From: an uncultured Rickettsiales bacterium | GTDB taxonomy: Bacteria; Pseudomonadota; Alphaproteobacteria; Rickettsiales; SXRF01 | DNA length: 64,000 nucleotides | Assembly: GCA_964405685.1 (NCBI GenBank) | Contig: CAYOOP010000005.1 | Location: 108,713 to 172,712, forward strand | Reading direction: 5' to 3' | Part shown: piece after piece, positions 1-64,000 of the stretch | Layout of the letters: each line of letters begins with the position of its first letter | How positions within the stretch are numbered: position 1 is the first letter of the stretch | Position numbers and translations under genes: made by a program | The notes under the pieces: model-generated | Told to the model about the DNA's origin: nothing | What the model saw: the letters and a program-made list of their open reading frames with translations, nothing else | Database searches by the model: none

Positions 1-326
1 GCATCACGCATCGCTGCCAAATCAACGACGGCGGGGACGCCCGTAAAATCCTGCATTAATACGCGGGCAGGGCGGTAGGCGATTTCGCGGTCAGAGGTTT
101 TTTGGGCAATCCAAGCGCCGAAGGCTTCGATGTCTTGCTTCGACACACTGACGCCATCTTCATTACGCAGCAGGTTTTCAAACAAAATCTTGAGGGAAAA
201 CGGCAGTTTGGAGATTTCAAACCCGAGCGCTTTGGCGGCGACGGCCACATCGTAATAGTCATAGGATTTGCCGGCGGCGGAAATGGTTTTACGGGCGCCA
301 AAAGAGTTGAGCAGCGTGCGTTTCAT
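1..326 (-). CDS. acnA: Aconitate hydratase A, N-terminal part (gene runs off the left edge)
   Basis: Minus-strand ORF open to the window edge, so it is absent from the ORF track. ATG at 326-324 follows GGAGG. Hand translation MKRTLLNSFGARKTISAAGKSYDYY...REIAYRPARVLMQDFTGVPAVVDLAAMRD matches the conserved AcnA N-terminus. Confidence 0.85.
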   Translation of the reverse strand, partial: MKRTLLNSFGARKTISAAGKSYDYYDVAVAAKALGFEISKLPFSLKILFENLLRNEDGVSVSKQDIEAFGAWIAQKTSDREIAYRPARVLMQDFTGVPAVVDLAAMRD

Positions 327-500
327 GGGACTTGCCTCCAAAAATGGTCAATTAAGAGCTTACATTATTAGACTCAAAAGCTTAAGGCTTGGTTAGCGGG
401 GGTGGGGTTTTTGGAGCCAGTTGGGGTGGTGATAAAGGTTTGTTTACCACTTTGTGCGAAAGTGCTACCATCGTGAATCAAAAATGTGGAGGGTGGAACC

Positions 501-881
501 ATGATTAAGCCAACGTTGGGCTACCACGATCAATTGCGGATGATGGCTAATAAGGAGGTGGACGCGCTGCTCTCTCAGAGTGAATATTCTGGAATACTCC
601 CTCAGACGATAAAGGACATCCTTCATGTAGGCATAGATTTAAAGAAGGCAGTGGATGATGATTTTGTGAATCGAATCACGCAAAACGGGGAAACAGAGCG
701 TGTAAATTATCACAGCTATTTGCAAGACGGGGTAGGCGCAACTGTCGAATCATATGAGTGTGAGGGCAAGTATAGCGAGGTGCCACCAGATATTCTTAGG
801 CACTTGCTGAAGCGAGGTATGCAGATACGCAGCGATGTGGATTTAGTGAGGAAATATAACAAGGGTGCTCTTGAAAGATAG
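501..881 (+). CDS. Hypothetical protein (126 aa from ATG 501; the track ORF starts at GTG 486)
   Basis: ORF 486..881. ATG at 501 follows GGAGGG. No motif recognised. Confidence 0.5.
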   Translation: MIKPTLGYHDQLRMMANKEVDALLSQSEYSGILPQTIKDILHVGIDLKKAVDDDFVNRITQNGETERVNYHSYLQDGVGATVESYECEGKYSEVPPDILRHLLKRGMQIRSDVDLVRKYNKGALER

Positions 882-919
882 AAACCATCTAACATTGCCC
901 CAATCAATTGGGACTTCTA

Positions 920-2248
920 CTACTTTAGCACAAACACACATTCCCCACCCACCACGGTTCGTATCGCTCGGCCTCTGGTTTTCCAGCTATCAAACGGCGA
1001 GTTTTTTGATTTGCTCATGAATTGTTCGGGGTCGATCGTCCATTCGGCATTTAAGTCAATCAGTGTGAGGTCGGCGCGGGCGCCTTTCTTTAAGACGCCC
1101 ACCGGTTGGTGGATGATGTCGGCGGCTTTATAGGTCATGGCACCCAGCACGTCGCACAAGCTCCATATTTTGTTGTGGTAGAGGCCAAGCGAAAGCGGAA
1201 GCATGGTTTCCAGCCCCACGATGCCGAATGCGGCGGAGGTCAGCGGTACGCGTTTGCTTTCTTGATCGTGCGGCGCGTGGTCGGTGGCGATTGCATCAAT
1301 CGTTCCGTCAACCAAACCTTCGATGACGGCGAGGCGGTCTTTTTCAGCGCGCAAGGGCGGGTTCATTTTGCTGAAAGTGCGGTATTCGAGCACGGCTTCA
1401 TCAGTGAGCGTGAAGTGGTGCGGCGCGGCTTCACACGTGATGTTGGCGAGGCCACGTTTTTTAGCGCGTCGCACGGCGTCGATGGCTTCATGCGTAGAAA
1501 TATGCAGCACGTGATATTGCCCGCCGGTGAGTTCAGCTAAGATGATGTCGCGCTCGACCATCACCGCTTCGGCCGCGTTGGGTTGGCCGGGCACGCCGAG
1601 CTGGCTGGAGATTTTTCCTTCATTCATGCACGCGCCGCAGGAGAGGTTGAGGTCTTCCGCATGCTGCGCCACTGGTACGCCGAGTTCGCGTGCATAAGTC
1701 AAGGCTTTGCGCATCAAGCCAGCGTTCATCACGGGCAGGCCGTCATCGGTAAAGCCCACACAACCAGCTTCTTTCAGCAAGCCCATTTCGGTCAGTTCTT
1801 CGCCCTTCATACCTTTGGAGATGCAGCCGTAGGGCAGCACATTCACATAGGCCGTTTCGCGTGTGCGCTTTTCGATGAAGGCGGCAACGGTGACATCATC
1901 AATCACCGGCTTGGTGTTGGGCATGCAGACGACAGTGGTAACGCCACCAGCGGCAGCGGATTTACTGCCTGTTGCAATCGTCTCTTTGTGTTCCTGGCCG
2001 GGTTCACGGAAGTGGACTTGAATATCAAGCAGGCCCGGGCAAAGCACATGGCCGCCGCAGTCGATCACTTCGGCATCTTTGGGAATATCATTTGCGAGCT
2101 TAGCACCGAAGTCGGCGATTTGATTGCCGATTGTAAGCAGCGCGCCTTTTTCATCGAGCCCTGTTTTGGGGTCGATGAGCCGCGCATTGGTATAGGCGAT
2201 TTTTTTGTCTTTGGGGAGGGATCGGGTAGGGAGGGTGAATTGGGACAT
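920..2248 (-). CDS. pyrC: Dihydroorotase
   Basis: ORF 920..2272. Contains DIQVHFREPGQEHKETIATGSKSAAAGGVTTVVCMPNT and AIATDHAPH, the amidohydrolase metal-ligand motifs. Start probably at the internal MSQFTLP. Confidence 0.85.
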   Translation of the reverse strand: MSQFTLPTRSLPKDKKIAYTNARLIDPKTGLDEKGALLTIGNQIADFGAKLANDIPKDAEVIDCGGHVLCPGLLDIQVHFREPGQEHKETIATGSKSAAAGGVTTVVCMPNTKPVIDDVTVAAFIEKRTRETAYVNVLPYGCISKGMKGEELTEMGLLKEAGCVGFTDDGLPVMNAGLMRKALTYARELGVPVAQHAEDLNLSCGACMNEGKISSQLGVPGQPNAAEAVMVERDIILAELTGGQYHVLHISTHEAIDAVRRAKKRGLANITCEAAPHHFTLTDEAVLEYRTFSKMNPPLRAEKDRLAVIEGLVDGTIDAIATDHAPHDQESKRVPLTSAAFGIVGLETMLPLSLGLYHNKIWSLCDVLGAMTYKAADIIHQPVGVLKKGARADLTLIDLNAEWTIDPEQFMSKSKNSPFDSWKTRGRAIRTVVGGECVFVLK

Positions 2249-2301
2249 GCGGGGGTTATAACAAAATTGCATTTAAAGCGCAACTGGACTAGGAACTCTC
2301 T

Positions 2302-2682
2302 ATGTTCCGTGCGTTCTTCCTTCTACTTTTCCTTGCATTCCCAGCCTTTGCGCTGACGGTGGATACTCCACTTTCGGATACGGCCCAGGAGGCGCGGGCG
2401 AAGGCCCTGTTCCATGAATATCGCTGCGTGGTGTGTGCGAGTGAGGCGCTTTCGGATTCCCCGGCAGAGGTGGCGAAAGAGATACGCGCGTTCATTCGTG
2501 GAGAGATTTCGGCGGGAAAGACAGATGCCGAAATCACCGATTTTCTGATTGCGCGCTATGGTGATGTGATCTTGATGGAACCGCCGGTGAACCGGCAAAC
2601 GTATTTACTATGGCTCTTGCCGTTTGGACTATTGGTTGTAGGCGGTGTTTTTGCGATGCGGGTGTTTAAACCCCGCGCATGA
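2302..2682 (+). CDS. ccmH: Cytochrome c-type biogenesis protein CcmH
   Basis: 126 aa with a signal peptide, an RCVVCASEALSDSPA (RCxxC...DS) motif and a C-terminal TM helix. Confidence 0.75.
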   Translation: MFRAFFLLLFLAFPAFALTVDTPLSDTAQEARAKALFHEYRCVVCASEALSDSPAEVAKEIRAFIRGEISAGKTDAEITDFLIARYGDVILMEPPVNRQTYLLWLLPFGLLVVGGVFAMRVFKPRA

Positions 2683-3553
2683 TGGCTTGCATTTCTTCCA
2701 TCTCGCCGTTGCAGTGAAGGATGAGATCGCAGCCAGCGTTTAGGGCTTTGCGCGTGCGGGTTTCGAAATCGCCACTCAATGCTTTCATAGAAAGATCATC
2801 CGTCATCAGTATGCCTTTGAAGCCAAGTTCTTGGCGGATTAGGTTGATGCAGGGTTCAGAGAAGGTGGCGACTTCTTCTGCGTCGATTGCTTCATACACA
2901 ATGTGCGCGGTCATCGCATAAGGCAGATCGCTCAGTTCTTTGAAGGGCACGAAATCCGTGCGGCGGAGTTCGCCGATGGGAGCGTCAACGCGCGGTAATT
3001 CGAGATGGCTGTCTACCGTAGCGCGGCCGTGGCCGGGGATGTGTTTAAGCACAGGTTTGACGCCGCCGTCCATGAGGCCGCGTGCCATTTCGCGTGCAAG
3101 CGTTGCGACTTGGTCGGGTTCTAAACCGTAGGCGCGGTCGGAAATGATGGGGTCGGCGCCCGTGACAGGAATATCCGCAACAGGAGCGCAGTTCACGTTG
3201 ATGCCGAGCGGCACGAGCACGTCAGCGATTGCGCGTGCTTGGTCGTAGACTTGTTTGCAGGCTCCCGCTTCGTCTTCGGCGTAACACGCGGCGAGCTTGG
3301 CGGCGGGTTGAAATTCAGGCCAGTGTGGGGGGCGAAGCCGTGCGACGCGGCCGCCTTCTTGATCAATCAGAATAGGGGTTTGCGGGTGGCCGGTGATACC
3401 GCGCAGCGTGTCCGTCAGTGCGCGTACCTGTGCAGGGTTTTCAATGTTGCGGGCGAATAGAATATAGCCGTAAGGCATCGCCTCACGGAAAAAAGCGCGT
3501 TCATCACTGCTGATGCGCGCGCCTTTTAAACCGAAGATGACCGGTGCGGCCAT
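2666..3553 (-). CDS. nagZ: Beta-N-acetylhexosaminidase (GH3)
   Basis: 295 aa with IDQEGGRVARL, KHIPGHG and MTDDLSMKAL motifs typical of NagZ. Confidence 0.8.
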   Translation of the reverse strand: MAAPVIFGLKGARISSDERAFFREAMPYGYILFARNIENPAQVRALTDTLRGITGHPQTPILIDQEGGRVARLRPPHWPEFQPAAKLAACYAEDEAGACKQVYDQARAIADVLVPLGINVNCAPVADIPVTGADPIISDRAYGLEPDQVATLAREMARGLMDGGVKPVLKHIPGHGRATVDSHLELPRVDAPIGELRRTDFVPFKELSDLPYAMTAHIVYEAIDAEEVATFSEPCINLIRQELGFKGILMTDDLSMKALSGDFETRTRKALNAGCDLILHCNGEMEEMQAIMRGV

Positions 3554-4366
3554 TTATTTTACAGGCATACAGGCAGTTTTTCCGGCGAGTGCTGCGCAGG
3601 TAGATTTGGCATCTACGCCGGAAGCGCGTAGACGGTAAAACACGCCCTTATCGCCCAAATCAGCCTTCAGCACGCTGTGGCCTTTGCCTGAAAGGGTAGG
3701 GTGTTTGGAGAGTTTTTTCCAAGCGGCTTGCGCTTCAGCTTCCGACTTGAATGCGCCAAGTTGTACGACACCGCTGCCTGCTTTTGCTTTGGCAACGGGT
3801 TTGGCTGCGGCCGCTTTTTTCACCACTTTGGGAGCAGGTACTTCTACTTTTTCACCGGGTATGGCCGAAACGCTGACGCTTGGCACTTCTTGCGGGGTTT
3901 CTACAGGCGCAGCGGCTACGGGTGCTGGTGCCGGAGCGGGTTGCATTTGCACGGTTTCAGCTGTTGCAGGGGCAGATGGTGTTTCCGCAGCCGCAGGCGC
4001 AGCATTTTCAATGGCAACGGGTTGTTCGGATTCCGGCATGAGTTTTTCAGCCGGTTTATCAACCGCGCCGGGAGCGGAGGAAATGGTTTCGAAGACCGAT
4101 TTGTCTTGATGGGGGAACTGCATCCCGCCGGGGTCAAGTGGCGCTTCTTTCGTGGGTGTGTTATCGGCTTCTACTACAAGAATATCCTCATCTTGAACAG
4201 AGGTGCTGCCCGCTTGATAGGCATACCAACCCAGGGAAACGAAGCCTGCGAGCGCAATCAGTAACACGGTGGCGGGGACGATCTTGGAACCAGAGGATTC
4301 ATATTCCTCTTCGTATTCATCTTCCGGTTCGTCATCGAACTCTTGCTCCTGGTGTCTTGCGCTCAT
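3554..4366 (-). CDS. SPOR domain-containing membrane protein
   Basis: 270 aa: acidic N-terminus, one TM helix, an Ala/Pro-rich linker and a C-terminal VVQLGAFKSEAEAQAAW...FYRLRA SPOR-like domain. Confidence 0.7.
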   Translation of the reverse strand: MSARHQEQEFDDEPEDEYEEEYESSGSKIVPATVLLIALAGFVSLGWYAYQAGSTSVQDEDILVVEADNTPTKEAPLDPGGMQFPHQDKSVFETISSAPGAVDKPAEKLMPESEQPVAIENAAPAAAETPSAPATAETVQMQPAPAPAPVAAAPVETPQEVPSVSVSAIPGEKVEVPAPKVVKKAAAAKPVAKAKAGSGVVQLGAFKSEAEAQAAWKKLSKHPTLSGKGHSVLKADLGDKGVFYRLRASGVDAKSTCAALAGKTACMPVK

Positions 4367-6105
4367 GATCTTAATTCCTCCATAGGTTCAACGCCGAGTG
4401 TGTTAAGCGCGGAAGCAACGGTGTAAGCCACTGCTTTTGCGAGTAATAGTCGTGCGGCTGTTTCTTCTTTAGCATCTTTTTTCAAAAAGCGAAGTGATAA
4501 ATCGCTATTGCCCTGGTTCCATAGTGCATGGAACGAAGCGGCGAGTTCTTGCGCGTAAAAGGCGATGCGGTGCGGCTCGCCGCTTTTCGCGGCGGACTCC
4601 ACGACACTCGGCCAACGCGCAAGCTCGCGGATGAGTGCTAAGATATCGGCATGTTGTAGATGTGTGAGGAGTTTGGGGTCTGCCGTTTCGGTGAGCGCAA
4701 GCGCTTCAGGGAATTCAGCGGCGGCAATGCGCAAAATCGATTTTGCGCGGGCGTGCGCATATTGCACGTAAAACACCGGGTTATCGCGCGTTTGGGTTTT
4801 GACGAGGTCAAAATCGAAATCGAGCGGGGCGTCGTTTTTACGCGTGAGCATAATGAAACGAAACACGTCTTTGCCAACCTCTTCGACGACTTCGCGCACG
4901 GTGATGAACGTGCCCGCACGTTTGGACATTTTCATCGGCTCGCCGCCGCGCATGAATTTGACGAGTTGGCAGAGCTTGACTTCCAGATTCACCTTGCCAT
5001 CCGACAGAGCAGATACCGCAGCTTGCAGACGCTTGACATAACCGCCGTGGTCCATGCCCAGCAGCATAATCAATTGATCATAGCCACGATTGATTTTGTC
5101 GAATTGATAGGCGATGTCGGGAGCGAAATACGTCCATGTGCCGTCGGATTTCTTGACCGCACGGTCAGCATCATCGCCAAAGGCGGTGGCTTTAAAGAGT
5201 GTTTGCGGACGGGGCTCCCAATCTTCCGGCGGTTTGCCTTTGGGTGGTTCCAGCACGCCTTCGTAGATGAGCCCTTTTTTTGCCAACCGATTTATAGCAT
5301 CTTCCACCTTACCAGCATTGGTAATTGCGCATTCGGAGGTGAAGACATCGTGGTGAATGCCAAGCAATGCCAAATCGCTTTTGATGAGTTGCATCATTGC
5401 TTCAAGCGCATAATCGCGGACGGTGGGAAGCCAAGTTTTACGGTCCTGTGCTAGCAATGTGCGGCCATGCAGCTTTACCAGTGTTTCACCGATGGGCATT
5501 AAATATTCGCCCGGATATAGACCTTCGGGAATTTCACCAATGGTTTCGCCAAGCGCTTCGCGGTAACGTAGATAGACGGAGTCTGCCACCTTATCCACCT
5601 GTGCGCCTGCGTCGTTGATGTAATATTCTTTGGTGACGCTGTATCCGGCTTTAATCAACAATGTTGCAAGCGCGTCGCCATAGATATAGCGTGCATGCCC
5701 TACATGCATGGGGCCGGTGGGGTTCACTGAAACATATTCGACATTCACCTTGATACCTTCGCCGATACGCGAATTCCCAAAGCCCACTTGTTCTTTCAAA
5801 ATGGTGGGGATGAGTGCTGTCCACGTCTCGGGTTTGAGCGTGAGGTTAATGAAACCTGGGCCAGCGACTTCGGCTTTGGCGACTTCGGGTAAGGCTTGGA
5901 TGAGTGGTAACAAAGTCGCGGCGATTTCGCGGGGATTTTTCTTGAGTTTCGAGCTCGCGACCATCGCCGCATTGGTTGCGATTTCGCCGTGGGCGATGTC
6001 TTTCGTGGGGCTTGCCTCAACGCCAGGGAATTCCGTTCCCGGAAATTCCTTGGCGAGGATAGATTTTACAGCGTTTGTAATGGTGGCGTAAGGGGTCTGG
6101 CTCAT
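4363..6105 (-). CDS. argS: Arginine--tRNA ligase
   Basis: ORF 4363..6123. Contains SVNPTGPMHVGHAR (HIGH-type) and MSKRAG (KMSK-type) motifs. Start likely at MSQTPY. Confidence 0.9.
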   Translation of the reverse strand: MSQTPYATITNAVKSILAKEFPGTEFPGVEASPTKDIAHGEIATNAAMVASSKLKKNPREIAATLLPLIQALPEVAKAEVAGPGFINLTLKPETWTALIPTILKEQVGFGNSRIGEGIKVNVEYVSVNPTGPMHVGHARYIYGDALATLLIKAGYSVTKEYYINDAGAQVDKVADSVYLRYREALGETIGEIPEGLYPGEYLMPIGETLVKLHGRTLLAQDRKTWLPTVRDYALEAMMQLIKSDLALLGIHHDVFTSECAITNAGKVEDAINRLAKKGLIYEGVLEPPKGKPPEDWEPRPQTLFKATAFGDDADRAVKKSDGTWTYFAPDIAYQFDKINRGYDQLIMLLGMDHGGYVKRLQAAVSALSDGKVNLEVKLCQLVKFMRGGEPMKMSKRAGTFITVREVVEEVGKDVFRFIMLTRKNDAPLDFDFDLVKTQTRDNPVFYVQYAHARAKSILRIAAAEFPEALALTETADPKLLTHLQHADILALIRELARWPSVVESAAKSGEPHRIAFYAQELAASFHALWNQGNSDLSLRFLKKDAKEETAARLLLAKAVAYTVASALNTLGVEPMEELRS

Positions 6106-6232
6106 GGGGTGCCAGTTACACATCTAATGCTTGCTTTTTCAAGCAATTTTATAATTGCCTCATGGCTGATGAATCCTACTGGATTCAAATAACGACAGGA
6201 AGTATAAGGAACATTCAATCTATGGGGGATGT

Positions 6233-6757
6233 ATGAAAAAGATCGTTTTTGCTTGTATGTGTGTGGTTGCCCTGGCGGCGTGTAAGCAGAAGTTTGGCCA
6301 AAATACCTATGGAGCGGGTGAGGTGGGCATCAGCCGCGCGGTGGAGTTTGGTACAATTCAATCGGTGCGTGAAGTGAACATTAAGGGCAAATCCTCCGGT
6401 ACGGGATTGTTGCTAGGCGGTGGTGCAGGGGCGGGCGGTGGTGCGTATGCAGGCAAAGGCTCCGGCAAATCGTGGGCAACCGCAGGTGGTGCGGTGGCGG
6501 GCGCGGCGCTCGGTGAGGCAATTGAGCAGGAGATTCAAAATTCCAACGGCTATGATTATATTATCTTGATGCAAAGCGGCGAGACGAAATCCATCGTGCA
6601 GGAGAAGATTGAGGGCGATGTGGTGTTTAAACGTGGTGATAAAGTCATGCTGCAATATTGTGATGCGGGCAAACACCAGAAGAAATGCGCACAGAGCTTC
6701 CAGCGCTTGTTGCCTGTCGATAGCTTCCCGCCATATGTGAAGAAAAAGCGGCGTTAA
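6233..6757 (+). CDS. Glycine-zipper outer-membrane lipoprotein (SlyB-like)
   Basis: 174 aa with lipobox VALAAC and a Gly-rich stretch LLLGGGAGAGGGAYAG...AGGAVAGAALG. Confidence 0.55.
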   Translation: MKKIVFACMCVVALAACKQKFGQNTYGAGEVGISRAVEFGTIQSVREVNIKGKSSGTGLLLGGGAGAGGGAYAGKGSGKSWATAGGAVAGAALGEAIEQEIQNSNGYDYIILMQSGETKSIVQEKIEGDVVFKRGDKVMLQYCDAGKHQKKCAQSFQRLLPVDSFPPYVKKKRR

Positions 6758-6760
6758 TGT

Positions 6761-6848
6761 CGTCATTGCGAGGAGGCAGCGCCGACAAAGCAATCCAACC
6801 TTGTAGCTAGGAGAGATGCTGGATTGCTTCACTACGCTCGCAACGACG
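6761..6848. repeat. MITE-like palindromic element, family B, copy 1
   Basis: Terminal inverted repeats CGTCATTGCGAG / CTCGCAACGACG and an internal caatccaa...ctggattgcttc pair. Fills the gap between two convergent stop codons. Second copy at 39340-39433. Confidence 0.75.
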
Positions 6849-6849
6849 G

Positions 6850-8007
6850 TTATAAAGCGCCACTCTGTTTGTAGGGCCGCATCTCAAAAATTTGCATGTA
6901 GGTATCAAGCGCGTAGCGGTCCGTCATGCCCGCGATATAGTCGCACGCGACGATAGCGGTTTGTTTGGTATTTGCACCATCCGTCAGCTTGCGCCATTCG
7001 GTGGGGAGGCATTCGGGTTCGCCCAGAAAGAAATTGAACAGTTGTTCGATCACACGCTTGGCTTTGCTCGACATGCGGTTGATGCGATAATGGCGGTACA
7101 TGCGTTCCATCAGGAAGGTTTTAAGCGCCTTGTTGGTGCGTTCCATTTCGGCGGAAAAGGTGACGAGAGGGTTGCCAGAATTTCTTACATCATCAATCGT
7201 TTTGATATTCGCTTTTTTGATATTTTCGCCTGTGGCGGCGAGCAAATCCATACACATGCGGTTGATCAACCGACGTGCAGCTTCGTGGGTTAGACGTTGT
7301 GTAGAAATGGTGGGGTGTTGTTTGTTCACTTCCGCAAACACATTGCCTACTTCTGGCACAGCCATCAAATCTTCCGGTGTAAACAGGCCTGCGCGGATGC
7401 CGTCGTCAATGTCGTGATTGTGGTAGGCGATGTCGTCTGCGAGTGAGGCAAGCTGGGCTTCCAGGCTTGGGTAGAGCGAAAGTTCAAGTTTGTTGATGTG
7501 TTCGAAGTCTACTAGTGCGCGGGGCAAAGGTTTTTTCACTGGCCCGTTGTGTTTCACCAGGCCTTCCAGTGTTTCGTAGGTGAGGTTGAGGCCATCAAAA
7601 TCCGCGTAGCGATGTTCGAGTTTGGTGACGATGCGGATGGTTTGCGCATTGTGGTCAAACCCGCCGAAAGATTCCATCGCGGCGCTCAAACCTTCCTCAC
7701 CCGCATGGCCAAAGGGCGGGTGGCCAAGGTCATGCGCGAGTGCGAGGGTTTCGGCGAGGTCTTCATTGAGTTTCAGCGCGCGTGCCAGAGAGCGCGCAAT
7801 CTGCGATACTTCCAAACTATGGGTAAGCCGCGTTCGGTAGTGGTCACCCTCGTGGTTCACAAACACCTGGGTTTTATATTCCAGCCTACGAAACGCAGTA
7901 GAATGTAAAATACGGTCGCGGTCGCGTTGATGCGGGCTGCGCATGCCACATTCTGGCTCTTTCAAAAATCGGCCGCGCGAATTTTCTGGGGTAATGGCGT
8001 AGGTCAT
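6850..8007 (-). CDS. dgt: dGTP triphosphohydrolase-like HD-domain protein
   Basis: 385 aa with RTRLTHSLEVSQIAR and LAHDLGHPPFGH HD motifs. Confidence 0.8.
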   Translation of the reverse strand: MTYAITPENSRGRFLKEPECGMRSPHQRDRDRILHSTAFRRLEYKTQVFVNHEGDHYRTRLTHSLEVSQIARSLARALKLNEDLAETLALAHDLGHPPFGHAGEEGLSAAMESFGGFDHNAQTIRIVTKLEHRYADFDGLNLTYETLEGLVKHNGPVKKPLPRALVDFEHINKLELSLYPSLEAQLASLADDIAYHNHDIDDGIRAGLFTPEDLMAVPEVGNVFAEVNKQHPTISTQRLTHEAARRLINRMCMDLLAATGENIKKANIKTIDDVRNSGNPLVTFSAEMERTNKALKTFLMERMYRHYRINRMSSKAKRVIEQLFNFFLGEPECLPTEWRKLTDGANTKQTAIVACDYIAGMTDRYALDTYMQIFEMRPYKQSGAL

Positions 8008-8060
8008 GTGTTGAGGCTACACCATCATCTCAGACGCAGCAAGTTCAAGCTATTGGGTGA

Positions 8061-8570
8061 TTAAACGTAAGAAAATGCTGCCGCTGTAGCTTGCTGCCTA
8101 ATGATTTGTTTGAGCCGATCAGCAATTGACCCGCTGTCACCCTCTCCGGCACTCACTAAATTCTGCTCAACCAATGTGTCTACTAGTTTAGGTGTAAGAG
8201 ATTGGCTTAAGGCAACACGCATTTTTTGTGCGGTATCTGTAGAGATAATTCCGTGTCTAAGAAGATTGCCAACGGAATCGCTATCGCCGGTATAATAGCG
8301 ACATTGGGTATCTCCTAGGGTTGCAGACGCAAAACAATTTACATCCGATTTAGATAGATAAAACTCGTTGCCGGGTTGGAAAAATTGTTGTGTTTTAGTT
8401 TCAGCGGGATCATCTGTTGATTCAGGCTCCCATTTTAATTCGATGCATAGGGGTTGGTTATTTTCAGGAATTATTGATGTGTTGCGTCTGGAAATACCGT
8501 CTACCATAGCAATATCATTAAGGGTCTTCTCAACATCAGCGGTGGGAAAGAAACGTACTTGTGTGGGCAT
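8061..8570 (-). CDS. Hypothetical protein (169 aa), apparently AT-richer accessory gene
   Basis: ORF with a GGAGG RBS, 11 bp downstream of the small ORF 8582-8734. No motif recognised. Confidence 0.5.
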   Translation of the reverse strand: MPTQVRFFPTADVEKTLNDIAMVDGISRRNTSIIPENNQPLCIELKWEPESTDDPAETKTQQFFQPGNEFYLSKSDVNCFASATLGDTQCRYYTGDSDSVGNLLRHGIISTDTAQKMRVALSQSLTPKLVDTLVEQNLVSAGEGDSGSIADRLKQIIRQQATAAAFSYV

Positions 8571-8581
8571 AAAACCTCCGA

Positions 8582-8734
8582 CTATACCAGTTGTTCGTTT
8601 TGGGGCGCTCGCGCATTGCGTCGTAAGACGTCAATGCTGACACGGGGATCAGGGGTATTGTCGTTATACTTAGATAACGTCGGCGGTTTTAAATTTGGTT
8701 GTTCCAATAGACTTTTGTTTTCGTCGTTTCCCAT
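8582..8734 (-). CDS. Small protein (50 aa from MGNDEN) with a TPDP...APQN tail related to the tails of ORFs 10001-10924 and 11668-12219
   Basis: Track ORF 8582..8794. The internal ATG at 8734 follows GGGGGA. The tail TPDPRVS...APQNEQLV aligns weakly to TPDPKLRGGGTITGPQQAVNVRAY. Confidence 0.4.
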   Translation of the reverse strand: MGNDENKSLLEQPNLKPPTLSKYNDNTPDPRVSIDVLRRNARAPQNEQLV

Positions 8735-8797
8735 AAATATCCCCCGTGTTTTTAATTTGAAGGCGAAACTAAACCTTGCGGTGAATAGGGGCACTCA

Positions 8798-8822
8798 GAT
8801 TTTTGTGAAACTTTTGTGACAG
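8798..8822 (-). promoter_or_regulatory. Pho-box-like 7-4-7 direct repeat, copy 3
   Basis: Minus strand reads CTGTCAC-AAAA-GTTTCAC-AAAA, 63 nt upstream of ATG 8734. The same architecture recurs at 10994-11016 and 12294-12316. Confidence 0.45.
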
Positions 8823-8838
8823 TCGCGTTGGAGGTAGG

Positions 8839-8867
8839 TTTACATGGAGGTGTATTCGCACTATACT
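8839..8867 (+). promoter_or_regulatory. Candidate sigma70-type promoter of erpA
   Basis: TTTACA (8839-8844), 17-nt spacer, TATACT (8862-8867). The -10 element ends 7 nt before the erpA ATG. Confidence 0.3.
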
Positions 8868-8874
8868 CGAAGGC

Positions 8875-9222
8875 ATGGAACCAAGCACCACGCCGTTTTC
8901 CGTGACTCCTTCCGCTGCTGCGCGCATTGCTGAATTGCTGCGCGATGAGCCGGCGGGGTCGGCATTTGTTGTTTCTGTTTTGGGCGGTGGATGTTCAGGG
9001 TTTCAATACCATTTTGATCTCGCTGTGAAGCCGCTGGAAGCAGGCGATATTGTGATTGAGGGGCAGGGCTCGAAAGTGTTGGTGGATGAGACCTCGATGG
9101 GGTTGCTTGCGGGGTCGGTGCTTGATTACACTGAAGACCTCGCGCAGGCCGGGTTTTCCATTAAAAACCCCAATGCTACCGCCAAGTGCGGTTGCGGGAA
9201 TAGTTTTTCGGTGAGTGTGTGA
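8875..9222 (+). CDS. erpA: Iron-sulfur cluster insertion protein (HesB/IscA family)
   Basis: 115 aa with GGGCSGFQY and the C-terminal CGCGNSF cysteine triad. Confidence 0.8.
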   Translation: MEPSTTPFSVTPSAAARIAELLRDEPAGSAFVVSVLGGGCSGFQYHFDLAVKPLEAGDIVIEGQGSKVLVDETSMGLLAGSVLDYTEDLAQAGFSIKNPNATAKCGCGNSFSVSV

Positions 9223-10004
9223 CTGTCTCTATCGCCACCTTCAACGTCAATTCCATCCGCGCGCGCCTGCCGAATGTGCTGGCGTGGCTGTGCGAGGCCA
9301 AGCCGGACATTGTGTTGTTGCAGGAACTCAAATGCGTAGATGAGCAATTCCCTGCGCTTGAAATTGAGGATTTGGGGTATAACTGCGCCATTTACGGCGA
9401 AAAAACCTATAACGGCGTGGCTATTCTCTCCAAATTCAAGTTGGAAGATGTTTCGCGCGGACTTCAAGGCGACGAGGCGGATACCCAGGCGCGGTATATT
9501 GAAGCACTGGTGCATACCCCTCTGGGTGTGATGCGTGTGGCCTCAGTCTATGTGCCCAATGGGCAGGAAGTAGGCAGCGATAAATTTGCTTATAAACTTA
9601 AATTTTTAGGCAGGTTATATGCAAAACTTAAAGCAATACTTGAATATGAAGAGATGGTGGTGATCGGTGGGGATTATAACGTCGCACCGGAGAATTTGGA
9701 TGTGTATGATTCTAGGCGTTTAAGTGAGACGGTATGCTTCCATTCCGAGGAGCGCAAGCGCTTGCGGAAAATACTCCACCTGGGGTATGCTGATGCCTTC
9801 CGGCAATTGCATCCGGATGATCCAGGTTTTTCCTGGTGGGATTATAGAGGTGGGGCATTTGAAGCCGGGCATGGCCTTCGCATCGACCATTTGCTGCTTT
9901 CGCCACAGGCGGCGGATCGCTTGACGGCGTGCGAAGTGCATACATCAGTCCGCGCGGCCGAAAAAGCCTCGGACCATGCGCCGGTGGTGGGGGTGTTTGG
10001 TTAA
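9219..10004 (+). CDS. xthA: Exodeoxyribonuclease III
   Basis: 261 aa with IATFNVNSIRARL, LQELK, GDYNVAP and SDHAPV motifs of the ExoIII/AP-endonuclease family. Confidence 0.85.
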   Translation: MTVSIATFNVNSIRARLPNVLAWLCEAKPDIVLLQELKCVDEQFPALEIEDLGYNCAIYGEKTYNGVAILSKFKLEDVSRGLQGDEADTQARYIEALVHTPLGVMRVASVYVPNGQEVGSDKFAYKLKFLGRLYAKLKAILEYEEMVVIGGDYNVAPENLDVYDSRRLSETVCFHSEERKRLRKILHLGYADAFRQLHPDDPGFSWWDYRGGAFEAGHGLRIDHLLLSPQAADRLTACEVHTSVRAAEKASDHAPVVGVFG

Positions 10005-10924
10005 TACGCGCGGACGTTTACGGCTTGTTGTGGGCCTGTTATGGTGCCACCACCTCTTAGTTTCGGGTCAGGCGTCCGATCCAGCGGTACTGTGGCAGAA
10101 CGCTGTGAGGCTTCAATCTGCTGCTCCCATGAAGTTTCGAGGGTTTCAAAGCGTTGCTGGCGTCGCAGCGATGCAAACACAGATTCAAATTCCTCCGCCG
10201 TCATAGCTATCACTTGACCCGTGGTGGCTTCATCTTTGACAAGTCCAGCAATCACATCCTGTTTTAGTCGTGCTTGTTGTTCAGGAGTAAGATCGGCGAG
10301 TGTGAACTCGGCGAATGCAGGCATGGTAGCTAATTCCGCGAGTTGTTGACGTCCTGTAACCTTAGGAGCGGTATGATTGTTAACCTGTATTTGCCAGTAC
10401 AGTAGGTCCGACAAGCTCTTTCTGTTGACTGCGGCATCCATTTCATTACGCCAGTGTTCCGTTAGTTCGGCATGGGTTGTCTCGTTTTTCCTTACTCTGG
10501 CTATAAGCATGTCGAATTCTGTTCCGTATGATCTCCGCCGTTCATCATCATTGGTAGGTGCAGCAAGCTGATCTCCTGCGTGTTTAGCCATAAAATTTCG
10601 GATGACGTCTGCTGTGGAATTATGGGTGCGATCTTCAATATACTGCGTTCTTAAAGTTGCAATTTCTTCGGGTGACAGGCTGGCAAGCATGACTTCTGCT
10701 TTTGCGGCAATTGTGGCGGAAAGACTGAGTAATTCCAAGTTATGTCCTGTAATACGATTGTGCGCTATTTCGCTTTTGTAATGACTAAGCTTCTTAAAGG
10801 CATCGAGCGGTGTTTGCGGATCAGCATCTTTCATCAGGCGATCGAATGAACCGGTGTCGTTTACGTCCATCCTGGCCTTGAGTGCTTGAAAGACCGGAAG
10901 TTCATTAAGGTCAATGTTAATCAT
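10001..10924 (-). CDS. Hypothetical protein P1 (307 aa), member of the tail-sharing family
   Basis: AAGGAG RBS. Two internal LA(S/D)L(S/T)PE(E/Q)...L(R/K) modules at aa 80-94 and 209-222. C-terminus is RTPDPKLRGGGTITGPQQAVNVRAY. Confidence 0.6.
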   Translation of the reverse strand: MINIDLNELPVFQALKARMDVNDTGSFDRLMKDADPQTPLDAFKKLSHYKSEIAHNRITGHNLELLSLSATIAAKAEVMLASLSPEEIATLRTQYIEDRTHNSTADVIRNFMAKHAGDQLAAPTNDDERRRSYGTEFDMLIARVRKNETTHAELTEHWRNEMDAAVNRKSLSDLLYWQIQVNNHTAPKVTGRQQLAELATMPAFAEFTLADLTPEQQARLKQDVIAGLVKDEATTGQVIAMTAEEFESVFASLRRQQRFETLETSWEQQIEASQRSATVPLDRTPDPKLRGGGTITGPQQAVNVRAY

Positions 10925-10993
10925 AAAGGACTCCTTCTGTTAGTTGTAGTTTGCCTTGCGTTTAACATTGCGTGGGAGGAGGCAGCAATGCAC

Positions 10994-11016
10994 GATTTAT
11001 GAATTTTTTGTGACAG
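10994..11016 (-). promoter_or_regulatory. Pho-box-like 7-4-7 direct repeat, copy 1
   Basis: Minus strand reads CTGTCAC-AAAA-AATTCAT-AAAT, 69 nt upstream of ATG 10924. Confidence 0.45.
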
Positions 11017-11020
11017 GGGC

Positions 11021-11063
11021 AAAGCCTCCGACCACGCGCCGGTGGTGGGGGCGCTGGGGTGAA
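11021..11063. repeat. Displaced copy of the xthA 3' terminus
   Basis: aaagcctccgaccacgcgccggtggtgggggcgctggggtgaa aligns to xthA 9963-10004 (aaagcctcggaccatgcgccggtggtgggggtgtttggttaa), stop codon included. Confidence 0.75.
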
Positions 11064-11098
11064 TATGTGTCGAATTCTGTTGAGAAAACTAGAAATTA

Positions 11099-11347
11099 AT
11101 GCCACAATCGGAGGCAGAGGTTTTGCTTATGCCTAGCATGAAAGAAATAACGGACGCGCTTGCTGTTCTGCCACTTGACGAACAAGAAAAGGTGCTGCAG
11201 GCGCTGCGCGCGGCTGACAGTGAGCGCACATTCTCGGAATTGGAAATAACAACGTTAAGAACAAGGGCGGCAACACCACCTGATGCTTATCAACCCTGGG
11301 AACGGGTGCGCGATAATATTTTGCTTGGGCTTATGTCCAAGCAATGA
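11099..11347 (+). CDS. Putative addiction-module antitoxin component
   Basis: 82 aa, or about 72 aa from MPSMKE at 11129. MKEITDALAVLPLDEQEKVLQAL resembles the small helical antitoxins that pair with ParE/RelE toxins. 4-bp ATGA overlap with the next ORF. Confidence 0.55.
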   Translation: MPQSEAEVLLMPSMKEITDALAVLPLDEQEKVLQALRAADSERTFSELEITTLRTRAATPPDAYQPWERVRDNILLGLMSKQ

Positions 11348-11667
11348 ATCCTCTTTCGCTCGTGGTCCATCCAGACGTAGCCTCAGACCTCAACTCTTTT
11401 ACAAAAAGCTATGAATACCTTGTACGCGGGCTGGGCACGCAGTTCGTGTTGGAGGTAGACTTTGTATTTGGGCGCATTGCTATTTTGCCGCGCTCATACC
11501 AGCTTTGTTTCGGCGAATTCCGGCGAGCGTTGCTGGATCGCTTTCCATTCGCGATAGGGTTTCGGGTGACAGACAAGGCGATTTATGTTGACGGAATCTT
11601 TCCAACCAAGGCCAGCCCTGACCGTATTGCAGATTTATTGAACGCACGCGCTGGTGGTGGTGTTTAG
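11344..11667 (+). CDS. ParE/RelE-family type II toxin
   Basis: 107 aa. RRALLDRFPFAIGFRVTDKAIYVDGIFPTKASP is a typical ParE/RelE C-terminal pattern. The last codons (ARAGGGV) lie inside a copy of the xthA 3' end. Confidence 0.6.
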   Translation: MNPLSLVVHPDVASDLNSFTKSYEYLVRGLGTQFVLEVDFVFGRIAILPRSYQLCFGEFRRALLDRFPFAIGFRVTDKAIYVDGIFPTKASPDRIADLLNARAGGGV

Positions 11668-11745
11668 CTAATACGCGCGGACATTTACGGCTTGTTGTGG
11701 GCCTGTTATGGTGCCACCACCGCTTAGTTCTGGGTCAGGCGTTTG
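11644..11745. repeat. ~100-bp repeat of the xthA-end / P1-end junction
   Basis: 11644-11745 aligns to 9975-10078 at roughly 90% identity by eye. It spans the xthA-like stop region and the last ~75 nt of the convergent gene. Confidence 0.8.
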
Positions 11746-12219
11746 CCTGGGGATTAGGACTAAAGATTTTGCCCATTTCTTACGTCTGTCGCTTAAAGAC
11801 ATTTGGCTGGTGTTGCGGATTTCATCGATGATAGGATCAACAAATATTTTACTAGAAGTTCTGTATCGATCTCTCGGACACAATGCAGGGTCAGATCCCT
11901 CAGGATCTGTGCGGTCCATCAAGTCCATGATCTCCTTTCGTTTCCAGCCCACTATTTGTTCCGTTAAGAATCCACGTAGAGGTTCCCATTGCTCATCTGT
12001 TAAGGACGCAAGTCGATGTTCTGCCTCCGCAGCCTTGCCGGATGAGATATATTCTCCGATAGGCGCAACCAAGGCGTCACGCTCCTGTTCGGTGCCAGAA
12101 AGAAGGGCCTTGTGTAACTGTCGAATAAGGTCTCTTGAGTGCACATACGTTAGCAAAACATCTAGGTTCTCTTCTGTCGACAATTGAGACGGCTCTGTTG
12201 GAGATGATATTTTGGACAT
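11668..12219 (-). CDS. Hypothetical protein P2 (183 aa), member of the tail-sharing family
   Basis: C-terminus QTPDPELSGGGTITGPQQAVNVRAY has its last 17 aa identical to P1. One LASLTDEQWEPLRGF module at aa 70-84. Confidence 0.6.
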   Translation of the reverse strand: MSKISSPTEPSQLSTEENLDVLLTYVHSRDLIRQLHKALLSGTEQERDALVAPIGEYISSGKAAEAEHRLASLTDEQWEPLRGFLTEQIVGWKRKEIMDLMDRTDPEGSDPALCPRDRYRTSSKIFVDPIIDEIRNTSQMSLSDRRKKWAKSLVLIPRQTPDPELSGGGTITGPQQAVNVRAY

Positions 12220-12293
12220 TGTTTAGGTCTTTCGCATTAAAAGTTTCAAGAGTCGGGAGATGGTACTGTGTCGCTTTATGCACAGCAATTAAC

Positions 12294-12316
12294 GATTTGT
12301 GAATTTTTTGTGACAG
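12294..12316 (-). promoter_or_regulatory. Pho-box-like 7-4-7 direct repeat, copy 2
   Basis: Minus strand reads CTGTCAC-AAAA-AATTCAC-AAAT, 74 nt upstream of ATG 12219, in the divergent intergenic region shared with the MarR gene. Confidence 0.45.
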
Positions 12317-12412
12317 TGGCTGTGGCCGTTGGTCTTGGTGGGGTGCAGCGTACATAAACCCTATCTTAACCACGATATGCTAGGATTAGCGGTGGATTAA
12401 CATGCCTGGAGA

Positions 12413-12880
12413 GTGGCTATGAAACAGCTTTATACCGAAACGATTTTGCTCATTGAGCGGCTGCACCGCCGGTTTTTAGATGTGGTTAATACTGAGCTGG
12501 AACGCCTGCGCATTGATGACATCAACAACGTGCAAACGCTGATTTTGTATAACATCAGCACGGAACAACTGACCATCGGTGAGTTGACCAACCGTGGTTA
12601 TTACCTTGGCTCCAACGTGTCGTATAACGTGAAGAAACTGGTGGAGAATAAATATCTGCTGCAGGAAAAAGCACCGCACGACAAGCGTTCGGTGCGGATT
12701 AAGCTCTCCGAAAAAGGCCTGAAGCTGTGCCAGCAGATTGATGCGCTGTATGAGCGCAATGTCGACGCGTTGAAAAACACTACGCCAACCGAAGCCGATA
12801 TTCAGCGGACTAACGATACGCTTTCGCGCTTGGAGCGGTTTTGGACCGATTATATTAATACGGCGTATAAGCTGAAATAA
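12413..12880 (+). CDS. MarR-family winged-helix transcriptional regulator
   Basis: 155 aa. LTIGELTNRGYYLGSNVSYNVKKLVENKYLLQEKAPHDKRSVRIKLSEKG has the MarR wHTH pattern. Start may be ATG 12419. Confidence 0.7.
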   Translation: MAMKQLYTETILLIERLHRRFLDVVNTELERLRIDDINNVQTLILYNISTEQLTIGELTNRGYYLGSNVSYNVKKLVENKYLLQEKAPHDKRSVRIKLSEKGLKLCQQIDALYERNVDALKNTTPTEADIQRTNDTLSRLERFWTDYINTAYKLK

Positions 12881-12884
12881 TTCA

Positions 12885-12972
12885 CGTCATTCCCGCGTAG
12901 GCGGGAATCTGTTCGCTTATAAAAATAGTGATTACTTTGCGAGTGGATCCCTGACCTCACGCGGGGATGACG
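12885..12972. repeat. MITE-like palindromic element, family A, copy 1
   Basis: CGTCATTCCCGCGTAGGCGGGAATC ... GCGGGGATGACG. Occupies the whole gap between the convergent MarR and thiD stop codons. Confidence 0.75.
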
Positions 12973-12973
12973 C

Positions 12974-13867
12974 TTATTTATGTTCCCACATATGCCACAG
13001 CGGGCCGGTGCCTTTGCCTAGTTTAGGCGCGTTTGTGATGGCGCCGGCGACGTAAGTGTGGGCGCGTTCCACCGCATTTTTTAAATCCATTCCGCTACCG
13101 ATAAATGTTGCGAGCGCCGAGGCCATGGTGCAGCCGGTGCCGTGGGTGTTTTTGGCCTTCAAGCGCGGTGCTTCAAAGACGGTGACGGTGGTGCCGTCAA
13201 AGAGGATGTTGAACACGTTCTTTCCCTCCAAATGCCCGCCTTTGACGAGCACGTTCCTGGGGCCAAGCTTGTGAATACGTTTTGCCGCTTCAATCATGTC
13301 TGCTTGCGAGATTATTTGCATTCCTGCCAGAATTTCTGCTTCAGGAATGTTGGGAGTAACTAAGTAAGCAAGAGGCAGGAGTTTGGTTTTAAGCGCAGCT
13401 ACCGCTTCTGTTTGCAGCAGTGCCGCACCACCTTTTGCGACCATGACGGGGTCGACCACCAACGGAATTGTTCCCCCCGCTTGCGGGGGGATACAGGGGG
13501 GAATACCCCCACCCACTGCGCTAACGCCTTTGGCGTAAGCTCCGTTACCCTCCCCCGCGAGCGGGGGAGGTTTACTAAGGGCAGATACCACTGCCTCAAT
13601 TGCCGCACTGGTCGAAAGCATTCCCGTTTTAATGGCATCCGCGCCGATATCGCTTAAGCACAATTTGATTTGCTGGGTGATGAACGTGGGTGGCACGTCG
13701 TGAATATCGAAGACGCCTTGTGTGTTTTGTGCGGTTAAGGCGGTGATCGCCGTCATCGCGTAACCGGCTAGGGCCGTTACGGTTTTGAGGTCGCCTTGAA
13801 TGCCGGCGCCGCCGCCGGAATCGGAACCGGCGATGATGAGAATGCGTGGGATCATACTAGTTGTCAT
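12974..13867 (-). CDS. thiD: Hydroxymethylpyrimidine/phosphomethylpyrimidine kinase with an in-frame repeat-derived insertion
   Basis: 297 aa with IAGSDSGGGAGIQGDLKT, VVDPVMVAKGG and THGTGCT ThiD motifs. An extra ~33 aa (PPPLAGEGNGAYAKGVSAVGGGIPPCIPPQAGG) is encoded by repeat D1. Confidence 0.85.
   Translation of the reverse strand: MTTSMIPRILIIAGSDSGGGAGIQGDLKTVTALAGYAMTAITALTAQNTQGVFDIHDVPPTFITQQIKLCLSDIGADAIKTGMLSTSAAIEAVVSALSKPPPLAGEGNGAYAKGVSAVGGGIPPCIPPQAGGTIPLVVDPVMVAKGGAALLQTEAVAALKTKLLPLAYLVTPNIPEAEILAGMQIISQADMIEAAKRIHKLGPRNVLVKGGHLEGKNVFNILFDGTTVTVFEAPRLKAKNTHGTGCTMASALATFIGSGMDLKNAVERAHTYVAGAITNAPKLGKGTGPLWHMWEHK
13470..13570. repeat. G/C-hairpin palindromic element, family D, copy 1 (inside thiD, in frame)
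   Basis: TTCCCCCCGCTTGCGGGGGGA and CCTCCCCCGCGAGCGGGGGAGG terminal hairpins. Its reverse complement matches 57886-58013 apart from a ~27-bp internal indel. Confidence 0.8.
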
Positions 13868-13926
13868 CCTGAGAGAGCGTAGCGACCGAAGGATCTAGAG
13901 ATTCTTCGCTTCGCTCAGAATGACAA
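13861..13926. repeat. MITE-like palindromic element, family C, copy 1
   Basis: ttgtcatcctgagagagcgtagcgaccgaaggatc ... gattcttcgcttcgctcagaatgacaa. Overlaps the annotated thiD ATG. Related copy at 63336-63403. Confidence 0.7.
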
Positions 13927-13941
13927 TAAAGAGAGACGGAT

Positions 13942-14433
13942 CTATTTGCAAATAGTGTAGGTCATATGGCCGAAGATGACTTCCACCTTATCGTGGCCAA
14001 AGGGCAGCAGGCATTGGCGGAATTTGACGTTGTTGCTTTTGCGGTCGGTGAATTCGCTGTTGACGATGAGGGGTTTGCGTTCGTGCATGATGTGTTTGTA
14101 GGTATCCATCAGCTTGGCAGCGGAGAGCGAGACGATTTGCGCCTCGGGGTGTTCGATGAGTTCTTCGCGATAGGCATCGATAATGCCGGGACCCAAATAA
14201 GTGTAGTTGAATTCCTTGTTTTCGAAATCGCGCACTTGGACAATGAAGCATTGGTGCCAGATGTTGTGCAGCGCGTTGTGATCGGGGTCGATGTCGTTTT
14301 CTACCGGCAGGCTGCGGTCATTGCGAATTTTATCCCAATAGTTGATGAGCTGCAGGGTGCAGCGGCGCTCGTCTTCCATATTGCGGGTGGTGCCGGTGCT
14401 GGTTGTGGTGACGGTTTGGAATGCAGGAGACAT
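13942..14433 (-). CDS. Small PAS-like (PAS_5/DUF1457-type) protein, paralog 1
   Basis: 163 aa. Shares a pattern with the next ORF: YW...R......P.E.DI.PD......W..CF.V.......F.YTYLG ... FRQCLLPFG. Confidence 0.45.
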   Translation of the reverse strand: MSPAFQTVTTTSTGTTRNMEDERRCTLQLINYWDKIRNDRSLPVENDIDPDHNALHNIWHQCFIVQVRDFENKEFNYTYLGPGIIDAYREELIEHPEAQIVSLSAAKLMDTYKHIMHERKPLIVNSEFTDRKSNNVKFRQCLLPFGHDKVEVIFGHMTYTICK

Positions 14434-14442
14434 GAACTAAGC

Positions 14443-14916
14443 CTAGATGATTTTATACCGTATGCCGCCCAAGATCGCTTCGACGCTGTCGCCGTTTCCG
14501 AGAGGGAGCAGGCATTGGCGGTAAAGCACCGTGCGGCCAAGCGCGTTGGTCAGGCCTCCCTCTTCGAGGACGGGCTTCTTGGTGTCAATGACTTTTTGAT
14601 AGCCTTTGCTGAGTTTCGAGGCGTTGAAATTCTCCAAACTATCGATGCCGCCGTTTTTGATGCCTTCGGCGTACATATAGGCAACGTTGGTGCCGAGATA
14701 GGTGTAATTGTAATCGGGTTGCAGGAGGTCTTGCGCGTGGACGAGGAAGCAATCGTCCCAGAGATCTTCGATGTCGTCGGGGTTGATGTCGGCTTCACAC
14801 GGCATCACCTTGTTGCCGCGCACACGTTCCCAATAGGCTACGAGCCTGAGCGTAATGCGGCGTTCTATTCCCGGTAGTGCAACCGCGTCTGGAGGTGGTA
14901 TTTCGTACATTTGCAT
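14443..14916 (-). CDS. Small PAS-like (PAS_5/DUF1457-type) protein, paralog 2
   Basis: 157 aa. Collinear similarity to 13942-14433 (YWERVRGNKVMPCEADINPDD...CFLV...YNYTYLG...YRQCLLPLG). Confidence 0.45.
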   Translation of the reverse strand: MQMYEIPPPDAVALPGIERRITLRLVAYWERVRGNKVMPCEADINPDDIEDLWDDCFLVHAQDLLQPDYNYTYLGTNVAYMYAEGIKNGGIDSLENFNASKLSKGYQKVIDTKKPVLEEGGLTNALGRTVLYRQCLLPLGNGDSVEAILGGIRYKII

Positions 14917-14969
14917 AGGTTTCTCCCTATCCTTGTTTCAAGCACCATTATAGCGCGAACTCGGTAAAT

Positions 14970-14986
14970 GCGGCGTTAAATGCCGC
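14970..14986 (-). terminator. Weak hairpin downstream of the small membrane-protein gene
   Basis: Minus strand reads GCGGC-ATTTAAC-GCCGC followed by ATTT. The stem is only 5 bp. Confidence 0.25.
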
Positions 14987-15008
14987 GGGCATTTATCTCA
15001 AATGCAAT

Positions 15009-15347
15009 CTATCTGTCGGCGTGGAAGTGGTGCAAAATACGGTGAAATATAGGGGCGAGGAATAGCCCGCCGCAGATGATGAGGAACAGCCCGCAGTAAA
15101 TTGCGTAGGCCGAGGCGAAGAGTTTTCCGGCCTCTGTGTGCAGCGGGTCAATCTCACCCATGCCGCCTAGGATCATCGAGGCATTCAGCAGCGCGTCGAT
15201 CCATGGCATGGATTCGGTGTAGTGATAGCCGCAGACTCCGACGATGAGGGAGATTGCAATCAGGATGAGCGTAAGCCCACCCCACGCCAACATGCGGTTG
15301 ATGAACGCAGCGTGTGAGATGATGGGTTTGGAGCGGTGTTCGAACAT
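15009..15347 (-). CDS. Small two-TM ion-channel-like membrane protein (112 aa)
   Basis: Track ORF 15009..15629 truncated to the internal MFEHRSKP. Two TM helices flank a pore-loop-like SMILGGMGEIDP. The upstream part of the track ORF runs through the mfd-tail remnant and into the 3' end of the same-strand parE-like gene in another frame. Confidence 0.4.
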   Translation of the reverse strand: MFEHRSKPIISHAAFINRMLAWGGLTLILIAISLIVGVCGYHYTESMPWIDALLNASMILGGMGEIDPLHTEAGKLFASAYAIYCGLFLIICGGLFLAPIFHRILHHFHADR

Positions 15348-15354
15348 GGGAGTT

Positions 15355-15450
15355 TTATACCATGGCTTTGATAAGTTGGCCAATAAACGGCTTAAGCTTC
15401 GGCACAATCTTCGTTTTATCCTCAAAATCCTCCATATAAACCAGCGATTG
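15355..15450 (-). repeat. Displaced copy of the mfd 3' end
   Basis: 15383-15450 matches mfd 16116-16183 with 1 mismatch in 68 bp. It continues in diverged form to its own stop (KPFIGQLIKAMV* versus KPFIGQLTAAVG* in mfd). Confidence 0.85.
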
Positions 15451-15456
15451 AGTGAT

Positions 15457-15771
15457 TTATCCCAAATGCAGCTGTGGTTCCATGCGCTCGTGGAGGATGT
15501 CGACGATGAGAATCTGGCCGTTTTGTTCGAAATAAAACACCACATGCTTTTCAACGGCAAGGCTGCGTAGGCCGAAGAATAACGCATCGCGAGGCTTGCC
15601 AAGTTGTGGAAACTCCCGCAAGCTTTCACAGGCGCTCATTAGAGTTTTAAGATAGATACGCCGTTGGTTTTCGCCGAAGTGATGCTCCGTATGTCTGCCG
15701 ATTTCAAGCAGACGGCCTTCCGCGCGTAGCGAATATTTCAACGCTAGAGACATGTTATTGTTCAGTGTCAA
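15457..15771 (-). CDS. parE: ParE-family type II toxin
   Basis: 104 aa, or 98 aa from MSLALKY at 15753. EIGRHTEHHFGENQRRIYLKTL ... HVVFYFEQNGQILIVDILHERM is typical of ParE. Confidence 0.7.
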   Translation of the reverse strand: MTLNNNMSLALKYSLRAEGRLLEIGRHTEHHFGENQRRIYLKTLMSACESLREFPQLGKPRDALFFGLRSLAVEKHVVFYFEQNGQILIVDILHERMEPQLHLG

Positions 15772-16018
15772 GACGCTTCATAACAGCTTCATAGGAGAGC
15801 GTCTTGACTTTACCCCGCATGACTTGTTCGACGCCTATTTCAAGCTCGCGCTTGAGCTCTGCAAGTTTTTGTTCGTATTGTTCAGAAGCAGCGTTTCCAT
15901 TGAGGCGGCGAATAGCTTCGCGCACAACCTCGCTGGCGTTGCCGTAAAGCCCGCTTTCTACCTTGCTGTGAATGATGTTTGCAAGTTCTTGGGTCAGAGA
16001 TATATTCATTGCAATCAT
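15755..16018 (-). CDS. parD: ParD-family (RHH/COG3609-like) antitoxin
   Basis: 87 aa. MNISLTQELANIIHSKVESGLYGNASEVVREAIRRL is the ParD N-terminal pattern. Lies immediately upstream of parE. Confidence 0.7.
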   Translation of the reverse strand: MIAMNISLTQELANIIHSKVESGLYGNASEVVREAIRRLNGNAASEQYEQKLAELKRELEIGVEQVMRGKVKTLSYEAVMKRLDTEQ

Positions 16019-16087
16019 GTGGCACCTCCATCTCGGGTGATGGTGCCATAAAACCCAAAAAATGTCAAACTTTGCGCAATAAATTGT

Positions 16088-19000
16088 TTAACCCACGGCG
16101 GCGGTTAACTGTCCTATAAACGGCTTAAGCTTCGGTACAATCTTCGTTTTATCCTCAAAATCCTCCATATAAACCAGCGATTGGTCGGGCTTCAACTTCA
16201 GGCGGGTGGGGTGTTTCCCGATGAAGGTAATGAGTTTTTCCACTTCGCGTACCGCGCGCTCTTTGAAGCTAATCACCGCGCCTTTCGGGCCGACATCGAG
16301 CCGTGCAATGGCGGCTTTGAAGCAGAGTTGTTTGAGGAGGACGGTGGAAAGCAGGTTTTCGACTTCTTCGGGAAGCGGGCCAAAACGGTCGATGAATTCG
16401 GCGTGAAGTGCTTCCACCTCCTCTTCCGTTTTCATGCTGGCGGCGCGTTTGTAGAGGCCCATCCGTAATTCTAAATCCGCCACGTAGGTTTCGGGGATCA
16501 AGACCGGAATGCCAAGGTTGATTTGGGGAGACCACTCCTGCACACGCACTTCTGCTTCGCCGCTGTGCTTGAGTGCGGCAATCGCCTCTTCCAACATATG
16601 TTGATAAAGCTCGACACCGACTTCGCGAATATGGCCGGATTGTTCTTCGCCGACGAGATTTCCAAATCCGCGGATGTCCATGTCGTGGCTGGCAAGCGTG
16701 AATCCGGCGCCTAGGCGGTCAAGCGTTTGCATGACTTCGAGACGGCGCACCGCTTGGTGGGTGATGGTTTGCGGGGGGATAATAAAATACGCATACGCCC
16801 GCTGCTTGCCGCGACCGACACGGCCGCGCATTTGGTAGAGCTGGCCGAGGCCAAAACGATCGGCGCGGTTGATAATAATCGTGTTGGCGGTTTGTACATC
16901 AAGGCCAGATTCGATGATGGAGGTGGAAATCAGCACGTCGACCTCGCCGTCGTAAAACTTCGTCATGATGGATTCGAGTTCGCTTGGGCTCATCTGTCCG
17001 TGCGCGAGCGCGAAGGAAAGTTCGGGCGTAAGCTCGCGCATTTGCTTGTACAAATCATCCATATCGGCGATGCGCGGGGTGACGATGAAGCTGCGGCCGC
17101 CGCGGTGTTTTTCGCGCATCAACGCTTCGCGGATGATGACGGGGTCAAACGGCATGACGAAGCTGCGGATGGCGAGGCGATCAATGGGTGGTGTCGTAAT
17201 CAAACTCAAATCGCGCACGCCGGAGAGGGCGAGTTGCAGCGTGCGCGGAATGGGCGTTGCCGTAAGTGTCAGCACGTGCACGTCGGTTTTCAATTCCTTC
17301 AAACGCTCTTTTTGTTTCACGCCGAAATGCTGTTCTTCATCGACTATCACGAGGCCGAGGTTTTTGAACTCAATGCCTTTGGCAAGCAGTGCATGTGTGC
17401 CGATGACGATGTCGATGGTGCCATCAGCAATGCCTTCTTTCGTGGCTTTTTGAGTGTTAGCATCTACTAGCCGTGAAAGCTGGCTGACGCGAATGGGGAA
17501 ATCGGCGAAGCGATTTTTAAACAGAGTATAATGCTGGCGTGCGAGGAGACTCGTGGGGACGATAATCGCCACTTGGCGATTAGTTGTCAGTTGACAGTTG
17601 TCAGTTGACAGGAACGCTTCACTGTCAACTGGTAACTGGTGACTGGTAACTACCGCGAAAGCGGCGCGCAGTGCCACTTCGGTTTTGCCGAAGCCGACGT
17701 CGCCGCAGACCAGACGGTCCATAGGTTTGCCGCTGTTTAAGTCGGCAAGCACATCGTCAATGGCACGTGCCTGATCTTCCGTTTCGGCAAAGCCGAAGCC
17801 ACGTGAAAATTCTTCAAGCGTGCCGCTTTCGGCGTGGATGCGTGCACCTGCTTTGAGCGCGCGCTGCGCGGCGGTTTTGATGAGTGCTTCAGCTGCAAGC
17901 TGGATGCGCTCTTTCATACGCGATTTACGCATTTGCCACTGCGCGGCACCGAGTTTATCGAGCGCTACACCTTCGGTTTCCGAGCCGAAGTGCGACAGCA
18001 CATCCATGTTCTCTACGGGTACAAAAAGCTTATCGTCATTATCGTAAATGATTTTCAGGCAATCATGTGCTGCGCCGAGCACGTTCAGTGTTTCCAGTGT
18101 TTCAAACCGGCCGATGCCGTGTTCGCGATGTACCACCAATTCGCCGTATGCGAACTGCGCGGCTTCTTGCAAAAAGACATCGGTTTTCTTTTTGCTTTTG
18201 CGATCTGCAATCCGCACGCCGAGCAACTCGGTTTCGGTCAAGATGGTAAAATCAGGTGTAGCAAAACCTTTCGCCAGCGGTAGATGCGCAACGCCAACGC
18301 CGTGTTCAGGAATGCTTTCAAGATTGTGGAGATGATGCAGATTAATCGCGTCAATCCCCTCAATACGCAAGCGCTCACGCAGGCGATCCGCCGAGCCGCG
18401 CGTGGCGGCGGCGAGGATGGTAGGGGTCGCTGAAAGCCTCTGTTTCAGGGCGGCGTAGGGGTTGGAATCAGTGATGGCGAGCACGGCTTGTGTGCGTAGG
18501 GATGTTTTGCCTTCGAAGGGGGTAAGCGTCACGCTTTCGTGTGCAGCGAGTTCGCTTTCGCTTAGGTAAAATGCTGCAGGTGGTAGCGGATGATAAGGGC
18601 TGGCGTGGGGAAGCTTGTCGGTGCGCAAACGTGCATCGTAATAATCCTGAATCAAGGCTTCGCGTTCGGCGAGGATATCAGCGGTGGTGGGCGCCCACAC
18701 GAGTGTTGCGCCGGGTGCGTAGTCTGGCAAGGTGGCGGTGGTTTCGTAGAAGAGAGGGAGAAAAAATTCGAGGCCGGGGATGCGCGCGCCGCTCGAGATT
18801 GCTTCATACATCGCACTCCCTTGTTGCTGCGCGCCGAAGTGTTCGCGGTAGCGTGTGCGAAAGCATTCGATGCTGTCTTGCGTCAGCCAGATTTCGCTCG
18901 CGGCTTCTAAAAATAAACTATCCGCATCGGCAAGGCTACGCTGGGTGAAGGGGTCAAACCGGCGAATGGTTTCGATGGTGTTGCCGAAGAGATCGAGGCG

Positions 19001-19507
19001 AAATCCCTGCTCTTCGCCGCTCGGGATAATATCGATCATGCTGCCGCGCAGCGCGTATTCTCCGGGCTCCATCGCTTTACCGGAGCGGCGATAGCCAGCG
19101 TTTTCCAGAAATTGTACGAAGGCTTCGTGGTTGATAGTTTCATTTTTTTTGAGGTTAAAACGCGTGGTGCCGGCCACGTCTTTCGGCATCACACGCTGGG
19201 TGATGGCGGCGACAGTGGTGAGGATGATCGGCGCGTCAACGCTTTTAGCAAGTGCGTGTAGCGTGTGAATGCGCTGGCTCACAATCGTGGGATTAGGCGA
19301 GGCGCGGTCATACGGTAGCGTATCCCACGCAGGAAAATGTAGGACGCTTCGGCCTTTAATAAAAAAGGGCAGGGCGGCGGATGCTTGCGACAACTCGCGA
19401 TCGTTTGTGCAGATGTAGATGAGCGCTTTTTTGGGTGATGCTTCCGCGACCGTAGCAAGAGCATAAACGCCTGCGCCTTCTGCGACTCCGCCTACGAGCC
19501 TGTTCAT
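16088..19507 (-). CDS. mfd: Transcription-repair coupling factor with an in-frame palindromic insertion
   Basis: 1139 aa with GDVGFGKTEVALRAAF (Walker A), DEEQHFGV, LTLTATPIPRTL and QLYQMRGRVGRG motifs. An extra 24 aa lies between Walker A and VAIIVPT. Confidence 0.9.
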   Translation of the reverse strand: MNRLVGGVAEGAGVYALATVAEASPKKALIYICTNDRELSQASAALPFFIKGRSVLHFPAWDTLPYDRASPNPTIVSQRIHTLHALAKSVDAPIILTTVAAITQRVMPKDVAGTTRFNLKKNETINHEAFVQFLENAGYRRSGKAMEPGEYALRGSMIDIIPSGEEQGFRLDLFGNTIETIRRFDPFTQRSLADADSLFLEAASEIWLTQDSIECFRTRYREHFGAQQQGSAMYEAISSGARIPGLEFFLPLFYETTATLPDYAPGATLVWAPTTADILAEREALIQDYYDARLRTDKLPHASPYHPLPPAAFYLSESELAAHESVTLTPFEGKTSLRTQAVLAITDSNPYAALKQRLSATPTILAAATRGSADRLRERLRIEGIDAINLHHLHNLESIPEHGVGVAHLPLAKGFATPDFTILTETELLGVRIADRKSKKKTDVFLQEAAQFAYGELVVHREHGIGRFETLETLNVLGAAHDCLKIIYDNDDKLFVPVENMDVLSHFGSETEGVALDKLGAAQWQMRKSRMKERIQLAAEALIKTAAQRALKAGARIHAESGTLEEFSRGFGFAETEDQARAIDDVLADLNSGKPMDRLVCGDVGFGKTEVALRAAFAVVTSHQLPVDSEAFLSTDNCQLTTNRQVAIIVPTSLLARQHYTLFKNRFADFPIRVSQLSRLVDANTQKATKEGIADGTIDIVIGTHALLAKGIEFKNLGLVIVDEEQHFGVKQKERLKELKTDVHVLTLTATPIPRTLQLALSGVRDLSLITTPPIDRLAIRSFVMPFDPVIIREALMREKHRGGRSFIVTPRIADMDDLYKQMRELTPELSFALAHGQMSPSELESIMTKFYDGEVDVLISTSIIESGLDVQTANTIIINRADRFGLGQLYQMRGRVGRGKQRAYAYFIIPPQTITHQAVRRLEVMQTLDRLGAGFTLASHDMDIRGFGNLVGEEQSGHIREVGVELYQHMLEEAIAALKHSGEAEVRVQEWSPQINLGIPVLIPETYVADLELRMGLYKRAASMKTEEEVEALHAEFIDRFGPLPEEVENLLSTVLLKQLCFKAAIARLDVGPKGAVISFKERAVREVEKLITFIGKHPTRLKLKPDQSLVYMEDFEDKTKIVPKLKPFIGQLTAAVG
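17581..17652. repeat. 72-bp heptamer-built palindrome inside mfd (in frame)
   Basis: Arms TAGTTGTCAGTTGACAGTTGTCAGTTGACAG and CTGTCAACTGGTAACTGGTGACTGGTAACTA flank the loop GAACGCTTCA. Each arm is a run of 7-bp units. Confidence 0.8.
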
Positions 19508-19625
19508 AATCTTACTCCAGCTTGCTGCAAACGGTATTTTCTGCGCTTCCGTTGCTCATGTAGTGAACACTACACTCCGCTACGGTTCTCGAAAATACCG
19601 TTTTCGCTAGCGCCGGAATAAGATT
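19508..19625. repeat. MITE-like palindromic element, family G, abutting the mfd start codon
   Basis: Arms aatcttactccagcttgctgcaaacggtattttc (19508-19541) and gaaaataccgttttcgctagcgccggaataagatt (19591-19625). Confidence 0.7.
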
Positions 19626-19645
19626 CTGAGCAGGCTCTAACGTTG

Positions 19646-19909
19646 TCATTTCGTGGCCTGCAGCCGTTTAATCAGCGGAGCGTATTTCTCGGGGAGGACT
19701 TGGGAGTTGGGGTTGCTGACAGCTTCCCAAATGTCCCAGTCCTGCTCGTCTAGAAGTTCCTCAAACAGGTCGAGTTCTGCGGGATTTAGGTTGGCAAGGT
19801 GGCTTTCTGCAAAGCGGCCGAGGACAATGTCCGTCTCCTTGCAACCGCGGTGGAGACTGCGGAACAAAATTTTCTTGCGTCTGACGTCGTCTATTAACGG
19901 ATTATTCAT
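19646..19909 (-). CDS. sdhE: Succinate dehydrogenase flavinylation factor (SdhE/SDHAF2, DUF339)
   Basis: Track ORF 19646..19945. From MNNPL it has RKKILFRSLHRGCKETDIVLGRF and ELLDEQDWDIW, characteristic of SdhE. Confidence 0.7.
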   Translation of the reverse strand: MNNPLIDDVRRKKILFRSLHRGCKETDIVLGRFAESHLANLNPAELDLFEELLDEQDWDIWEAVSNPNSQVLPEKYAPLIKRLQATK

Positions 19910-19947
19910 GCTATGTTGGGTAGACTTAATCCAAAGGGAAATCAAGC

Positions 19948-20856
19948 ATGTTCCTCGGTTATAGAAGCAACGATGCGACGATCACCATTACGCAGGATAA
20001 TGCGCGGAAGGTGGTGCGTATTCATGAGATTAACCCCGCGGCTGAAGACGTGCTTGGGTTTAAAAACGATGAAATCGCCGGCCAGCCGCTGGTATTTCTG
20101 CTGCCGGAGCGTATCGGCAATTTGCTCGAAGAATATGTGGAATACGACCACGACGGCAACGATGTGGGCGCGGTGCTCAGTAAGGTGCAGAGTTTTTGCC
20201 TTACCAGCAAGCAGCGCAGCGAGCTTGCCTTTCGCTTGAAAGTATTGCGTGCAACGCCGATTAATGGCTGCGATCAATTCAAATTGATTTTGCATGATAC
20301 GCAGTCGGGCCGTCGCACCGAAGCGTTCCGTGCGCTGCTCAGGGAAAATTTCAAAGGCCATGAGGTGCTCGATATCAAGACCGGCCTGCCGGACCGCGCA
20401 TCCATTGTGAAGGACACGGAATTTGTCCTGTTTTATGTGGGTAAGGGCGAGCTGAAGGCCAGCATGGCAGTGCTTGAGATCAATGATTTTGAGGTGCTGG
20501 TGCGTGAGCACAGCGAGGCGGACATGATGGCGGCGATTCGCCACGCGAGCAGCATCATCCGCCGTAATTTACGGACCGATGACGTCATTGGATATCTGGC
20601 GCCGAAGCGTTTAGGTGTGATTTTGTTTGATACCACCGCTGAGTCCTCTCTTATGGTGCTCAATCGCCTGCGCTGGCTCATTGCGGCGGATGCCTATGTG
20701 GGTGCGGATAAAAAACCTCTGCCGCTCACCGTCAGCATCGGCTACGCACAGATGAACAGCGATACCGGCAAAACGATTTTGCGTAGCGTTGAAGATTATT
20801 TGGACACCAATCCTGTGCAAGGCAACACCGTGCACGAAGTGACGATGGTAGCGTAA
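19948..20856 (+). CDS. PAS-like plus degenerate GGDEF domain protein
   Basis: 302 aa. DIKTGLPDR and LEINDF match GGDEF-domain landmarks, but the GGDEF position reads YLAPKRLGVIL. Confidence 0.6.
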   Translation: MFLGYRSNDATITITQDNARKVVRIHEINPAAEDVLGFKNDEIAGQPLVFLLPERIGNLLEEYVEYDHDGNDVGAVLSKVQSFCLTSKQRSELAFRLKVLRATPINGCDQFKLILHDTQSGRRTEAFRALLRENFKGHEVLDIKTGLPDRASIVKDTEFVLFYVGKGELKASMAVLEINDFEVLVREHSEADMMAAIRHASSIIRRNLRTDDVIGYLAPKRLGVILFDTTAESSLMVLNRLRWLIAADAYVGADKKPLPLTVSIGYAQMNSDTGKTILRSVEDYLDTNPVQGNTVHEVTMVA

Positions 20857-20880
20857 TTCTTTTAAGATCGCTAGGTTTCT

Positions 20881-21462
20881 ATGCAATGGCATTGGCACGA
20901 GTGGCCGTCTCTTCTCCATCATCTGCCGCATTCGGTGACGGATTTGCTGCACCGCGAGGATAAGCAGCTGGTGGATGTAGGTATTGGCGGGTTTACAGTT
21001 GCCGTTCCCAAAGAAGACCAAAAGCACAAATTGATCATTCCCGAAGCGCCGGACATTGTGGCGATTGAAAAGGCGATAGACCCTGCGGTTGCGCGCTCGC
21101 AGCAAAACATGGAGCTTTTAATCCATGATTATCTGCATACCCTGCCGGTGTATGTGCCGAGCAGCAAAGCGGCAGAGCAATTGCTCGAGCACTGGCGTAA
21201 GATTATGCTGGAACAACCCCAGCGCATCGCTGAGGCAAAGGAAGCGTTTTGGAACAGCGAAAAGGCCAAAGCGTACTGGCAAGAGCGGCTGAAACATATC
21301 CACCCCGACCATATCGTCTATCAGGGGGATTGGGAACTGGCCGCCGGCACACCCGTGCCACCGCCTGAAATTCAAAGCGCCATGCAGCAGAAAAAATGGC
21401 AGGATCTGGTGATCCGCCAACGGCTTTCCGCGGTGACGGAGTATTTCAATCGTACGCGGTGA
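20881..21462 (+). CDS. Hypothetical protein (193 aa)
   Basis: ORF only. No motif recognised. Confidence 0.4.
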   Translation: MQWHWHEWPSLLHHLPHSVTDLLHREDKQLVDVGIGGFTVAVPKEDQKHKLIIPEAPDIVAIEKAIDPAVARSQQNMELLIHDYLHTLPVYVPSSKAAEQLLEHWRKIMLEQPQRIAEAKEAFWNSEKAKAYWQERLKHIHPDHIVYQGDWELAAGTPVPPPEIQSAMQQKKWQDLVIRQRLSAVTEYFNRTR

Positions 21463-21464
21463 AG

Positions 21465-22943
21465 TTATTTGGTAGGACAGTTCGTGATTCTATTGGTGAA
21501 TACACCGCGACATTGATCTTGAAGCCATGGCTGCATTTCCGGCATTTCGGCTTCGATGATGTCTTTTAGTGTTCCTACTTCAGCTACGCCTCTCAAATAA
21601 TCCTTAGCCTCATATGTACCTTGCGCGTGATCCAGAATACTACCTATCATAAGCAGGAGTAGGCCAGGATTGGTAACATTTTTCTCGATAATAAATTCAC
21701 GAGCCTCTGGATGATCGCGCCAGAATTGAATGTTGTTTTGTTGGCGTCTCCCATCGATTTCCTTGGCTGCTGATGTAATAGGGGATTTGGTCTCGGCATC
21801 GAAGGTTCCGTTGACTCCTAGCATTCTTGCGGTATTGATGACATTGGCCTTTGACAGTAATCGTGCGGCAATTTCATGATGCAGGTGGGCCTTGTCTAAT
21901 ACGACGTCTAAATTATGCCCCGCATAGGCGCGTGACCCTCTTTTGGTGAGTTTGGTAACGCCACGCGTGAGGATGTCAGACACCTTGTCATTAGTGCTGG
22001 TTGCGCGCAGTGCTGCTAATGCGTCTATCTCTGCTTGGATCGTGGTTTTTAGAGTGCTGTCGCTTCGTACATCAAGCGAGGCAGCTAGTGTTCTAATGGT
22101 GTTTGTAAGGAGAACGGCATCCGTATTGGGTGATTTCTCTAGCCTTTTAAGGCCGCTTTCTAATTCACTAATATCCGCTGCTTCAGGTCTACGCGCGTCT
22201 CTCAGATGTCTTTCAGCCAACTCAACTTTTTGAGTAGCATCGTTCACTTGACGAGTTTCTTCGATCGCGGCTTCTTCAGCTAAGGCGGCTTCCTGTTTTA
22301 GGCGACGCTTCTGCTCTTTTTTACGGCGCGGATCTGGTACGTAACATACGTTGTCATGGGTGCCAATATCTGTTCGGATTGGTGGTAACCCTTGATGGGT
22401 GCCAATTAAGGTTAGCAATTCCATATGTCTTGGAATCGCGCTAACAGTAAGAGTGCGGTTTTTAGGCATAATAACTAAGGTGTGTCTTGTGGTGGGGCCT
22501 GCAAATGCCATTAAGGATGCTCGTTCATCATATGCCCCATCTTTTTTGCAGAGGTATTGTTGTAGCACTTCCATTAAAGCAAACTTGGCGTTTTGCACAC
22601 TATTGTTTAGGCCGGAGCCTGTATTTTGGAAGGTGATGCTTACGCGATTGGGCACTCCACCACTACCGGGTTGGTAGCGATAACCATCCCTTTGCATCAG
22701 CTGTTCCAGATTCGCACGTTCTGTACCTGCTAAAAGATCAGGATAGTGGTTCACGTAGGACATAGCCCCAGCAAATGCTTTTGCGTGGTCTTCATCCAGC
22801 ACGTCTTGGGTAATAGTCACGCCTTTAATGTTGTCAGCGCCAGGTTGAGAACCAAGCGGTTCCAGAATTTTTATGACTTGATTGATGATTGCAATGCGCC
22901 CACCTGGTGACTCATCTGCCATTTCAATGTTTGGGAGTTTCAT
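21465..22943 (-). CDS. Large hypothetical protein (492 aa) with a charged central helical segment
   Basis: Appears AT-richer than its flanks. Central segment RRKKEQKRRLKQEAALAEEAAIEETRQVNDATQKVELAERHLRDARR. No signal peptide or known motif recognised. Confidence 0.55.
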   Translation of the reverse strand: MKLPNIEMADESPGGRIAIINQVIKILEPLGSQPGADNIKGVTITQDVLDEDHAKAFAGAMSYVNHYPDLLAGTERANLEQLMQRDGYRYQPGSGGVPNRVSITFQNTGSGLNNSVQNAKFALMEVLQQYLCKKDGAYDERASLMAFAGPTTRHTLVIMPKNRTLTVSAIPRHMELLTLIGTHQGLPPIRTDIGTHDNVCYVPDPRRKKEQKRRLKQEAALAEEAAIEETRQVNDATQKVELAERHLRDARRPEAADISELESGLKRLEKSPNTDAVLLTNTIRTLAASLDVRSDSTLKTTIQAEIDALAALRATSTNDKVSDILTRGVTKLTKRGSRAYAGHNLDVVLDKAHLHHEIAARLLSKANVINTARMLGVNGTFDAETKSPITSAAKEIDGRRQQNNIQFWRDHPEAREFIIEKNVTNPGLLLLMIGSILDHAQGTYEAKDYLRGVAEVGTLKDIIEAEMPEMQPWLQDQCRGVFTNRITNCPTK

Positions 22944-23095
22944 AGGCCGTTTTGTGCTTGGTTCAACAAGGGAACATAATACACATTAATTATTAAAAAT
23001 AAACCAATAAAGCCGCTTTTAGGCAAAGTGATATCGCATTAACCATTTACTAACCTTAGCTTGGTATGATAATTGCATGAATAGGGAGAACGGGC

Positions 23096-24556
23096 ATGCA
23101 ACAAAGCTTACAGCTTAGGCAATCCAACCAGTTGGTGATGACCCAGCAGTTACAACAGTCGATCAAGCTGTTGCAACTGAATTCTTTGGAACTGAGCGCT
23201 TTTATTGCGCTGGAATGCGAAAGAAACCCCTTTTTACAAGCCGAAGACCCCGAGCACGAAGCGTCGGACGCTCCGGAAGAGCGCGTAGAAACTCCCGAAT
23301 CACAGGATGAAGGTGAGCCAGAAGCGGCGATTGAAGAACCGCCTGCGCAGGAATTTGAGGGTGATAGTTTTGATGCGTCGGGCGCGTATGATTATACGCC
23401 GAGCGAGCGCATCACCATTGTTGCGCGCAATAAAGACGGCGACGTGTTTGAGGATGAGGACGCGCAGGGAAAAGAGGTCACGCTGCACGAACATCTGATG
23501 ACGCAGCTTGGCGTTGCCGTCACGGACCCGATTTACCGCGCCATCGGCGAGCGTTTGATCGATGCGGTGGATGAGGCCGGTTACATCAAGGATGATTTGG
23601 GCGAGCTTGCGGAGCAACTCGGCACGAGCTTGCAGATGGTGGAAGAGGTGCTTGCGACGGTTCAGAAATTTGACCCGGCGGGTGTGGGCGCGCGCAATCT
23701 TGCGGAATGTTTGACGTTGCAACTCATCGAGCAAAACCGGCTGGACCCGGCGATGCAGAGCTTGCTTGCGAATTTGGATTTGATTGGTAAGGGCCAGCTT
23801 GCACAGCTTCAGCGCAAATGTGGTGTGGATGAGGACGATTTTAAAGAAATGATCGCGGAGATTCGTGCGCTGAACCCGAAACCGGGGTTGGTTTACGAGC
23901 ACGAAACCACGCAGACGGTGGAGCCGGATGTCATTGTCAAACGCGACAACACCGGCAAATGGCGGGTGGAACTGGCGCAAAGCGCGATGCCGCGCGTGCT
24001 GGTGAACCGTCAATACATCGCCGAAATTGGTTCCAAAGCGCAAGGCGCGGATAAAAAATTCATCACCGAAAATATTGGCAATGCGAATTGGTTAGTGAAA
24101 GCACTGGATCAGCGCGCGAATACGATTTTGAAAGTGGCAACCGAGCTGGTCGCCGAACAGGAGGGGTTCTTCCGCCTCGGCATCCACTATTTAAAGCCGC
24201 TGACGCTCAAAGACATCGCCGCTGCCACCGGCTTCCACGAAAGCACCGTCAGCCGCGTGACGACGAATAAATACATGATGACGCCCAGAGGCCTCTTCGA
24301 GCTCAAATATTTCTTCACCTCCAGCGTCTCCCACGCGCGCGGCGGGGACGATGTGTCGAGTGAAACGGTCAAACACATGATCCGCGAATTGATTGAAGCT
24401 GAAGTATCTACCAAACCCTTATCCGATGACGACATCGCCGAAAAACTCGGGCAAAAAGGCGTCACCGTCGCCCGCCGCACGGTGGCCAAATACCGCGAAG
24501 CATTGCATATTCCTTCGTCTACGCATCGCAAGCGCTTGAACGCGGCGAGGGGCTGA
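23096..24556 (+). CDS. rpoN: RNA polymerase sigma-54 factor
   Basis: 486 aa with an N-terminal Q/L-rich region, an acidic linker and the C-terminal RpoN box ARRTVAKYRE. Confidence 0.9.
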   Translation: MQQSLQLRQSNQLVMTQQLQQSIKLLQLNSLELSAFIALECERNPFLQAEDPEHEASDAPEERVETPESQDEGEPEAAIEEPPAQEFEGDSFDASGAYDYTPSERITIVARNKDGDVFEDEDAQGKEVTLHEHLMTQLGVAVTDPIYRAIGERLIDAVDEAGYIKDDLGELAEQLGTSLQMVEEVLATVQKFDPAGVGARNLAECLTLQLIEQNRLDPAMQSLLANLDLIGKGQLAQLQRKCGVDEDDFKEMIAEIRALNPKPGLVYEHETTQTVEPDVIVKRDNTGKWRVELAQSAMPRVLVNRQYIAEIGSKAQGADKKFITENIGNANWLVKALDQRANTILKVATELVAEQEGFFRLGIHYLKPLTLKDIAAATGFHESTVSRVTTNKYMMTPRGLFELKYFFTSSVSHARGGDDVSSETVKHMIRELIEAEVSTKPLSDDDIAEKLGQKGVTVARRTVAKYREALHIPSSTHRKRLNAARG

Positions 24557-24562
24557 ATTAAC

Positions 24563-24672
24563 CGTCATTCCCGCGAAAGCGGGAATCTAGCGTCCGCCGT
24601 CTGGCGGACAAGAAGCAACCTTTTTACGGCGTAGACACGCCTTACTGGATCCCGTCTTTCGACGGGATGACG
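24563..24672. repeat. MITE-like palindromic element, family A, copy 2
   Basis: CGTCATTCCCGCGAAAGCGGGAATC ... CCCGTCTTTCGACGGGATGACG. Fills the gap between the convergent rpoN and ispB stops. Confidence 0.75.
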
Positions 24673-24676
24673 ATAA

Positions 24677-25696
24677 TTAAAACACCCGTGTCTCACAAAA
24701 ATCAACAATGTTGCCTAACGCCTCCCGTGCCGGGGTGGGCGGGAGTTTGGCGAGGGCGCGGCGAGCGTCGTCGCAATGGGTTTTGATGGTGGTTTTTAGT
24801 TCGTCGAAAATTTTGTGTTTGTGCATGAGTTCCATGGCGTGTTCGAGGTCGCCTTCGTGCTGTTCGCGTTCGCCCATGGCGCGTTCCCAGAATTGTTTCT
24901 CTTCTGTGCTCGCGTGTTTATAGGCGAGCAGGACGGGCAGGGTGAGTTTGCCTTCGCGGAAGTCGTCGCCTACGGTTTTGCCGAGGGTGTGCTCATCGGC
25001 GGTGTAATCAAGCAAGTCATCGACGATTTGGAAGGCAAGGCCGAGCGCGTTGCCGAAATGGGCGAGGGTTTTGCGGTGCTCGATTTTGCCGGTGATGACG
25101 GGGCTGATTTCGCACGCTGCCTCAAATAGCGCGGCGGTTTTGGCGTTGATGATGTCGTAATAGGTTGCGACTGAGGTGCTGACGTTGCCCTGGACGGTCA
25201 TTTGCAGCACTTCGCCTTTGGAGATCACCGCGGCGGCGTGGCTTAAAATATCGAGCACGTCGATGGTGCCATCCTCTACCATTAGGCGGAAGGATTGGGA
25301 GAAGAGGAAATCGCCTACCAGCACGCTCACCTTATTGCCAAACACTTCGTTGGCGGTGGCGAGGCCGCGGCGGAGTTTGCTTTCGTCCACCACGTCATCG
25401 TGGAGCAGCGTTGCCGTGTGAATAAATTCGACGGCGGCGGCCAAGGGAATGTGGCGGGTGTTGTTGGTGCTAAGGGCTTGTGCGGAAAGCAGGGTGAGCA
25501 GGGGGCGCAGGCGCTTGCCGCCGGAAGCGATGATGTGTTCGGCGGTGGATTTGATCAGCGGAATTTCGTGTTCGACGATGGTGAGGATAAGCGTGTTGAC
25601 GGCCTGCAAATCCTTCTCGGCGATTGCAAGCGCAGATTTCAGCAACTCATTCGGGCCGCTGGGTTTTCTATTTAAAAGCGCGCTCGCGTGTGACAC
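24677..25696 (-). CDS. ispB: Polyprenyl (octaprenyl-type) diphosphate synthase
   Basis: 339 aa with LLHDDVVDE and FQIVDDLLD aspartate-rich motifs. Confidence 0.8.
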   Translation of the reverse strand: MSHASALLNRKPSGPNELLKSALAIAEKDLQAVNTLILTIVEHEIPLIKSTAEHIIASGGKRLRPLLTLLSAQALSTNNTRHIPLAAAVEFIHTATLLHDDVVDESKLRRGLATANEVFGNKVSVLVGDFLFSQSFRLMVEDGTIDVLDILSHAAAVISKGEVLQMTVQGNVSTSVATYYDIINAKTAALFEAACEISPVITGKIEHRKTLAHFGNALGLAFQIVDDLLDYTADEHTLGKTVGDDFREGKLTLPVLLAYKHASTEEKQFWERAMGEREQHEGDLEHAMELMHKHKIFDELKTTIKTHCDDARRALAKLPPTPAREALGNIVDFCETRVF

Positions 25697-25971
25697 TAGG
25701 AATAATAGATGAGGGTATTGGTGATGAATTGCAGCGCCAAAATGAGCACCATGGGCGAGAGATCGAGGCCGCCCAAATGGGGTATGTATTTGCGGATGGG
25801 GCGTAAGAGCGGTTCTACCAGGCGGTCGAGTACCTCCATCACTTTGCGCACAAAGGGTTGGTAGGGATTGACGATGTTGAAATAGACCAACATGCTCAAG
25901 ATGACCCAGGCGAATAGGACATAGTTGTAGAGACTGATAATTTGGATGATAAGGACGATGATCGGGTTCAT
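25696..25971 (-). CDS. yggT: YggT-family membrane protein
   Basis: Track ORF 25696..26001. From MNPIIVL it has two TM segments and the GGLDLSP motif typical of YggT. Confidence 0.6.
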   Translation of the reverse strand: MNPIIVLIIQIISLYNYVLFAWVILSMLVYFNIVNPYQPFVRKVMEVLDRLVEPLLRPIRKYIPHLGGLDLSPMVLILALQFITNTLIYYS

Positions 25972-26123
25972 GAGGTGCCTTTCGTTGTGAGCCTTATACA
26001 AGGCTTTGGCAAGATCGGCAATGTGGTTTCTGTTGCGTATTTACTACAATAATCCTCAAAAAGAGAAAGGCGAGGGCGATAGGGTGAGGGAGTAAAGCGT
26101 TTTAATGCTACTATGGCCGCGTT

Positions 26124-26984
26124 ATGGCTTCCCAACCCGATGAAAATGCAACGCTTAGCATCACGGCGTTTATTGTCGCCGATACCTTGTGCGCGCTGCA
26201 GAAAACCGGCAAGTGGAAGCATTTACTGGATGGCATTGATGTCGATGCATACCGCCAATCGAAGAAAAAGGCGGAGGCGAATAGTTGGACGTTGAAGCTT
26301 ATGTCTGCCGTGCCCGCAGCGCTTAAAATCTGGACGATCAATACGCTGATTACCGCGCGGCTGGCGCAGCATTATGCGCTTCGCAAAACCACGATCCGTT
26401 CGTGGGTGGAGCCGCTGGTGGCAAGCTCGCGGGCGCAAGTGGTGGTGCTTGGGGCGGGGCATGATTTTCTGGCGCAGACCTTGGCGGCGAAATTTAGCGA
26501 TGTGTCGTTCATAGAGCTTGATCGGTGGAATGCGCGCAAGGAGTATGCAGGACTTACGAATATTCGCTTCGTGCAATGCGACTTTGTGAAAGAGTCGCTG
26601 GCGGAAGTGTTGCGGAAAAGTGGGTTCGATGTGTCGCTGCCTAGCGTGTTCATCGCCGAAGGGGTGCTGATGTATCTAAGTGAGGCCGAAGTGAAGCTCT
26701 TGTTTCAGGAGGTGAAGCAATTGGTGGGGCAGTCCCCATGCGCGTTTATTTTTACGGCGATTCGTTCGACCCAGGAACATACGACGCTGGTGGGGGGGAT
26801 TGCCAAAAAAATCATGAGTAATAATCGTGAGATGTATCAGTGGGCTATGGACAGCGAGCATATTCACGATTTTTTGGGAGCGGTTGGGTTCAAGCTTGAG
26901 AAAACCTCTTTATACAATGAATTGCACGGACTTCTTAATATGAAAAAATCAGAGGGTGAGAATATTTATTGTGCTATTTCGTAA
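26124..26984 (+). CDS. Class I SAM-dependent methyltransferase (LCMT/TIGR00027-like)
   Basis: 286 aa with VVVLGAGHDF (SAM motif I), IELD and VFIAEGVLMYL motifs. Confidence 0.7.
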   Translation: MASQPDENATLSITAFIVADTLCALQKTGKWKHLLDGIDVDAYRQSKKKAEANSWTLKLMSAVPAALKIWTINTLITARLAQHYALRKTTIRSWVEPLVASSRAQVVVLGAGHDFLAQTLAAKFSDVSFIELDRWNARKEYAGLTNIRFVQCDFVKESLAEVLRKSGFDVSLPSVFIAEGVLMYLSEAEVKLLFQEVKQLVGQSPCAFIFTAIRSTQEHTTLVGGIAKKIMSNNREMYQWAMDSEHIHDFLGAVGFKLEKTSLYNELHGLLNMKKSEGENIYCAIS

Positions 26985-27175
26985 CAAACTAGGAAAATAA
27001 TTCCTATATTGTTGACATATTGGTCGTTTTATTGTAGCCAGGGGGAGGAAGCGAGTGCAATGTGGCTCAATAGTTAATAATTTATTAGCAAGCGACGCCA
27101 TAGTTAAATATTTGTTTACATTTGATCGATGTTCGAGTATGCGCTCTCAAATATGGATCATGATGGAGAACGACG

Positions 27176-27892
27176 ATGGGCGAGAACGATGTTGTAAATT
27201 TCCTGCCGGAAGATGAAAAGACCTTGGAAGAGGCGCTTGCCAAGCGCTATTCGTCGAAAGGTTCGATTGCTCACGAGCCGGTGGTCTATGAATTCACGAC
27301 CGACCGCGCGCTCCTGCACCAATACTACCAACTCCGCGAACACATGTATCGCAAAGCGTTTAAGACCGACAAATTCGTCGGCCAAGAAGATGTGTATGAC
27401 AAGTTGAGCCATATCTTAATCGCCCGCCGCGGCAAGCTCTGCGTGGGCGGCATGCGCATTACGGTGCGTGAGGCTGATGAGGTGTTTGATTTGCCGATGG
27501 AAACGTCGGGCTTTTCTCTGAAAAATGCGCTGCCGGAGCTCGACCTTGGCATGTACCGCCACGCGGAAATTTCCCGTTTCGCCATTTTGGATAGCGAAGA
27601 AGACAAAGAGATTCTCTACAACATGTGCAAAGTGCTTTACGACAAGCTGTTGCAACTCGAAGTGGACTATGGCTTCGCGCGTTGCACCAAGCTGATGGCG
27701 CGCAGCTGGAAAATGTTCGCCAATAAATTCGGCTCCATCGGCACGCACGTGCGCGACGATATCAACCTGCCGGAAAACCCGCTGCACCCGGACATTCAGT
27801 GGTATTTGAATGTGTTTGTATCGCCGTATCTGCCGGCGAACGCGCCTGTAGAAACGGTGGAAGCGGAAGCGAACACCAGGGTGCTCCACTAG
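27176..27892 (+). CDS. LuxI-fold acyltransferase (autoinducer-synthase / N-acyl-amino-acid-synthase-like)
   Basis: 238 aa. Collinear with LuxI landmarks: LREHMY (LRxxVF), EDVYD (ExDxxD), GGMRIT (xxxRIL), ALPEL (TFPELL), AEISRFAI (WELSRFAI). The conserved Trp after the first motif is absent. Confidence 0.55.
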   Translation: MGENDVVNFLPEDEKTLEEALAKRYSSKGSIAHEPVVYEFTTDRALLHQYYQLREHMYRKAFKTDKFVGQEDVYDKLSHILIARRGKLCVGGMRITVREADEVFDLPMETSGFSLKNALPELDLGMYRHAEISRFAILDSEEDKEILYNMCKVLYDKLLQLEVDYGFARCTKLMARSWKMFANKFGSIGTHVRDDINLPENPLHPDIQWYLNVFVSPYLPANAPVETVEAEANTRVLH

Positions 27893-27958
27893 CTGAAAAC
27901 CATTTCCTTGATGGGAAAGTGATGGTACTAGAGGACCTGTAAACACGGGGTACACCTC

Positions 27959-29338
27959 ATGACCGACGAAGCCAAAAAATACACCGTCAACGGCCCGAAA
28001 GGGTGGCCGTTTTTTGGGTTGTTGAGAGAATCGCTGAAAGACCCATTGAAATTAGCGGTGCGTTTGTCTCAGGAGTATGGCGATATTATTCCGCTGACAG
28101 TGCTAGGGCAGCGCGTAATCCAGGTGAATCACCCGGATTTGGTGAAACATGTATTGGTTGAAAACCACAAGAATTACAGAAAAAGCAATCCCTATATTCG
28201 TTTTGAATCCGTGCTTGGTAAGGGCTTGTTTACCAGCGAAGGTGAGAAATGGCGGCGCGATCGGCAGAAAATTCAACCGATGTTTAAGCGCGAGCAAATT
28301 GAGGGATATTATTTTGATGTTATCAGCCAGATCGCCGACAAATATCATCGGCGGTGGACGCAGCTTACGGCTTCGGGGGCGGCACGCATCAACATCACCG
28401 CTGAAATGGCGGATATTACGTTGGAGGTGGTAACCAAGCTTGTGTTTGGCAGCCAGCTTTCCGATGCGGCCATTGCCGATATTCATCGCGCGTATGATGA
28501 GTTTATGGAATATCTACGGTTGCCGAGGCTCTTTCCTAAACTTGACCTACGCAAGCTTGCCCGTTTTCCTAGCTACCGGCGGTTTGAACAGCATTTGAAT
28601 GTGTTGAAAAGCTTGTTTGCGGATCTGCTGCAGCAGTACAAGCAGGGAGAGCAAACGGAAACATTGAATATGTTGGCGCTGTTGGTGGAAGCGCAGAAAA
28701 ATGACCCGGAACATTTTTCCGATGCGGAATTGCTCGATCAATGCTTCACCATGATTTTTGCAGGGTTTGAAACCACATCGATTTTGATGCAGTGGATGTG
28801 GAAAGTGCAGGATGAGAGGCCAGATGTACGGGAAGTGCTGCGTCAGGAGATTGCGCTTCAAACATCGGCGGGGCTGAACTATCAGGCTGTGAGTGGAATG
28901 GACCGTTTAAGTGCTTTTTTCCACGAAACAAGCCGGCTTTATCCGCCTATATGGTTAATTGGCAAGCAACCAATCGCTGATGATTGGTATGGCGATTATC
29001 ATGTGAAGAAGGATACGCTGGTGGTGATTCCCCAATTCACCATGCAGCGTCATCCGCGTTATTGGGAAAACCCTAATGCCTTTATTCTCGAACGGTTTTT
29101 GCCGTTGTCTGATGTGGTGTACGATACCGGGTTGTTTTTCCCTTTCTCGCACGGCCCTAGGAAATGCAGTGGGTTTAAGCTAGCGGAAATGGAAGCGAAG
29201 GTGATTTTTGCCAAGCTGCTGCCCTTCTTTGATGTTTCCATGCTCAACAGTGCATTAAACGGTTTTGACCCCGGTATTTCGCTCAAACCTGGCACTCCCC
29301 TTATTGCAGAGATTCGGCCGGTTACAGTGTCTCAATAA
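27959..29338 (+). CDS. Cytochrome P450 (CYP4-like clan)
   Basis: 459 aa with FAGFETTS (I-helix), ETSRLYPP (ExxR) and FSHGPRKCSGFKLAEME (haem Cys loop). Confidence 0.85.
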   Translation: MTDEAKKYTVNGPKGWPFFGLLRESLKDPLKLAVRLSQEYGDIIPLTVLGQRVIQVNHPDLVKHVLVENHKNYRKSNPYIRFESVLGKGLFTSEGEKWRRDRQKIQPMFKREQIEGYYFDVISQIADKYHRRWTQLTASGAARINITAEMADITLEVVTKLVFGSQLSDAAIADIHRAYDEFMEYLRLPRLFPKLDLRKLARFPSYRRFEQHLNVLKSLFADLLQQYKQGEQTETLNMLALLVEAQKNDPEHFSDAELLDQCFTMIFAGFETTSILMQWMWKVQDERPDVREVLRQEIALQTSAGLNYQAVSGMDRLSAFFHETSRLYPPIWLIGKQPIADDWYGDYHVKKDTLVVIPQFTMQRHPRYWENPNAFILERFLPLSDVVYDTGLFFPFSHGPRKCSGFKLAEMEAKVIFAKLLPFFDVSMLNSALNGFDPGISLKPGTPLIAEIRPVTVSQ

Positions 29339-29511
29339 GGCCGTTTGTGTTAATGGGGTGTTAAATTCGTGTGATAATCCTGCAACTCTTGCGGTCTGTA
29401 ACCGCCCCAAAACCGGCTATTTTCAAGCGTTAGGACTATATAGATAAACTTTTAAGCGTATTTTAAGCGAATTGCGTTTAACTCGGCCTCATCACCAATT
29501 GCGGAGGCTTT

Positions 29512-31491
29512 ATGCGCAACACGATTAACAAGCGTCTTATTCTTTCCACCATGCTCTATAGCATTGTCGGCGGAACTTACGCACAGGCAGCGGACGATAG
29601 CGTGCTGAACCTCTCGCTCGATCAGCTGAGTGAGATCGAGGTGACGTCCGTCTCCAAGAAAGCGGAGAAAGCAAAAGATGCGCCTGCGGCCATCTATGTT
29701 ATCACCCAAGAAGATATTCGCCGCTCAGGCATGACCAAATTGCCGGAACTCTTCCGCATGGTACCGGGCATGTCGGTAGCGCAAGCGGGTTCGAACGGTT
29801 GGGCCATCTCTGAACGTGGGTTCAATGATAAATTTGCTAACAAAGCACTCGTGCTGATTGATGGGCGCACCGTTTATAGCCCCATGTTCTCCGGGGTGCT
29901 GTGGGACGCGCAGGACGTGGTGCTTGAAGACATTGAACGTATTGAGGTGATTCGTGGTCCGGGTGCAACCCTGTGGGGCGCAAACGCAGTAAACGGTGTG
30001 ATCAACATCATCACCAAATCGGCTAAAGATACGCAAGGCAGTATGGCCGTTGCCGGTACGGGTACCTTGGACAGAGCCAATACGGTTCTTCGTCATGGTA
30101 TGAAAGTGGGCGAAGATACGTATGTGCGCACTTACGCAAAATATAATAATACCGATGAATTAAGGTCGCAGGCGGGCGATGGCGCTCAAGACGAATGGCA
30201 CAAAGAACAAGCAGGTTTCCGTGCGGATAGTAAGCTCAATGCAACCGATGATTTAACGGTGCAGGGGGATGTGTACCATGCATTAGAAAACAACTTGTAC
30301 TATCTGCCAGATCTTACGGCAGGTGCGTTGGTAACGCCTGCGCAGGTCGATGTGCAAGTCTCGGGTGCAAACTTGTTGATGCGTTACAATACCAATCTCT
30401 CCAATCAGTCGGCCCTTACTTTCCAAGCCTATTACGATGGTACGGACCGGAAGATTATTTCTTACAACAACCACACCGATACGCTCGACTTTGACTTGCA
30501 GCACGTGTGGACTGGCTTTACCGATCAGGAAATCGTTTCGGGTTTAGGGTATCGCTTAATCGCAGATAGCAATAAATACACCTACTACTACACGCTGACT
30601 GATTTGGATCGTAACGATCAGCTATTCAGTGCGTTTGTGCAGGATAAAATCGCCCTAGCGGATGATATCTTCCTCACTCTCGGTTCCAAATTTGAGCATA
30701 ATGATTATACGGGCTTTGAATATCAGCCGAGCGCCAGAATGTCGTGGCTGATTAATGAAGATCGGATGATGTGGGGTTCCGTTGCTCGTGCCATTCGTAC
30801 GCCTAACCGTTTCTCTGAAACCGGCTTACTTAAAGCAGCAGCAGGCGGTGGTGGATATTTAGTTTCTCACCCAAATCCGAACCTCGAATCGGAGCAATTG
30901 ATTGCTTATGAAATGGGGTATCGTTTCAAGCCGACGCAAAATACCAGTGTGGATTCTTCGGTGTTTTATAACGACTATAGCAATGTCGCAATCGGTAGCC
31001 TAGGCGCAGCCTATGCGGTTGTTGATCCTTTGCTTGGTGTCATCGGGCAACGTGATTTGGACGCAAGCAACAACAACGCCGCGCGTTCGTTCGGGATTGA
31101 GATCGATGGTAAGATGGACATCAGCCAAAACTGGCAGTTAGCCGCCGGGTATAGCTACATCGATCTGAAGTTTGCTCACCCATCTACGGGTTTTACGTTC
31201 GAAGGCAAAGAGCCGCGTAACCAATTCAACGTGCGTTCGACTTACAAACTTATGGACAACGTAGAAATGAGCAACGCGCTTTATTACGTGGATAATCTGC
31301 GTGGGATTAACGTGAAATCTTATCCGCGGTTTGATACGCGCCTGGGCTGGAACCCGATGCCGAATCTGGAGTTGAGCTTAACGGGGACCAACTTGTTGCG
31401 TGATCAGCACCAAGAGTTCAACGGCTTCGTCTACCAAGGCACGGCGGAAGTTCCGCGTGCTGTTTATGCTAACGCAACGCTGAAATTTTAA
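29512..31491 (+). CDS. TonB-dependent outer-membrane receptor
   Basis: 659 aa with a signal peptide, a plug domain (DAPAAIYVITQEDIRRSG, IEVIRGPGATLWGANAVNGVINIITK) and a terminal ...NATLKF. Confidence 0.8.
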   Translation: MRNTINKRLILSTMLYSIVGGTYAQAADDSVLNLSLDQLSEIEVTSVSKKAEKAKDAPAAIYVITQEDIRRSGMTKLPELFRMVPGMSVAQAGSNGWAISERGFNDKFANKALVLIDGRTVYSPMFSGVLWDAQDVVLEDIERIEVIRGPGATLWGANAVNGVINIITKSAKDTQGSMAVAGTGTLDRANTVLRHGMKVGEDTYVRTYAKYNNTDELRSQAGDGAQDEWHKEQAGFRADSKLNATDDLTVQGDVYHALENNLYYLPDLTAGALVTPAQVDVQVSGANLLMRYNTNLSNQSALTFQAYYDGTDRKIISYNNHTDTLDFDLQHVWTGFTDQEIVSGLGYRLIADSNKYTYYYTLTDLDRNDQLFSAFVQDKIALADDIFLTLGSKFEHNDYTGFEYQPSARMSWLINEDRMMWGSVARAIRTPNRFSETGLLKAAAGGGGYLVSHPNPNLESEQLIAYEMGYRFKPTQNTSVDSSVFYNDYSNVAIGSLGAAYAVVDPLLGVIGQRDLDASNNNAARSFGIEIDGKMDISQNWQLAAGYSYIDLKFAHPSTGFTFEGKEPRNQFNVRSTYKLMDNVEMSNALYYVDNLRGINVKSYPRFDTRLGWNPMPNLELSLTGTNLLRDQHQEFNGFVYQGTAEVPRAVYANATLKF

Positions 31492-31499
31492 GGGTACCC

Positions 31500-32006
31500 A
31501 TGCGGTTTTTCAAAACCCTGTCGCTCGGGCTGACGGTGGCGCTTTTGGCGCTGCAACCAGCGCGTGCGCAGGAACCCACCGAATATAACGTCAAAGCGGC
31601 CTTCGTTTATAACTTCACGAAATTCGTGGAGTGGCCGGGGGAGAGGGCGATTGGTTCGGTCAGCAGCATCAATATTTGTATGGTCGGCGGCAATCCGTTC
31701 GGCGAATCCATGGCGGTGTTTAAAAAAGCCAGCAGCGAGAAATTGAAACTCAACGTCGTGGATCGCAGCGCCGGGTCACTTGCTGGCTGCCATATTGCAT
31801 TTTTCAGCAGCGGCACGCCTACGGGTATTGGCGAGGGGATTTTGACGGTCGGTGAGGCTGATGGGTTTATTGATAATGGCGGGATGATTGGGTTCAAGCT
31901 CGTCAACAACAAGGTCAAATTGGAAGTTAACAAAACGGTGGCCGCGGCAGGCGGGCTGAAGATCAACCCGCAGCTGCTCGAGGTCGCCATTCGCGTGATA
32001 AAGTAG
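31500..32006 (+). CDS. YfiR-family periplasmic protein (DUF4154)
   Basis: 168 aa with a signal peptide and the YNVKAAFVYNFTKFVEWP signature. Confidence 0.7.
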   Translation: MRFFKTLSLGLTVALLALQPARAQEPTEYNVKAAFVYNFTKFVEWPGERAIGSVSSINICMVGGNPFGESMAVFKKASSEKLKLNVVDRSAGSLAGCHIAFFSSGTPTGIGEGILTVGEADGFIDNGGMIGFKLVNNKVKLEVNKTVAAAGGLKINPQLLEVAIRVIK

Positions 32007-32009
32007 CCT

Positions 32010-33533
32010 ATGGTTAGTTTGCGCAACACGTCGATTAAACAACACCTAACATTGATGATCATGGCGATCAGCACAATTTCGGTGTTGCTGACGACGTTTG
32101 CCATTTCGATCATCGGCGTGCACAATTTGAAGAGTAATATCTTGGATGGGTTGGTGACGTCGGCCAACATCGTCGGCGACCGAAACAAAGCTATCCTAGC
32201 GTTCGGTGATCCTGCGGATGCGGAGAAAAATTTGGAGAGCGTGTTTACCGTGCGCAACGAAGTGTTGCACGCGTGTTTGTATAATGGCATGGGCGTGTTG
32301 TTCGCGTCCTACCATGGCGCTGAACAAGCGAAAGAGTGCCCAACGGATAACCAAAACCGTGCCTTGATTGGCAGCGAGCATGCGGAGGTGATGCAGCCGA
32401 TTATCGACGGCGGCACGGTGGGTTTTATGTATATTGAATCCACGCTCGATGAAGTATCGCGGTTCGTGCGCAAGCAGTTTCAGATTGCTTTAAGCGTGAC
32501 GTTCGCGGTGTTGGTGGTGTCATATGTGCTGGCAATCCGGTTGCAGGCGCTTATTTCCAAGCCGATCTTAAGCTTAACACAAACGGCGCGGGCGGTATCG
32601 CTCGATAAGGATTACAATATTCGTGCAGCGCCGTTTGAGGGGCAGCCGATGGGCGAGCGCAATGAGCTTTCCACTTTGACCAATGCGTTTAACACCATGC
32701 TTACCGAAATCGGTGCGCGTGATACGCGTTTGAAGCAACAATACACCGAACTCGAACGCGCGAAAGATGCGGCTGAAGCCGCGAACCGCGCGAAATCGCA
32801 GTTCTTAGCCAATATTTCGCACGAATTGCGCACACCGCTCAATGCGATTATCGGGTTTTCTTCCATCATTTCGAATCAGCTGTTTGGGCCTTTGGGCGAT
32901 GGCAAATACCTTGAATATTCCAAGGACATCAACGATTCAGGCACGCATTTGCTTGAGATCATCAATGATATTCTCGATCTTTCCAAAGCCGAGGCCGGCA
33001 AGCTTTCGCTGAATTATGAAGAAGTCCATGTGCCGAAGGCGATTTTGAAATGTATCAATATTATTTCCGACCGTGCGGAGCGCGGGAAGGTCAAGGTCAC
33101 CTATGACGCACCGCGCACGCTGCCGCCGTTAATGGCGGACCGTTTGCGTTTTATTCAGATTTTGCTCAACGTGCTTTCGAATGCGGTGAAATTTACGCAA
33201 GAAGGCGGCACGGTGCATGTTTCCGTGCATACGGTGCTGGAGGGGAACGATATTGCGAGCTTCACCATCGCGGTTGCCGATACCGGCATCGGCATGAGCG
33301 AAGACGATATTCAAAAAGCCTTCCAAAGCTTCGGCCAGGTGGACAGCGGCTTGAATCGCAAATACGAAGGCGCAGGCCTCGGCATTCCGCTCACCAAACA
33401 ATTGATCGAATTGCACAAGGGTACGCTTGAAATCAACAGCGCCCCCGGCAAGGGTACGACGGTCTATATGAACTTCCCAGCCGTGCCGCCTGAGGGGTTG
33501 GTGATGGGTGTGTCGAATGTTGGACTTTTCTAA
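32010..33533 (+). CDS. Membrane sensor histidine kinase (periplasmic sensor-HAMP-HisKA-HATPase)
   Basis: 507 aa with two TM helices, the H-box SHELRTPLNAIIGFS, and N/G boxes (LLNVLSNAVKFT, DTGIGM, GAGLGIP). No response regulator lies adjacent. Confidence 0.8.
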   Translation: MVSLRNTSIKQHLTLMIMAISTISVLLTTFAISIIGVHNLKSNILDGLVTSANIVGDRNKAILAFGDPADAEKNLESVFTVRNEVLHACLYNGMGVLFASYHGAEQAKECPTDNQNRALIGSEHAEVMQPIIDGGTVGFMYIESTLDEVSRFVRKQFQIALSVTFAVLVVSYVLAIRLQALISKPILSLTQTARAVSLDKDYNIRAAPFEGQPMGERNELSTLTNAFNTMLTEIGARDTRLKQQYTELERAKDAAEAANRAKSQFLANISHELRTPLNAIIGFSSIISNQLFGPLGDGKYLEYSKDINDSGTHLLEIINDILDLSKAEAGKLSLNYEEVHVPKAILKCINIISDRAERGKVKVTYDAPRTLPPLMADRLRFIQILLNVLSNAVKFTQEGGTVHVSVHTVLEGNDIASFTIAVADTGIGMSEDDIQKAFQSFGQVDSGLNRKYEGAGLGIPLTKQLIELHKGTLEINSAPGKGTTVYMNFPAVPPEGLVMGVSNVGLF

Positions 33534-33577
33534 CATGAGTGGTATATCACAGAAATAACTCACAATTGGTAACACTT

Positions 33578-34996
33578 ATGACCACATCCCCCATGAACAA
33601 AACAGGCACGCGCACGGAATCGGATTCGTTTGGCAATATCGAAGTTGCCTCCGACAAATATTGGGGTGCGCAGACGGAGCGTTCGCTTGGCAATTTTAAG
33701 ATCGGCGTGCAGACGATGCCGTTGCCGCTCATTCATGCGTTTGGGATTTTGAAAGCTTCGGCGGCGAAGGTGAACATGCAGCTTGGTGTGCTTGATAAAA
33801 CAATTGGTGAGACGATTGTGAAGGCGGCAACTGAAGTGGCCGACGGAAAGCTGGATGCGCATTTCCCGTTGGTGGTGTGGCAGACGGGTTCGGGTACGCA
33901 GACCAACATGAATGTGAATGAAGTGATTTCCAACCGCGCGATTGAGATGCTGGGTGGCGAGATGGGGTCCAAAAAACCCGTGCACCCGAATGACCATGTG
34001 AACATGGGGCAATCGAGTAACGATAGCTTTCCGACGGCGATGCATATTGCTGCGGTGCAAGAGGTGGAACACCGCTTACGTCCGGCGCTAAAACATTTGC
34101 ACGCCGCGCTTGAGGCGAAGACGAAAGAGTTTAAAGACATCATCAAAATCGGCCGCACGCATTTGCAGGATGCAACGCCGCTGACGCTTGGCCAGGAATT
34201 TTCAGGCTATGCGGCGCAGATTGAATATCTACTGAAAGTGATCAGCTTGGATGCAGCGGTGTACCCGGTGCTCGCGCTCGCGCAAGGCGGCACGGCGGTG
34301 GGCACGGGCCTAAACGCCAAAAAAGGGTTTGCGGAGGCGTTTGCGAAAGAAGTGGCGAGCGTGACGAAGCTGCCTTTCTTTTCTGCACCGAATAAGTTTT
34401 ATGCATTGGCAACGCACGACCCGCTGGTGACGCTTTCGGGGTTGCTGAATACGGCCGCGACCGCGCTGATGAAAATTGCCAATGATATTCGCTTGTTGGG
34501 CTCGGGCCCGCGCTGCGGTATTGGTGAGTTGAGCCTGCCAGAAAATGAACCGGGCTCTTCGATTATGCCGGGGAAAGTGAACCCAACGCAATCCGAAGCG
34601 ATGACGATGGTTGCGGCGCAAGTGATGGGCAACAATGTGGCGGTGACGATTGGCGGTTCCAATGGGCATTTTGAGCTCAACGTGTTCAAACCGGTGATCA
34701 TCCACAACGTACTGCAGTCGATTCGCTTATTGGCGGATGCATGCGTGAGCTTTACGGATAATTGTGTGGTGGGCATTGAAGCCAACAAAGAACGTATCAA
34801 CAAGCTGATGTATGAATCGCTGATGTTGGTGACGGCTTTGAATCCCCACATCGGTTATGACAACGCCGCAAAGATCGCCAAAAAAGCGCACAAAGAAGGC
34901 ACGAGTTTGAAAGAGGCGGGAATGGCGCTGGGCCTGCTTACCTCTGAGCAATTCGACCAGTGGGTGAAGCCGGAATCCATGCTGGGCGAACGCTAA
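33578..34996 (+). CDS. fumC: Class II fumarate hydratase
   Basis: Track ORF 33539..34996. Contains [16 protein letters not shown] and [11 protein letters not shown]. The start is ambiguous (33578 or 33593). Confidence 0.9.
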
Positions 34997-35039
34997 ACAA
35001 CCACTTGATTTTGCGACTAATCCATGATGTAAATGCACC

Positions 35040-37580
35040 ATGCGCTACGTCGACGAGAATGCTTCTAATCCCCGCGACTTCGTCCGCCGCCGGAAATTGC
35101 CGACGGTGTGGCAATACGTGCTCGTTTTCCTCGGATTCTATGGGTTGTTGATCGGTACCTTTGTGGTGGCGGGCACCACGCTTAATTTCACGGTGATTAC
35201 TCTGTTTTGGGTGGGCGCAATCGCGGCGCTTATTACGTTTACGATCCAAACCTCGCGCGATATTGTACTCGCCACCGAATACCAAAACTCCATTTTTGCA
35301 AGTGCGGTTGGTATCCAATCGCTTTTTACTATCATCGCTCGTGAAGACGGGTCGGTGATTTATTTCGACAAGGCGTTGCAAAAAATGTTTCCGGGCTTTA
35401 GCCGGTTTACGCAGCGGGATGTCGGCAAGTTCTTAGAAATCGCTGGGGCGTCGCCAGCGCATACGGACAGTGTACTCACTGCGGTGACGTCGATGCAACA
35501 TTTGCGCCAGTTGCTTGCGCTTAAGGATGGCAACGGCAATCCGGTGCAGGTGGTGCTCAACATCGAGCCGATTACGTACCCGGCTAAATTTGCGGTGTTG
35601 CGTGCACGGGAGTTTGTAGAGCGTGGAGGCGCGCCGAGCCACAGCGATATGGACCGCATGGCACCGTATTTAAGCTTCTTGCGTCAGGTGGCGGATAAGC
35701 TGCCGCTTGCCGTGATTGCAACGGATGCGGCGGGCGCTATCAATTACATCAATGCGCAGGCGGAAACACTCATTGGGTATACGCAAGGAATGCTTGCGCA
35801 GGCGCAGGTGGCGCTGGGTTCGATTGTTCGGCCGAAGCAAGGCGAACTGCGAGTGTACAACGGTGAAGCGGTTATCACGGGCCGTAGTGGAGAAGCGTTC
35901 TCGGCGCTGGTTGATATCAGCACCGTGGGCGATGACCGCACGAAGCCTGATGGTGTGGTGGCACTTATCTATCCGCCGCAACCCGTCACAACCGAAGCGA
36001 TGGCTGCGCCGGTAGTTGCAGATAGCACGATGGTGCGCGCGAGTGTAGAAAATGTGGAAGACTTTATCGCCAATGCGCCGATTGCGATTGTGCGGGTCAG
36101 TGCGAGTGGCGCTATTGCCTATGCCAACCGCGCCTTCCACGACCTCACGCAGAATTCCCTGCGCCATCAATTGCCGCGCAACATTGTGGATATCGTGACG
36201 GAAAGCAAACGGGTAGAAGCCGCTGATCAGTTCCGTAAGATTCTCAATTTCCACGCACCTAAAACGGCGATTCCATTGGAATTTACGCTCCCCAACCGCG
36301 CGCAGGTCGCGGTGTCCATGTATGTCAGCAAGTTGGCGCCGGGTGAAACGGTGCTGTATTTGATTGACGTCACCGAGCAGAAAAATCTGGAGCTGCGCTT
36401 CTCGCACTCGCAGAAAATGCAAGCGGTGGGTCAGCTCGCAGGCGGTGTGGCGCACGACTTTAACAACTTGCTCACCGCGATGATCGGCTTCTGCGATCTG
36501 CTGCTGATGCGCCATCCGGCAGGGGATCAATCGTTTGCCGACATCATGCAGGTGAAGCAAAATGCCAACCGTGCGGCCAATTTGGTGCGCCAGTTGCTCG
36601 CCTTCTCGCGTCGCCAAACCTTGCAGCCGAAAATGTTGGACGCGACCGATGTGCTGGCCGAGCTTTCGAATTTGATTCGCCGGTTGATCGGCGAAAACAT
36701 CGAACTCAAAATGGTGCACGGCCGCAATCTTGGTATGATCAAGGCGGACCAAGGGCAGCTGGAGCAGGTGATCATCAACCTCGCAGTGAATGCGCGCGAT
36801 GCGATGATAGGCGGTGGTGTGCTTTCGATTACGACGACACTGGCGATGGTGCAGGGCGACCATAACCTGCCGAGCGATTACATTGCGCCTTCTGAGGAAG
36901 ATGCGGCGATTCCTGCGGGTGAATATATCGTGATTGAAGTTACTGATACCGGCACCGGTATTCCGCCGGATGTGGTACAGAAAATTTTTGAACCGTTCTT
37001 CTCCACCAAAGAAGTGGGCTCTGGTACTGGGCTTGGGTTATCCACGGTATATGGCATCATCAAGCAAACCGGCGGCAATATTTACGTGCGGAGCAAAGAA
37101 GGCCAGGGCACGTCGTTCTTCCTCTATTTCCCACGGTTCAAAGCCGAAGCAACCGAAGTGCGCGCGCAGGTGGATGCCGAAGCGGCGTCCGACAAGCAAG
37201 GCGGCGATTTGACTGGCATCGGCACGATTTTATTGGTGGAAGACGAAACGCCAGTGCGCACCTTCGCGGCACGGGCGCTCCGCAACAAAGGTTATACGGT
37301 GATGGAAGCCGATTGCGGCGAAACGGGGCTCGAGATGGTGCGCAACCACGGCACGTTTGATTTGATTATTACCGACGTGATCATGCCGGGCATGAACGGC
37401 CCTTCGATGATCGAGCGCATTATGCAAAATCATTCCGACATTAAAGTGATCTTTATTTCCGGCTACGCCGAGGACGTGTTCATGCACAGTTACGGCGCTG
37501 AGCGCAGCTTCAATTTCCTCGCCAAACCTTTCACGCTGAAGCAGCTGGCGAGCAAGGTTAAAGAAGTGCTTTCGCGCTGA
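35040..37580 (+). CDS. cckA: Hybrid sensor histidine kinase/response regulator, CckA-like
   Basis: 846 aa: TM N-terminus, PAS-like regions, GGVAHDFNNLLTAMIGFCDLL...IMQVKQNANRAANLVRQLLAFSRRQ (as I recall the CckA DHp region), HATPase and a C-terminal receiver (ILLVEDE...DLIITDVIMPGMNG). Confidence 0.7.
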   Translation: MRYVDENASNPRDFVRRRKLPTVWQYVLVFLGFYGLLIGTFVVAGTTLNFTVITLFWVGAIAALITFTIQTSRDIVLATEYQNSIFASAVGIQSLFTIIAREDGSVIYFDKALQKMFPGFSRFTQRDVGKFLEIAGASPAHTDSVLTAVTSMQHLRQLLALKDGNGNPVQVVLNIEPITYPAKFAVLRAREFVERGGAPSHSDMDRMAPYLSFLRQVADKLPLAVIATDAAGAINYINAQAETLIGYTQGMLAQAQVALGSIVRPKQGELRVYNGEAVITGRSGEAFSALVDISTVGDDRTKPDGVVALIYPPQPVTTEAMAAPVVADSTMVRASVENVEDFIANAPIAIVRVSASGAIAYANRAFHDLTQNSLRHQLPRNIVDIVTESKRVEAADQFRKILNFHAPKTAIPLEFTLPNRAQVAVSMYVSKLAPGETVLYLIDVTEQKNLELRFSHSQKMQAVGQLAGGVAHDFNNLLTAMIGFCDLLLMRHPAGDQSFADIMQVKQNANRAANLVRQLLAFSRRQTLQPKMLDATDVLAELSNLIRRLIGENIELKMVHGRNLGMIKADQGQLEQVIINLAVNARDAMIGGGVLSITTTLAMVQGDHNLPSDYIAPSEEDAAIPAGEYIVIEVTDTGTGIPPDVVQKIFEPFFSTKEVGSGTGLGLSTVYGIIKQTGGNIYVRSKEGQGTSFFLYFPRFKAEATEVRAQVDAEAASDKQGGDLTGIGTILLVEDETPVRTFAARALRNKGYTVMEADCGETGLEMVRNHGTFDLIITDVIMPGMNGPSMIERIMQNHSDIKVIFISGYAEDVFMHSYGAERSFNFLAKPFTLKQLASKVKEVLSR

Positions 37581-38203
37581 TGTGGAATGGCCCGGTCGAT
37601 AATTATTGCGAACGTTTGACGCCAGATTTGCTGGCGGAGCCGCTTAATTTTGTAAGTAACGCAGCGTTTTTAATCGCGGCCTATGCTTTATGGAAATTGT
37701 ATCGCAAGCAACCTCAACGCGCGCCGCTAGTTTTGTTGCTGATTGTGCTCATTGCCGTGGTCGGGGTGGGCAGTGCGTTGTTTCACTCGTTTGGCAATAC
37801 GCTGACGCTGTTTATGGATATCGTTCCCATTCTTGTGTTCCTCTCCACTTATGTTTTTGCCTATGTACGGTTGATGTTACAAAAATCGGTGGGGATGGCT
37901 TGGGGTGCGATGGTGTTGTTTGTGCTGCTTAATACCTATGCTGTAGCGGCGATTCCTGCGTCTTATCAGTTTAACGGAACGTCGGGTTATTTTGTTGCTT
38001 ATGTGGTGCTGATTCTGATGGCGATGAAATATACGCCGCTTTGGTGCGCGGTGACAATTTTTACGGTGTCGATGGTGTTTCGCAGCCTTGATATGCAGCT
38101 GTGCGATGCATGGCCGTTGGGCACGCATTTCTTGTGGCACGCGCTCAATGGCATCACGCTCTATCTGGCGGTGAAAGCATTGATGGGAAAGCCCGCCACA
38201 TGA
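37580..38203 (+). CDS. Ceramidase-like multi-TM membrane protein
   Basis: 207 aa with about 6 TM helices and an N-terminal YCE...EPLNFVSN pattern, as in the alkaline ceramidase/PAQR-like family. Weak call. Confidence 0.4.
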   Translation: MWNGPVDNYCERLTPDLLAEPLNFVSNAAFLIAAYALWKLYRKQPQRAPLVLLLIVLIAVVGVGSALFHSFGNTLTLFMDIVPILVFLSTYVFAYVRLMLQKSVGMAWGAMVLFVLLNTYAVAAIPASYQFNGTSGYFVAYVVLILMAMKYTPLWCAVTIFTVSMVFRSLDMQLCDAWPLGTHFLWHALNGITLYLAVKALMGKPAT

Positions 38204-38865
38204 GCACGTTTTTTATCACCTCCAGCGGTACCGGCGTGGGTAAAACCTTGGTGACAGCAGCACTGGTGCACCAGCTTAAAGGGCAGGGCGTGGTGGCGCT
38301 TAAACCGGTGATTAGCGGATATGATGCGACGGATGAAACATCAGACACCGCGGTGTTGCTAAAAGCACAAGGCCTTGCCGCGACGCCGGAGAATATTCAC
38401 CGCGTTTCGCCGTTTCGGCTTAAAGCCCCGCTTTCACCGAATATCGCCGCAGAGCGCGAAGGCAAAACACTGGCGCTGGCGGATATTGTTGCGCATTGCC
38501 AGGGAGAAAAAGGTGCGTGTATTACGTTGATAGAAGGCGTAGGCGGGGTGATGGCACCGCTCAATAATCGTGCGACGGTGCTTGATTGGATGCATGCGCT
38601 AAAGGCACCGGTGATCTTGGTGGTGGGGAGTTATTTGGGGTCCATTAGCCATGCACTCACCGCTTTTGCTGCGCTGCAACAAAAAGAGATAAAAATTGCA
38701 GGGGTGGTGGTAAGTCAATCGCTCGAAGAGCCACTGCCGCTGGCGGAAACGGTGCAGACATTGCAGCAATTCATAGCAGTGCCAATGGTCACATTGCCGC
38801 GCGTGAACGTGTCGCCTGCGTATCAACATTGTCCGGAGTTGGTGGGGTTATGCAAAAACTTCTAG
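38200..38865 (+). CDS. bioD: Dethiobiotin synthase
   Basis: Track ORF 38101..38865 trimmed to MSTFFITSSGTGVGKT (P-loop). IEGVGGVMAP is present. ATGA overlap with the upstream stop. Confidence 0.7.
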   Translation: MSTFFITSSGTGVGKTLVTAALVHQLKGQGVVALKPVISGYDATDETSDTAVLLKAQGLAATPENIHRVSPFRLKAPLSPNIAAEREGKTLALADIVAHCQGEKGACITLIEGVGGVMAPLNNRATVLDWMHALKAPVILVVGSYLGSISHALTAFAALQQKEIKIAGVVVSQSLEEPLPLAETVQTLQQFIAVPMVTLPRVNVSPAYQHCPELVGLCKNF

Positions 38866-39383
38866 AGCTCTTAAACAGGGCCGAAGCTTTTAGCAAAAAA
38901 CAGCGCGAGCGGGCGCGGGAGCGCCGCAAACGGCCGATGTCGCCGTTTGGTGTAGGCTATGGCTCGTTTCATGAACGCATGATTGCGGCGATGGTCGATT
39001 TGCTGCTGGTTAGTTTCGTGACGACGCCGCTGATGCAGCCTCCCATCAACGCGGAGGTCTGGGCGATGAATTCCTTGGTGCAAGCGGTGGTGATTGGAAC
39101 GTATTGCCTCACCTGGTGGTATTTCTACGCGGCGACGCCGGGGAAGATGATTTTCCGTCTGCACATCGTCGATATGAAAACCGGATTGCCGATCAAGCGC
39201 CCGCAGGCAATGAAGCGTATCGTGGCCTACGTGCTATCCACGGTTTCTATCATCGGGATTTTCTGGATGCTATGGAACAAAGACCGTCGTTGTCTGCATG
39301 ATCTTATCGCAGAAACGGCGGTGGTGAAACGGCCAAAAACGTCATTGCGAGGAGGTGAAACCGACGCGGCAATCCAGCCCTGA
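38850..39383 (+). CDS. RDD-family membrane protein with a MITE-encoded C-terminal tail
   Basis: TM-rich protein with a WNKDRRCLHDLIAETAV (RDD-type) motif. The last 14 aa (SLRGGETDAAIQP) are encoded by repeat B2. Confidence 0.55.
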   Translation: MQKLLELLNRAEAFSKKQRERARERRKRPMSPFGVGYGSFHERMIAAMVDLLLVSFVTTPLMQPPINAEVWAMNSLVQAVVIGTYCLTWWYFYAATPGKMIFRLHIVDMKTGLPIKRPQAMKRIVAYVLSTVSIIGIFWMLWNKDRRCLHDLIAETAVVKRPKTSLRGGETDAAIQP

Positions 39384-39433
39384 GGCTAGGAGAGATTCTG
39401 GATTGCTTCGTCGCTACGCTTCTCGCAATGACG
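39340..39433. repeat. MITE-like palindromic element, family B, copy 2
   Basis: CGTCATTGCGAGGAGG ... CTCGCAATGACG. Homologous to 6761-6848. Ends 1 nt before the tatA stop codon. Confidence 0.75.
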
Positions 39434-39434
39434 T

Positions 39435-39605
39435 TTATTTTTTCTCAGAATCCTGCGTAATGGTCTTGTCGTCTTCCTTCAGGCCCTCGCGCAAGTTGCG
39501 CACGCCTTTGCCGATGTCGCCCATCACGCGCGGGAGTTTGCCGGCGCCGAAGATGACGAAGATGATGATCAGCAGCAGTAGCAAGTGTGAGAAGCTCATG
39601 CCCAT
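39435..39605 (-). CDS. tatA: Twin-arginine translocase subunit TatA/E
   Basis: Hand-translated 56-aa ORF, below the track cutoff: [51 protein letters not shown] lies upstream. The start may be the second ATG at 39599. Confidence 0.75.
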
Positions 39606-39670
39606 AAGGCCTCCTGGTAATGTTTCGTTAAACGTCCCCTGCTATATAACGTAAGCAAAGGGGTTCACCA

Positions 39671-40162
39671 ATGATTTTATTTGCCGCTTTGGTTCTGCTG
39701 ATGGTGCTGGTGGTGGTGTATGACGCCACGCGCTATATTATTCCCAATTGGCTCAATGGCCTGGTGTTACTGCTATACCCGTTCCATGTAGCGACCGCAA
39801 CGGTTGCGATCGACTGGCGGATGGCCTTGCTTGGCATGCTGGTGATGTTTGTGGTCGGGTTTTTCACGTATGCGATGAAGTGGATGGGCGCGGGGGATGT
39901 GAAGCTCTTAGCCGCACTCGCGCCCTGGGTTGGCTGGGGGAAGGGTTTGCTTGAATATGCGCTTTATGTGGCCGTTGCCGGAGGCGCGCTTTCGCTGGCG
40001 CTGATACTGATCCGCAAGCTCATCCCCTGGATCATGAAATTGCCCGACCACCCCTACACTAAAATACTTCGTGAAGGTTCGCCTGTGCCTTATGGCCTGG
40101 CAATCGCCGGGGTTTTCCTCGGGTTTTTATTGACCGCGCGCATTCCGGGAATCGCGTACTAA
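39671..40162 (+). CDS. cpaA: A24-family prepilin peptidase (CpaA/TadV type)
   Basis: 163 aa, polytopic, with catalytic Asp contexts VYDATRYIIPN and GAGDVKLLAAL. Confidence 0.7.
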   Translation: MILFAALVLLMVLVVVYDATRYIIPNWLNGLVLLLYPFHVATATVAIDWRMALLGMLVMFVVGFFTYAMKWMGAGDVKLLAALAPWVGWGKGLLEYALYVAVAGGALSLALILIRKLIPWIMKLPDHPYTKILREGSPVPYGLAIAGVFLGFLLTARIPGIAY

Positions 40163-40270
40163 CCCCATTTGTCATCATATTGTAACTTTCCTTTTACTAT
40201 CGGTTGGTGCATTGCCTATAGGCGTGCCAAGATTTCTGGGGCTAATTAATAACAAAATTGAGGGGATACT

Positions 40271-41605
40271 ATGTTTACAACTACAGAAACATTTGCCGTT
40301 CCAGCCGATAAAATGACCGCTGCGGCAACGCTGCCAACTGATTGGCAGGAAGCCACACTGATTGGCCGCGTTATGACTAAGGATGGTCCATCTGTTGTAT
40401 TTGTGCGTGAGGACGGTAAGGTAGTGGATATTACCAAATCCTATCCAACCACCACCGATTTATTTGAAGAAGAAGACCCTGCGGCACAGGCACGTCGTGC
40501 AGCACTTACGGGACAGGTGATTGGTAATGTTGATGATATTATTGCAAACTCTTCTGTGCGCGATCCCAATAAGCCTTATATGCTCGCTCCCACAGACTAT
40601 CAGGAAATACACGCTGCCGGTGTTACCTTTACGAAGTCCATGATTGAGCGGATTATTGAGGAGGCAGCAACACTAAAAGCGACGGGCCCCGATGGTAAGA
40701 TTGATGATGCCAAATTGGACACGCTACGCGACGAAATTAATGCACAAGTCCAAGCAATCGTAGGAGAAGGAAAGAAATTCTCTGATGTAAAACCAGGTTC
40801 TCCTGAAGCTATTAGAATATTGCAAGAAATGCTAAAGCAAGGCATCTCCAAACATTACCCTCAAGTTGGACTGGGTGAAGAGGGTGAAGAATTTTGTAAA
40901 GCGGTGACTGCCGTGGGGCATGGTGCACAAGCAGGATATACGACTCCAAAAGAGGGCATTGATTCTTGGGTTAACCCCGAACCGGAAGTGGTCCTTGTTG
41001 CCAACTCAAAAGGAAAGATTGTTGGTGCTGCAGCAGGTAACGATGGTAATGACAGGGACAAAGAGGGCAGATCACTGGCCTATCTATACCGTGCCAAAGT
41101 TGTCAATGGCAGCACAGTCATTGGCCCGTTTATTCGCGTATTTGATAAAGATTTTAATCTGGATTCAATCCGTAACACGGAGGTTTCACTGAAAGTAACA
41201 CGTCAAGATGGCAGTGTTAAATTTGAAGGCAAAAACAGAATGGGTGAGATGACACGCGAGCCGAAAGATATTGTAGCCGCCGCCTTTGATGCGGAACGCC
41301 AACACCCCGAAGGGTTAGCCATATTCTTAGGCACGTCGATTATTCCTGAAAAAGATGACAGAGGAAATAAATTCACTCATGAACCTGGCGATATCGTGAC
41401 TATTGGAACGCCTGAACTTGGTCATTTTACCAATGTTATGCTGCCCGCTAATAGAGTGCAGGGTTTAGAACAAGGACCCTTGGCGCGTGCTCGTAACCTT
41501 GCCCAACGTAATTTGCTGCTACAAGAAACCCTACAAAAAACCACGTCTTATGCCGAAAATTGGGGTAGCAAACGCGGCGATGATTTAGCGGTGCATCTTT
41601 TGTAA
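40271..41605 (+). CDS. Fumarylacetoacetate hydrolase (FAH)-family protein
   Basis: 444 aa, appears AT-richer. C-terminal half has NPEPEVVLV...GNDGNDRD...IGPFI...GDIVTIGTPELG, consistent with the FAH fold and its metal ligands. Confidence 0.5.
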   Translation: MFTTTETFAVPADKMTAAATLPTDWQEATLIGRVMTKDGPSVVFVREDGKVVDITKSYPTTTDLFEEEDPAAQARRAALTGQVIGNVDDIIANSSVRDPNKPYMLAPTDYQEIHAAGVTFTKSMIERIIEEAATLKATGPDGKIDDAKLDTLRDEINAQVQAIVGEGKKFSDVKPGSPEAIRILQEMLKQGISKHYPQVGLGEEGEEFCKAVTAVGHGAQAGYTTPKEGIDSWVNPEPEVVLVANSKGKIVGAAAGNDGNDRDKEGRSLAYLYRAKVVNGSTVIGPFIRVFDKDFNLDSIRNTEVSLKVTRQDGSVKFEGKNRMGEMTREPKDIVAAAFDAERQHPEGLAIFLGTSIIPEKDDRGNKFTHEPGDIVTIGTPELGHFTNVMLPANRVQGLEQGPLARARNLAQRNLLLQETLQKTTSYAENWGSKRGDDLAVHLL

Positions 41606-41611
41606 TACCGT

Positions 41612-44254
41612 TTACTGCCCGACAATCCGCTTAGCGACGAACGCTTCGAGAGAGGCGGTGTCGGTGCGGACCGTGTAGGCTTCGATGGGGCCAGCGATGT
41701 TGAGGCCGAAGGTGGACATGGTGGTGGCGCCCAGTTGCGGGAATTGGAATTTGGCGTCGAGGTTCATTTTCCAGGGGAGCAGTTCGATCTGCCCGCCAAT
41801 GACGCCCGTGGTTTGCGTGGTGGTGGTAAGGCCGAGGCCGGGGGTTTTGAAGATGGCTTGTTGCAGGTTGATGTTGCCGTCGACGCTGAATTCGCTGGTG
41901 CCGCTGCTTACCATTTGTTCTACACCTTTGACCACATCTCCCGTGTTGCGGGCGGCTTGCGTGGTTTCCAAAATGCCTTGCAGATTAAAGCCGGGCACAC
42001 GCACGCCGCGCGCGGTGACGGTAGCGCGCATATTCGCTTGCTTCAACCATTCGAGGAAATTGATGCCCGAGGTGGTGACGTTACCACTGACGTTTGCCCG
42101 GCCGGTGATGGAAGAAGGCAGCGCGAAGCGTTGCAGCAGATCTTCCACATGGATGTTGTAGAGGGCAAAATTGCATGAAAGCGCCGGTACTTTTCCACCG
42201 GTGATATTGCCGTTCATCGATATTTGGCCACCTAATATGTTGAACCCAAAATTCTGGATTTGCAGTTGCTGGTCTTTCAGCGTCGCTTTGGCTTTGAAAA
42301 AGCCGTAGGTGGTATCCTCCAGTTTGAAGTCAGCAATGTTGATATCAAATTCGCCATCCAGCAAATCTGTCCATGAGAAATCAAACAACTCTTCAGAAAA
42401 ACGCGAGGTTTTATTGGTGGGGTCGATCCATGGTCTGGAAGGTTTGTCGCCCTCCAGCTTGGTATAGGCCGAATCAAAAAACGGGGCGGCGAGAATAAGT
42501 GTAAGCCGTGGGCGTGGACCGCTGGCATTCAGTGTCACCGTGCTGCGCAGCGTGCCTTCGGGGAGCCCCAGTTCAATATTGCTGAGTGAAAGCTCGCCGG
42601 GCTTGGCAATGATGTGCATATTGCCGATGGTGCCGGTGCGGTCTAAGAAGGTAAAGCCGTCTAACCAGACGTTTAAATCAATAATGCCGGTGAGCCGTTT
42701 AAGCCACTGGAACTCGTTGCCGTTTAGGAGCGAAAGCTTGTAGGTGCCGCCGGCGCTTTCCTGCTTCGCTTTGCGCCAGGCGTTGCGGAAGTAATCAAGA
42801 TTAACGCCCTTGATGCGGATTTCTGCTTCCGAGCGGGTGATGTTTTCAAAATAGGTGGAAAGGCCGCCGGTGAAATTAATATCCCCCAGTTTGACTGCCG
42901 CTTCTGATACGCGGAATTGTTCGTTTGACCAGAAAATATTACTCGCCAAGCTATATTCGCCCAGGTTTTCATCAGGCAGGCTAGTGGCGGTGGGTTCAAA
43001 GCTGGCCAAAAATGCTTTTAAGCTTTTACCTTCGAGCAATCCTTTGCCTTCGATGCGTGCACCGAGTGCGCGGTCGGTGTAACGGCCGTTGAAGGTGAAC
43101 ACAGAACCGTCTTCGGTGGCCACGCTGATATCGCGCAGTGTGATATCAATACCGCCATATTCGACATTGGCGCTCGCGTCTTTCAAGGTGCGTGTACCAA
43201 GCGTTAATGCGGTGGTTTTAGCGAGGACGATGATGTCATAATCCTCTTTCACCACCTCGTTGCTATCCGCCGCTGGGCGGGAGGCTTTGAGTAGGTTGGC
43301 AACAATCGGCGTAAATGGTGTAAGGTTAAACGTATCCGCCTGTACATCCACCGCCAGGGTCGGCAAACCGCGTAGTGCCCCGTAGGCGGAAATCCTGCCT
43401 TTAGCGCCGCCAATGGTTGCATCCGCGCTGTGAAGCCACAGTTCACCATTGCCTAAGGTCGCATCGCCTTTCACGTCGAGGGTTTGGGTAGGATTGCTTT
43501 TTTCAGGTTGTTTTGCGGATTCGACTTTGGGAATCCAGGTGCTTAAATTTGTGTGTAATGAGAATGTACCAGGTGTTTCGCCACCTGCTGCGGGTAGGGT
43601 ACCGCTGAATTCGGCGTGGCTACCGTCTTTGGTTGCGAGAGTGATCGTAAGCGGTTGCCCGGCGTCTAGCCCGCTGGTGATGTTGAGGGTAGCCTCTCGC
43701 TCTGAGGTGCGGCCTTGGAGGGAGAGATTGAGCGATGAAGCTTCACATTTCAACACGCCGTTGACGGTCTCTACCCGCGTGATTGCATCGCTGCCGGCGC
43801 GTTGCAGGTTCACCTCGCCGTTTTGAACTGTAAATACCCCCGGCATGGCGCAGAGTTGCTTGAGAGCGGGTTGCAACGAAGTATCAGCTTCAACGAGGTT
43901 AAACGTCGGACTGCCCAGTACAATCGCCGGGTGCTTGCCACCGGAAAACAGCCCAGCCCAGCCGAGATTGAGTTTCCCGGTGCGGGCGGAGAGGATGGGT
44001 TTGTCATCCCCAATCGTAATATCACTCAGTGCCACATGCGGTGAGGGGAAGGGGGAAATACCGCCCTGAATAGTCAATTTCACAGGCACGCCGCTCGCCT
44101 TGGAAAGTGACTCGATCAGGCTGGTTTGCAAATGCTCTTTATTCACAAACATCGGTGCGACAAAAGCCGCAACCAGCAATAGCGCCAGCGCGCCTAACAC
44201 CGGCTTCACATAAGGAATTTTGGGCGGGAATTTCAATTGTTTGAGCGGGGGCAT
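41612..44254 (-). CDS. AsmA-family outer-membrane biogenesis protein
   Basis: 880 aa with a single N-terminal TM helix, then a long beta-rich repetitive periplasmic region of AsmA-like composition. Confidence 0.6.
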   Translation of the reverse strand: MPPLKQLKFPPKIPYVKPVLGALALLLVAAFVAPMFVNKEHLQTSLIESLSKASGVPVKLTIQGGISPFPSPHVALSDITIGDDKPILSARTGKLNLGWAGLFSGGKHPAIVLGSPTFNLVEADTSLQPALKQLCAMPGVFTVQNGEVNLQRAGSDAITRVETVNGVLKCEASSLNLSLQGRTSEREATLNITSGLDAGQPLTITLATKDGSHAEFSGTLPAAGGETPGTFSLHTNLSTWIPKVESAKQPEKSNPTQTLDVKGDATLGNGELWLHSADATIGGAKGRISAYGALRGLPTLAVDVQADTFNLTPFTPIVANLLKASRPAADSNEVVKEDYDIIVLAKTTALTLGTRTLKDASANVEYGGIDITLRDISVATEDGSVFTFNGRYTDRALGARIEGKGLLEGKSLKAFLASFEPTATSLPDENLGEYSLASNIFWSNEQFRVSEAAVKLGDINFTGGLSTYFENITRSEAEIRIKGVNLDYFRNAWRKAKQESAGGTYKLSLLNGNEFQWLKRLTGIIDLNVWLDGFTFLDRTGTIGNMHIIAKPGELSLSNIELGLPEGTLRSTVTLNASGPRPRLTLILAAPFFDSAYTKLEGDKPSRPWIDPTNKTSRFSEELFDFSWTDLLDGEFDINIADFKLEDTTYGFFKAKATLKDQQLQIQNFGFNILGGQISMNGNITGGKVPALSCNFALYNIHVEDLLQRFALPSSITGRANVSGNVTTSGINFLEWLKQANMRATVTARGVRVPGFNLQGILETTQAARNTGDVVKGVEQMVSSGTSEFSVDGNINLQQAIFKTPGLGLTTTTQTTGVIGGQIELLPWKMNLDAKFQFPQLGATTMSTFGLNIAGPIEAYTVRTDTASLEAFVAKRIVGQ

Positions 44255-44302
44255 ACTCCATAAAGTTACACCAAAACCCCATCTGATGACAAGGTGTTGT
44301 AT

Positions 44303-44318
44303 CTAAAGATATCTTTAG
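44303..44318. promoter_or_regulatory. Perfect 16-bp palindrome in the asmA-nuoG divergent intergenic region
   Basis: CTAAAGATATCTTTAG, 64 nt upstream of the nuoG ATG. Confidence 0.3.
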
Positions 44319-44381
44319 GTTGCATCCGCGTGTGCGCATGGTAAAACGCTTTCGTCTTACTTTGATAGAGCGTTTATATTT

Positions 44382-46439
44382 ATGCCAAAACTGACGATTG
44401 ACGGACACGAAATAGAAGTTGAACCCGGTACGGTGATTATTCAAGCTGCCGAGCAGCTCGGAATCGAAATTCCCCGGTTTTGTTACCATGATCGCCTGGC
44501 CATTGCCGGCAATTGCCGCATGTGCTTGGTGGAAGTTTCGCCAGGCCCGCCGAAGCCGCAGGCCAGTTGCGCGCTGCCGTGCGCGGACAATATGGTAGTG
44601 AAAACCAATACCGAGATGGTGAAAAAAGCCCGTGAAGGGGTGATGGAGTTCTTGCTCATCAACCACCCGCTCGATTGCCCGATTTGCGACCAGGGCGGCG
44701 AGTGCGATTTGCAGGATCAAGCGATTGCGTATGGCAAAGGCAAGAGCCGCTATAAGGAAGAAAAGCGCTCGGTGCCGGATAAATACATGGGCCCGCTGGT
44801 GTCGACCTTCATGAACCGCTGCATTCATTGCACGCGGTGTGTGCGGTTTATTACGGATGTGGCCGGTGTGCCGGACTTGGGCGGCTTGGGCCGCGGCGAA
44901 CATATGGAAATTGGAACGTATGTTGAAAAAGCGATCGGCTCGGAACTTTCAGCCAATATTATTGACCTGTGTCCCGTGGGCGCGTTGACATCAAAGCCGT
45001 ATGCCTATGCGGCGCGGTCGTGGGAGCTCACGAAAACGGAAACGGTGGATGTGCTGGATGCCGTCGGCTGCAATATCCGCGTGGATTCGCGAGGGTCGGC
45101 GGTGATGCGTGTGCTGCCGCGTGTGCATGAAGACATCAACGAGGAATGGATTTCCGATAAGTCGCGCTATGCGTGCGATGGCTTAAAAACACAGCGGCTG
45201 GACCGTCCATACGTTCGTGGTGCCGATGGCAAGCTCAAAGCGGCAAGCTGGGAGCAAGCATTGCAAACGGTTGTGCATAAAATGAAACAGCTGGAGCCTT
45301 CTGAGATTGCCGCTATAGCGGGCAATCTTGCGTGCACGGAGAGCATGTTTGCACTGAAACAACTCATGGACAGTATCGAATCGCACAATCTCGATTGTCG
45401 TCAGGATGGCGCGAAATTGCCGACGGCCAAGCGTGGCGATTATTTATTTAATGGTACGATTGCGGGCATTGAAGACGCCGATACGATTGTGCTGATTGGC
45501 GCGAACCCGCGCAAAGAGGCCTCGCTTGTGAATGCACGCATTCGGAAGAGCTGGAAAAATGGTGGTTTGAAAGAGGTGTTCGTCATCGGCCCGGCGACGG
45601 ATTTGACCTATCCGTCTACTTCGCTCGGGAGCGACCCACGCATATTGAAAGATCTGGTGGCCGGCAAGCACGATGCATTTAAAACATTGAGTGCGGCGAA
45701 AAAACCGATGGTGATACTTGGGACTGCAGCGCTTGCGCGTGAAGATGGCGCGGCGATTTACGAAACCGCGAAGCAGTTGGCAGAAAAAATAAATGCGAGC
45801 TTTAATGTGCTGCACCACGCGGCGGCGCGGGTAGGGGGCCTGGATGTTGGCTTTGTGCCGGGGGCTAGCGGCAAGGACATGAGCGGCATTGTTGAGGCTT
45901 CCAAATCCGGCGACATTAAAATGGTCTATTTGCTTGGTGTCGACGAAATCGACATGTCGCATTTCGGCAAAGCGTTTGTGGTGTACCAGGGCCATCACGG
46001 TGACATTGGCGCCCATCGCGCGGATGTGATTTTGCCCGGCGCGGCCTATACGGAAAAAGATGCTACTTACGTGAACATGGAAGGGAGAGCGCAACGCGCA
46101 GTCCGCGCGGTGTTCGCTCCGGGTGAAGCGAAGGAAGACTGGGCGATTATCCGTGCCATCTCCGGTGCACTGGGCGCGCAATTGCCGTATGACACACTCG
46201 CGCAACTGCGCGAAGTGATGATCGCGGCGCATCCGCATTTAGGCCAGATTGATACGGTTGTTCTGGCGGATGTTTCGCCAGCCAACCCGCCAAAACCCGG
46301 GCAGGGTGCGATTCTGGCGAAGGCGCTGGAGGAGTGGACTGCGAATTTTTATAGGACCGATCCGATTTCGCGTGCGTCCAAAACCATGGCCGAGTGTACC
46401 AAGCAAATCGGCGAATTTTTGCAAAAAGAGGCGGCGTAA
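44382..46439 (+). CDS. nuoG: NADH-quinone oxidoreductase subunit G
   Basis: 685 aa with an N-terminal 2Fe-2S motif and 4Fe-4S cysteine motifs (CYHDRLAIAGNCRMC, HPLDCPICDQGGEC, CIHCTRC). Confidence 0.9.
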   Translation: MPKLTIDGHEIEVEPGTVIIQAAEQLGIEIPRFCYHDRLAIAGNCRMCLVEVSPGPPKPQASCALPCADNMVVKTNTEMVKKAREGVMEFLLINHPLDCPICDQGGECDLQDQAIAYGKGKSRYKEEKRSVPDKYMGPLVSTFMNRCIHCTRCVRFITDVAGVPDLGGLGRGEHMEIGTYVEKAIGSELSANIIDLCPVGALTSKPYAYAARSWELTKTETVDVLDAVGCNIRVDSRGSAVMRVLPRVHEDINEEWISDKSRYACDGLKTQRLDRPYVRGADGKLKAASWEQALQTVVHKMKQLEPSEIAAIAGNLACTESMFALKQLMDSIESHNLDCRQDGAKLPTAKRGDYLFNGTIAGIEDADTIVLIGANPRKEASLVNARIRKSWKNGGLKEVFVIGPATDLTYPSTSLGSDPRILKDLVAGKHDAFKTLSAAKKPMVILGTAALAREDGAAIYETAKQLAEKINASFNVLHHAAARVGGLDVGFVPGASGKDMSGIVEASKSGDIKMVYLLGVDEIDMSHFGKAFVVYQGHHGDIGAHRADVILPGAAYTEKDATYVNMEGRAQRAVRAVFAPGEAKEDWAIIRAISGALGAQLPYDTLAQLREVMIAAHPHLGQIDTVVLADVSPANPPKPGQGAILAKALEEWTANFYRTDPISRASKTMAECTKQIGEFLQKEAA

Positions 46440-46440
46440 T

Positions 46441-47397
46441 ATGCGTATCGGTGCGTTTGCTCTTACGGTTCTTGCATCGTCCACCGCCTATGCCGCTAGC
46501 TGGCCCAGTGCGCTGACCTATAAAGGCCAGCCGATTACCCGCTGTTTGGAAGCGTTGCCGATGGAGGAGGCGTCGCGCAGTAAGCCGCTGGATCTCGCGG
46601 CGTGTTCTGCTCCCGATCCGCAAATACAGGACAGCGAACCCAATCAAGATTTAATTTCGCAAGGCTTCATTGGTCGCAGCTACACCACGGGCGAGGGCGC
46701 AAATCCCGCCTATGGTTACTACAAGGTGCTTGGCCCTTATCGCGGTGGCTATTTGGTGTATGGTTTGTGGAGCGGCGGCGGCTTGGCCCAATTCTCTTCG
46801 CTCGATGTCATCAAACGCAAAGGCGACACCATTTGGGTCGAGCGCGAAATCGCGAGTGGCGACCGTTGCAATAATGGCATCACTGAAGCGTGGCTCGAGC
46901 GTGGCAAGTTATTTTATAAGGTCAACTTCACACCCTACGATATTATTGTACACGCAGATATTCCCGTGACGGTGAAAACCTCCGACGATTTGGAAAGCAC
47001 GCCAACCAGCTGTTTTGCGACCGCTACATTTGCGCAGTCGCGCGACAATCAGCCTGATTTTTATGTCATGGCGCTGAATCAGGAAAACCCTGATGCGCTA
47101 ATTTCCGATGTTGAGTGGACGCGAAACTACCGTTATCAGACCTGTTTTAACACTCTGTTCTTAGATGCGTTGCAGTCGGGCTCGGTTTCGTTTGATAAAA
47201 AGGCGCTCACCGCCTGGGTCAAAGGGTTTTATGAAACCTGCGTGAATCAAAAAGTGATTGATGAAAAACCGTTTGAAGTCAACCCCCCAGAGCCAACGCC
47301 ACAGTCCATTGAAGTAAAGCCAATGGACGCGCCGGTCGAAGTGCCGATGATTTATTCGGAGCCCGATAGCGGCGTGGATCAAGGAGACGGCCAATGA
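46441..47397 (+). CDS. Secreted hypothetical protein (318 aa) embedded between nuoG and nuoH
   Basis: Track ORF 46249..47397 trimmed to the ATG 1 nt after the nuoG stop. Signal peptide [18 protein letters not shown], several Cys, a Pro/Glu-rich tail. The stop overlaps the nuoH start. Confidence 0.6.
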
Positions 47398-48392
47398 TGG
47401 AGTTGATCAACATCCTCATGCCGCTGCTGATTATTGTCGGCAAAATCCTGCTGGTTGTCGTACCACTACTGATTTGCGTGGCGATGCTCACCTATTTCGA
47501 GCGCAAAGTCATCGCGGCGATGCAGCTGCGCAAAGGTCCGAATATGATTGGTCCGTTTGGGTTGCTGCAAGCATTTGCCGATGGCGCGAAATTGTTTCTG
47601 AAAGAGACGATTATTCCGTCTGAGTCCAACAAAGTGATTTTTTTCCTTGCGCCCATGCTTACGTTTTCGCTGGCGCTGCTTGGCTGGGCGGTGATTCCGA
47701 TTTCAGAGTATTTCGTGATCGCCGATATCAACGTCGGTATTCTTTATCTCTTTGCGATTTCTTCGCTCGGCGTCTACGGCATCATCATGGCCGGGTGGGC
47801 GAGCAATTCGAAATACGCGTTTTTGGGTGCGATTCGCTCCTCCGCGCAGATGGTTTCTTATGAAGTGTCGATCGGCTTTGTCATCGTCACGGTGCTGATG
47901 GTCGTCGGCTCACTCAATCTAAACGACATCGTGCACGCGCAGGCAGACGGTTGGTTTGCCTTCTCGCCGCTCTTTCCGATGTTCATCGTCTTCTTCATTT
48001 CCGCGCTTGCTGAAACCAACCGCCATCCATTTGATCTGCCGGAGGCCGAAGGTGAATTGGTTGCCGGTTACAACGTTGAATATTCATCCATGACCTTCGC
48101 GCTGTTTTTCCTCGGTGAATACGCGAATATGATTTTGATGTCGGGCATGGTGACCATCCTCTTCCTCGGTGGTTGGCTGCCCCCGCACCACGCGCTTGCC
48201 TTTATTCCTGGCGGTATTTGGTTTGCGCTAAAAGTCTCCGTCTGCCTCTTCGTTTTCATCTGGGCACGCGCCACCTTGCCGCGCTATCGCTACGATCAAC
48301 TCATGCGCCTGGGCTGGAAGATCTTCCTGCCGTTTTCGCTGCTGTGGGTGGTGGTGATTGCCGCTTGGGTCGTCTTTTTTCAGGGGCATTAA
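47394..48392 (+). CDS. nuoH: NADH-quinone oxidoreductase subunit H
   Basis: 332 aa with [17 protein letters not shown] and [18 protein letters not shown] motifs. Confidence 0.9.
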
Positions 48393-49013
48393 GTGATCGA
48401 GCACGCTATGACATGGCTGGTCGAATTGGTGCATAGCTTGGGCTATGTGGGGCTGTTTATTCTCACGGCGATGGAAAGTATGTTCTTTCCAATTCCGTCC
48501 GAAACTACGATGATTCCTGCCGGTTACCTCGTGCATCAGGGTGAGTGGAACATGGCGGTGGTGTGGATCATCGGCGTTACGGGTACGATTGTGGGTTCGC
48601 TTCTGAATTACTGGATTGCGTACATCATGGGCCGTCCATTTCTGGAACGCTACGGCAAATATATGTTCTTCGATCAGGCGCGCATGGCGCAGATGGAAGA
48701 GTATTTTAAAGTGCACGGAGAGATTTCGATTTTCACTTCACGTTTTATTCCCGGCGTGCGCCATGTGATTTCGTTCCCTGCGGGCCTTGCGAAAATGGAT
48801 CTGAAGCGCTTCACGTTTTTTACTGCTTTGGGCGGCGGCATGTGGATGACGGTGTTGATGTTCGTCGGCTATCAAATCGGTGACAATAAAGACTTGGTTC
48901 ACAAGTATATGCCCTATATAACACTCGCGTGTATCATCGGTGTGGCGGCGCTTATCACCTATTACGTCTGGCGCCACCGCAGCAAAAAGAAGGTCATGAA
49001 TGGCACTGTTTAA
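48393..49013 (+). CDS. dedA: DedA-family membrane protein embedded between nuoH and nuoI
   Basis: 206 aa with [19 protein letters not shown] and [16 protein letters not shown] DedA signatures. Starts directly after the nuoH stop and overlaps nuoI by 14 nt. Confidence 0.75.
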
Positions 49014-49488
49014 ACGTACCGCGCGCGCATTTTTGTTGACCGAGCTGGTGGTCGGCTTTGGCATCACGCTTAAATACATGTTCAAAAAACCGGTGACGAT
49101 CAACTATCCGTACGAAAAAGGCCCGCTTTCTCCGCGTTTCCGCGGTGAGCACGCGCTGCGTCGCTATCCCAACGGCGAAGAACGTTGCATCGCCTGCAAA
49201 CTCTGCGAGGCGATTTGCCCTGCGCAAGCGATCACCATCGAAGCCGAACCGCGCGAAGATGGCAGTCGCCGCACCACACGTTATGACATTGACATGACCA
49301 AGTGCATCTACTGCGGCCTGTGCCAGGAAGCTTGCCCGGTGGATGCGATCGTCGAAACCCCAAATTTTGAATTCGCAACGTTTACGCACGAAGAACTGCT
49401 CTACGACAAAAACAAACTCCTCGAAAACGGCGAACGCTGGGAACCGGCGATTGCTGCTAATTTGTTGAAAGATGCGGCGTACAGGTAA
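49000..49488 (+). CDS. nuoI: NADH-quinone oxidoreductase subunit I
   Basis: 162 aa with two ferredoxin motifs, [12 protein letters not shown] and [12 protein letters not shown]. Confidence 0.9.
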
Positions 49489-49496
49489 AACTCATA

Positions 49497-49935
49497 CCCT
49501 CTCCCGCGTGCGGGAGAGGGTTAGGGAGAGGGTGGATAGACAAGGAGAAACCATTGCGGGAAAACGCCAAACTTAAGCAAGCCAAGCAATTGCGGAAGCA
49601 GATGACGGAAGCTGAGAACTTGTTGTGGTATTATTTGCGCGCCGAAAGATTTTTGGGTTTCAAGTTTCGTCGCCAGGTGCCCATAGAAGGTTATGTTGCG
49701 GATTTTGCCTGTGTTCACCCTCCGGTCATTATCGAGGTTGATGGCGGTGGGCATACCACACAACAAGAAAAAGATAAAATACGCGATGAAGTCTTGCGAA
49801 AACGTGGCTATAAGGTATTACGTTTTTGGAATAATGAGGTATTCGAGAATATTGAAGGCGTGTCGATGACGATTAAAAATGCACTTGAGACTTCCCCTCT
49901 CCCCCACCCCTCTCCCGCACGCGGGCGAGGGGAGA
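49497..49935 (+). mobile_element. DUF559 gene bracketed by ~39-bp inverted repeats (family E), inserted between nuoI and nuoJ
   Basis: Left end CCCTCTCCCGCGTGCGGGAGAGGGTTAGGGAGAGGGTGG (49497-49535). Right end CCCCTCTCCCCCACCCCTCTCCCGCACGCGGGCGAGGGGAG (49893-49935) is approximately its reverse complement. Confidence 0.65.
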
Positions 49936-49952
49936 AGGTCTGCGTGTTATGA
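49554..49952 (+). CDS. DUF559 (Vsr-like endonuclease fold) domain protein
   Basis: 132 aa with a TTG start after AAGGAG. MTEAENLLWYYLR...FRRQVPIEGYVADFAC...IIEVDGGGH...VLRFWNNEV is the DUF559 pattern. The tail SPLPHPSPARGRGE is repeat-encoded, and the stop overlaps the nuoJ ATG. Confidence 0.75.
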   Translation: MRENAKLKQAKQLRKQMTEAENLLWYYLRAERFLGFKFRRQVPIEGYVADFACVHPPVIIEVDGGGHTTQQEKDKIRDEVLRKRGYKVLRFWNNEVFENIEGVSMTIKNALETSPLPHPSPARGRGEKVCVL

Positions 49953-50551
49953 CCGAACTCATTCCCACCCTCTTATTCTACATCTTCGCAGCCGGGGTGC
50001 TCGGTTCGGCGGTGATGGTGGTTGCGGCGCGGAACCCCGTGCACTGCGTATTGTTTTTGATTTTCTCGTTCTTTAACGCCGCCGGTTTATTTGTGCTGCT
50101 TGGCGCCGAGTATTTGGCGATGACGCTGGTGATTGTCTATGTTGGCGCAGTGGCCGTGTTGTTCCTGTTCGTGGTGATGATGCTGAATATTGACCTTGCA
50201 CAGGTCCGCCAAGGATTTTTAAAGCATATGAGTGTGGGTATGACGATTGCGGGAACGCTGGCCTTTGAACTTTTGCTCGTGGTCTACCTCTCGTTGCTTA
50301 ACCCCGGCATACTCGCCGCAGCCCGCAACCCAACTTATTCCGAGCGTGACCTCACCAACACCCATGCGCTGGGCCAGGTGATCTATACGGATTATTTGCT
50401 CGCGTTCCAAATGTCCGGCCTCGTGCTGCTGGTTGCCATGATCGGCGCTATTGTGCTGACGCTTCGCCACCGCCCCGGCGTGCGCAAACAAGTGATTTCC
50501 AAGCAGCTCGCGCGCAAGCGCGAAGATGCAATTGAGATTGTGAGGCACTAA
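49949..50551 (+). CDS. nuoJ: NADH-quinone oxidoreductase subunit J
   Basis: 200 aa. TM protein with [32 protein letters not shown]. Confidence 0.85.
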
Positions 50552-50877
50552 TGGACACAGAATTCTTCGGTTCCATCGGCATATTTCACTATCTCGTAGT
50601 CTCGAGCCTGCTGTTCATGCTCGGCATTTGCGGCATATTCCTCAACCGCAAAAACGTGATTACGATTTTGATGTCGATTGAGTTGATGCTGCTTGCCGTG
50701 AACATCAATTTCGTCGCCTTCTCCGTCAAACTCGGTGATCTTTCCGGTCAGATATTCGCCATGTTCGTGCTTACCGTCGCCGCGGCCGAAGCCGCGATCG
50801 GCCTTGCTATCCTCGTTATTTTCCATCGCAACAAAGGGTCGATTGCCGTGGAAGACATTCATGAGTTGAAGGGTTGA
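50551..50877 (+). CDS. nuoK: NADH-quinone oxidoreductase subunit K
   Basis: 108 aa with [24 protein letters not shown] and [13 protein letters not shown]. Confidence 0.85.
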
Positions 50878-50878
50878 T

Positions 50879-52825
50879 ATGATCGCAGCGATTGTCTTTT
50901 TACCCCTCCTCGCCGCGCTGATTGTTGGCCTAAACAGCCGCCGGATTTCCGACGGTGCGGCGCACTGCATCACCTCCGGCGCGATGGTCGTTTCCGCCAT
51001 CTTGTCCTTCTCCATCTTCATGCAATTCGCGCATCACGGCATGGCCGAGCCCGGTATGTTCGAAACGGTGGTTTATAAAGTGCATTTATTGCAATGGATC
51101 AATTCTGGGGATTTTTCTGCCGAGTGGTTGCTGCGTGTTGATGCACTCACCGCGGTGATGTTGCTCGTGGTCACGAACGTCTCTGCCGTCGTGCATCTCT
51201 ACTCGCGCGGTTACATGCACGAAGACCCGCACCAGCCGCGCTTTATGGCGTATCTCTCGCTATTTACCTTCTTTATGTTGATGTTGGTAACGTCCGACAA
51301 TCTCGTGCAACTCTTCGTGGGCTGGGAAGGCGTGGGCCTGTGCTCCTATTTGCTTATCGGCTTCTGGTACAAAAAGAAAGAAGCCTGCGCGGCCGCCATT
51401 AAAGCGTTCCTCGTCAACCGCGTGGGCGACATCGGCTTCGCGCTCGGCATTTTCGCGGTTTATTCGCTCTTCGGCAGCGTGCAATTCGATACGATTTTTA
51501 GCCGCGTGGAGGAATTAAAAGACGCACGTTTCATGTTCCTCGGTCATGAGTTCCACGCGCTCACCGTTACCTGCATTTTGCTCTTCATCGGCTGCATGGG
51601 TAAATCCGCGCAAATAGGCCTCCATACCTGGTTGCCGGATGCGATGGAAGGCCCCACGCCTGTTTCCGCACTCATCCACGCCGCGACGATGGTGACCGCC
51701 GGTGTATTCCTCCTCGTCCGCTGTTCACCACTGTTCGAACAAGCGCCCACGGCGCTAATGGTCGTAACTGTCGTTGGCGCAACCACCGCATTTTTCGCCG
51801 CAACTGTCGGCATGGTGCAAAACGATATCAAGCGGGTGATTGCGTATTCCACCTGCTCGCAGCTTGGCTATATGTTTTTTGCGTGCGGCGTGGGTGCGTA
51901 TGGCGCGGCGATTTTCCACCTTATGACCCACGCGTTTTTCAAAGCGTTGCTGTTCCTTGGTGCCGGCTCAGTGATTCACGGCATGAGCGGCGAGCAGGAC
52001 ATGCGCAAGATGGGCGGGATTTGGAAAATCATGCCTGTGACCTATGCGATGATTTGGATTGGTTCGCTGGCGCTTGCGGGCATTCCGTTCTTTGCCGGAT
52101 TTTATTCGAAAGATTTGATTTTGGAAGCGGCCTATGCGCATGGCGGCGTAGGCTTATTTGCGTTCTGGATCGGTATTGCTGCGGCGTTCATCACTGCGTT
52201 TTATTCCGGCCGGTTGATATTCATGACCTTCCACGGCACATCCCGCGCGGATCGCCATGTGCTCGAACACGCGCATGAATCGCCGACGTATATGCTGGCA
52301 CCGCTTTCATGGTTGGTATTGGGTAGCATCTTCGCTGGTGCGCTTGGCATGCTGGTGTTTGGCATGGCCTCGGGCGATACGCGGTTTTGGCAAGCCTCGA
52401 TTGCATCGCATGAAGCGATTGAACTCGCGCACCATGTGCCCACCTGGGTGCAGTTAATTGCAACGGTAATTGCGGTTGCAGGCCTTGCATTTTCGTACAA
52501 CCTCTATATGCGCCGCGCGGATATACCTGGTAAAATCGCTGCGAAATTCCCTGGTATTTACAAATTCCTGCTTAACAAATGGTATTTCGATGAGTTGTAT
52601 GACTTCCTATTTGTGAATCCCGCCAAGCGGCTTGGGTATTGGCTGTGGAAGCGCATTGATGCGGGGACGATTGATCGCCTGGGGCCAAACGGTGCGGCGG
52701 CGGTGTCCAAATTTGCAAGCAAGCGCGCGACGAAATTGCAAACGGGGTATGTCTATCACTATGCATTTGCCATGTTAATCGGCGTGCTCGGCTTTGTTAC
52801 TTGGGTGGTGTTTCATGTGCTTTAA
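50879..52825 (+). CDS. nuoL: NADH-quinone oxidoreductase subunit L
   Basis: 648 aa. Antiporter-like subunit with FVGWEGVGLCSYLLIGFW and WLPDAMEGPTPVSALIHAATMVTAGV. Confidence 0.9.
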   Translation: MIAAIVFLPLLAALIVGLNSRRISDGAAHCITSGAMVVSAILSFSIFMQFAHHGMAEPGMFETVVYKVHLLQWINSGDFSAEWLLRVDALTAVMLLVVTNVSAVVHLYSRGYMHEDPHQPRFMAYLSLFTFFMLMLVTSDNLVQLFVGWEGVGLCSYLLIGFWYKKKEACAAAIKAFLVNRVGDIGFALGIFAVYSLFGSVQFDTIFSRVEELKDARFMFLGHEFHALTVTCILLFIGCMGKSAQIGLHTWLPDAMEGPTPVSALIHAATMVTAGVFLLVRCSPLFEQAPTALMVVTVVGATTAFFAATVGMVQNDIKRVIAYSTCSQLGYMFFACGVGAYGAAIFHLMTHAFFKALLFLGAGSVIHGMSGEQDMRKMGGIWKIMPVTYAMIWIGSLALAGIPFFAGFYSKDLILEAAYAHGGVGLFAFWIGIAAAFITAFYSGRLIFMTFHGTSRADRHVLEHAHESPTYMLAPLSWLVLGSIFAGALGMLVFGMASGDTRFWQASIASHEAIELAHHVPTWVQLIATVIAVAGLAFSYNLYMRRADIPGKIAAKFPGIYKFLLNKWYFDELYDFLFVNPAKRLGYWLWKRIDAGTIDRLGPNGAAAVSKFASKRATKLQTGYVYHYAFAMLIGVLGFVTWVVFHVL

Positions 52826-52844
52826 TTCCTTACACATCATCGGT

Positions 52845-52951
52845 GTCATCCCGTCGAATGACGGGATCCAGCGCTTCGCTCACGCGAAGCAAAAAGAGTC
52901 CTATTGCGCGGCAGACGCCGCTTACTGGATTCCGTCATTCGACGGGATGAC
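52845..52951. repeat. MITE-like palindromic element, family A, copy 3 (between nuoL and nuoM)
   Basis: GTCATCCCGTCGAATGACGGGATCC ... GGATTCCGTCATTCGACGGGATGAC. Occupies most of the 138-bp nuoL-nuoM spacer. Confidence 0.75.
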
Positions 52952-52963
52952 AAGTGAGGTGCC

Positions 52964-54451
52964 ATGACCAACATTCTCACCCTGTTGATGCTACTACCGC
53001 TGATGGGCGCGGGGATGATTGCTTTGCTAACACCGGGCGACGATAAAGACGGCGCGACGGAAGCGAAATACATCGCGCTGGGGACGACGATCATTGCGCT
53101 TGCCGTTTCGCTACTTATTTGGGGCAAATTTAATTCCGCTACGCATGAATTCCAATTCGTTGAGCGCTATGCATGGTTTGATGGTTTGAACATCAGCTAT
53201 CACCTCGGGATTGACGGCATTTCACTGTTTATGGTGATGCTGACGACGATGCTTATGCCCGTATGCATTCTTTGCAGCTGGCAAGCGATCACCACGCGCG
53301 TGCGTGCGTTTATGATTTGTTTCTTGGTGCTCGAAGCTTTTGTCATCGGCGTGTTCTGCGCGCTCGACCTCTTGCTGTTTTACATTCTCTTCGAAGGCAT
53401 GCTAATTCCGATGTATTTGATCATCGGTATTTGGGGTGGCAAAGAACGCATCTACGCGGCGTTTAAATTCTTCTTGTATACGCTTGCTGGCTCCGTGCTC
53501 TTCCTCGCAGCGTTGGTGTATGTTTACATGGTGATCGGTACGACGGATATTCCAACCCTGATGGTGAAACTACCGGAGCTTCCGATCGCAACCCAGCAGT
53601 GGCTCTGGCTTGCGCTCTTTGCCTCGTTTGCGGTGAAAGTGCCGATGTGGCCGGTCCATACCTGGCTGCCGGATGCGCATGTGCAAGCGCCGACGGCGGG
53701 ATCTGTGATCCTGGCGGGTATTTTGCTGAAGATGGGTGCCTATGGATTCCTGCGGTTCTCGCTACCGATGTTGCCGGACGCTTCACAAAGTTTCGCGCCG
53801 CTCATGTTTACGCTCAGCATCATCGCTGTGGTGTATACCTCGCTGGTAGCCCTCGTGCAGGAGGATATGAAAAAGCTGATTGCGTATTCATCCGTGGCGC
53901 ATATGGGTTTTGTCACGCTTGGGATTTTCACCTTTAATCAACAAGGCGTTGAAGGTGCGATTATTCAAATGATCAGCCACGGCCTCGTCTCCGGCGCGCT
54001 CTTCCTTTGCGTTGGCGTGGTGTATGACCGTTTGCACACACGCGAAATTGCGCGCTACGGTGGTGTTGCGAATGTGATGCCGAAATACGCCATGTTGTTT
54101 ATGTTCTTCACCATGGCTTCTGTGGGCTTGCCGTCCACCTCCGGCTTTGTGGGGGAATTCCTTGTGCTGCTTGGCACGTTTGAACGCGATACACGGCTTG
54201 CGTTGCTCGCTGCCACCGGCATGGTCCTTGGTGCGGCCTATGCGTTGTGGCTCTACCGTAAGGTGATGTTCGGCAATGTTGCGAATGACGATGTGAAAAA
54301 ACTGACCGATGTAAACGGCCGCGAGTGGTTCTACCTCACGGGTATTGCGGTGCTGGTATTGTGGCTGGGGATTTACCCCACCAGCTATCTCGAGCCGCTG
54401 CGCGCAAGCGTTGCGCATCTGCTCACCCAAGTCAATGGAGGTGCGCAGTGA
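52964..54451 (+). CDS. nuoM: NADH-quinone oxidoreductase subunit M
   Basis: 495 aa with WLPDAHVQAPTAGSVILAGILLKMG and YSSVAHMGF. Confidence 0.9.
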   Translation: MTNILTLLMLLPLMGAGMIALLTPGDDKDGATEAKYIALGTTIIALAVSLLIWGKFNSATHEFQFVERYAWFDGLNISYHLGIDGISLFMVMLTTMLMPVCILCSWQAITTRVRAFMICFLVLEAFVIGVFCALDLLLFYILFEGMLIPMYLIIGIWGGKERIYAAFKFFLYTLAGSVLFLAALVYVYMVIGTTDIPTLMVKLPELPIATQQWLWLALFASFAVKVPMWPVHTWLPDAHVQAPTAGSVILAGILLKMGAYGFLRFSLPMLPDASQSFAPLMFTLSIIAVVYTSLVALVQEDMKKLIAYSSVAHMGFVTLGIFTFNQQGVEGAIIQMISHGLVSGALFLCVGVVYDRLHTREIARYGGVANVMPKYAMLFMFFTMASVGLPSTSGFVGEFLVLLGTFERDTRLALLAATGMVLGAAYALWLYRKVMFGNVANDDVKKLTDVNGREWFYLTGIAVLVLWLGIYPTSYLEPLRASVAHLLTQVNGGAQ

Positions 54452-55902
54452 GCCCGCTTTCTGGAATGCTCGGATTTATCCCCGAACTATTTCTACTCGC
54501 AAATAGCATCATTTTGTTGCTTTACGGTTTGTACGTGCACCCTAAAGCCAACACAAAATTCGTGGTGCTGACGGCAACCGTATTGCTGGGTACATTGGTG
54601 CTGGAATGTTTTTATAGCGGTACAACGATTTATGCGTTCCAAGGTATGGTGGTGAACGATGGGTTTACCAAATTCGCTAAAATCCTGACGCTGATTTCCG
54701 CGTTGCTCGTGTTGATGGTTTCGTCGCACTGGCTCACTACCGGCGAAGGCCGGCCGTTTGAATTCATGGTGCTGACGTGTTTTGCAACGCTTGGGCTGCT
54801 CATTCTGATTTCCGCGCAAGACCTCCTCATTCTCTACATGGCCCTCGAACTGGCGAGCTTACCGATGTATGTGCTGGCGAGCTTTGAGCGAGATTCCACT
54901 AAATCCACCGAAGCAGGCCTTAAATATTTTGTGCTCGGCGCGTTGTCTTCGTGCCTGCTGCTATTTGGTATTTCGTTGGTGTACGGTTTCGGCGGCAGCA
55001 CCAGCTTCGATTCGCTGATTCAGCTGTTTGCCTCCTTCGGTGAGGAAGACGCGCAGATTTCACAAGCGCTCATCGTTGGCATGGTGTTTGTGATTGTGGG
55101 GCTGTGCTTCAAAATTTCCGCTGTGCCGTTTCATATGTGGACGCCGGATGTCTATGAGGGGGCACCCACGCCGGTGGTCTCCTTCTTTGCCGTAGTGCCG
55201 AAAGTGGCCGTGCTGGCACTTACTATTCGCGTGCTCATGCAGCTGTTCGCGCCTCTTGCTGAACAATGGCAACAGCTGCTGGTGTTCGCTTCGTTTGCGT
55301 CCATGTTGGTGGGCGCGCTCGGTGCGCTCTTGCAACAAAACATCAAACGCCTGTTGGCGTACAGTTCCATCGGCCATGTCGGGTTCATGCTGATGGGTTT
55401 GGCCACCAACACCGTCATCGGCGTGCAAAGCGTGCTGATTTATCTGGGGCTTTATATTTTCATGAGCATCGGCGCATTCGGTTGCTTGCTGCTCATGCGC
55501 CGCGACGGGCATGCGATGGAAACGATGGCGGACCTCGCAGGTCTATCCAAACTAAAACCGCGCTCGGCATTCCTCATGGCTGTGTTCATGTTCTCCATGG
55601 CCGGCATTCCGCCGATGGCGGGGTTCTTTGGTAAAATGTATGTGGTGCTAGCGGCGATGAGCCACGGCCTCATTGAGCTTGCAATTGCAGGTCTCTTAAT
55701 CAGCGTGGTTTCGTGCTATTATTATTTGCGCGTCGTCAAAGTCATGTATTTTGATCAGACGCCAGGGGACGTGGACATCATTAAAGCGCCGTTGCTCAGG
55801 TTCGCAGTGTCGATCTCGGCGATTATCACGCTTGCGTATATCCTCGCTCCTGCGCTATTAGTAAGTTATGCCAAAGCAGCAGCCGATGCCTTATTCCAGT
55901 GA
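54448..55902 (+). CDS. nuoN: NADH-quinone oxidoreductase subunit N
   Basis: Track ORF 54325..55902 trimmed to the GTG overlapping the nuoM stop (alternative ATG 54466). Contains FHMWTPDVYEGAPTPV and YSSIGHVGF. Confidence 0.85.
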   Translation: MSPLSGMLGFIPELFLLANSIILLLYGLYVHPKANTKFVVLTATVLLGTLVLECFYSGTTIYAFQGMVVNDGFTKFAKILTLISALLVLMVSSHWLTTGEGRPFEFMVLTCFATLGLLILISAQDLLILYMALELASLPMYVLASFERDSTKSTEAGLKYFVLGALSSCLLLFGISLVYGFGGSTSFDSLIQLFASFGEEDAQISQALIVGMVFVIVGLCFKISAVPFHMWTPDVYEGAPTPVVSFFAVVPKVAVLALTIRVLMQLFAPLAEQWQQLLVFASFASMLVGALGALLQQNIKRLLAYSSIGHVGFMLMGLATNTVIGVQSVLIYLGLYIFMSIGAFGCLLLMRRDGHAMETMADLAGLSKLKPRSAFLMAVFMFSMAGIPPMAGFFGKMYVVLAAMSHGLIELAIAGLLISVVSCYYYLRVVKVMYFDQTPGDVDIIKAPLLRFAVSISAIITLAYILAPALLVSYAKAAADALFQ

Positions 55903-56671
55903 TGCATCTCAATCAGCGCTTCACAGCCTGCTGAACGATTACCATTTGCTGACCTACGAAGAACTGGATTCCACCAATGAAGAAGCGCGGCGCATTGCCC
56001 ACGGTGGCGGTGCGCATGGCGCGGTGATTTGGGCGAAGCGTCAAACCGCCGGTCGCGGCCGCGCTGGGCGGGCCTGGGTGTCGGAAGAGGGAAACCTCTT
56101 CGTTTCGATGTTGATTCACCCGCCGAAAGATGTCGGTCAGTTGTCGCAGCTTTCGTTCGTTGCCGCGGTTGCGGTGTGCGATGCGATTAAGGGCATTTTA
56201 CCCAATCCCGAACGGGTCAAACTCAAATGGCCGAATGATATTTTGGTAGACGGCTGCAAAATCGGCGGCATCTTGCTCGAATCCTTCCAAACCAAAGGCG
56301 ATAATCTGCCGTGGGTGGTGGTGGGGGTAGGGGTTAATGTGGATTCGTTCCCCACGGATGTGCAATTCCCGGCGACCAGTTTGAAAGAAGAAGGTGTGGA
56401 ACTGATCTCTGCGAAAATCGTGCTTGCGCGGCTTATCCATTGTTTCATTGAACGCTACAACCAATGGGCACGCAAAGGCTTCACGCCGATTCGTAAAAGT
56501 TGGCTGGATGTGGCCTATGGATTGAAAAATGAAGTGCGCGTGTCGCTCCCGCAGGAAGAAATTCACGGCCTGTTTAAGGGGCTGGATGACGACGGCGGGA
56601 TTATTGTAGAACTTTCGCCGCGTAAAAACCGCACGATTCACGCGGGCGATGTATTTATTTTTCAGGAATAG
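55868..56671 (+). CDS. birA: Biotin--[acetyl-CoA-carboxylase] ligase
   Basis: 267 aa with the GRGRAGRAW biotin-binding loop and KWPNDIL. Confidence 0.8.
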   Translation: MPKQQPMPYSSDASQSALHSLLNDYHLLTYEELDSTNEEARRIAHGGGAHGAVIWAKRQTAGRGRAGRAWVSEEGNLFVSMLIHPPKDVGQLSQLSFVAAVAVCDAIKGILPNPERVKLKWPNDILVDGCKIGGILLESFQTKGDNLPWVVVGVGVNVDSFPTDVQFPATSLKEEGVELISAKIVLARLIHCFIERYNQWARKGFTPIRKSWLDVAYGLKNEVRVSLPQEEIHGLFKGLDDDGGIIVELSPRKNRTIHAGDVFIFQE

Positions 56672-56679
56672 GAGGGAGT

Positions 56680-56967
56680 ATGGCGGAGCAGTATTTAGAG
56701 ATGACTTGGGCGCGCGTCCTAACCATCTGGTGGGCGTATCTTTGGAGAGCGGTGCTTGCAGGATTTATAGTTGGACTCGTTATTGGATTTATCATTGGTG
56801 TAATGGCTGGTGTAATGGGTACCTATCAGACAAATCCGGCAGGCGTTGGATCAATAATTAGTATTTTTGGTGCTCTTGCTGGGGCTGTAACTAGTGTGTA
56901 CATGCTAAAGAGAGTGCTTGCTAAGCAATTCAAAGATTTTAGAATTGTGCTCATACCTAATGAATAA
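56680..56967 (+). CDS. Small hydrophobic membrane protein (95 aa)
   Basis: GGAGGG RBS and two or three TM segments rich in G/I/V. No motif recognised. Confidence 0.45.
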   Translation: MAEQYLEMTWARVLTIWWAYLWRAVLAGFIVGLVIGFIIGVMAGVMGTYQTNPAGVGSIISIFGALAGAVTSVYMLKRVLAKQFKDFRIVLIPNE

Positions 56968-56978
56968 GGAGGGTTGCT

Positions 56979-57122
56979 ATGAGAAAACTATGGATTTTAT
57001 TGGCGCTACCCTTGCTGCTTGCGGCATGTGACAAAAAAATTGAAGACTTAAAAAGCCCATGCGTTGGTGCGGAAGGTAGTCCGTGTGACAAGCGCGCGCC
57101 AGCCGGTAACCCGCAAAGCTAG
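56979..57122 (+). CDS. Tiny lipoprotein (47 aa)
   Basis: Hand-translated MRKLWILLALPLLLAACDKKIEDLKSPCVGAEGSPCDKRAPAGNPQS. Lipobox LLAAC and AGGAGGG RBS. Below the track cutoff. Confidence 0.45.
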   Translation: MRKLWILLALPLLLAACDKKIEDLKSPCVGAEGSPCDKRAPAGNPQS

Positions 57123-59965
57123 TGGCGCTTCACTCCATTCCTCCGCATTTGCCGTTTTTGGAAACCCTAGCGGATGAAATCTTGGCGCCGCGTGAAGCAC
57201 TTGCTGACGCATTGATTTTACTGCCTTCACGCCGCAATTGCCGTGCGTTGACGCAAGTGCTGGTAGAACGTTCCACTGAGCAGGCGCTGCTGTTGCCGCG
57301 CATTGCTCCGCTTGGGGAAGTGGATGAGGATGCGCTGACATTGGAGCTTGCACTCGGCGGCGACATGATCGAATTCCTGCCCGCCATTTCCCGCATGGAG
57401 CGTATTGCGCGGTTGGCTGCTATGTTTGGGGATGCGCTGCCGCAGCACCATTCCATCATGCTTGCGCGATCGCTCGGTGAATTGATGGATGAATTTGAGC
57501 GCGCGCAGGTGCCGCTTTCGGCGCTTGAAACCTTGGTGCCGGAGCTTTACGCGCAGCATTGGCAAAAGGTGATCGACGTGCTGAAAATCGCGATTCGCCA
57601 GTGGCCGCGAGAATTGGAAAAATTAGAAAAACAAAATCCCATTGCGCGGCGTAATCAATTGGTCGCGGCGCTCATCAAGCATTGGAGGGAACATCCACCT
57701 GCGTACCCTATTATTGCTGCGGGTTCTACGGCCAGTACCAGGGCAACGGCGGATTTACTGGCGGCCATCGCAGAGCTGCCAAATGGCAAGGTGGTGCTGC
57801 CGGGGCTTGCAAATGTTTCGGAGGATTATTGGAATGCGGTGGATTTGGCGCATCCGTATTATTTTTTGAAAAGATTCCTAGAGAACCTCCCCCGCTTGCG
57901 GGGGAGGGCAACGAAGCTTACGCCTTTAGGCGTTAGCGTAGTGGGTGGGGGAACATTGTCTACCCCCCTTGAAAAAGGGTTCCCCCCTGAATCCCCCCGC
58001 AAGCGGGGGGAACTATTTTTGTCCGCCTTTGCGCCGCCGGAAATGATTCCACAGTGGCAGCATGAGGAGATTGATCTGGCGTCGGCGACGGAGGGGTTGA
58101 CGCTACTTGAAGTAGAAAACGAATTCGAGGAAGCACGCACTGTGGCGCTTGCCGCGCGGGAAGCACTGGAAGACCCTAATGCGAAAGTGATGATTGTTAC
58201 CGAGTCGCGTGACCACGCAGCGCTGATTTCTTCTGCCTTAAAACGCCACGGCATCGAGGCGGATGCGAGCCACGGGCTTAATTTGCTGCAAACTGAAGTA
58301 GTGACGTTTTTGCGATTAGTATTGGCTTGCGCGGAAGAGACAAGTGCAGTCAATCTCCTTGCACTTCTAAAACATCCACTGGCCCGCGCGGGGCTTACGC
58401 GTGCAGAATGCTTGCAAGCAGCGCGGGAAATGGATGTGCAGCTTCGTGGCTATGCACTTTTAGATGTGTTTCATGCGCTGGAGCACGAGGAATTAAGCGA
58501 TGCCGCGCGTGCGGTGGTGGCGACACTAAAAGTGGCTATAACGCCACTTGCACGCGCACTCAAGCATCCACACATCGCAGTTACGGAATTGATACGGTTG
58601 CATATCAGCGTAGCCGAACAATTAGCGGAGGATTTGTGGAAAGGGGAGCAGGGGCAGGCGGTCGCCGAGGTATTGGCAGAACTTGCAACATCACTCGCGC
58701 CGATGGGTGCGGTGCAGGGGGCGCTATATAGTAAGATATTCGAGGAATTGCTGGCGCAGGAATATTATCAGGCGCCTTATGGCACGCACCCGCGGCTTAG
58801 CATTTTGTCATCCCAAGAAGCGCGTTTGCTCTCGGCAGATCTGGTGATTGTGGCGGGTATGGTGGAAGGGCAAATGCCCCCTGCGGCGATTCCCAACCCC
58901 TGGATGGGGCGGCACATGATGGAGGCGCTTGGGCTGCATCTGCCGGAGACGGCAGCGAGCCGCACCGCGCACGATATGTTGATGTTGAGCCACGCCAAGC
59001 GCCTGGTGCTTTCGCGGCCGCGGCATGTGGGCGGTAACCCTGCGGAACCCTCGCGCTATATCACCCGGCTCACACTGTATTTGAAAAGTAAGGATGAGGG
59101 GTTTTATGCCAGCCTTCAGAATACGCGCATTCCGGCGTTGCTCAAGCAACTGGACGCAGCGGCGCTGAATAGTGTCGCTCAGCCCGCGCCTACGCCGCCC
59201 ACTGCCGTGCGGCCACGCAGATTCACGGTGTCGGAAATTGAGACCCTGCTGCGCGACCCTTACGCCATTTATGCCAAACATATTTTGAAATTAAAACCGC
59301 TGGAGGTTTTGCAACGCGCGCCGGATGCGGCGCTTTTTGGCAAGGTGATGCATAAGGTATTGGAGCGTTTTTCAACCATGGTGCCGGATACGGAACAGTT
59401 CCGCGCTGTGGGTGTGGAGGTAATGCGTACTATGCTGCATCAAACCGCGACCATCGCTTTGTGGCAGCCACGAATGGATGCGTTGATGGAGGAGTTGGTT
59501 GCACTGGAACGTGCGCGGCGTGTGGATATTACATCGCTCAAAGCCGAAACATCACTCGCAAAAACATTTGCGATTGGCGATCTACAGATTGAACTGCGTA
59601 CGCGCATTGATCGGCTGGAAGAACATCGTGATGGCGGCCAAGTACTTACGGATTATAAAACAGGTGCAGTGCTTGAGGCGAGCAGGGTGAAATCCGGAAA
59701 AGCGCCGCAATTGCCGCTGATGGCGATGATTGTAGAAGGTGTTTCAGGCAAGCCGGTGACAGAGCTTGAATATTGGAATGTCAGTGGCCGCGCGGGGCTT
59801 GAACCTAGCACGACTCCATATACCCCCGAGCTGCGCGCTAAAGCGGAAGCAGGTTTCAAGCAGCTCATGGAAGTGTTTTTGCAGGTAGATACGCCGTATA
59901 TCGCCACGCGTGACGATGAGTGGAATGACTATGCGCATTTGGAGCGAACTGCAGAGTGGGTTTGA
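57122..59965 (+). CDS. addB: Double-strand break repair protein AddB (alphaproteobacterial type) with an in-frame repeat insertion
   Basis: 947 aa with an AddB-like N-terminus (LPFLETLADEIL) and a C-terminal PD-(D/E)xK-like region (LTDYKTG). Residues PRLRGRATKLTPLGVSVVGGGTLSTPLEKGFPPESPRKRGE are encoded by repeat D2. Confidence 0.8.
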   Translation: MALHSIPPHLPFLETLADEILAPREALADALILLPSRRNCRALTQVLVERSTEQALLLPRIAPLGEVDEDALTLELALGGDMIEFLPAISRMERIARLAAMFGDALPQHHSIMLARSLGELMDEFERAQVPLSALETLVPELYAQHWQKVIDVLKIAIRQWPRELEKLEKQNPIARRNQLVAALIKHWREHPPAYPIIAAGSTASTRATADLLAAIAELPNGKVVLPGLANVSEDYWNAVDLAHPYYFLKRFLENLPRLRGRATKLTPLGVSVVGGGTLSTPLEKGFPPESPRKRGELFLSAFAPPEMIPQWQHEEIDLASATEGLTLLEVENEFEEARTVALAAREALEDPNAKVMIVTESRDHAALISSALKRHGIEADASHGLNLLQTEVVTFLRLVLACAEETSAVNLLALLKHPLARAGLTRAECLQAAREMDVQLRGYALLDVFHALEHEELSDAARAVVATLKVAITPLARALKHPHIAVTELIRLHISVAEQLAEDLWKGEQGQAVAEVLAELATSLAPMGAVQGALYSKIFEELLAQEYYQAPYGTHPRLSILSSQEARLLSADLVIVAGMVEGQMPPAAIPNPWMGRHMMEALGLHLPETAASRTAHDMLMLSHAKRLVLSRPRHVGGNPAEPSRYITRLTLYLKSKDEGFYASLQNTRIPALLKQLDAAALNSVAQPAPTPPTAVRPRRFTVSEIETLLRDPYAIYAKHILKLKPLEVLQRAPDAALFGKVMHKVLERFSTMVPDTEQFRAVGVEVMRTMLHQTATIALWQPRMDALMEELVALERARRVDITSLKAETSLAKTFAIGDLQIELRTRIDRLEEHRDGGQVLTDYKTGAVLEASRVKSGKAPQLPLMAMIVEGVSGKPVTELEYWNVSGRAGLEPSTTPYTPELRAKAEAGFKQLMEVFLQVDTPYIATRDDEWNDYAHLERTAEWV
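57886..58013. repeat. G/C-hairpin palindromic element, family D, copy 2 (inside addB, in frame)
   Basis: Terminal hairpins CCTCCCCCGCTTGCGGGGGAGG and TCCCCCCGCAAGCGGGGGGA. Inverted orientation relative to 13470-13570. Confidence 0.8.
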
Positions 59966-59975
59966 TCTATTATTT

Positions 59976-60000
59976 CCCCTCTACCCCGTGGGGGAGAGGG
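59976..60000. repeat. Solo family-E-like hairpin just after the addB stop
   Basis: CCCCTCTACCCCGTGGGGGAGAGGG, an imperfect hairpin related to the ends of the DUF559 unit. Confidence 0.5.
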
Positions 60001-60010
60001 AACAAAGTAC

Positions 60011-60219
60011 TTATACCAAAGCAACGAAGTTTCATGACATTTATCACCGTCATTCCGTCGCAAGACGGAATCCAGTAAGCGGCGTCTGCCGCGTAGAAAG
60101 ATCATAACGCTGCTTGCTGCAGCTACTGGATTCCGTGTCTGTTCCTTGAGCACCCTTGCAAGCAAGGCTACTCAAGGGCACGGAATGACGGTGTCATGTT
60201 ATTTCGTTGCTTTGGTATT
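60011..60219. repeat. Composite ~210-bp palindromic element with a family-A-like core
   Basis: Outer arms TATACCAAAGCAACGAAGTTTCATGACA...CCGTCATTCCG and CGGAATGACGG..TGTCATGTTATTTCGTTGCTTTGGTAT. The core has gtcattccgtcgcaagacggaatcc. Confidence 0.7.
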
Positions 60220-60640
60220 AGGTTTCTAGCGTTTCTAAGCGGTGGATGCGCTCATAAAGCGAGCGGGTGCGGGTTAAGAGGTCGCACACGGCGCGGGGAA
60301 GCACACGGTCGATGTGAGGGGTATCAAACGTGCAGGTTTCAATGCATTGCAGTGGAAACATGGCTTTCAATTCTTCTGTGGTGATTTCACCGGCGTGGAC
60401 GGCGCGGCGAGCAAGCACCCAGGCCATGACGCTGGAAAGGCGCAAGGTGATGCGCGACATTTCGGCGGAATAAACGAGCTTGGCGGCGTGGTTCAGCATT
60501 TGCTGGTCTAGGCTCGACTTGGCAAAGAAATAGTTGCGTGTTTCGGTGAGCAGTGCCATCGTTTCGTCGAAAAGACGCGGCAGGAATACGCCGTCGGCGA
60601 TTTTGGTTTTAGAAGAAGAAAGTTCACGTTGTGTGTGCAT
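60218..60640 (-). CDS. DUF1465-family protein (RcdA-like protease adaptor family)
   Basis: 140 aa. YSAEMSRITLRLSSVMAWVLARRAVHAGEIT and LYERIHRL resemble the DUF1465/RcdA pattern as I recall it. Confidence 0.55.
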   Translation of the reverse strand: MHTQRELSSSKTKIADGVFLPRLFDETMALLTETRNYFFAKSSLDQQMLNHAAKLVYSAEMSRITLRLSSVMAWVLARRAVHAGEITTEELKAMFPLQCIETCTFDTPHIDRVLPRAVCDLLTRTRSLYERIHRLETLET

Positions 60641-60729
60641 GGTCGCTCCTTACAAGTTAATTAACATTAACATATTCTAAGGGCTAATGTATATTAATGT
60701 TTTGTTAAGATGGAAGACTGTTTTTATAA

Positions 60730-63700
60730 ATGGATAAAAAACAAGAGCTTATAGCTACATCTCCGGACGTAAATGTCTGGGTTTCGGCCAATGCGGGGGC
60801 GGGAAAGACCCGTATTTTGACCCATCGCGTCCTGCGCCTGCTTGCCGAAGGCGCGCCGCCTTCGTCCATTTTGTGCCTCACCTATACCAATGCCGGGGCG
60901 GCGGAAATGCGTGCACGCATCATCAAAGAAGTGGGTCGCTGGGCGACGATTAAAAGCGATGCGTGCGCGGTATCGCTGGAGACATTGCTGGGCCGTGCGC
61001 CGGATTCAGATACGATCGCACGCGCGCAATCGCTCTTCGCGCAGATTGTCGACCGGGATGATGCTCTGCGGATTGAAACAATCCACGCCTTTTGCCAATC
61101 GCTATTGCGCAGGTTCCCGCTTGAGGCCCATATCTTCCCGCATTTTACACTCATGGATAATCAGGAAGTGCAGCTACTTGCGGGCCACTGCCTGATGCGG
61201 CTTTTAAGCCGTACGCAAGAGAGTGCAACACTCAAAGAAAGCCTTTCGTTTCTGGCGACTAGCCGTGCAGACGGTAGTTTACGAAAAATGGCACTTAGCA
61301 TGGTGGCACAACAGATAAAATGGCGGCGGTTTTTTGCACGTACGGATGTGGAAGATTATATTCGTGATTACGCCAAGCGTCTGCAGGTGGATCTAGGTGC
61401 GGATTTGAAGGCCACCTATTTTAGCTACACGCCTGCGGAGTTGAGCGTGTTGCGCGCTTGTGTACAGAAGATGTTGGCGAGTGGGGGGAAGCTGGATAAA
61501 CAGCGCGGTGCGGTGCTTGCGCGCTGGTTTGAAACGCAGACGCAGGCGGATGCGTATGTGGATGCGTGGCTCACGGAAAAAGAAACGCTGGTTGCGAATA
61601 TGGTGTCCAAAGCCGCTGGATTGAGCGAAGCGGAAGCCCAGGCGATGGATGCCGAACGTTTGCGCGTAGAGGCGTATTTGAAAGCACGGAGCAGCCTAGC
61701 GCTCTTAACCGAAACCAAGCATGTGCTGACGTTTGCGGAAGGCCTACTCGCACTGTACGAACACGAAAAACAAGCGCGCGGATGGATGGATTTTGACGAC
61801 ATGATCGCAGGTGCAGAAAGCTTGCTGGGCGCAAGCGCCATGCGTGACTGGGTGCTGTATAAATTAGACAGCGCGATTCATCATGTGTTGATTGATGAAG
61901 CGCAGGACACGAGCCCTTCGCAGTGGCGCATTGTCGAGGCGCTCACCGAAGAATTTTTTGCCGGCGCGGGACTGGAGCACCCGCGTAGCTTGTTTGTGGT
62001 GGGGGATTTTAAGCAGTCTATTTTCAGTTTCCAGGGTGCGGATGCGGATTTGTTTCTCGCGATGAAAACGCAAATTAAAGAACGTGCGGAAGCTGCGGGC
62101 GTGATGTTTTATGAGCTGGCGCTTGAGGAATCCTATCGTTCCACCGCGCCGGTGTTGCAAGCCGTAGACACTATATTTCAGCCCATGATGCCTGACATTC
62201 GTCACGTGCTGACGCGCAAAAATCAGGCGGGCAAGGTGGTGCTGTGGCCACTGGTGACGGTGGAGAAAGCAGAAAAGCAAGAGGGTTGGGCGTTGCCGCA
62301 GACTGAAGTGCGCGCAACAGCGGAAGAAAAACTGGTAGCGGCACTTGTTGCGGAAATTGCGGGATGGATTGGTGTGCGTGACTTGCCGGCCAAAGGCCGC
62401 AAGGTGCAGCCTGGCGATGTTATGATTTTGCTGAAGAAACGTGGCACGCTGGCGATGCGTCTGGTGAATGCGTTCAAAGCCAGAGGAATCCCGGTTTCCG
62501 GGGCGGACCGCATGGTGCTTGCAGACCATTTGGCGGTGCAGGATATGCTGGCGTTGCTCAAATTCGCGCTACTGCCGCAGGATGATTATACGCTCGCCTG
62601 TGTGCTCAAATCGCCGTTGTGTGGGCTTACAGAAGATGCATTGTTTGAACTGGCGCATAGGCGCATAGGGACATTATTTGAAGCACTTAAAACTTCATCG
62701 CATACACAAGCAATCGAGCTGCTCAGCAGCGTGCTTGCGCTTGCGGATAAACGCCCGCCATCGGCGCTGATGGCTGAAGTGCTGGGGTATGGTATGCGCC
62801 GGAATTTTGCAGCGCGGCTCGGGGCGGATGCGCTTTCGGTGCTCGACACATTGCTGCAAACCGCGCATGAATATGAAGCGTTGCATCCGCCAAGTGTGCA
62901 GGGTTTTGTCCATTTCATGGAGCAGGTGGAGACGGAATTCACGCGCGGGAATGCCAGTGAAAACGTGGTGCGGGTGATGACGGTACATGGTGCAAAAGGC
63001 TTGCAAGCGCCGATTGTGATACTGCCGGATGCGGCCTCGCCCTTATCCGCGCCCGAGCAACTCACCTGGCAAAAAGGCGAACCGCGCTTGCTGCCGCCGG
63101 ATAAAGGCTCGTACGGCATTGCTGATGACGTGAAGGACGCGCGCAGAAACTCTATGCAAAGCGAATATTTGCGCTTGTTCTACGTGGCGCTAACGCGGGC
63201 GGAGGATGAGCTGTATATTCTAGGCTATACGGGCAGAAGTGTACCGGAAACCAGCTGGTACACGCTCGCGCAAAAAGCGCTCACACCGATTTCAGAACCT
63301 CTGGAAACCCCTGTGGGGCGGGGGGTTGCAGTTATTTGTCATCCTGAGCGTAGCGAAGGATCTCTATGCCCGCAAAAGGTCCTTCGCTACGCTCAGGATG
63401 ACAGGGAAATACCAAAATGGGCGACCACGCCGGTTGCGCTCGAGCCTATGTACACTGCGCCGGTACTGCCTTCGAAGCAGGATGCGGAAAGCGAGAACAC
63501 CGCGCCTTCGCCGCTCGCGCGTGACGTTGCGGTTGCACGCGGGCGGATGGTGCATCACCTGTTGCAATATTTGCCGGAGATAGAGCAGGGACGGCGCGCA
63601 GCGGTTGCAAAGCTCTTTTTAGCACGGCGTTATGCGGACGCTGAGGAAGACGTACGCGAACAAGTGGTGCGGGATGTAGTGCGGTTGATGGATCATCCGG

Positions 63701-64000
63701 AATTTGGATGTGTGTGGAATGGTAAGCGCGAAGTGCCTGTTGCCGGGCGTATTGATGGGAAGTTGGTGGCCGGACAGGTAGATGCGCTGGCGTTTCGAGG
63801 GAATGAACTCTGGGTGGTGGATTATAAAACGAGCGCCGTGCCGCCGGCATCAACGGGAGGCGTGCCAGAGGCGTACCGCAAGCAAATGGCGCTTTACGGC
63901 GCGGTGCTCACCCAGGCCTACCCTAACCACCGCGTGCGGACTTTTTTGTTGTGGACGACGAGTCTCACACTTATGGAGCTTGACGAAAGCATGGTTGAGA
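60730..64000 (+). CDS. addA: Double-strand break repair helicase AddA (runs off the right edge) with an in-frame repeat insertion
   Basis: Frame-1 ORF open to the window end, so it is absent from the track. MDKKQELIATSPDVNVWVSANAGAGKTRILTHR (Walker A), VLIDEAQDTSP, and VVDYKT near the end. Residues VICHPERSEGSLCPQKVLRYAQDD are encoded by repeat C2. Confidence 0.85.
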   Translation, partial: MDKKQELIATSPDVNVWVSANAGAGKTRILTHRVLRLLAEGAPPSSILCLTYTNAGAAEMRARIIKEVGRWATIKSDACAVSLETLLGRAPDSDTIARAQSLFAQIVDRDDALRIETIHAFCQSLLRRFPLEAHIFPHFTLMDNQEVQLLAGHCLMRLLSRTQESATLKESLSFLATSRADGSLRKMALSMVAQQIKWRRFFARTDVEDYIRDYAKRLQVDLGADLKATYFSYTPAELSVLRACVQKMLASGGKLDKQRGAVLARWFETQTQADAYVDAWLTEKETLVANMVSKAAGLSEAEAQAMDAERLRVEAYLKARSSLALLTETKHVLTFAEGLLALYEHEKQARGWMDFDDMIAGAESLLGASAMRDWVLYKLDSAIHHVLIDEAQDTSPSQWRIVEALTEEFFAGAGLEHPRSLFVVGDFKQSIFSFQGADADLFLAMKTQIKERAEAAGVMFYELALEESYRSTAPVLQAVDTIFQPMMPDIRHVLTRKNQAGKVVLWPLVTVEKAEKQEGWALPQTEVRATAEEKLVAALVAEIAGWIGVRDLPAKGRKVQPGDVMILLKKRGTLAMRLVNAFKARGIPVSGADRMVLADHLAVQDMLALLKFALLPQDDYTLACVLKSPLCGLTEDALFELAHRRIGTLFEALKTSSHTQAIELLSSVLALADKRPPSALMAEVLGYGMRRNFAARLGADALSVLDTLLQTAHEYEALHPPSVQGFVHFMEQVETEFTRGNASENVVRVMTVHGAKGLQAPIVILPDAASPLSAPEQLTWQKGEPRLLPPDKGSYGIADDVKDARRNSMQSEYLRLFYVALTRAEDELYILGYTGRSVPETSWYTLAQKALTPISEPLETPVGRGVAVICHPERSEGSLCPQKVLRYAQDDREIPKWATTPVALEPMYTAPVLPSKQDAESENTAPSPLARDVAVARGRMVHHLLQYLPEIEQGRRAAVAKLFLARRYADAEEDVREQVVRDVVRLMDHPEFGCVWNGKREVPVAGRIDGKLVAGQVDALAFRGNELWVVDYKTSAVPPASTGGVPEAYRKQMALYGAVLTQAYPNHRVRTFLLWTTSLTLMELDESMVE
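63336..63403. repeat. MITE-like palindromic element, family C, copy 2 (inside addA, in frame)
   Basis: ttgtcatcctgagcgtagcgaaggatc ... ccttcgctacgctcaggatgaca, a near-perfect hairpin related to 13861-13926. Confidence 0.8.

Follow-up and report, generated by a model that had tools for sequence, protein, structure and literature searches.

A parDE toxin-antitoxin insertion in the 3' end of mfd that appears to have supplied a substitute gene end

In the window (the whole 64-kb stretch of DNA that was analysed), the 3' end of mfd, which encodes the transcription-repair coupling factor, occurs twice, with a toxin-antitoxin (TA) operon between the two copies. Which of these ends is native, and how could a conserved repair gene take up a gene pair at its coding end and not be inactivated? 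The gene itself is intact: the full Mfd domain set was found on an identical database protein (P0001), and the C-terminus aligns with those of homologues. The features of the locus, and of a second locus at xthA used for comparison, are collected in Table 1.

Table 1. Features of the mfd/parDE locus and of the xthA comparison locus, in window coordinates
Feature	Coordinates	Strand	Details
Functional xthA 3' end	9963..10004	plus	KASDHAPVVGVFG, then stop
Second xthA tail	11021..11062	plus	KASDHAPVVGALG, closed by a TGA stop of its own; two synonymous differences; directly precedes the TA-like pair
TA-like bicistron	11099..11667	plus	82 aa + 107 aa, ATGA overlap
Third, partial xthA tail	11647..11670	plus	Fused to the 3' end of convergent gene B (11668-12219)
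Downstream hydrophobic ORF	15009..15347	minus	112 aa; native neighbour of mfd; host-like codon adaptation (-1.09)
Displaced native mfd end	15354..15382	minus	ATT GGC CAA CTT ATC AAA GCC ATG GTA TAA = IGQLIKAMV, stop
Left copy, 68-nt identity core	15383..15450	minus	Begins 6 nt past the parE stop
parE toxin	15457..15753	minus	98 aa from the ATG at 15753; alternative TTG start at 15771
parD antitoxin	15755..16018	minus	87 aa; ribbon-helix-helix
parD upstream region	16019..16086	minus	TTGACA box; imperfect palindrome GGCACCATC...GATGGAGGTGCC overlapping a GGAGG ribosome-binding site
Imported mfd end	16087..16115	minus	ATA GGA CAG TTA ACC GCC GCC GTG GGT TAA = IGQLTAAVG, stop, plus 1 base past the stop
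Right copy, 68-nt identity core	16116..16183	minus	Within functional mfd, codons QSLVYMEDFEDKTKIVPKLKPF
mfd	16088..19507	minus	1139 aa, intact; TRCF domain on Pfam scan

A repeat search identified a direct repeat of 97 nt (15354-15450 and 16087-16183) with 87% identity, and the two copies match each other with a blastn E value of 3.9e-33. As the initial annotation had stated, the inner 68 nt contain a single mismatch (15403 C versus 16136 T, a synonymous GTA/GTG change), and the left copy continues in more diverged form to an in-frame stop of its own. Twelve of the 13 mismatches are confined to the last 29 nt (hypergeometric P = 7.7e-7), where 12 of 29 positions differ, and the breakpoint statistic for this clustering was reached by none of 20,000 permutations. 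Within the diverged ends the first four codons (IGQL) differ only synonymously and the next four non-synonymously, and both translated tails stop at TAA (...KPFIGQLIKAMV in the left copy versus ...KPFIGQLTAAVG in the functional gene). A dispersed repeat, which had been named as a possible objection, was rejected: the window contains exactly two matches to a 62-nt core pattern, against none in 100 shuffles, and the right copy falls in a part of the Mfd coding region that can be aligned with homologues.

The 665 bp between the identical cores (15451-16115) hold parD and parE as their only genes, as claimed at the outset, along with an upstream region and a diverged mfd end. They run as a 6-nt spacer, parE, parD, a 69-nt upstream region and 28-29 nt of diverged mfd end. 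The pair is a type II ParDE module, in which a toxin of the ParE/RelE fold is immediately preceded, in the same operon, by a ribbon-helix-helix ParD; the parE ATG lies 1 nt after the parD stop. ParE matches ParE_toxin (Pfam PF05016; 1.5e-16, 61 bits, cutoff 23) over profile positions 1-88 of 89 and ParE1 in the PDB (3kxe; 5.9e-10), and its 98-aa form is database protein P0121. ParD matches ParD_antitoxin (PF03693; 1.2e-7) and TIGR02606 (2.6e-15, 56 bits versus a cutoff of 46). Judged from its sequence, the operon is compact and apparently intact. The palindrome upstream of parD is a candidate ParD operator and the promoter there is likewise putative; a sigma-70 consensus scan gave no minus-strand match in this region. 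The GC content of the cassette is 48%, versus 52.5% for the window, and the codon adaptation of parD and parE lies at or under the bottom of the host range. The nearest ParD homologues, at 57% and 51% identity, are encoded between rpsO/GNAT and pnp or in other settings, and flanking repeats were not found at the loci of the nearest parDE relatives. A ParE homologue search returned only ParE itself, with no database relative having 5-residue words in common, and plasmid relatives of ParD and ParE reach at most about 51% identity.

The polarity of the insertion can be read from the two diverged ends, of which the displaced one starts ATTGGCCAACTTATC and the attached one ATAGGACAGTTAACC. Measured against family frequencies from 20 host genes, three codons in four of the attached distal tail are rare in the host (ATA, 3%; GGA, 5%; TTA, 7% of their families), a choice with P = 1.6e-4 that falls among the worst 0.06% of 4-codon windows, and the codons of the displaced tail are host-typical (P = 0.61). 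Rare codons in the attached end and common codons in the displaced one indicate that incoming DNA restored mfd and displaced the native end, and the four synonymous-only codon differences show two separately selected mfd ends, not a decayed local copy. The displaced stop also lies 7 nt upstream of the ATG of the downstream ORF, for which no Pfam or NCBIfam family was matched. Together with an analogous locus in another lineage (L142, below), these observations support the earlier reading: a TA islet was inserted, its DNA rebuilt the end of mfd, and the old end was displaced. It is thus well supported that the 665 bp are a foreign block in the mfd 3' end, consisting of another lineage's last 29 nt of mfd together with parD-parE; the last nine codons and the stop of mfd belong to the imported end. 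The left junction, 29 nt short of the stop, keeps the register of mfd, and the imported sequence (...IGQLTAAVG) thereby completes the protein. The right junction lies 6 nt past the parE stop and re-enters native mfd 97 nt before the native stop, with the result that 68 nt of native mfd are present twice; the native last nine codons and stop (...IGQLIKAMV) persist unused.

Displaced mfd ends are not confined to this bacterium. When the mfd tail was compared by blast with the downstream DNA at 150 alphaproteobacterial mfd loci, displaced 3' fragments turned up beyond the gene in about four other lineages (L108, L135, L141/L142 and L161), and the scan detected no tail duplication at the remaining loci. 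These fragments begin at -139, -742, -208 and -348 relative to the stop and the inserts are unrelated, an argument against a single conserved crossover site. Past the displaced end of L142 comes the DNA that directly follows the mfd stop in L144, L139 and L164, which represent empty sites, and the displaced end resembles the functional ends of these three; the polarity is therefore the same as at the parDE locus. The right junction of L142 contains about 35 nt of filler, and L136 carries the L142 insert followed by DNA of no recognised kind; L142 could alternatively be a decayed larger island. The L161 insert encodes a ribbon-helix-helix antitoxin and a truncated RelE/ParE toxin, and the insert ORFs of L135, L142 and L136 gave no Pfam match. 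Tail duplication was found at 4 of about 130 mfd loci versus 1 true case among about 410 other genes, an enrichment that is weakened because three of the hits fall in one clade. The idea that mfd is a hotspot for TA modules was not supported: among small ORFs downstream of mfd in 61 loci there were about three such modules (CopG, MazE+PIN and HicB), and these lacked tail duplication.

The initial annotation had described the same architecture at xthA (Pfam Exo_endo_phos, 3.9e-26). The likeness holds insofar as a TA-like pair is again associated with duplicated gene ends. The locus departs from that description in having three tails, with only about 16 nt of contiguous identity among the repeats, and in the position of the pair, which lies apart from the functional xthA end with another cassette, gene A, inserted between them. 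The gene A cassette has both ends in common with the resident gene B locus and so looks like allelic chromosomal DNA, not an element. The TA identity is also weak: neither protein matched Pfam or NCBIfam, the toxin has a weak, full-length ParE2 match (PDB 8c26, E = 0.005), and its AlphaFold model has a pLDDT of 50. The pair and the parDE at mfd are not related. One junction lies within the coding sequence of the toxin, the last six codons and stop of which lie within the third xthA tail.

What brought the parDE block into mfd? No integrase or transposase domain was detected in about 50 ORFs scanned across the window, so the earlier remark that no recombinase is visible holds within it, and an Rfam scan of positions 9000-17000 and of four analogue loci returned no family. 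A transposon, insertion sequence or MITE was rejected: terminal inverted repeats were not found at the cassette, there is no transposase, and the duplication measures 68-97 nt and is diverged at one end. An integron gene cassette was likewise rejected, as neither an attC-like palindrome nor intI or another integrase was found in the 64-kb window. Relatives proved distant. The best match was 52% identity when genome contigs were searched with Mfd and 63% when metagenome contigs were searched with its C-terminus; among 5.8 billion proteins, Mfd matched itself at 100% and the next protein at 55%. Exact-sequence look-ups of Mfd and ParE returned no record, and cluster look-ups returned singletons. 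Genome, protein and metagenome searches yielded no cassette-free site of this lineage, relatives showed no larger element at this site, and no viral contig encoding an Mfd end was found. Literature searches turned up neither an attachment site in mfd nor a TA cassette with duplicated gene ends on its flanks.

We favour an origin by recombination without an element-encoded recombinase. By one route, an in-register homologous exchange in the gene end would be combined with an out-of-register illegitimate second junction, a form of duplicative homology-facilitated recombination that might involve, for example, a fragment bridging sister chromosomes. By another, a circularised fragment with an mfd end would insert by a Campbell-type single crossover; it counts against this route that the incoming tail must match the host over 68 nt yet differ by 41% over the next 29. 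The sister-bridging duplicative route is conjectural, drawn by analogy. Several points weigh against any recombinase-free origin. The layout is formally that of attL-cargo-attR, an identity block followed by an element-supplied gene end; gene-end or att-like structures of this layout are normally made by integrases, and a recombinase could lie beyond the 64-kb window, which is part of a 174-kb contig. Random illegitimate junctions are also disfavoured by the fact that both TA inserts, at mfd and at xthA, end almost exactly at the toxin 3' end. Host recombination and a decayed site-specific element are probably the two contenders, and of these we prefer the former; the insertion anatomy and the recombinase-free origin, taken together, form the best explanation, to which we give about an even chance of being right.

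The closest known architecture is that of e14 (and phage 21) in the 3' end of E. coli icd, where an icdC pseudogene is left behind (PMC13626634). There, too, a protein-coding housekeeping gene reads into the insert and takes from it a new 3' end, which differs synonymously and at a few amino acids from the original; the native C-terminal fragment, a direct repeat of this end, lies beyond the insert, and the native end is regained when the two copies recombine (PMC13626634). The mfd locus has such gene-3'-end direct repeats with a substitute end but no recombinase beside them or elsewhere in the 64 kb; e14 is about 15 kb long and has its own integrase and excision functions, whereas the mfd insert is 665 bp of parDE only. 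CIMEs resemble it in being repeat-flanked, integrase-less and located at the 3' end of a conserved gene (CIME definition in PMC5704250), and a further likeness would be tandem accretion, suggested at the xthA locus. At the descriptive level only, the mfd insert fits the term CIME, with attL/attR kept and integration and transfer genes absent; CIMEs are defined by ICE/IME descent and mobilisation by a cognate integrase, and the mfd insert is far smaller and trimmed to one operon. The minimal mobile elements of Neisseria are likewise small whole-gene cassettes between conserved genes that lack a recombinase and spread through host homologous recombination (PMC3787668). They differ in being recognised by strain-to-strain variation, and a duplicated, substituted gene end is not described for them. 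Homology-facilitated illegitimate recombination and transformation-generated merodiploidy were reportedly described by de Vries and Wackernagel in 2002 and by Johnston and colleagues in 2013. These processes resemble the favoured origin in combining one homologous, in-register junction with a non-homologous one, in requiring no element-encoded enzyme, and in that a fragment bridging sister chromosomes can duplicate recipient DNA; they differ in that classical homology-facilitated events delete recipient DNA instead of duplicating it and that the merodiploids so far described are large and use repeated sequences. To our knowledge, TA cassettes that bring a substitute gene end have not been connected with either process. 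The TA cassettes of chromosomal integrons, such as the Vibrio superintegron, are independent cassettes that stabilise their neighbourhood; they share with the mfd insert a promoter-proximal, tightly trimmed TA operon, but the latter has no attC-like palindrome or intI and its flanking repeat is coding sequence of the target gene.

Among the alternatives to recombinase-free recombination, a decayed or minimal site-specific element is possible, though we consider it rather unlikely. A CIME-like element, derived from an island or prophage that targeted the mfd 3' end, would have carried a substitute mfd end in its attP and lost its integrase and cargo but kept its addiction module; of all cargo, TA modules should be the last to go. 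The 97-nt copies would then be attL and attR and might, with the same limited likelihood, still recombine through a related integrase acting in trans. The sharp identity block followed by an element-type tail, the foreign codon usage of that tail, the recurrence of displaced mfd ends across other Alphaproteobacteria and the serial xthA tails, which resemble tandem accretion at an att site, fit this explanation, as do the equivalence to e14 in icd/icdC (PMC13626634) and the CIME definition of retained att sites and lost integration genes (PMC5704250). It is opposed by the lack of an integrase in the window, of a literature record of mfd as an attachment site and of a viral contig carrying an Mfd end, by the widely differing start positions of the displaced fragments in other lineages, and by the xthA junction inside a toxin ORF; an insert cut to within 6 nt of the parE stop on one side and 69 nt from parD on the other is also too tidy to be a plausible product of random decay.

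More doubtful is an actively mobile cassette, excised as a 733-bp circle and re-inserted by host recombination, with addiction favouring its maintenance; that it targets naive copies of the same gene by single crossover is equally improbable. The near-identical core of 68 nt exceeds the length generally needed for RecA recombination, the predicted circle would combine the host-like core and foreign distal tail as the mosaic needed for re-insertion, and gene-end repeats flank two different TA pairs within 64 kb. The junction of such a circle is predicted to read from the parE end, ATCACT, through the core into ATAGGACAGTTAACC... Neither cassette has a second copy in the window, the two TA pairs are mutually unrelated, the nearest parDE relatives lie elsewhere without flanking repeats, the other TA modules downstream of mfd lack tail duplications, the contiguous identity at xthA is short, and there is no obvious way for a small circle to pass between cells. 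We are similarly sceptical that units of gene end plus TA operon form a class of recombinase-free, homology-targeted mobile cassettes, each bringing a new 3' end for a housekeeping gene, moving in and out by host recombination inside that end and kept by addiction; were that so, addiction would bias allelic exchange toward additive (duplicative) over replacement outcomes, and the stacked xthA tails and recurrent displaced mfd ends of Alphaproteobacteria would be explained. An assembly artefact, with the mfd ends of two strain haplotypes placed one after the other in this metagenome-derived contig, is very improbable. The locus is known from one 174-kb contig, with no second observation, and the analogues L142 and L136 show population variants at the same boundary; against this, the junction of the parE end with the core demands real spanning reads, reading frames and compact operon spacing are kept at both junctions, and like architecture occurs in independent assemblies (L141 and L142) from different samples. 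Hardly credible, finally, is the view that the mfd end was duplicated locally in tandem and then drifted, with parDE already resident or arriving later and no foreign end involved. In its favour, tandem duplication is a common event and the two cores are almost the same, but drift would have spread changes over all 97 nt and would not have yielded four consecutive synonymous-only codon changes, and the copy under selection is the one with host-atypical codons; mismatch clustering, synonymous codons and codon usage effectively refute it.

The mfd/parDE locus is a clean scar of horizontal transfer, though of an essentially familiar kind, and its closeness in kind to known integration scars makes its general importance moderate. 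Its polarity is resolved: an addiction module has entered the coding end of a conserved repair gene, with a substitute end averting inactivation. Displaced gene-end fragments with in-frame stops may offer an inexpensive way, independent of annotation, to recognise past insertions and tell their direction, and our survey suggests a frequency of roughly 1% among long genes, with repeated occurrence at mfd. Were the recombinase-free reading correct, host recombination alone could build att-like structures, and some integrase-less islets would not be decayed elements.

The present-day consequences of the cassette can be anticipated from the known properties of ParDE. A scan of positions 15200-16300 found no terminator, and mfd, parD, parE and the downstream ORF are co-stranded, so the insertion is probably tolerated transcriptionally. 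The 68-bp repeat would permit precise RecA-dependent loss of the cassette, which would restore native mfd. As deletion segregants lose the labile ParD while the stable ParE persists, the cassette would penalise its own deletion.

Judged from its sequence, the parDE insert with its duplicated mfd end is real and its polarity is resolved. The identities of Mfd, ParD and ParE are solid. On the minus strand the order is mfd, parD, parE, the mfd-end copy and a 112-aa ORF, with the parE ATG placed 1 nt past the parD stop. A 665-bp block, spanning 16115 down to 15451 and entered 29 nt ahead of the native mfd stop, consists of a substitute mfd end, 69 nt holding a TTGACA box and an imperfect palindrome across the parD ribosome-binding site, parD, parE and 6 nt. 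Its left junction, on the mfd side, keeps the mfd register; on the right the register is off by 68 nt, and 68 nt of native mfd are duplicated. No terminator-like site was found between mfd and the 112-aa downstream ORF, so read-through transcription from mfd into that ORF is plausible.

Coordinates of features in the window
Feature	Position	Strand	Remarks
mfd	16088..19507	-	TRCF domain; full Mfd domain set on identical database protein P0001
parD	15755..16018	-	Pfam 1.2e-7; TIGR02606 above curated cutoff
parE	15457..15753 (from ATG)	-	Pfam 1.5e-16; Caulobacter ParE1 structure 3kxe 5.9e-10
97-nt copy of mfd end	15354..15450	-	sequence repeat
112-aa hydrophobic ORF	15009..15347	-	next gene after displaced mfd end
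Tandem PAS_5-domain paralogues	13942-14433, 14443-14916	-	163 and 157 aa; just downstream of mfd neighbourhood
xthA	9219..10004		ends ...KASDHAPVVGVFG, stop
Gene A	10001-10924	-	307 aa, no family
Second xthA tail	11021-11062		ends ...KASDHAPVVGALG, own TGA; two synonymous differences
TA-like bicistron	11099-11347, 11344-11667		
Third, partial xthA tail	11647-11670		joined to end of convergent gene B
Gene B	11668-12219	-	183 aa, no family
38-nt box	10983-11020, 12283-12320		upstream of genes A and B
Weaker 38-nt box	8789-8826		upstream of ORF 8061-8570
nuoH	47394-48392		
VTT/DedA-family membrane protein gene	48393-49013		between nuoH and nuoI
nuoI	49000-49488		
DUF559 (Vsr-like endonuclease) ORF	49554-49952		between nuoI and nuoJ
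24-nt palindrome	49497-49520, 49908-49931, 57885-57908, 59977-60000		perfect
REP-like family	6761-6830, 39340-39409		81% identity
Second REP-like family	24624-24671, 52904-52951		81% identity

The initial annotation described a 68-bp segment repeated around parDE with one mismatch, and a left copy that continues, more diverged, to its own in-frame stop. A repeat search recovered both as a direct repeat of 97 nt at 87% identity, with a single base difference across its inner 68 nt and 12 of the 13 mismatches confined to the final 29 nt (hypergeometric P=7.7e-7). The functional copy reads ...KPFIGQLTAAVG and the displaced copy ...KPFIGQLIKAMV, each followed by TAA. The best mismatch breakpoint is position 68, and the observed statistic was reached by 0 of 20,000 permutations. 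Searching the window with a 62-nt core pattern gave exactly two hits, and shuffled sequence gave none. Because the right copy is true Mfd coding sequence, alignable to homologues, we rejected the repeat as a dispersed element. Past the breakpoint, the Ile-Gly-Gln-Leu codons carry five base differences, all synonymous, and the next four codons differ non-synonymously. Local duplication of the mfd end followed by drift should leave even, coding-blind changes; we rejected it as unlikely given the clustered mismatches, the four codons with synonymous changes only and the codon usage of the attached end, which now completes mfd. The clustering and the synonymous-only codons therefore show two mfd ends that evolved separately under selection and were recombined onto a common core.

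The codon usage of the two ends shows the direction of insertion. Across 11,169 codons from 20 host genes, ATA, GGA and TTA account for 3%, 5% and 7% of their families; the attached end has all three within a 4-codon stretch (P=1.6e-4), and just 0.06% of 4-codon windows in the host score as badly. The codons of the displaced end are ATT/GGC/CAA/CTT (P=0.61 vs host usage), and 7 nt separate its stop from the ATG of the next gene, as is typical of native spacing. At 48% GC against 52.5%, the cassette is a little richer in AT than the window, and the codon adaptation of parD and parE is at or under the lower edge of the host range. We conclude that the distal 29 nt of the attached end were imported together with parDE and that the displaced end is native. 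The proposal that incoming DNA restored the gene and displaced its old end agrees with the codon usage, the 7-nt spacing and the synonymous differences.

The closest other Mfd in the collections searched is 55% identical. A protein database search detected no near relatives of ParE, and the nearest relatives of ParD (57% and 51% identical) sit in different surroundings that lack flanking repeats. We surveyed 150 alphaproteobacterial mfd loci for which downstream sequence was available; the 3' end of mfd recurs 0.5-1.5 kb further downstream in L108 (73 nt, 84% identity), L135 (764 nt, 83%), L141/L142 (172 nt, 82%) and L161 (268 nt, 91%), and the scan found none beyond these lineages. Their inserts are mutually unrelated, the copies start at differing distances from the stop, and in L142 and L135 the displaced copy reaches its own in-frame stop. 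At the empty sites L144, L139 and L164, the sequence right after the mfd stop is that found past the L142 displaced end, which is most similar to the functional ends of these relatives (85% to L164); the attached end of L142 is another allele type, and its right junction holds ~35 nt of filler. The L161 insert encodes an RHH antitoxin (PDB 6xrw_B, 5.6e-4) and a RelE/ParE toxin (7etr_C, 3.6e-3) reduced to its first 31 residues, with the truncation falling exactly at the mfd stop. As background, 543 long genes of the same loci yielded only one further true tail duplication (recG, L058); with the mfd cases, displaced gene ends are therefore a rare yet recurring scar class. The mfd excess is not robust, since three of the hits share one clade. 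In the surveyed loci, mfd is closely followed by a TA module in about three other cases, and TA modules in general are not specially tied to this architecture.

In L058 (Rhizomicrobium MAG, 2287-2912), a second, in-frame recG tail with a stop of its own, ...FERDEAVWLLRAG, follows the first, ...FERDEAVRLLRAG, and a single 166-aa ORF with no assigned family lies between the two; here another repair gene shows this architecture. In L108 (a MAG, 4807-6278), the mfd stop overlaps an ApbA/PanE-like gene, followed by the 73-nt mfd fragment (-139 to -66 from the stop) and an IS200-type Y1 transposase gene. The soil metagenome contigs of L142 (Ga0306924_10000221) and L136 (Ga0318546_10001262) match at 100% identity over 4.6 kb or more, as far as 208 nt ahead of the mfd stop, then at 94% through the mfd end and 88% over the next ~520 nt, and are unrelated beyond; the break falls where the L142 displaced end begins, which suggests alternative mfd-end haplotypes within one population. 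In L081 (4070-7845) and L174, the closest parDE relatives and a GNAT acetyltransferase lie between rpsO and pnp, normally neighbours: another TA insertion within a conserved gene pair, without flanking repeats.

The parallel first drawn with xthA holds only in part: duplicated tails accompany a TA-like pair there, but there are three tails, with gene A between, and the TA assignment is weak. The second tail, 1 kb downstream of xthA and separated from it by gene A, immediately precedes the bicistron, and the third provides the last six codons and stop codon of its toxin. The pair shows no relation to the parDE at mfd and had no Pfam or NCBIfam matches; its toxin gave a full-length but marginal ParE2 match (8c26, E=0.005) and no usable support from structure prediction. 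Codon adaptation is poor in all four xthA-locus genes, at -1.28 to -1.41 where host genes range from -0.96 to -1.15. Most simply read, two additive insertions took place one after the other at the xthA end, the newer nearest the gene, and the gene A segment has the look of allelic DNA of a related chromosome. Genes A and B, otherwise unrelated, have in common only their last 25 residues (88% identical, ...DPxLxGGGTITGPQQAVNVRAY) and the upstream box (TTTxTGAATTTTTTGTGACAG); they resemble modular genes whose ends are conserved and which may use a common secretion signal and regulator site.

The sequence shows a foreign block that comprises the substitute mfd end and parDE, joined in register on the left and out of register on the right. 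We infer, with about even confidence, that host-mediated recombination without a dedicated recombinase made these junctions. This is favored by the varying start points of displaced ends among lineages, the filler in L142, the allelic look of the gene A insert, an xthA junction that falls within the toxin ORF and the lack of an integrase in the window. That no recombinase is visible was borne out by a Pfam scan, which found no integrase or transposase domain in ~50 ORFs across the 64-kb window; the neighborhood is ordinary core genome (argS, dGTPase, xthA, thiD, PAS proteins, sdhE-like, rpoN, the nuo operon, addB-like and others). The cassette has neither terminal inverted repeats nor an attC-like palindrome, and its region matched none of the Rfam families searched.

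The main rival, a decayed site-specific element, is a less probable though serious possibility. [quoted passage not shown] More adventurous, and improbable, is that units of a gene end plus a TA module cycle as small circles via host recombination. An assembly artefact is unlikely, as the architecture also occurs in the independent assemblies L141 and L142. The insert closely resembles known integration scars; what makes it unusual is that it is TA-only, integrase-less and placed within the mfd coding end.

ParE is a stable gyrase poison, and ParD is its labile antidote and a repressor. Recombination across the 68-bp repeat would delete the cassette precisely and restore native mfd; by analogy with established ParDE biology, segregants without it would be poisoned by ParE. 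The cassette may therefore stabilize itself, and perhaps its neighborhood.

Elsewhere in the window, two of the four copies of the 24-nt palindrome (CCCTCTCCCGCGTGCGGGAGAGGG) flank the DUF559 ORF, and another lies directly past the addB-like gene. The VTT/DedA gene is another small non-nuo insert within the NADH dehydrogenase operon. Both dispersed REP-like families lie at gene ends and carry internal palindromes, e.g., GGATTGC...GCAATCC and CCCGTC...GACGGG.

Follow-up and report, generated by a model that had tools for sequence, protein, structure and literature searches.

The mfd gene of an uncultured alphaproteobacterium contains an in-frame, 72-bp imperfect palindrome, assembled from heptamer repeats and located between the Walker A motif and the VAIIVPT strand of the encoded helicase core. 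The palindrome is probably a tolerated and translated selfish insert, similar to the Rickettsia palindromic elements (RPEs) and belonging to a heptamer-hairpin type similar to the STRR repeats. The gene, which lies in the 64,000-nt stretch of DNA analysed here (the window), is identified as mfd by a match to NCBIfam TIGR00580 (944 bits) and by a match to E. coli Mfd in the PDB (6x26/2eyq, E 1.9e-216). A sequence-only reading had described the palindrome, its position in the gene, and the heptamers of its arms; an inverted-repeat search, a tandem-repeat search (TRF), and translation of the ORF bear out each of these points. The coordinates are collected in Table 1.

Table 1. The palindrome, its parts, and the neighbouring elements of mfd, in window positions.
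Feature	Position	Strand	Basis
Imperfect palindrome, 72 nt	17581..17652	.	inverted-repeat search and folding
5′ arm, coding strand: GTTACCA GTCACCA GTTACCA GTTGACA	17622..17652	-	inverted repeat and TRF
Apical loop, GTGAAGCGTT region of the coding strand	17612..17621	-	inverted repeat and fold
3′ arm, coding strand: GTCAACT GACAACT GTCAACT GACAACT	17581..17611	-	inverted repeat and TRF
mfd CDS, transcription-repair coupling factor, 1139 aa	16088..19507	-	ORF, NCBIfam, PDB match
Walker A / motif I codons, GDVGFGKT, aa 602-609	17681..17704	-	translation
Full linker, RAAF to QVAIIVPT, aa 618-644, 27 aa	17576..17656	-	120-homologue alignment
Strand beta-2 / motif Ia start, QVAIIVPT, aa 645-652	17552..17575	-	translation, AlphaFold strand 645-649

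The inverted-repeat search resolves the palindrome into two arms of 31 nt, separated by a 10-nt spacer, and each arm consists of four 7-nt units. In particular, TRF detects period-7 arrays at 17582-17611 (4.3 copies) and at 17627-17651 (3.6 copies), and both arms thus contain tandem 7-nt units in at least three copies. The 3′ arm reads (AGTTGWC)4.3 on the + strand and includes a perfect 14-nt tandem duplication, AGTTGTCAGTTGAC twice (2.1 perfect copies in a repeat search); the hairpin units can also be written CAGTTGW / CCAGTNAC. The units are heterogeneous rather than identical, and, because the two arms are only 77% complementary, the palindrome may be an old copy. Folded as RNA, the palindrome has a free energy of -35.9 kcal/mol (z -5.98), a value that none of 200 shuffles equals; folded as DNA, it has a value of -20.5 (z -5.27); and it belongs to one of the five 90-nt windows with the most stable folds in the 64 kb. 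The GC content is 44% in the insert versus 55% in mfd. A 24-mer from the heptamer array occurs once in the window, where the chance expectation is 0, and the hairpin in mfd is the only heptamer hairpin of the window.

Translation across the site gives ...GDVGFGKTEVALRAAF-AVVTSHQLPVDSEAFLSTDNCQLTTNR-QVAIIVPT..., with HQLPVDSEAFLSTDNCQLTTNR as the insert peptide. The elements on either side are strongly constrained: GDVGFGKT is invariant across 33 aligned homologues, and QVAIIVPT is conserved in every homologue aligned. The palindrome is free of stop codons in one of six frames only, and that frame is in register with mfd. Because the linker comprises 27 aa here versus 7-12 aa in 98 of 120 homologues (alignment and linker-length count), the palindrome spans almost the entire linker. 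The 24 extra codons proposed earlier therefore correspond to a real insertion, but the net excess over the orthologues is approximately 15-20 codons; and the palindrome, while 72 nt in length, is not an exact block of codons, being offset by 2 nt from the codon boundaries (the peptide originally quoted is encoded by 17579-17650). For the insert, AlphaFold predicts a disordered coil (residues 621-644, with pLDDT <50 at 627-641) flanked by a confident helix (608-620) and a confident strand (645-649), a predicted surface position, away from the catalytic motifs, that agrees with the surface loop envisaged in the sequence-only reading. By RecA-fold topology, this alpha-1/beta-2 loop and the ATP site would lie at opposite ends of the sheet.

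Alignment of Mfd orthologues delimits the insertion and reveals that this in-frame, stop-free segment of a conserved gene is absent from most of them. Specifically, approximately 80% of the close orthologues, sister lineages included, lack the insert, and E. coli Mfd has only four residues at the linker (647-650). The insert is likewise missing from all of the 80 best metagenome Mfd loci, a set that serves as a control only, since its ranking favours gap-free matches and the scan for that reason returned solely insert-free genes. A long insert at the linker site is present in approximately 21 alphaproteobacterial Mfd proteins, which are scattered and which, in a neighbour-joining tree, are interleaved with insert-free sisters. 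Some orthologues thus do carry a homologous hairpin, a result that could have pointed to an ancestral linker; but because the carriers are a scattered minority among insert-free sisters, the segment is not an ancestral part of the Mfd linker.

Read as DNA, 11 of 12 same-site inserts, this window counted, are hairpins. The majority are built from heptamers, with units that are specific to the lineage, and two are GEGWGEG-type palindromes. Seven of the inserts (those of this window, P0003, P0099, P0062, P0042, P0041, and P0044) align unit by unit, in the same heptamer phase, and have partly conserved flanks (ACAAATGC..., ...AACGCCAT). A 31-pair helix drawn across these seven has 73% of its cells paired, versus 59% in shuffles (0 of 500 shuffles reach 73%) and 27-54% in slid registers; 16 pairs are altered on both sides; and four periodic pairs switch from A-U to U-A in concert, although counts of this kind are inflated where the structures compared are related or derived. 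Between Mfd relatives that share at least 90% identity (P0004 with P0121, and P0041 with P0122), the inserts are identical within each pair.

Near-identical hairpins also occur at unrelated positions of the same genomes. One relative (P0041/L209) has copies at Mfd sites 95 and 650 that are 88% identical, a second (L211) has copies at Mfd sites 650 and 1006 and in recG that are 87-94% identical, and a third (L003) has copies at Mfd site 650 and in recG that are 89% identical; between genomes, by comparison, copies at the same Mfd site are just 68-76% alike. Twelve further heptamer hairpins are present in approximately 145 kb around insert-bearing mfd genes, versus none in approximately 749 kb around 80 insert-free mfd genes, and heptamer hairpins thus track insert-bearing genomes. 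Further hot spots of insertion in Mfd, with signature peptides of palindromic repeats, are located at alignment columns of approximately 95, 352, and 1006. Membership in a dispersed family is shown for the relatives rather than for the present genome, because no second copy of this element was found in the 64-kb window, the part of the source genome covered here. When 1.84 billion representatives were searched in full with phmmer, no further protein with the Mfd insert peptide was recovered (one spurious repetitive protein matched). A GGGATTC-type hairpin is present in two relatives (L001 and L208).

The heptamer unit has a wider distribution. In other genomes, the CAGTTGWCAGTTGWCAGTTG array matches at least 120 stretches, those listed being from Cyanobacteria, Planctomycetota, Acidobacteriota, and Bacteroidota, and, among these listed matches, Microcoleus, Nostoc, Calothrix, and Richelia have abundant CAGTTGW arrays; the same unit thus recurs as arrays in other genomes, as STRR-like repeats do. 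Of 146 arrays surveyed, only approximately 9 have an inverted partner, and only two lie within long ORFs. In a planctomycete Ser/Thr kinase, the same unit forms an in-frame hairpin between HRDLKPANIL and DFG.

Other genes of the window are affected as well. In particular, thiD has a 33-aa in-frame insert that is absent from ThiD proteins of the PDB; addB has an in-frame insert whose DNA is approximately 90% identical to that of the thiD insert; and addA has an in-frame insert comprising a palindrome with 27-nt arms. Together with mfd, four housekeeping genes in 64 kb hold in-frame palindromic or dispersed-repeat inserts. These inserts, the absence of the mfd segment from most orthologues, the predicted coil, and the copies in relatives together give good support to the sequence-only suggestion that the protein tolerates a surface loop derived from selfish DNA.

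We propose to regard the palindrome as a small DNA element, either selfish or neutral, consisting of two inverted arrays of approximately four 7-nt units each, in the manner of cyanobacterial STRR repeats folded into a hairpin, that occupies the loop between the post-Walker A helix and strand beta-2 of the first RecA-like domain (D5). The element would survive in mfd because the loop is permissive and because its length is divisible by three and its sole stop-free frame is in register; by virtue of that length and frame, it would be translated as a disordered extra loop of approximately 20 aa. Elements of this kind would form genome-specific dispersed families, whose copies may move, or be homogenised, among the permissive loops of large conserved genes. 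Complementarity of the arms could be kept by slippage of units with one arm templating the other, or by conversion from other copies. No benefit to Mfd would be required, and the insert is presumed to be neutral for the protein.

The unit-by-unit alignment of same-site inserts, their shared flanks, and the compensatory pairing would also fit a hairpin under selection, or a single ancient insertion that was later lost many times. Under the former explanation, which we regard as improbable, the hairpin is functional and selected as an mRNA structure or a DNA cruciform, with the peptide as a by-product; it might act in mRNA processing or stability, in causing ribosomes to pause between the Walker A helix and beta-2, or in transcription or replication pausing. 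The stability of the RNA fold, the preservation of the 31-pair helix in excess of shuffles, and the occupation of the homologous position in several deep lineages speak for such a function, and the suggestion of an RNA- or DNA-level role is compatible with the pairing kept through compensatory change, but it gains no positive support from known signals. However, most close orthologues, sisters included, dispense with the insert; unrelated palindrome families fill the same Mfd site in other lineages; the same hairpins occupy further loops of Mfd as well as RecG; and homogenisation within a genome can mimic covariation without selection. Nor did searches for known signals place one at the palindrome: covariance models of Rfam 15, applied at the gathering score, have 0 matches in the whole window; no terminator coincides with the palindrome, the three terminator-like sites of the scanned mfd region lying outside it and being fewer than in shuffles; no T-run follows it; and the single promoter-like site of the mfd region (CTGACA-17-GATTAT) is within chance expectation. 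Another rival explanation assumes a local, non-mobile origin, in which slippage expands a 7-nt motif in the linker and a template switch creates the inverted array, the structures in relatives deriving from one ancient event through concerted evolution and many precise deletions. It accommodates the common heptamer phase and partly conserved flanks of the seven inserts, the single copy in the 64-kb window, and the lack of any identified transposase, target-site duplication, or terminal signature for the palindrome, and heptamer slippage has been proposed to account for the over-representation of 7-nt repeats (PMC4692102). We nevertheless consider it unlikely: purely local slippage cannot account for near-identical copies at unrelated mfd and recG sites, a single origin demands many independent precise losses to leave carriers scattered among insert-free sisters, and the same site holds unrelated palindrome families in other lineages.

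Two further explanations have very little probability. The palindrome would be a contingency locus if the frame were shifted whenever 7- or 14-nt units were gained or lost, so that Mfd was switched reversibly off and on, a scheme for which one can cite the influence of Mfd on mutagenesis, a unit length that is not a multiple of three, the perfect 14-nt duplication, and the heptanucleotide repeats that reportedly drive phase variation in Haemophilus. Classical switches, however, are long perfect tracts, whereas the units here are heterogeneous and the 14-mer has only 2.1 perfect copies; the inserts do not vary within the two pairs of close relatives; and all recovered homologues are in frame, among the intact proteins to which the search was confined. 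An artefact of sequencing or assembly, e.g., a fold-back chimera, is a scarcely credible source of the palindrome: library or assembly errors can create palindromes, and the contig is of metagenome type, but the insert is in frame and stop-free in exactly one frame, its arms are imperfect, and the independent assemblies of eleven relatives have an insert at the same codon position, ten of these being hairpins. A more ambitious reading, which we put forward as doubtful, is that heptamer-array hairpins constitute a distinct, undescribed class of self-propagating DNA, present in Alphaproteobacteria and probably in other phyla, that spreads or is homogenised by transposase-free template switching and gene conversion between hairpins, is preferentially kept in, or directed to, particular loops of DNA-repair helicase genes (mfd and recG), and has stems under selection. 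If so, the pattern in which shared orthologous sites are filled with genome-specific units, both arms of which flip together, would be the mark of an active mechanism and might point to a regulatory connection with hairpin-processing enzymes.

In-frame palindromic inserts are textbook knowledge for Rickettsia and are regarded as a peculiarity of that genus. A tolerated RPE-like insert in mfd would extend them beyond Rickettsia, to an uncultured alphaproteobacterial lineage in which four housekeeping genes within 64 kb are affected and in whose relatives Mfd and RecG genes also bear heptamer hairpins. A hairpin made of 7-nt repeats would furthermore connect RPEs with the surplus of heptamer repeats in bacteria (STRR and the like), which has long lacked an explanation. 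Occupied in many lineages by genome-specific versions of the hairpin whose arms change in concert, these Mfd and RecG loops provide a natural data set that could help to explain the origin and movement of such repeats and the maintenance of their palindromic form, and that maps the loops of Mfd tolerating 20-45 extra residues. For annotation, the consequence is that in-frame inserts of this kind are real, and that they ought not to be annotated as frameshifts or assembly errors.

Among known systems, the STRR heptanucleotide repeats of cyanobacteria, reportedly described by Mazel in 1990 and Vioque in 1997 and said to include arrays inside the RNase P RNA gene, share with the Mfd element tandem 7-nt units, often with CAGT/ACTG, that are tolerated in a functional gene as an extended hairpin. 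STRRs differ in being mainly intergenic, one-directional, and from another phylum; the Mfd element is an array pair in frame within a protein gene, and, instead of many, chiefly intergenic arrays per genome, the window has a single genic array pair. The small dispersed repeats (SDRs) of Nostoc, reportedly described by Elhai et al. in 2008 as 21-27-nt modules of fixed sequence linked to heptamer tracts and hairpins, are likewise very small and at times lie inside conserved genes, but no fixed 21-27-nt module is visible in the Mfd element. The G-rich heptamers GGGAATC / GGGGAYT of Xanthomonas and Nostoc (PMC4692102) resemble it in the heterogeneity of their units, their variation between relatives, and their inverted stem-loop pairs, but are intergenic and G-quadruplex-prone, whereas the Mfd element is coding and not G-rich. 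REP and REPIN sequences (PMC3116915, PMC3733652) are also short imperfect palindromes that evolve as families within a genome, but are mobilised by RAYT, are extragenic, and have a conserved GTAG or CGTC head; the Mfd element is intragenic. A REP-type GTAG head was considered and dropped, because the GTAG at the 5′ edge of the palindrome falls within Val codons (GCGGTAGTT is read as Ala-Val-Val) and most relatives with an insert at the same site lack the tetranucleotide. Contingency loci, which vary in length among close strains, have a long tract of identical units, unlike the Mfd element.

The closest precedents are the RPEs. Compared by description, RPE families are approximately 100-150 bp in length and have a fixed consensus, whereas the Mfd element is 72 bp in length, has 7-nt units that vary by lineage, is present as one copy in the window, and resides in a host with 52% GC and a gene set unlike that of Rickettsia. 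In-frame insertion of RPEs is established in the work of Ogata et al. 2000, as summarised in PMC10969869, and heptamer simple repeats, inverted pairs among them, are over-represented in bacteria (PMC4692102). The Mfd element shares with RPEs an alphaproteobacterial host, a hairpin repeat that lies in frame in conserved housekeeping genes and is translated at positions compatible with the fold, several copies per genome (in the Mfd relatives), and several affected genes in one 64-kb window.

Inverted arms, a period of 7 nt in both arms (Tandem Repeats Finder, TRF), and translation confirm the sequence-only reading that a 72-bp palindrome built from heptamers lies in frame in mfd. The linker peptide is AVVTSHQLPVDSEAFLSTDNCQLTTNR, flanked by GDVGFGKTEVALRAAF and QVAIIVPT, and the coding-strand units are GTTACCA GTCACCA GTTACCA GTTGACA, a loop, and GTCAACT GACAACT GTCAACT GACAACT. 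The palindrome is offset 2 nt from the codon register, only one frame out of six crosses it without a stop, and its GC content is 44% versus 55% for mfd. As RNA, the predicted fold has a free energy of −35.9 kcal/mol (z −5.98); as DNA, it has −20.5 kcal/mol (z −5.27), and 0 of 200 shuffles were as stable. The region is one of the five most stable 90-nt windows across the 64 kb, in which the heptamer array occurs once.

Alignment with homologues reveals an insertion: the linker comprises 7–12 aa in 98 of 120 homologues, 15–45 aa in 21 of 120, and four residues (647–650) in E. coli Mfd. Of the 24 extra codons originally claimed, the linker insertion is real, but the net excess over orthologues is ~15–20 codons. 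All 80 of the best metagenome Mfd loci lack an insert. Out of 5.8 billion proteins, the closest Mfd shares only 55% identity, which marks the source as an isolated lineage of Alphaproteobacteria. In a neighbour-joining tree of Mfd computed with the linker region left out, insert carriers are dispersed among insert-free sisters and are enriched in a small clade containing the Mfd of the window. Among eleven insert-bearing relatives examined as DNA, ten have hairpin-forming inserts, mostly heptamer-built (one is built of roughly octamers), with units that vary by lineage: CAGATGA, GATGAGC, AGTGCTG, TAACCAA, and CCAGTNAC. Two of the ten hairpins are unrelated GEGWGEG-type palindromes of ~130 nt.

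The insert had been proposed to be a loop, and AlphaFold, with a 33-sequence alignment, predicts a coil at residues 621–644 (pLDDT below 50 for 627–641) between a confident helix (608–620) and a confident strand (645–649). By RecA-fold topology, this loop would lie away from the nucleotide site, at the opposite end of the sheet, in agreement with the tolerance in relatives of up to 45 residues at the linker.

Seven same-site inserts, including that of the window, can be aligned without large gaps, share a common heptamer phase, and have partly conserved flanks. A 31-pair helix is paired in 73% of cells versus 59% in shuffles (0 of 500 as high), for n = 7 sequences with non-independent repeat units and a helix derived from the fold of one of them, the window's. 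Changes on both sides occur in 16 of the pairs, and shifting the register by one to three columns gives 27–54% pairing. Specifically, A-U to U-A flips occur jointly in four pairs at 7-nt spacing, corresponding to CAGATG/CATCTG in the homologue P0003 versus CAGTTG/CAACTG in the window. The compensatory pairing and the four-pair flip suggest that heptamer units and arms evolve in concert.

In the genomes of relatives, the hairpins form dispersed families. The mfd gene for the homologue P0041 contains an AGTGCTG hairpin twice, at alignment sites 95 and 650, the latter being the position of the element's loop (88% identity between copies); locus L211 contains three copies (Mfd sites 650 and 1006, and recG; 87–94% identical), and locus L003 two (mfd and recG; 89% identity). 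Between genomes, copies at one Mfd site are only 68–76% alike. A RecG hot spot after motif VI is occupied in L003, L211, and L208 and empty in L001, and each recG hairpin is of the same family as the Mfd insert of that genome; recG is not among the genes within the 64-kb window. Elsewhere in Mfd, further hot spots near alignment columns 95, 352, and 1006 hold heptamer hairpins or GEG/VIPAKAGI-type palindromes, including well-known palindromic-repeat signatures such as SPSPLxGEG... and VIPAKAGI...RLRGNDK; the Mfd of the window has no insert at these columns. A uniform scan found 12 further heptamer hairpins in ~145 kb around insert-bearing mfd genes and zero in ~749 kb around 80 insert-free mfd genes. 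The presence of an Mfd insert therefore tracks the genome's harbouring of such elements and nothing specific to Mfd.

Two side observations concern these loci. L001 21246-21335 is a palindrome with 45-nt arms of GGGATTC-type heptamers, a type described in Xanthomonas and Nostoc, and overlaps the 5′ end of the called flgH. The order GGDEF - Sdh5 (SdhAF2-like) - mfd is conserved in L001-L004, L207-L209, and L211, often with recG nearby.

Coordinates of the repeat elements and their host genes (P0041 and L209 are protein and DNA of one genome)
Feature	Locus	Position	Strand	Details
mfd ORF	window	16088-19507	minus	1139 aa; TIGR00580 944 bits; E. coli Mfd structures E 1.9e-216
Imperfect palindrome	window	17581-17652		31-nt arms, 77% complementarity, 10-nt loop
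recG in-frame heptamer hairpin	L003	3159-3214		loop CVLL(Y)-[insert]-RLxxLRxTEDGF
recG in-frame heptamer hairpin	L211	158-217		same loop
recG in-frame heptamer hairpin	L208	1671-1748		same loop
Hot-spot insert, alphaproteobacterial Mfd (example)	L209	2504-2600
Hot-spot insert (example)	L209	3338-3455
Hot-spot insert (example)	L211	7026-7091
Hot-spot insert (example)	L001	13009-13069
thiD insert	window	13481-13570 in ORF 12974-13867	minus	in-frame 33 aa, KPPPLAGEGNGAYAKGVSAVGGGIPPCIPPQAGG; G/C-rich hairpins
addB insert	window	57881-57990 in ORF 57122-59965	plus	in-frame, ENLPRLRGRATKLTPLGVSVVGGGTLSTPLEKGFPPESPRKRGE
addA palindrome	window	63337-63403 in ORF 60730 to beyond 64000	plus	27-nt arms, 96% complementary; in-frame reading CHPERSEGSLCPQKVLRYAQDDR
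Strong hairpin, other repeat type	window	52851-52940		GAATGACGG...CCGTCATTC
Strong hairpin, other repeat type	window	39341-39430		CATTGCGAG...CTCGCAATG
Strong hairpin, other repeat type	window	49890-49950		CCCCTCTCCC...GGGGAG
Ser/Thr kinase, in-frame CAGTTGT/ACAACTG hairpin	L022	3700-3790		Gemmataceae chromosome OY969623.1

The 64 kb contain four in-frame repeat inserts, in mfd, thiD, addB, and addA, the last being a putative insertion. The thiD insert is missing from solved ThiD structures and splits the HMMER match into 5–98 and 132–293; its DNA is ~90% identical to that of the addB insert, in opposite genomic orientation. The two are intragenic copies of one dispersed repeat family, both within the 64 kb. 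The other frame of the addA palindrome reads VILSVAKDL...SFATLRMT, a common repeat type. The three strong hairpins of other repeat types are apparently intergenic or at gene ends.

Beyond these genomes, the species genomes of GTDB contain CAGTTGW arrays in at least 120 stretches; among the matches listed, the arrays are mostly from Cyanobacteria, Planctomycetota, Acidobacteriota, and Bacteroidota, and most are intergenic and one-directional. The Gemmataceae kinase hairpin, located between the catalytic loop HRDLKPANIL and DFG and reading ...SVVSCQLSVV...LTTDNWQLTT..., indicates that in-frame heptamer hairpins are not confined to Alphaproteobacteria. Heptamer simple repeats are over-represented in bacteria, also as inverted pairs (PMC4692102).

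A functional role of the hairpin is possible and would account for the compensatory changes in the stem, but the distribution is patchy, unrelated palindromes occupy the same Mfd site, the same hairpins occur in other loops and genes, and the element matches no Rfam family, while terminator and promoter signals do not exceed chance. An origin at the site itself, through slippage and template switching alone, is compatible with the single copy in the window but not with the near-identical copies that relatives have at unrelated sites. Phase variation is unlikely, given that the units are heterogeneous and that two other insert-bearing Mfd proteins share identical inserts with their close relatives. 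An artefact is excluded in practice by the imperfect, in-frame structure and by independent assemblies having hairpins at the same codon position.

The element is probably an insert, selfish or neutral, that is translated and tolerated. The earlier suggestion of a tolerated selfish loop resembling a Rickettsia palindromic element (RPE) is supported by its absence from most homologues, the predicted coil, and the dispersed copies in relatives. Some mechanism fills the same mfd and recG loops with genome-specific heptamer hairpins and keeps their arms matched. In structure and position, the element behaves like an RPE (PMC10969869); multiple copies, as is typical of RPEs, are shown in relatives, and a single copy in the 64 kb. 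In its build, the element corresponds to a cyanobacterial heptanucleotide tandem repeat (STRR) array folded on itself.

Follow-up and report, generated by a model that had tools for sequence, protein, structure and literature searches.

A cysteine-rich exported protein of an unannotated family, probably a periplasmic passenger, is encoded between nuoG and nuoH in an uncultured alphaproteobacterial clade

A 318-aa open reading frame between nuoG and nuoH in the window (the whole 64-kb stretch of DNA analyzed here), referred to as X, was found to encode a member of an unannotated protein family. On balance, X is probably a periplasmic passenger of this family that is expressed by relay translational coupling. 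The preliminary description had left two readings side by side, a complex I accessory or assembly factor and a passenger on a strong operon. Of these, the passenger is favored, since most family members are not linked to nuo genes, X evolves faster than the Nuo proteins, and the operons carry many other variable inserts. The same observations weaken the accessory factor, which is kept alive by the occurrence of the family at two different nuo positions. All in all, the data are best explained if X does not count among the obligatory parts of complex I. X would have been inserted into a formerly overlapping nuoG/nuoH junction in a narrow uncultured alphaproteobacterial clade and kept there as a passenger.

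The reading frame runs from the ATG at 46441 to the TGA at 47395-47397 and is preceded by the nuoG stop codon (TAA, 46437-46439) and a single spacer nucleotide (46440). Its end lies inside the nuoH start, i.e. the nuoH ATG (47394-47396) shares bases with the X stop and is directly followed by a second ATG (ATGATGG). Both junctions had been described in this way before and were recovered unchanged. The NuoG protein encoded upstream of X has 685 aa and carries all NuoG Pfam domains. No copy of nuoB-F was found anywhere within the 64-kb window, which indicates that the operon was split before nuoG in the clade carrying X. In a consensus scan of positions 44000-50000, the sole promoter-like match on the + strand was located upstream of nuoG, and neither a + strand promoter match nor a convincing terminator adjoined X. 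The coordinates of all features are listed in Table 1.

Table 1. Features of gene X and its neighborhood (positions in the window)
Feature	Position	Strand	Basis
Sigma-70-like promoter match upstream of nuoG	44286..44315	+	Consensus scan; pattern match only
nuoG, heading the split nuoG-N unit	44382..46439	+	Pfam domains
Shine-Dalgarno-like AAGAGG within the nuoG 3' end, 9 nt ahead of the X ATG	46426..46431	+	Sequence reading
Gene X including its stop; precursor (318 aa) of an exported protein rich in Cys	46441..47397	+	ORF, translation, homologs
Signal peptide of X, residues 1-18 (putative cleavage after A18)	46441..46494	+	Hydrophobicity and inspection for AXA
Conserved family domain, residues 19-270, six conserved Cys	46495..47250	+	Alignments, AF2 model, HMMER matches over ~10-270
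Signature SGDRCNNG (consensus GGDRCNGG), residues 139-146, beta-hairpin turn	46855..46878	+	Alignments: G140, D141, R142, and C143 invariant; N144 and G146 nearly so
Clade-specific Pro/Glu/Asp-rich tail, residues 271-318, predicted disordered	47251..47394	+	Alignment; pLDDT 43-68
Shine-Dalgarno-like AAGGAG within the X 3' end, 7 nt ahead of the nuoH ATG	47381..47386	+	Sequence reading
nuoH, start overlapping the X stop (ATGA)	47394..48392	+	PF00146, E 1.8e-130
DedA/VTT-family membrane protein gene, second stable insert of the clade's operon	48393..49013	+	PF09335, E 3.4e-24

As suggested by the spacing of the genes and the lack of internal signals, X would be transcribed from the nuoG promoter within a unit nuoG-X-nuoH-dedA-nuoI-...-nuoN. 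Ribosomes ending nuoG at the UAA would reinitiate at the X AUG, 1 nt further on, aided by AAGAGG, and those ending X at the UGA would restart at the overlapping nuoH AUG, aided by AAGGAG. From this geometry, which is directly seen, we infer that the insert relays the ancestral coupling of nuoG to nuoH rather than breaking it. X is tolerated in an essential operon probably because the coupling chain is preserved. If X is a passenger, it shows how an essential, translationally coupled operon can accommodate an insert that passes the coupling on at either junction.

Comparison of nuo operons revealed X between nuoG and nuoH in the window and in loci L001, L005, L006, and L057 (the Logan contigs L003 and L004 are identical to the window), and this placement is restricted to a single small clade of uncultured alphaproteobacteria. 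L057, a 16-kb contig encoding an X protein 48% identical to that of the window, has the same layout, with a divergent asmA-like gene followed by nuoG-(GIY-YIG)-X-nuoH-dedA-nuoI-...-nuoN-birA, except that the GIY-YIG gene is not present in the window. In L001, L006, and L057, the ORF directly preceding X is of the GIY-YIG type. X is tightly coupled to nuoH in four of the five nuoG/H-type loci for which the downstream gene is known; in L001, a DUF2442 ORF lies between the two. The spacer between nuoI and nuoJ holds a DUF559 gene in the window and a 64-aa ORF together with a GIY-YIG gene in L057, which carries a further 153-aa ORF between nuoJ and nuoK. X and dedA are stable across the clade, and the small endonuclease-like inserts turn over.

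We also detected a second placement of the family, nuoC-GNAT-X-nuoD, in a related group (L007, L008, L013, and L066). The nearest NuoG outside the X-bearing clade, at 70% identity, belongs to the operons L092 and L093, which are contiguous from nuoB to nuoN. Here, nuoG overlaps nuoH directly, and a family-profile search of both operons yielded no X; judging from these outgroups, direct overlap of nuoG and nuoH was the ancestral state. The slot between GNAT and nuoD, occupied by X in the four loci of the second placement, contains DUF4258-type genes in L092 and L093. NuoD of L008, L013, and L066 is 83-86% identical to that of L092 (L007 holds only a 44-residue NuoD fragment). The inserts in L092 and L093 comprise Rce1-like, GNAT, DUF4258, DUF4160, DUF2442, DUF3298/PdaC-like, and Sel1 genes as well as several unknowns, and a number of them carry signal peptides or lipoboxes; across the compared operons, passengers also include GIY-YIG and DUF559 genes. 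NuoH proteins of X-bearing and X-less operons are 82-83% identical and differ by a shorter N-terminus, with no loop insertions or deletions between them. Initially, the case for X had been made to depend on conservation of the ORF in relatives with the same operon. This held for the four or five relatives with a split nuoG-N unit (L001, L005, L006/L057) but not for the next closest nuo operons (L092 and L093), so that presence of X varies among related operons and does not follow the operon across relatives.

A word-indexed search with X retrieved five relatives, three of them at 47-51% and two at 29-34% identity (best homolog: E 7e-95). The full extent of the family became evident in an exhaustive HMMER search covering 1.84 billion cluster representatives, which yielded 447 representatives at E ≤ 1e-3 and 273 at E ≤ 1e-10. 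Members mostly have ~260-290 aa (typically about 270), match the query over residues ~10-270, and are typically composed of a signal peptide and a ~250-aa domain with six conserved cysteines and the GGDRCNGG motif. In an alignment of 64 sequences, C35, C143, C191, C267, F118, and G140 were invariant, and C55, C235, Y94, G113/G114/G116, D141, R142, N144, G146, T164, D167, L184, A188, Q233, F236, and F263 were nearly so. The motifs of the family are GGGxGxF, GGDRCNGG, TPxD, DLExxAxxC, and YQxCFN. X carries the residues of all invariant and near-invariant columns and was matched by the family profile with an E-value of 1.3e-85.

The family is unannotated and has no Pfam or NCBIfam model. Scans of X and 64 family members against these two collections gave nothing credible, a PDB sequence-profile search gave one insignificant match (E 0.69), and no publication on the motif turned up in a search of the literature. 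Where sources name the proteins at all, they are called 'hypothetical protein'. The earlier remark that no domain is recognizable in X thus extends to 63 of its relatives, all of them without a Pfam, NCBIfam, or PDB match.

The Sec signal claimed for the first 18 residues of X agreed with a heuristic check of Sec and SPase I features. It begins with M-R, providing one basic residue, continues with a stretch of 12 residues and ends in AYA-A; the Kyte-Doolittle mean of the hydrophobic core reached 2.34 over a 10-mer. Across the family, an N-terminal hydrophobic segment was present in 59 of 64 members and a lipobox-like site in 5 of 64, which indicates that the family is exported. X has six cysteines (35, 55, 143, 191, 235, and 267), in line with the paired cysteines noted previously. 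As all six are conserved, they suggest three disulfides; from their positions in the secondary structure of the predicted model, the pairs are likely C35-C55, C143-C191, and C235-C267. The X precursor would thus be exported by the Sec pathway, cleaved after A18, and oxidized in the periplasm to form the three disulfides, and the mature product would be a soluble periplasmic protein performing the general job of the family.

The Pro/Glu-rich C-terminal tail, which had also been pointed out, comprises 48 residues with 9 P, 6 E, and 5 D. According to the alignment, it is confined to the nuoG/H-type members and missing from the rest of the family, including the nuoC/D-type proteins. A motif at the end of the tail, PP..(E/D)..VEVP....PD(D/S)G..Q, is conserved among the five nuoG/H-type proteins, with P277, P283, P294, P308, D309, G311, and Q314 invariant in all five. 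Such a short conserved motif following a disordered linker could be a docking peptide, and it now makes the strongest case for a partnership specific to the clade.

The AF2 model of X, based on a 40-sequence alignment, reached a mean pLDDT of 85.2 and a pTM of 0.77, with pLDDT values >90 across most of residues 21-270 and low values in the signal peptide and the tail. The predicted fold opens with short helices at the N terminus, proceeds with a long antiparallel beta-meander (strands within residues 77-212), and closes with a bundle of helices at the C terminus (217-268). For the gammaproteobacterial member P0157, a second model showed the same order of elements (pLDDT 89.6, pTM 0.84). Foldseek searches of both models against PDB and BFVD returned no match with E ≤ 1e-3 and none with a TM score above ~0.34. 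Weak matches that recurred for both models were Osh4, nitrobindin, SRPBCC/Bet v 1-like proteins, PKS dehydratases, and lipocalin-like cyclases; at best, they hint at curved antiparallel-sheet ligand binders. Invariant polar residues and glycines are located at hairpin turns (D141, R142, N144, T164, D167, and Q233), which suggests a binding site. The most plausible, though weakly inferred, role of the family is binding of a ligand or partner on a face to which the Gly-rich hairpin turns (GGGxGxF, GGDRCNGG), TPxD, and YQxCFN contribute.

To survey the distribution of the family, genomes (one per GTDB species) were scanned by pattern plus tblastn, and a 16-sequence alignment was used. The scan returned 47 loci from Legionella/Fluoribacter (7), Coxiellaceae (2), Micavibrio (about 10), Pseudobdellovibrionaceae (2), a Rickettsiales MAG, unclassified Gammaproteobacteria, Rhizomicrobium, Caulobacter, Sphingomonas azotifigens, Novispirillum, and Haematospirillum, counts which are biased by the use of one peptide pattern. 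Two contigs with family members were binned as Saccharibacteria. A metagenome scan added 34 further loci. Judging from these sequences, the family appears to be spread across Pseudomonadota, including Bdellovibrio-like bacteria and Rickettsiales-like MAGs. A tblastn search of X against 72,556 plasmids and 50,697 phage records found no homolog.

Linkage to nuo genes was judged by searching all loci with the Nuo proteins of the window. Only two of the 47 genome loci (L008 and L013) and one of the 34 metagenome loci (L066) were linked; thus, <10% of the examined family loci lie inside nuo operons. Elsewhere, the X gene directly follows ftsH (L012 and L036), comes after pyrD (L025), gap (L038), the gene for an enoyl-CoA hydratase (L017), miaB (L037), pepN (L055), or hicB (L034), is found near an RlpA-like gene (L056), or lies beside ftsZ (Micavibrio-type loci and L094). 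In many cases, the gene is carried along behind a housekeeping gene. P0007 (37% identity), the closest relative outside the clade of the window, is encoded at L094 beside ftsZ, not in a nuo operon, and the three unknown ORFs neighboring it are not its paralogs. Clustering of neighbors across family loci revealed no family-wide partner gene. Since most loci are unrelated to nuo and their contexts are heterogeneous, the general role of these proteins is not linked to complex I.

The X proteins of the window and L057 are 48% identical, compared with 84% for NuoG, 90% for NuoH, 96% for NuoI, and 83-93% for NuoJ-N; among the non-Nuo proteins, identity was 71% for DedA, 55% for the AsmA-like protein, and 87% for BirA. 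In its divergence, X resembles an envelope protein, unlike the Nuo subunits. The GC3 of X (0.586) is near that of the operon (0.62-0.70), in contrast to that of the DUF559 gene (0.50), which suggests that X is an old resident. In a neighbor-joining tree with 100 bootstraps, the nuoG/H clade was supported by 90%, the grouping of nuoC/D-type with nuoG/H-type proteins by 10%, and deeper nodes were not resolved. The tree would be compatible with a single capture of X as well as with independent captures at the two nuo placements, and does not tell one from the other.

Some observations run counter to a passenger. Occurrence at two nuo junctions (nuoG/H in five sequences and GNAT/nuoD in L007, L008, L013, and L066) is more than random placement predicts, and X and dedA are stable, GC3 is that of an old resident, and the tail motif is restricted to the clade. 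Also, no alternative function of X has positive support. A lineage-specific role of X in complex I, as an accessory subunit or assembly factor that docks on the periplasmic face near NuoH, perhaps via its C-terminal tail motif, is unlikely but deserves to be considered; in function, X would then be comparable to disulfide-bonded mitochondrial subunits of the intermembrane space such as NDUFA8. This role would agree with the two distinct nuo junctions in related alphaproteobacteria, with the tight coupling to nuoH in four of five nuoG/H-type loci, with the tail motif, with the retention of X over a divergence to 48% identity while other inserts changed, and with a product that is predicted to be periplasmic and disulfide-bonded; moreover, NDUFA8 is added with ND1 in mitochondria (PMC8762328). 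Against these points stand the >90% of family loci unrelated to nuo, the nearest outgroup operons without X, the far faster evolution of X compared with the Nuo proteins, and the unchanged NuoH loops of X-bearing genomes. Furthermore, all family-wide invariant residues are kept in X, which suggests that the generic family function is kept as well, the structure of Paracoccus complex I reports no periplasmic accessory subunit, CX9C motifs are missing from X, and the sole CHCH-like hint in Pfam has an E-value of 0.15. In its most specific form, X would be the first periplasmic-side accessory protein of bacterial complex I, an exported and disulfide-bonded protein that was taken over from a general periplasmic family, is synthesized in concert with NuoH, and attaches to the P-side of the membrane arm via the clade-specific C-terminal motif, which we regard as rather improbable. 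If true, complex I of bacteria would gain its first periplasmic accessory component, parallel to the mitochondrial intermembrane-space subunits, with a bearing on the origin of the mitochondrial P-side subunits.

Alternatively, the family could be a secreted or periplasmic factor of host-associated and predatory bacteria (e.g. for defense against, or interaction with, enzymes of host or prey), the location in nuo operons being irrelevant. Although genome matches are rich in Legionella/Fluoribacter, Coxiellaceae, Micavibrio, Pseudobdellovibrionaceae, and a Rickettsiales MAG, and universal signal peptides, some lipoprotein forms, and fast evolution would fit, this is quite improbable: the taxon counts are biased by scanning with a single peptide pattern, the family also occurs in free-living Caulobacter, Sphingomonas azotifigens, Rhizomicrobium, and Novispirillum, and no similarity to a known effector, inhibitor, or immunity family was found in Pfam, NCBIfam, PDB, or with Foldseek. 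The GIY-YIG ORF directly upstream of X in L001, L006, and L057, and the DUF559 and GIY-YIG endonuclease-like ORFs in other spacers of the same operons, would be expected if X were cargo of a mobile cassette that invades conserved operons, driven by the adjacent homing-endonuclease-like gene. Yet the window has X without GIY-YIG, L057 has GIY-YIG without X between nuoI and nuoJ, plasmid and phage records lack X homologs, the GC3 of X is near-native, unlike that of DUF559, and most family members have no endonuclease neighbor, which makes a cassette highly improbable. Finally, an open frame arising by chance or a wrong gene call has a probability close to nil. The lack of annotation for X is the sole point in favor, set against hundreds of homologs with conserved cysteines and motifs, a confident structure prediction, a good Shine-Dalgarno sequence and start codon, and a position kept in relatives. 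With this candidate ruled out by homology, X is evidently a genuine gene.

Regarding accessory proteins of complex I, the subunits NDUFS4, NDUFS6, NDUFA12, and CI-PIMT of Paracoccus denitrificans are located on the hydrophilic domain or heel (10.1101/2024.05.14.594153; PMC8115037), and on the periplasmic side the former study describes only loops of core subunits and bound Ca2+ (10.1101/2024.05.14.594153). These subunits are accessory proteins of an alphaproteobacterial complex I, but not on its periplasmic face. X has a signal peptide and shows no similarity to them; it had no Pfam or NCBIfam match to these four families. Nor did it match any of the 14 core families NuoA-N above threshold in Pfam, in a search in which the flanking genes strongly matched their own families (PF00384 etc., PF00146). 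Mitochondrial complex I has disulfide-bonded subunits with CX9C motifs on the P side, of which NDUFA8 joins the ND1 module (PMC8762328). X resembles these CHCH subunits of the intermembrane space (NDUFA8, NDUFS5, NDUFB7, and NDUFB10) in its predicted disulfides and predicted P-side location, and its last two helices are probably stapled by C235-C267. However, X lacks a twin CX9C motif, CX9C spacing being absent among its six cysteines, and its fold is a beta-meander with helices of ~250 aa. UPF0203, which we take to be a CHCH-like family, scored E 0.15 and 12.7 bits with X in Pfam (cut-off 27).

ORFs of unknown function within alphaproteobacterial nuo/nqo operons have long been known from Paracoccus, Rhodobacter, and Rhodovulum, and URF4 of Paracoccus is presumably located at the nuoG/nuoH junction. 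X is similar to these URFs in being a same-strand ORF that lies among nuo genes, has no relationship to the 14 core subunits, and varies from relative to relative. It differs from them in lacking any sequence relationship, in encoding a soluble, exported, Cys-rich protein instead of a membrane helix hairpin or methyltransferase, and in its location at the nuoG/nuoH junction, with a family that is mostly found outside nuo operons. One of the URFs, urf1 between nuoE and nuoF in Rhodovulum sulfidophilum, was identified as LH1-RC protein-3h in a 2026 structure (PMC13066640), i.e. as a component of the photocomplex and not as part of complex I, and thereby sets a direct precedent for an ORF of a nuo operon whose product acts elsewhere.

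URFs inserted into nuo operons are of a known kind; the X family itself is undescribed. If X is a passenger, the finding defines a sizeable family described in no database (~450 clusters at 50% identity) and marks the nuo operons of a large group of uncultured alphaproteobacteria as hotspots of insertion, for exported proteins in particular. The family includes cultured species of Legionella, Sphingomonas, and Novispirillum, and with its confident predicted structure, for which Foldseek found no counterpart in PDB, it lends itself well to a new family entry and to studies of structure and function. By its signal peptide, six cysteines, and the motifs GGGxGxF, GGDRCNGG, TPxD, and YQxCFN, X fully belongs to this family, which it shares with Legionella, Micavibrio, and others. 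X and its four or five closest relatives are set apart from the rest by the added Pro/acidic C-terminal tail and the location in a nuo operon.

The nuo operon of the window is split before nuoG (region 41612-46439, which includes nuoG itself), and no homologues of nuoB-F were found within the whole 64-kb window. The layout around nuoG, with a divergent AsmA-like gene and a promoter-like site, is common to the window and L057, a relative carrying X (the exported six-cysteine protein encoded between nuoG and nuoH) at the same junction. The nearest outgroup operons, L092 and L093, which lack X, instead have a contiguous nuoB-N.

A DedA/VTT-family membrane protein gene is, besides X, a second stable, clade-specific insert of the window's nuo operon. 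It starts with GTG directly abutting the nuoH stop, overlaps nuoI by 14 nt, and is kept in L057 (71% identity to the window copy); it is absent from the nuo operons of L092 and L093. Further downstream, the slot between nuoI and nuoJ is occupied by a DUF559 ORF (Vsr-like endonuclease) in the window but by a GIY-YIG ORF in L057, which suggests that homing-endonuclease-like genes turn over at this position. In the window, the GC3 of the DUF559 ORF is 0.50, compared with 0.62-0.70 for the nuo genes. The N-terminus of NuoH (window 47394-47420) is 8-9 residues shorter in X-bearing operons than in the X-less L092 and L093, probably as a by-product of X insertion redefining the nuoH start.

Exported proteins are a recurrent passenger class in nuo operons of the L008/L092/L093 type, where further inserts begin with signal peptides or lipoboxes. 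Among them are an uncharacterised exported-type protein of 198-233 aa after nuoD (30-48% identity across three loci) and a DUF3298/PdaC-like insert with an N-terminal export signal that follows nuoE; nuoI is followed by a Sel1 lipoprotein gene. Directly 3′ of nuoC, a GNAT acetyltransferase gene is found in L092, L093 and the four loci with the order nuoC-GNAT-X-nuoD (L007, L008, L013 and L066), conserved at 41-78% identity throughout this alphaproteobacterial group. The slot between it and nuoD holds either X or small genes of the DUF4258, DUF4160 or DUF2442 type.

Coordinates of features in and outside the nuo operons
Feature	Locus	Position	Strand	Location
AsmA-like gene	window	41612-44254	-	divergent, 5′ of nuoG
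Promoter-like site	window	44286-44315		5′ of nuoG
DedA/VTT gene	window	48393-49013	+	between nuoH and nuoI
G+C-rich palindrome, 26 nt	window	49496-49521		precedes DUF559 ORF
DUF559 ORF	window	49554-49952		between nuoI and nuoJ
Signal-peptide/lipobox ORFs	L008	2779-3480; 4182-4631		nuo operon
Signal-peptide/lipobox ORFs	L092	5183-5779; 6511-7308; 13596-14225		nuo operon
Signal-peptide/lipobox ORFs	L093	4655-5284; 5905-6726; 8010-8432		nuo operon
ftsH-linked X-family locus	L012	4069-6825		
ftsH-linked X-family locus	L036	34-1594		

X-family members were also detected on two contigs binned as Candidatus Saccharibacteria (L033 and L038), an assignment that may reflect mis-binning; these bacteria are not known to have complex I or a typical periplasm. 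In two MAGs, one from Pseudobdellovibrionaceae and one from Micavibrio (L012 and L036), the X-family gene lies immediately 3′ of ftsH. Other members adjoin ftsZ/lpxC in further Micavibrio-type loci (L016, L022, L027 and L029), and the member in L094 is one of four ORFs inserted between ftsA and ftsZ.
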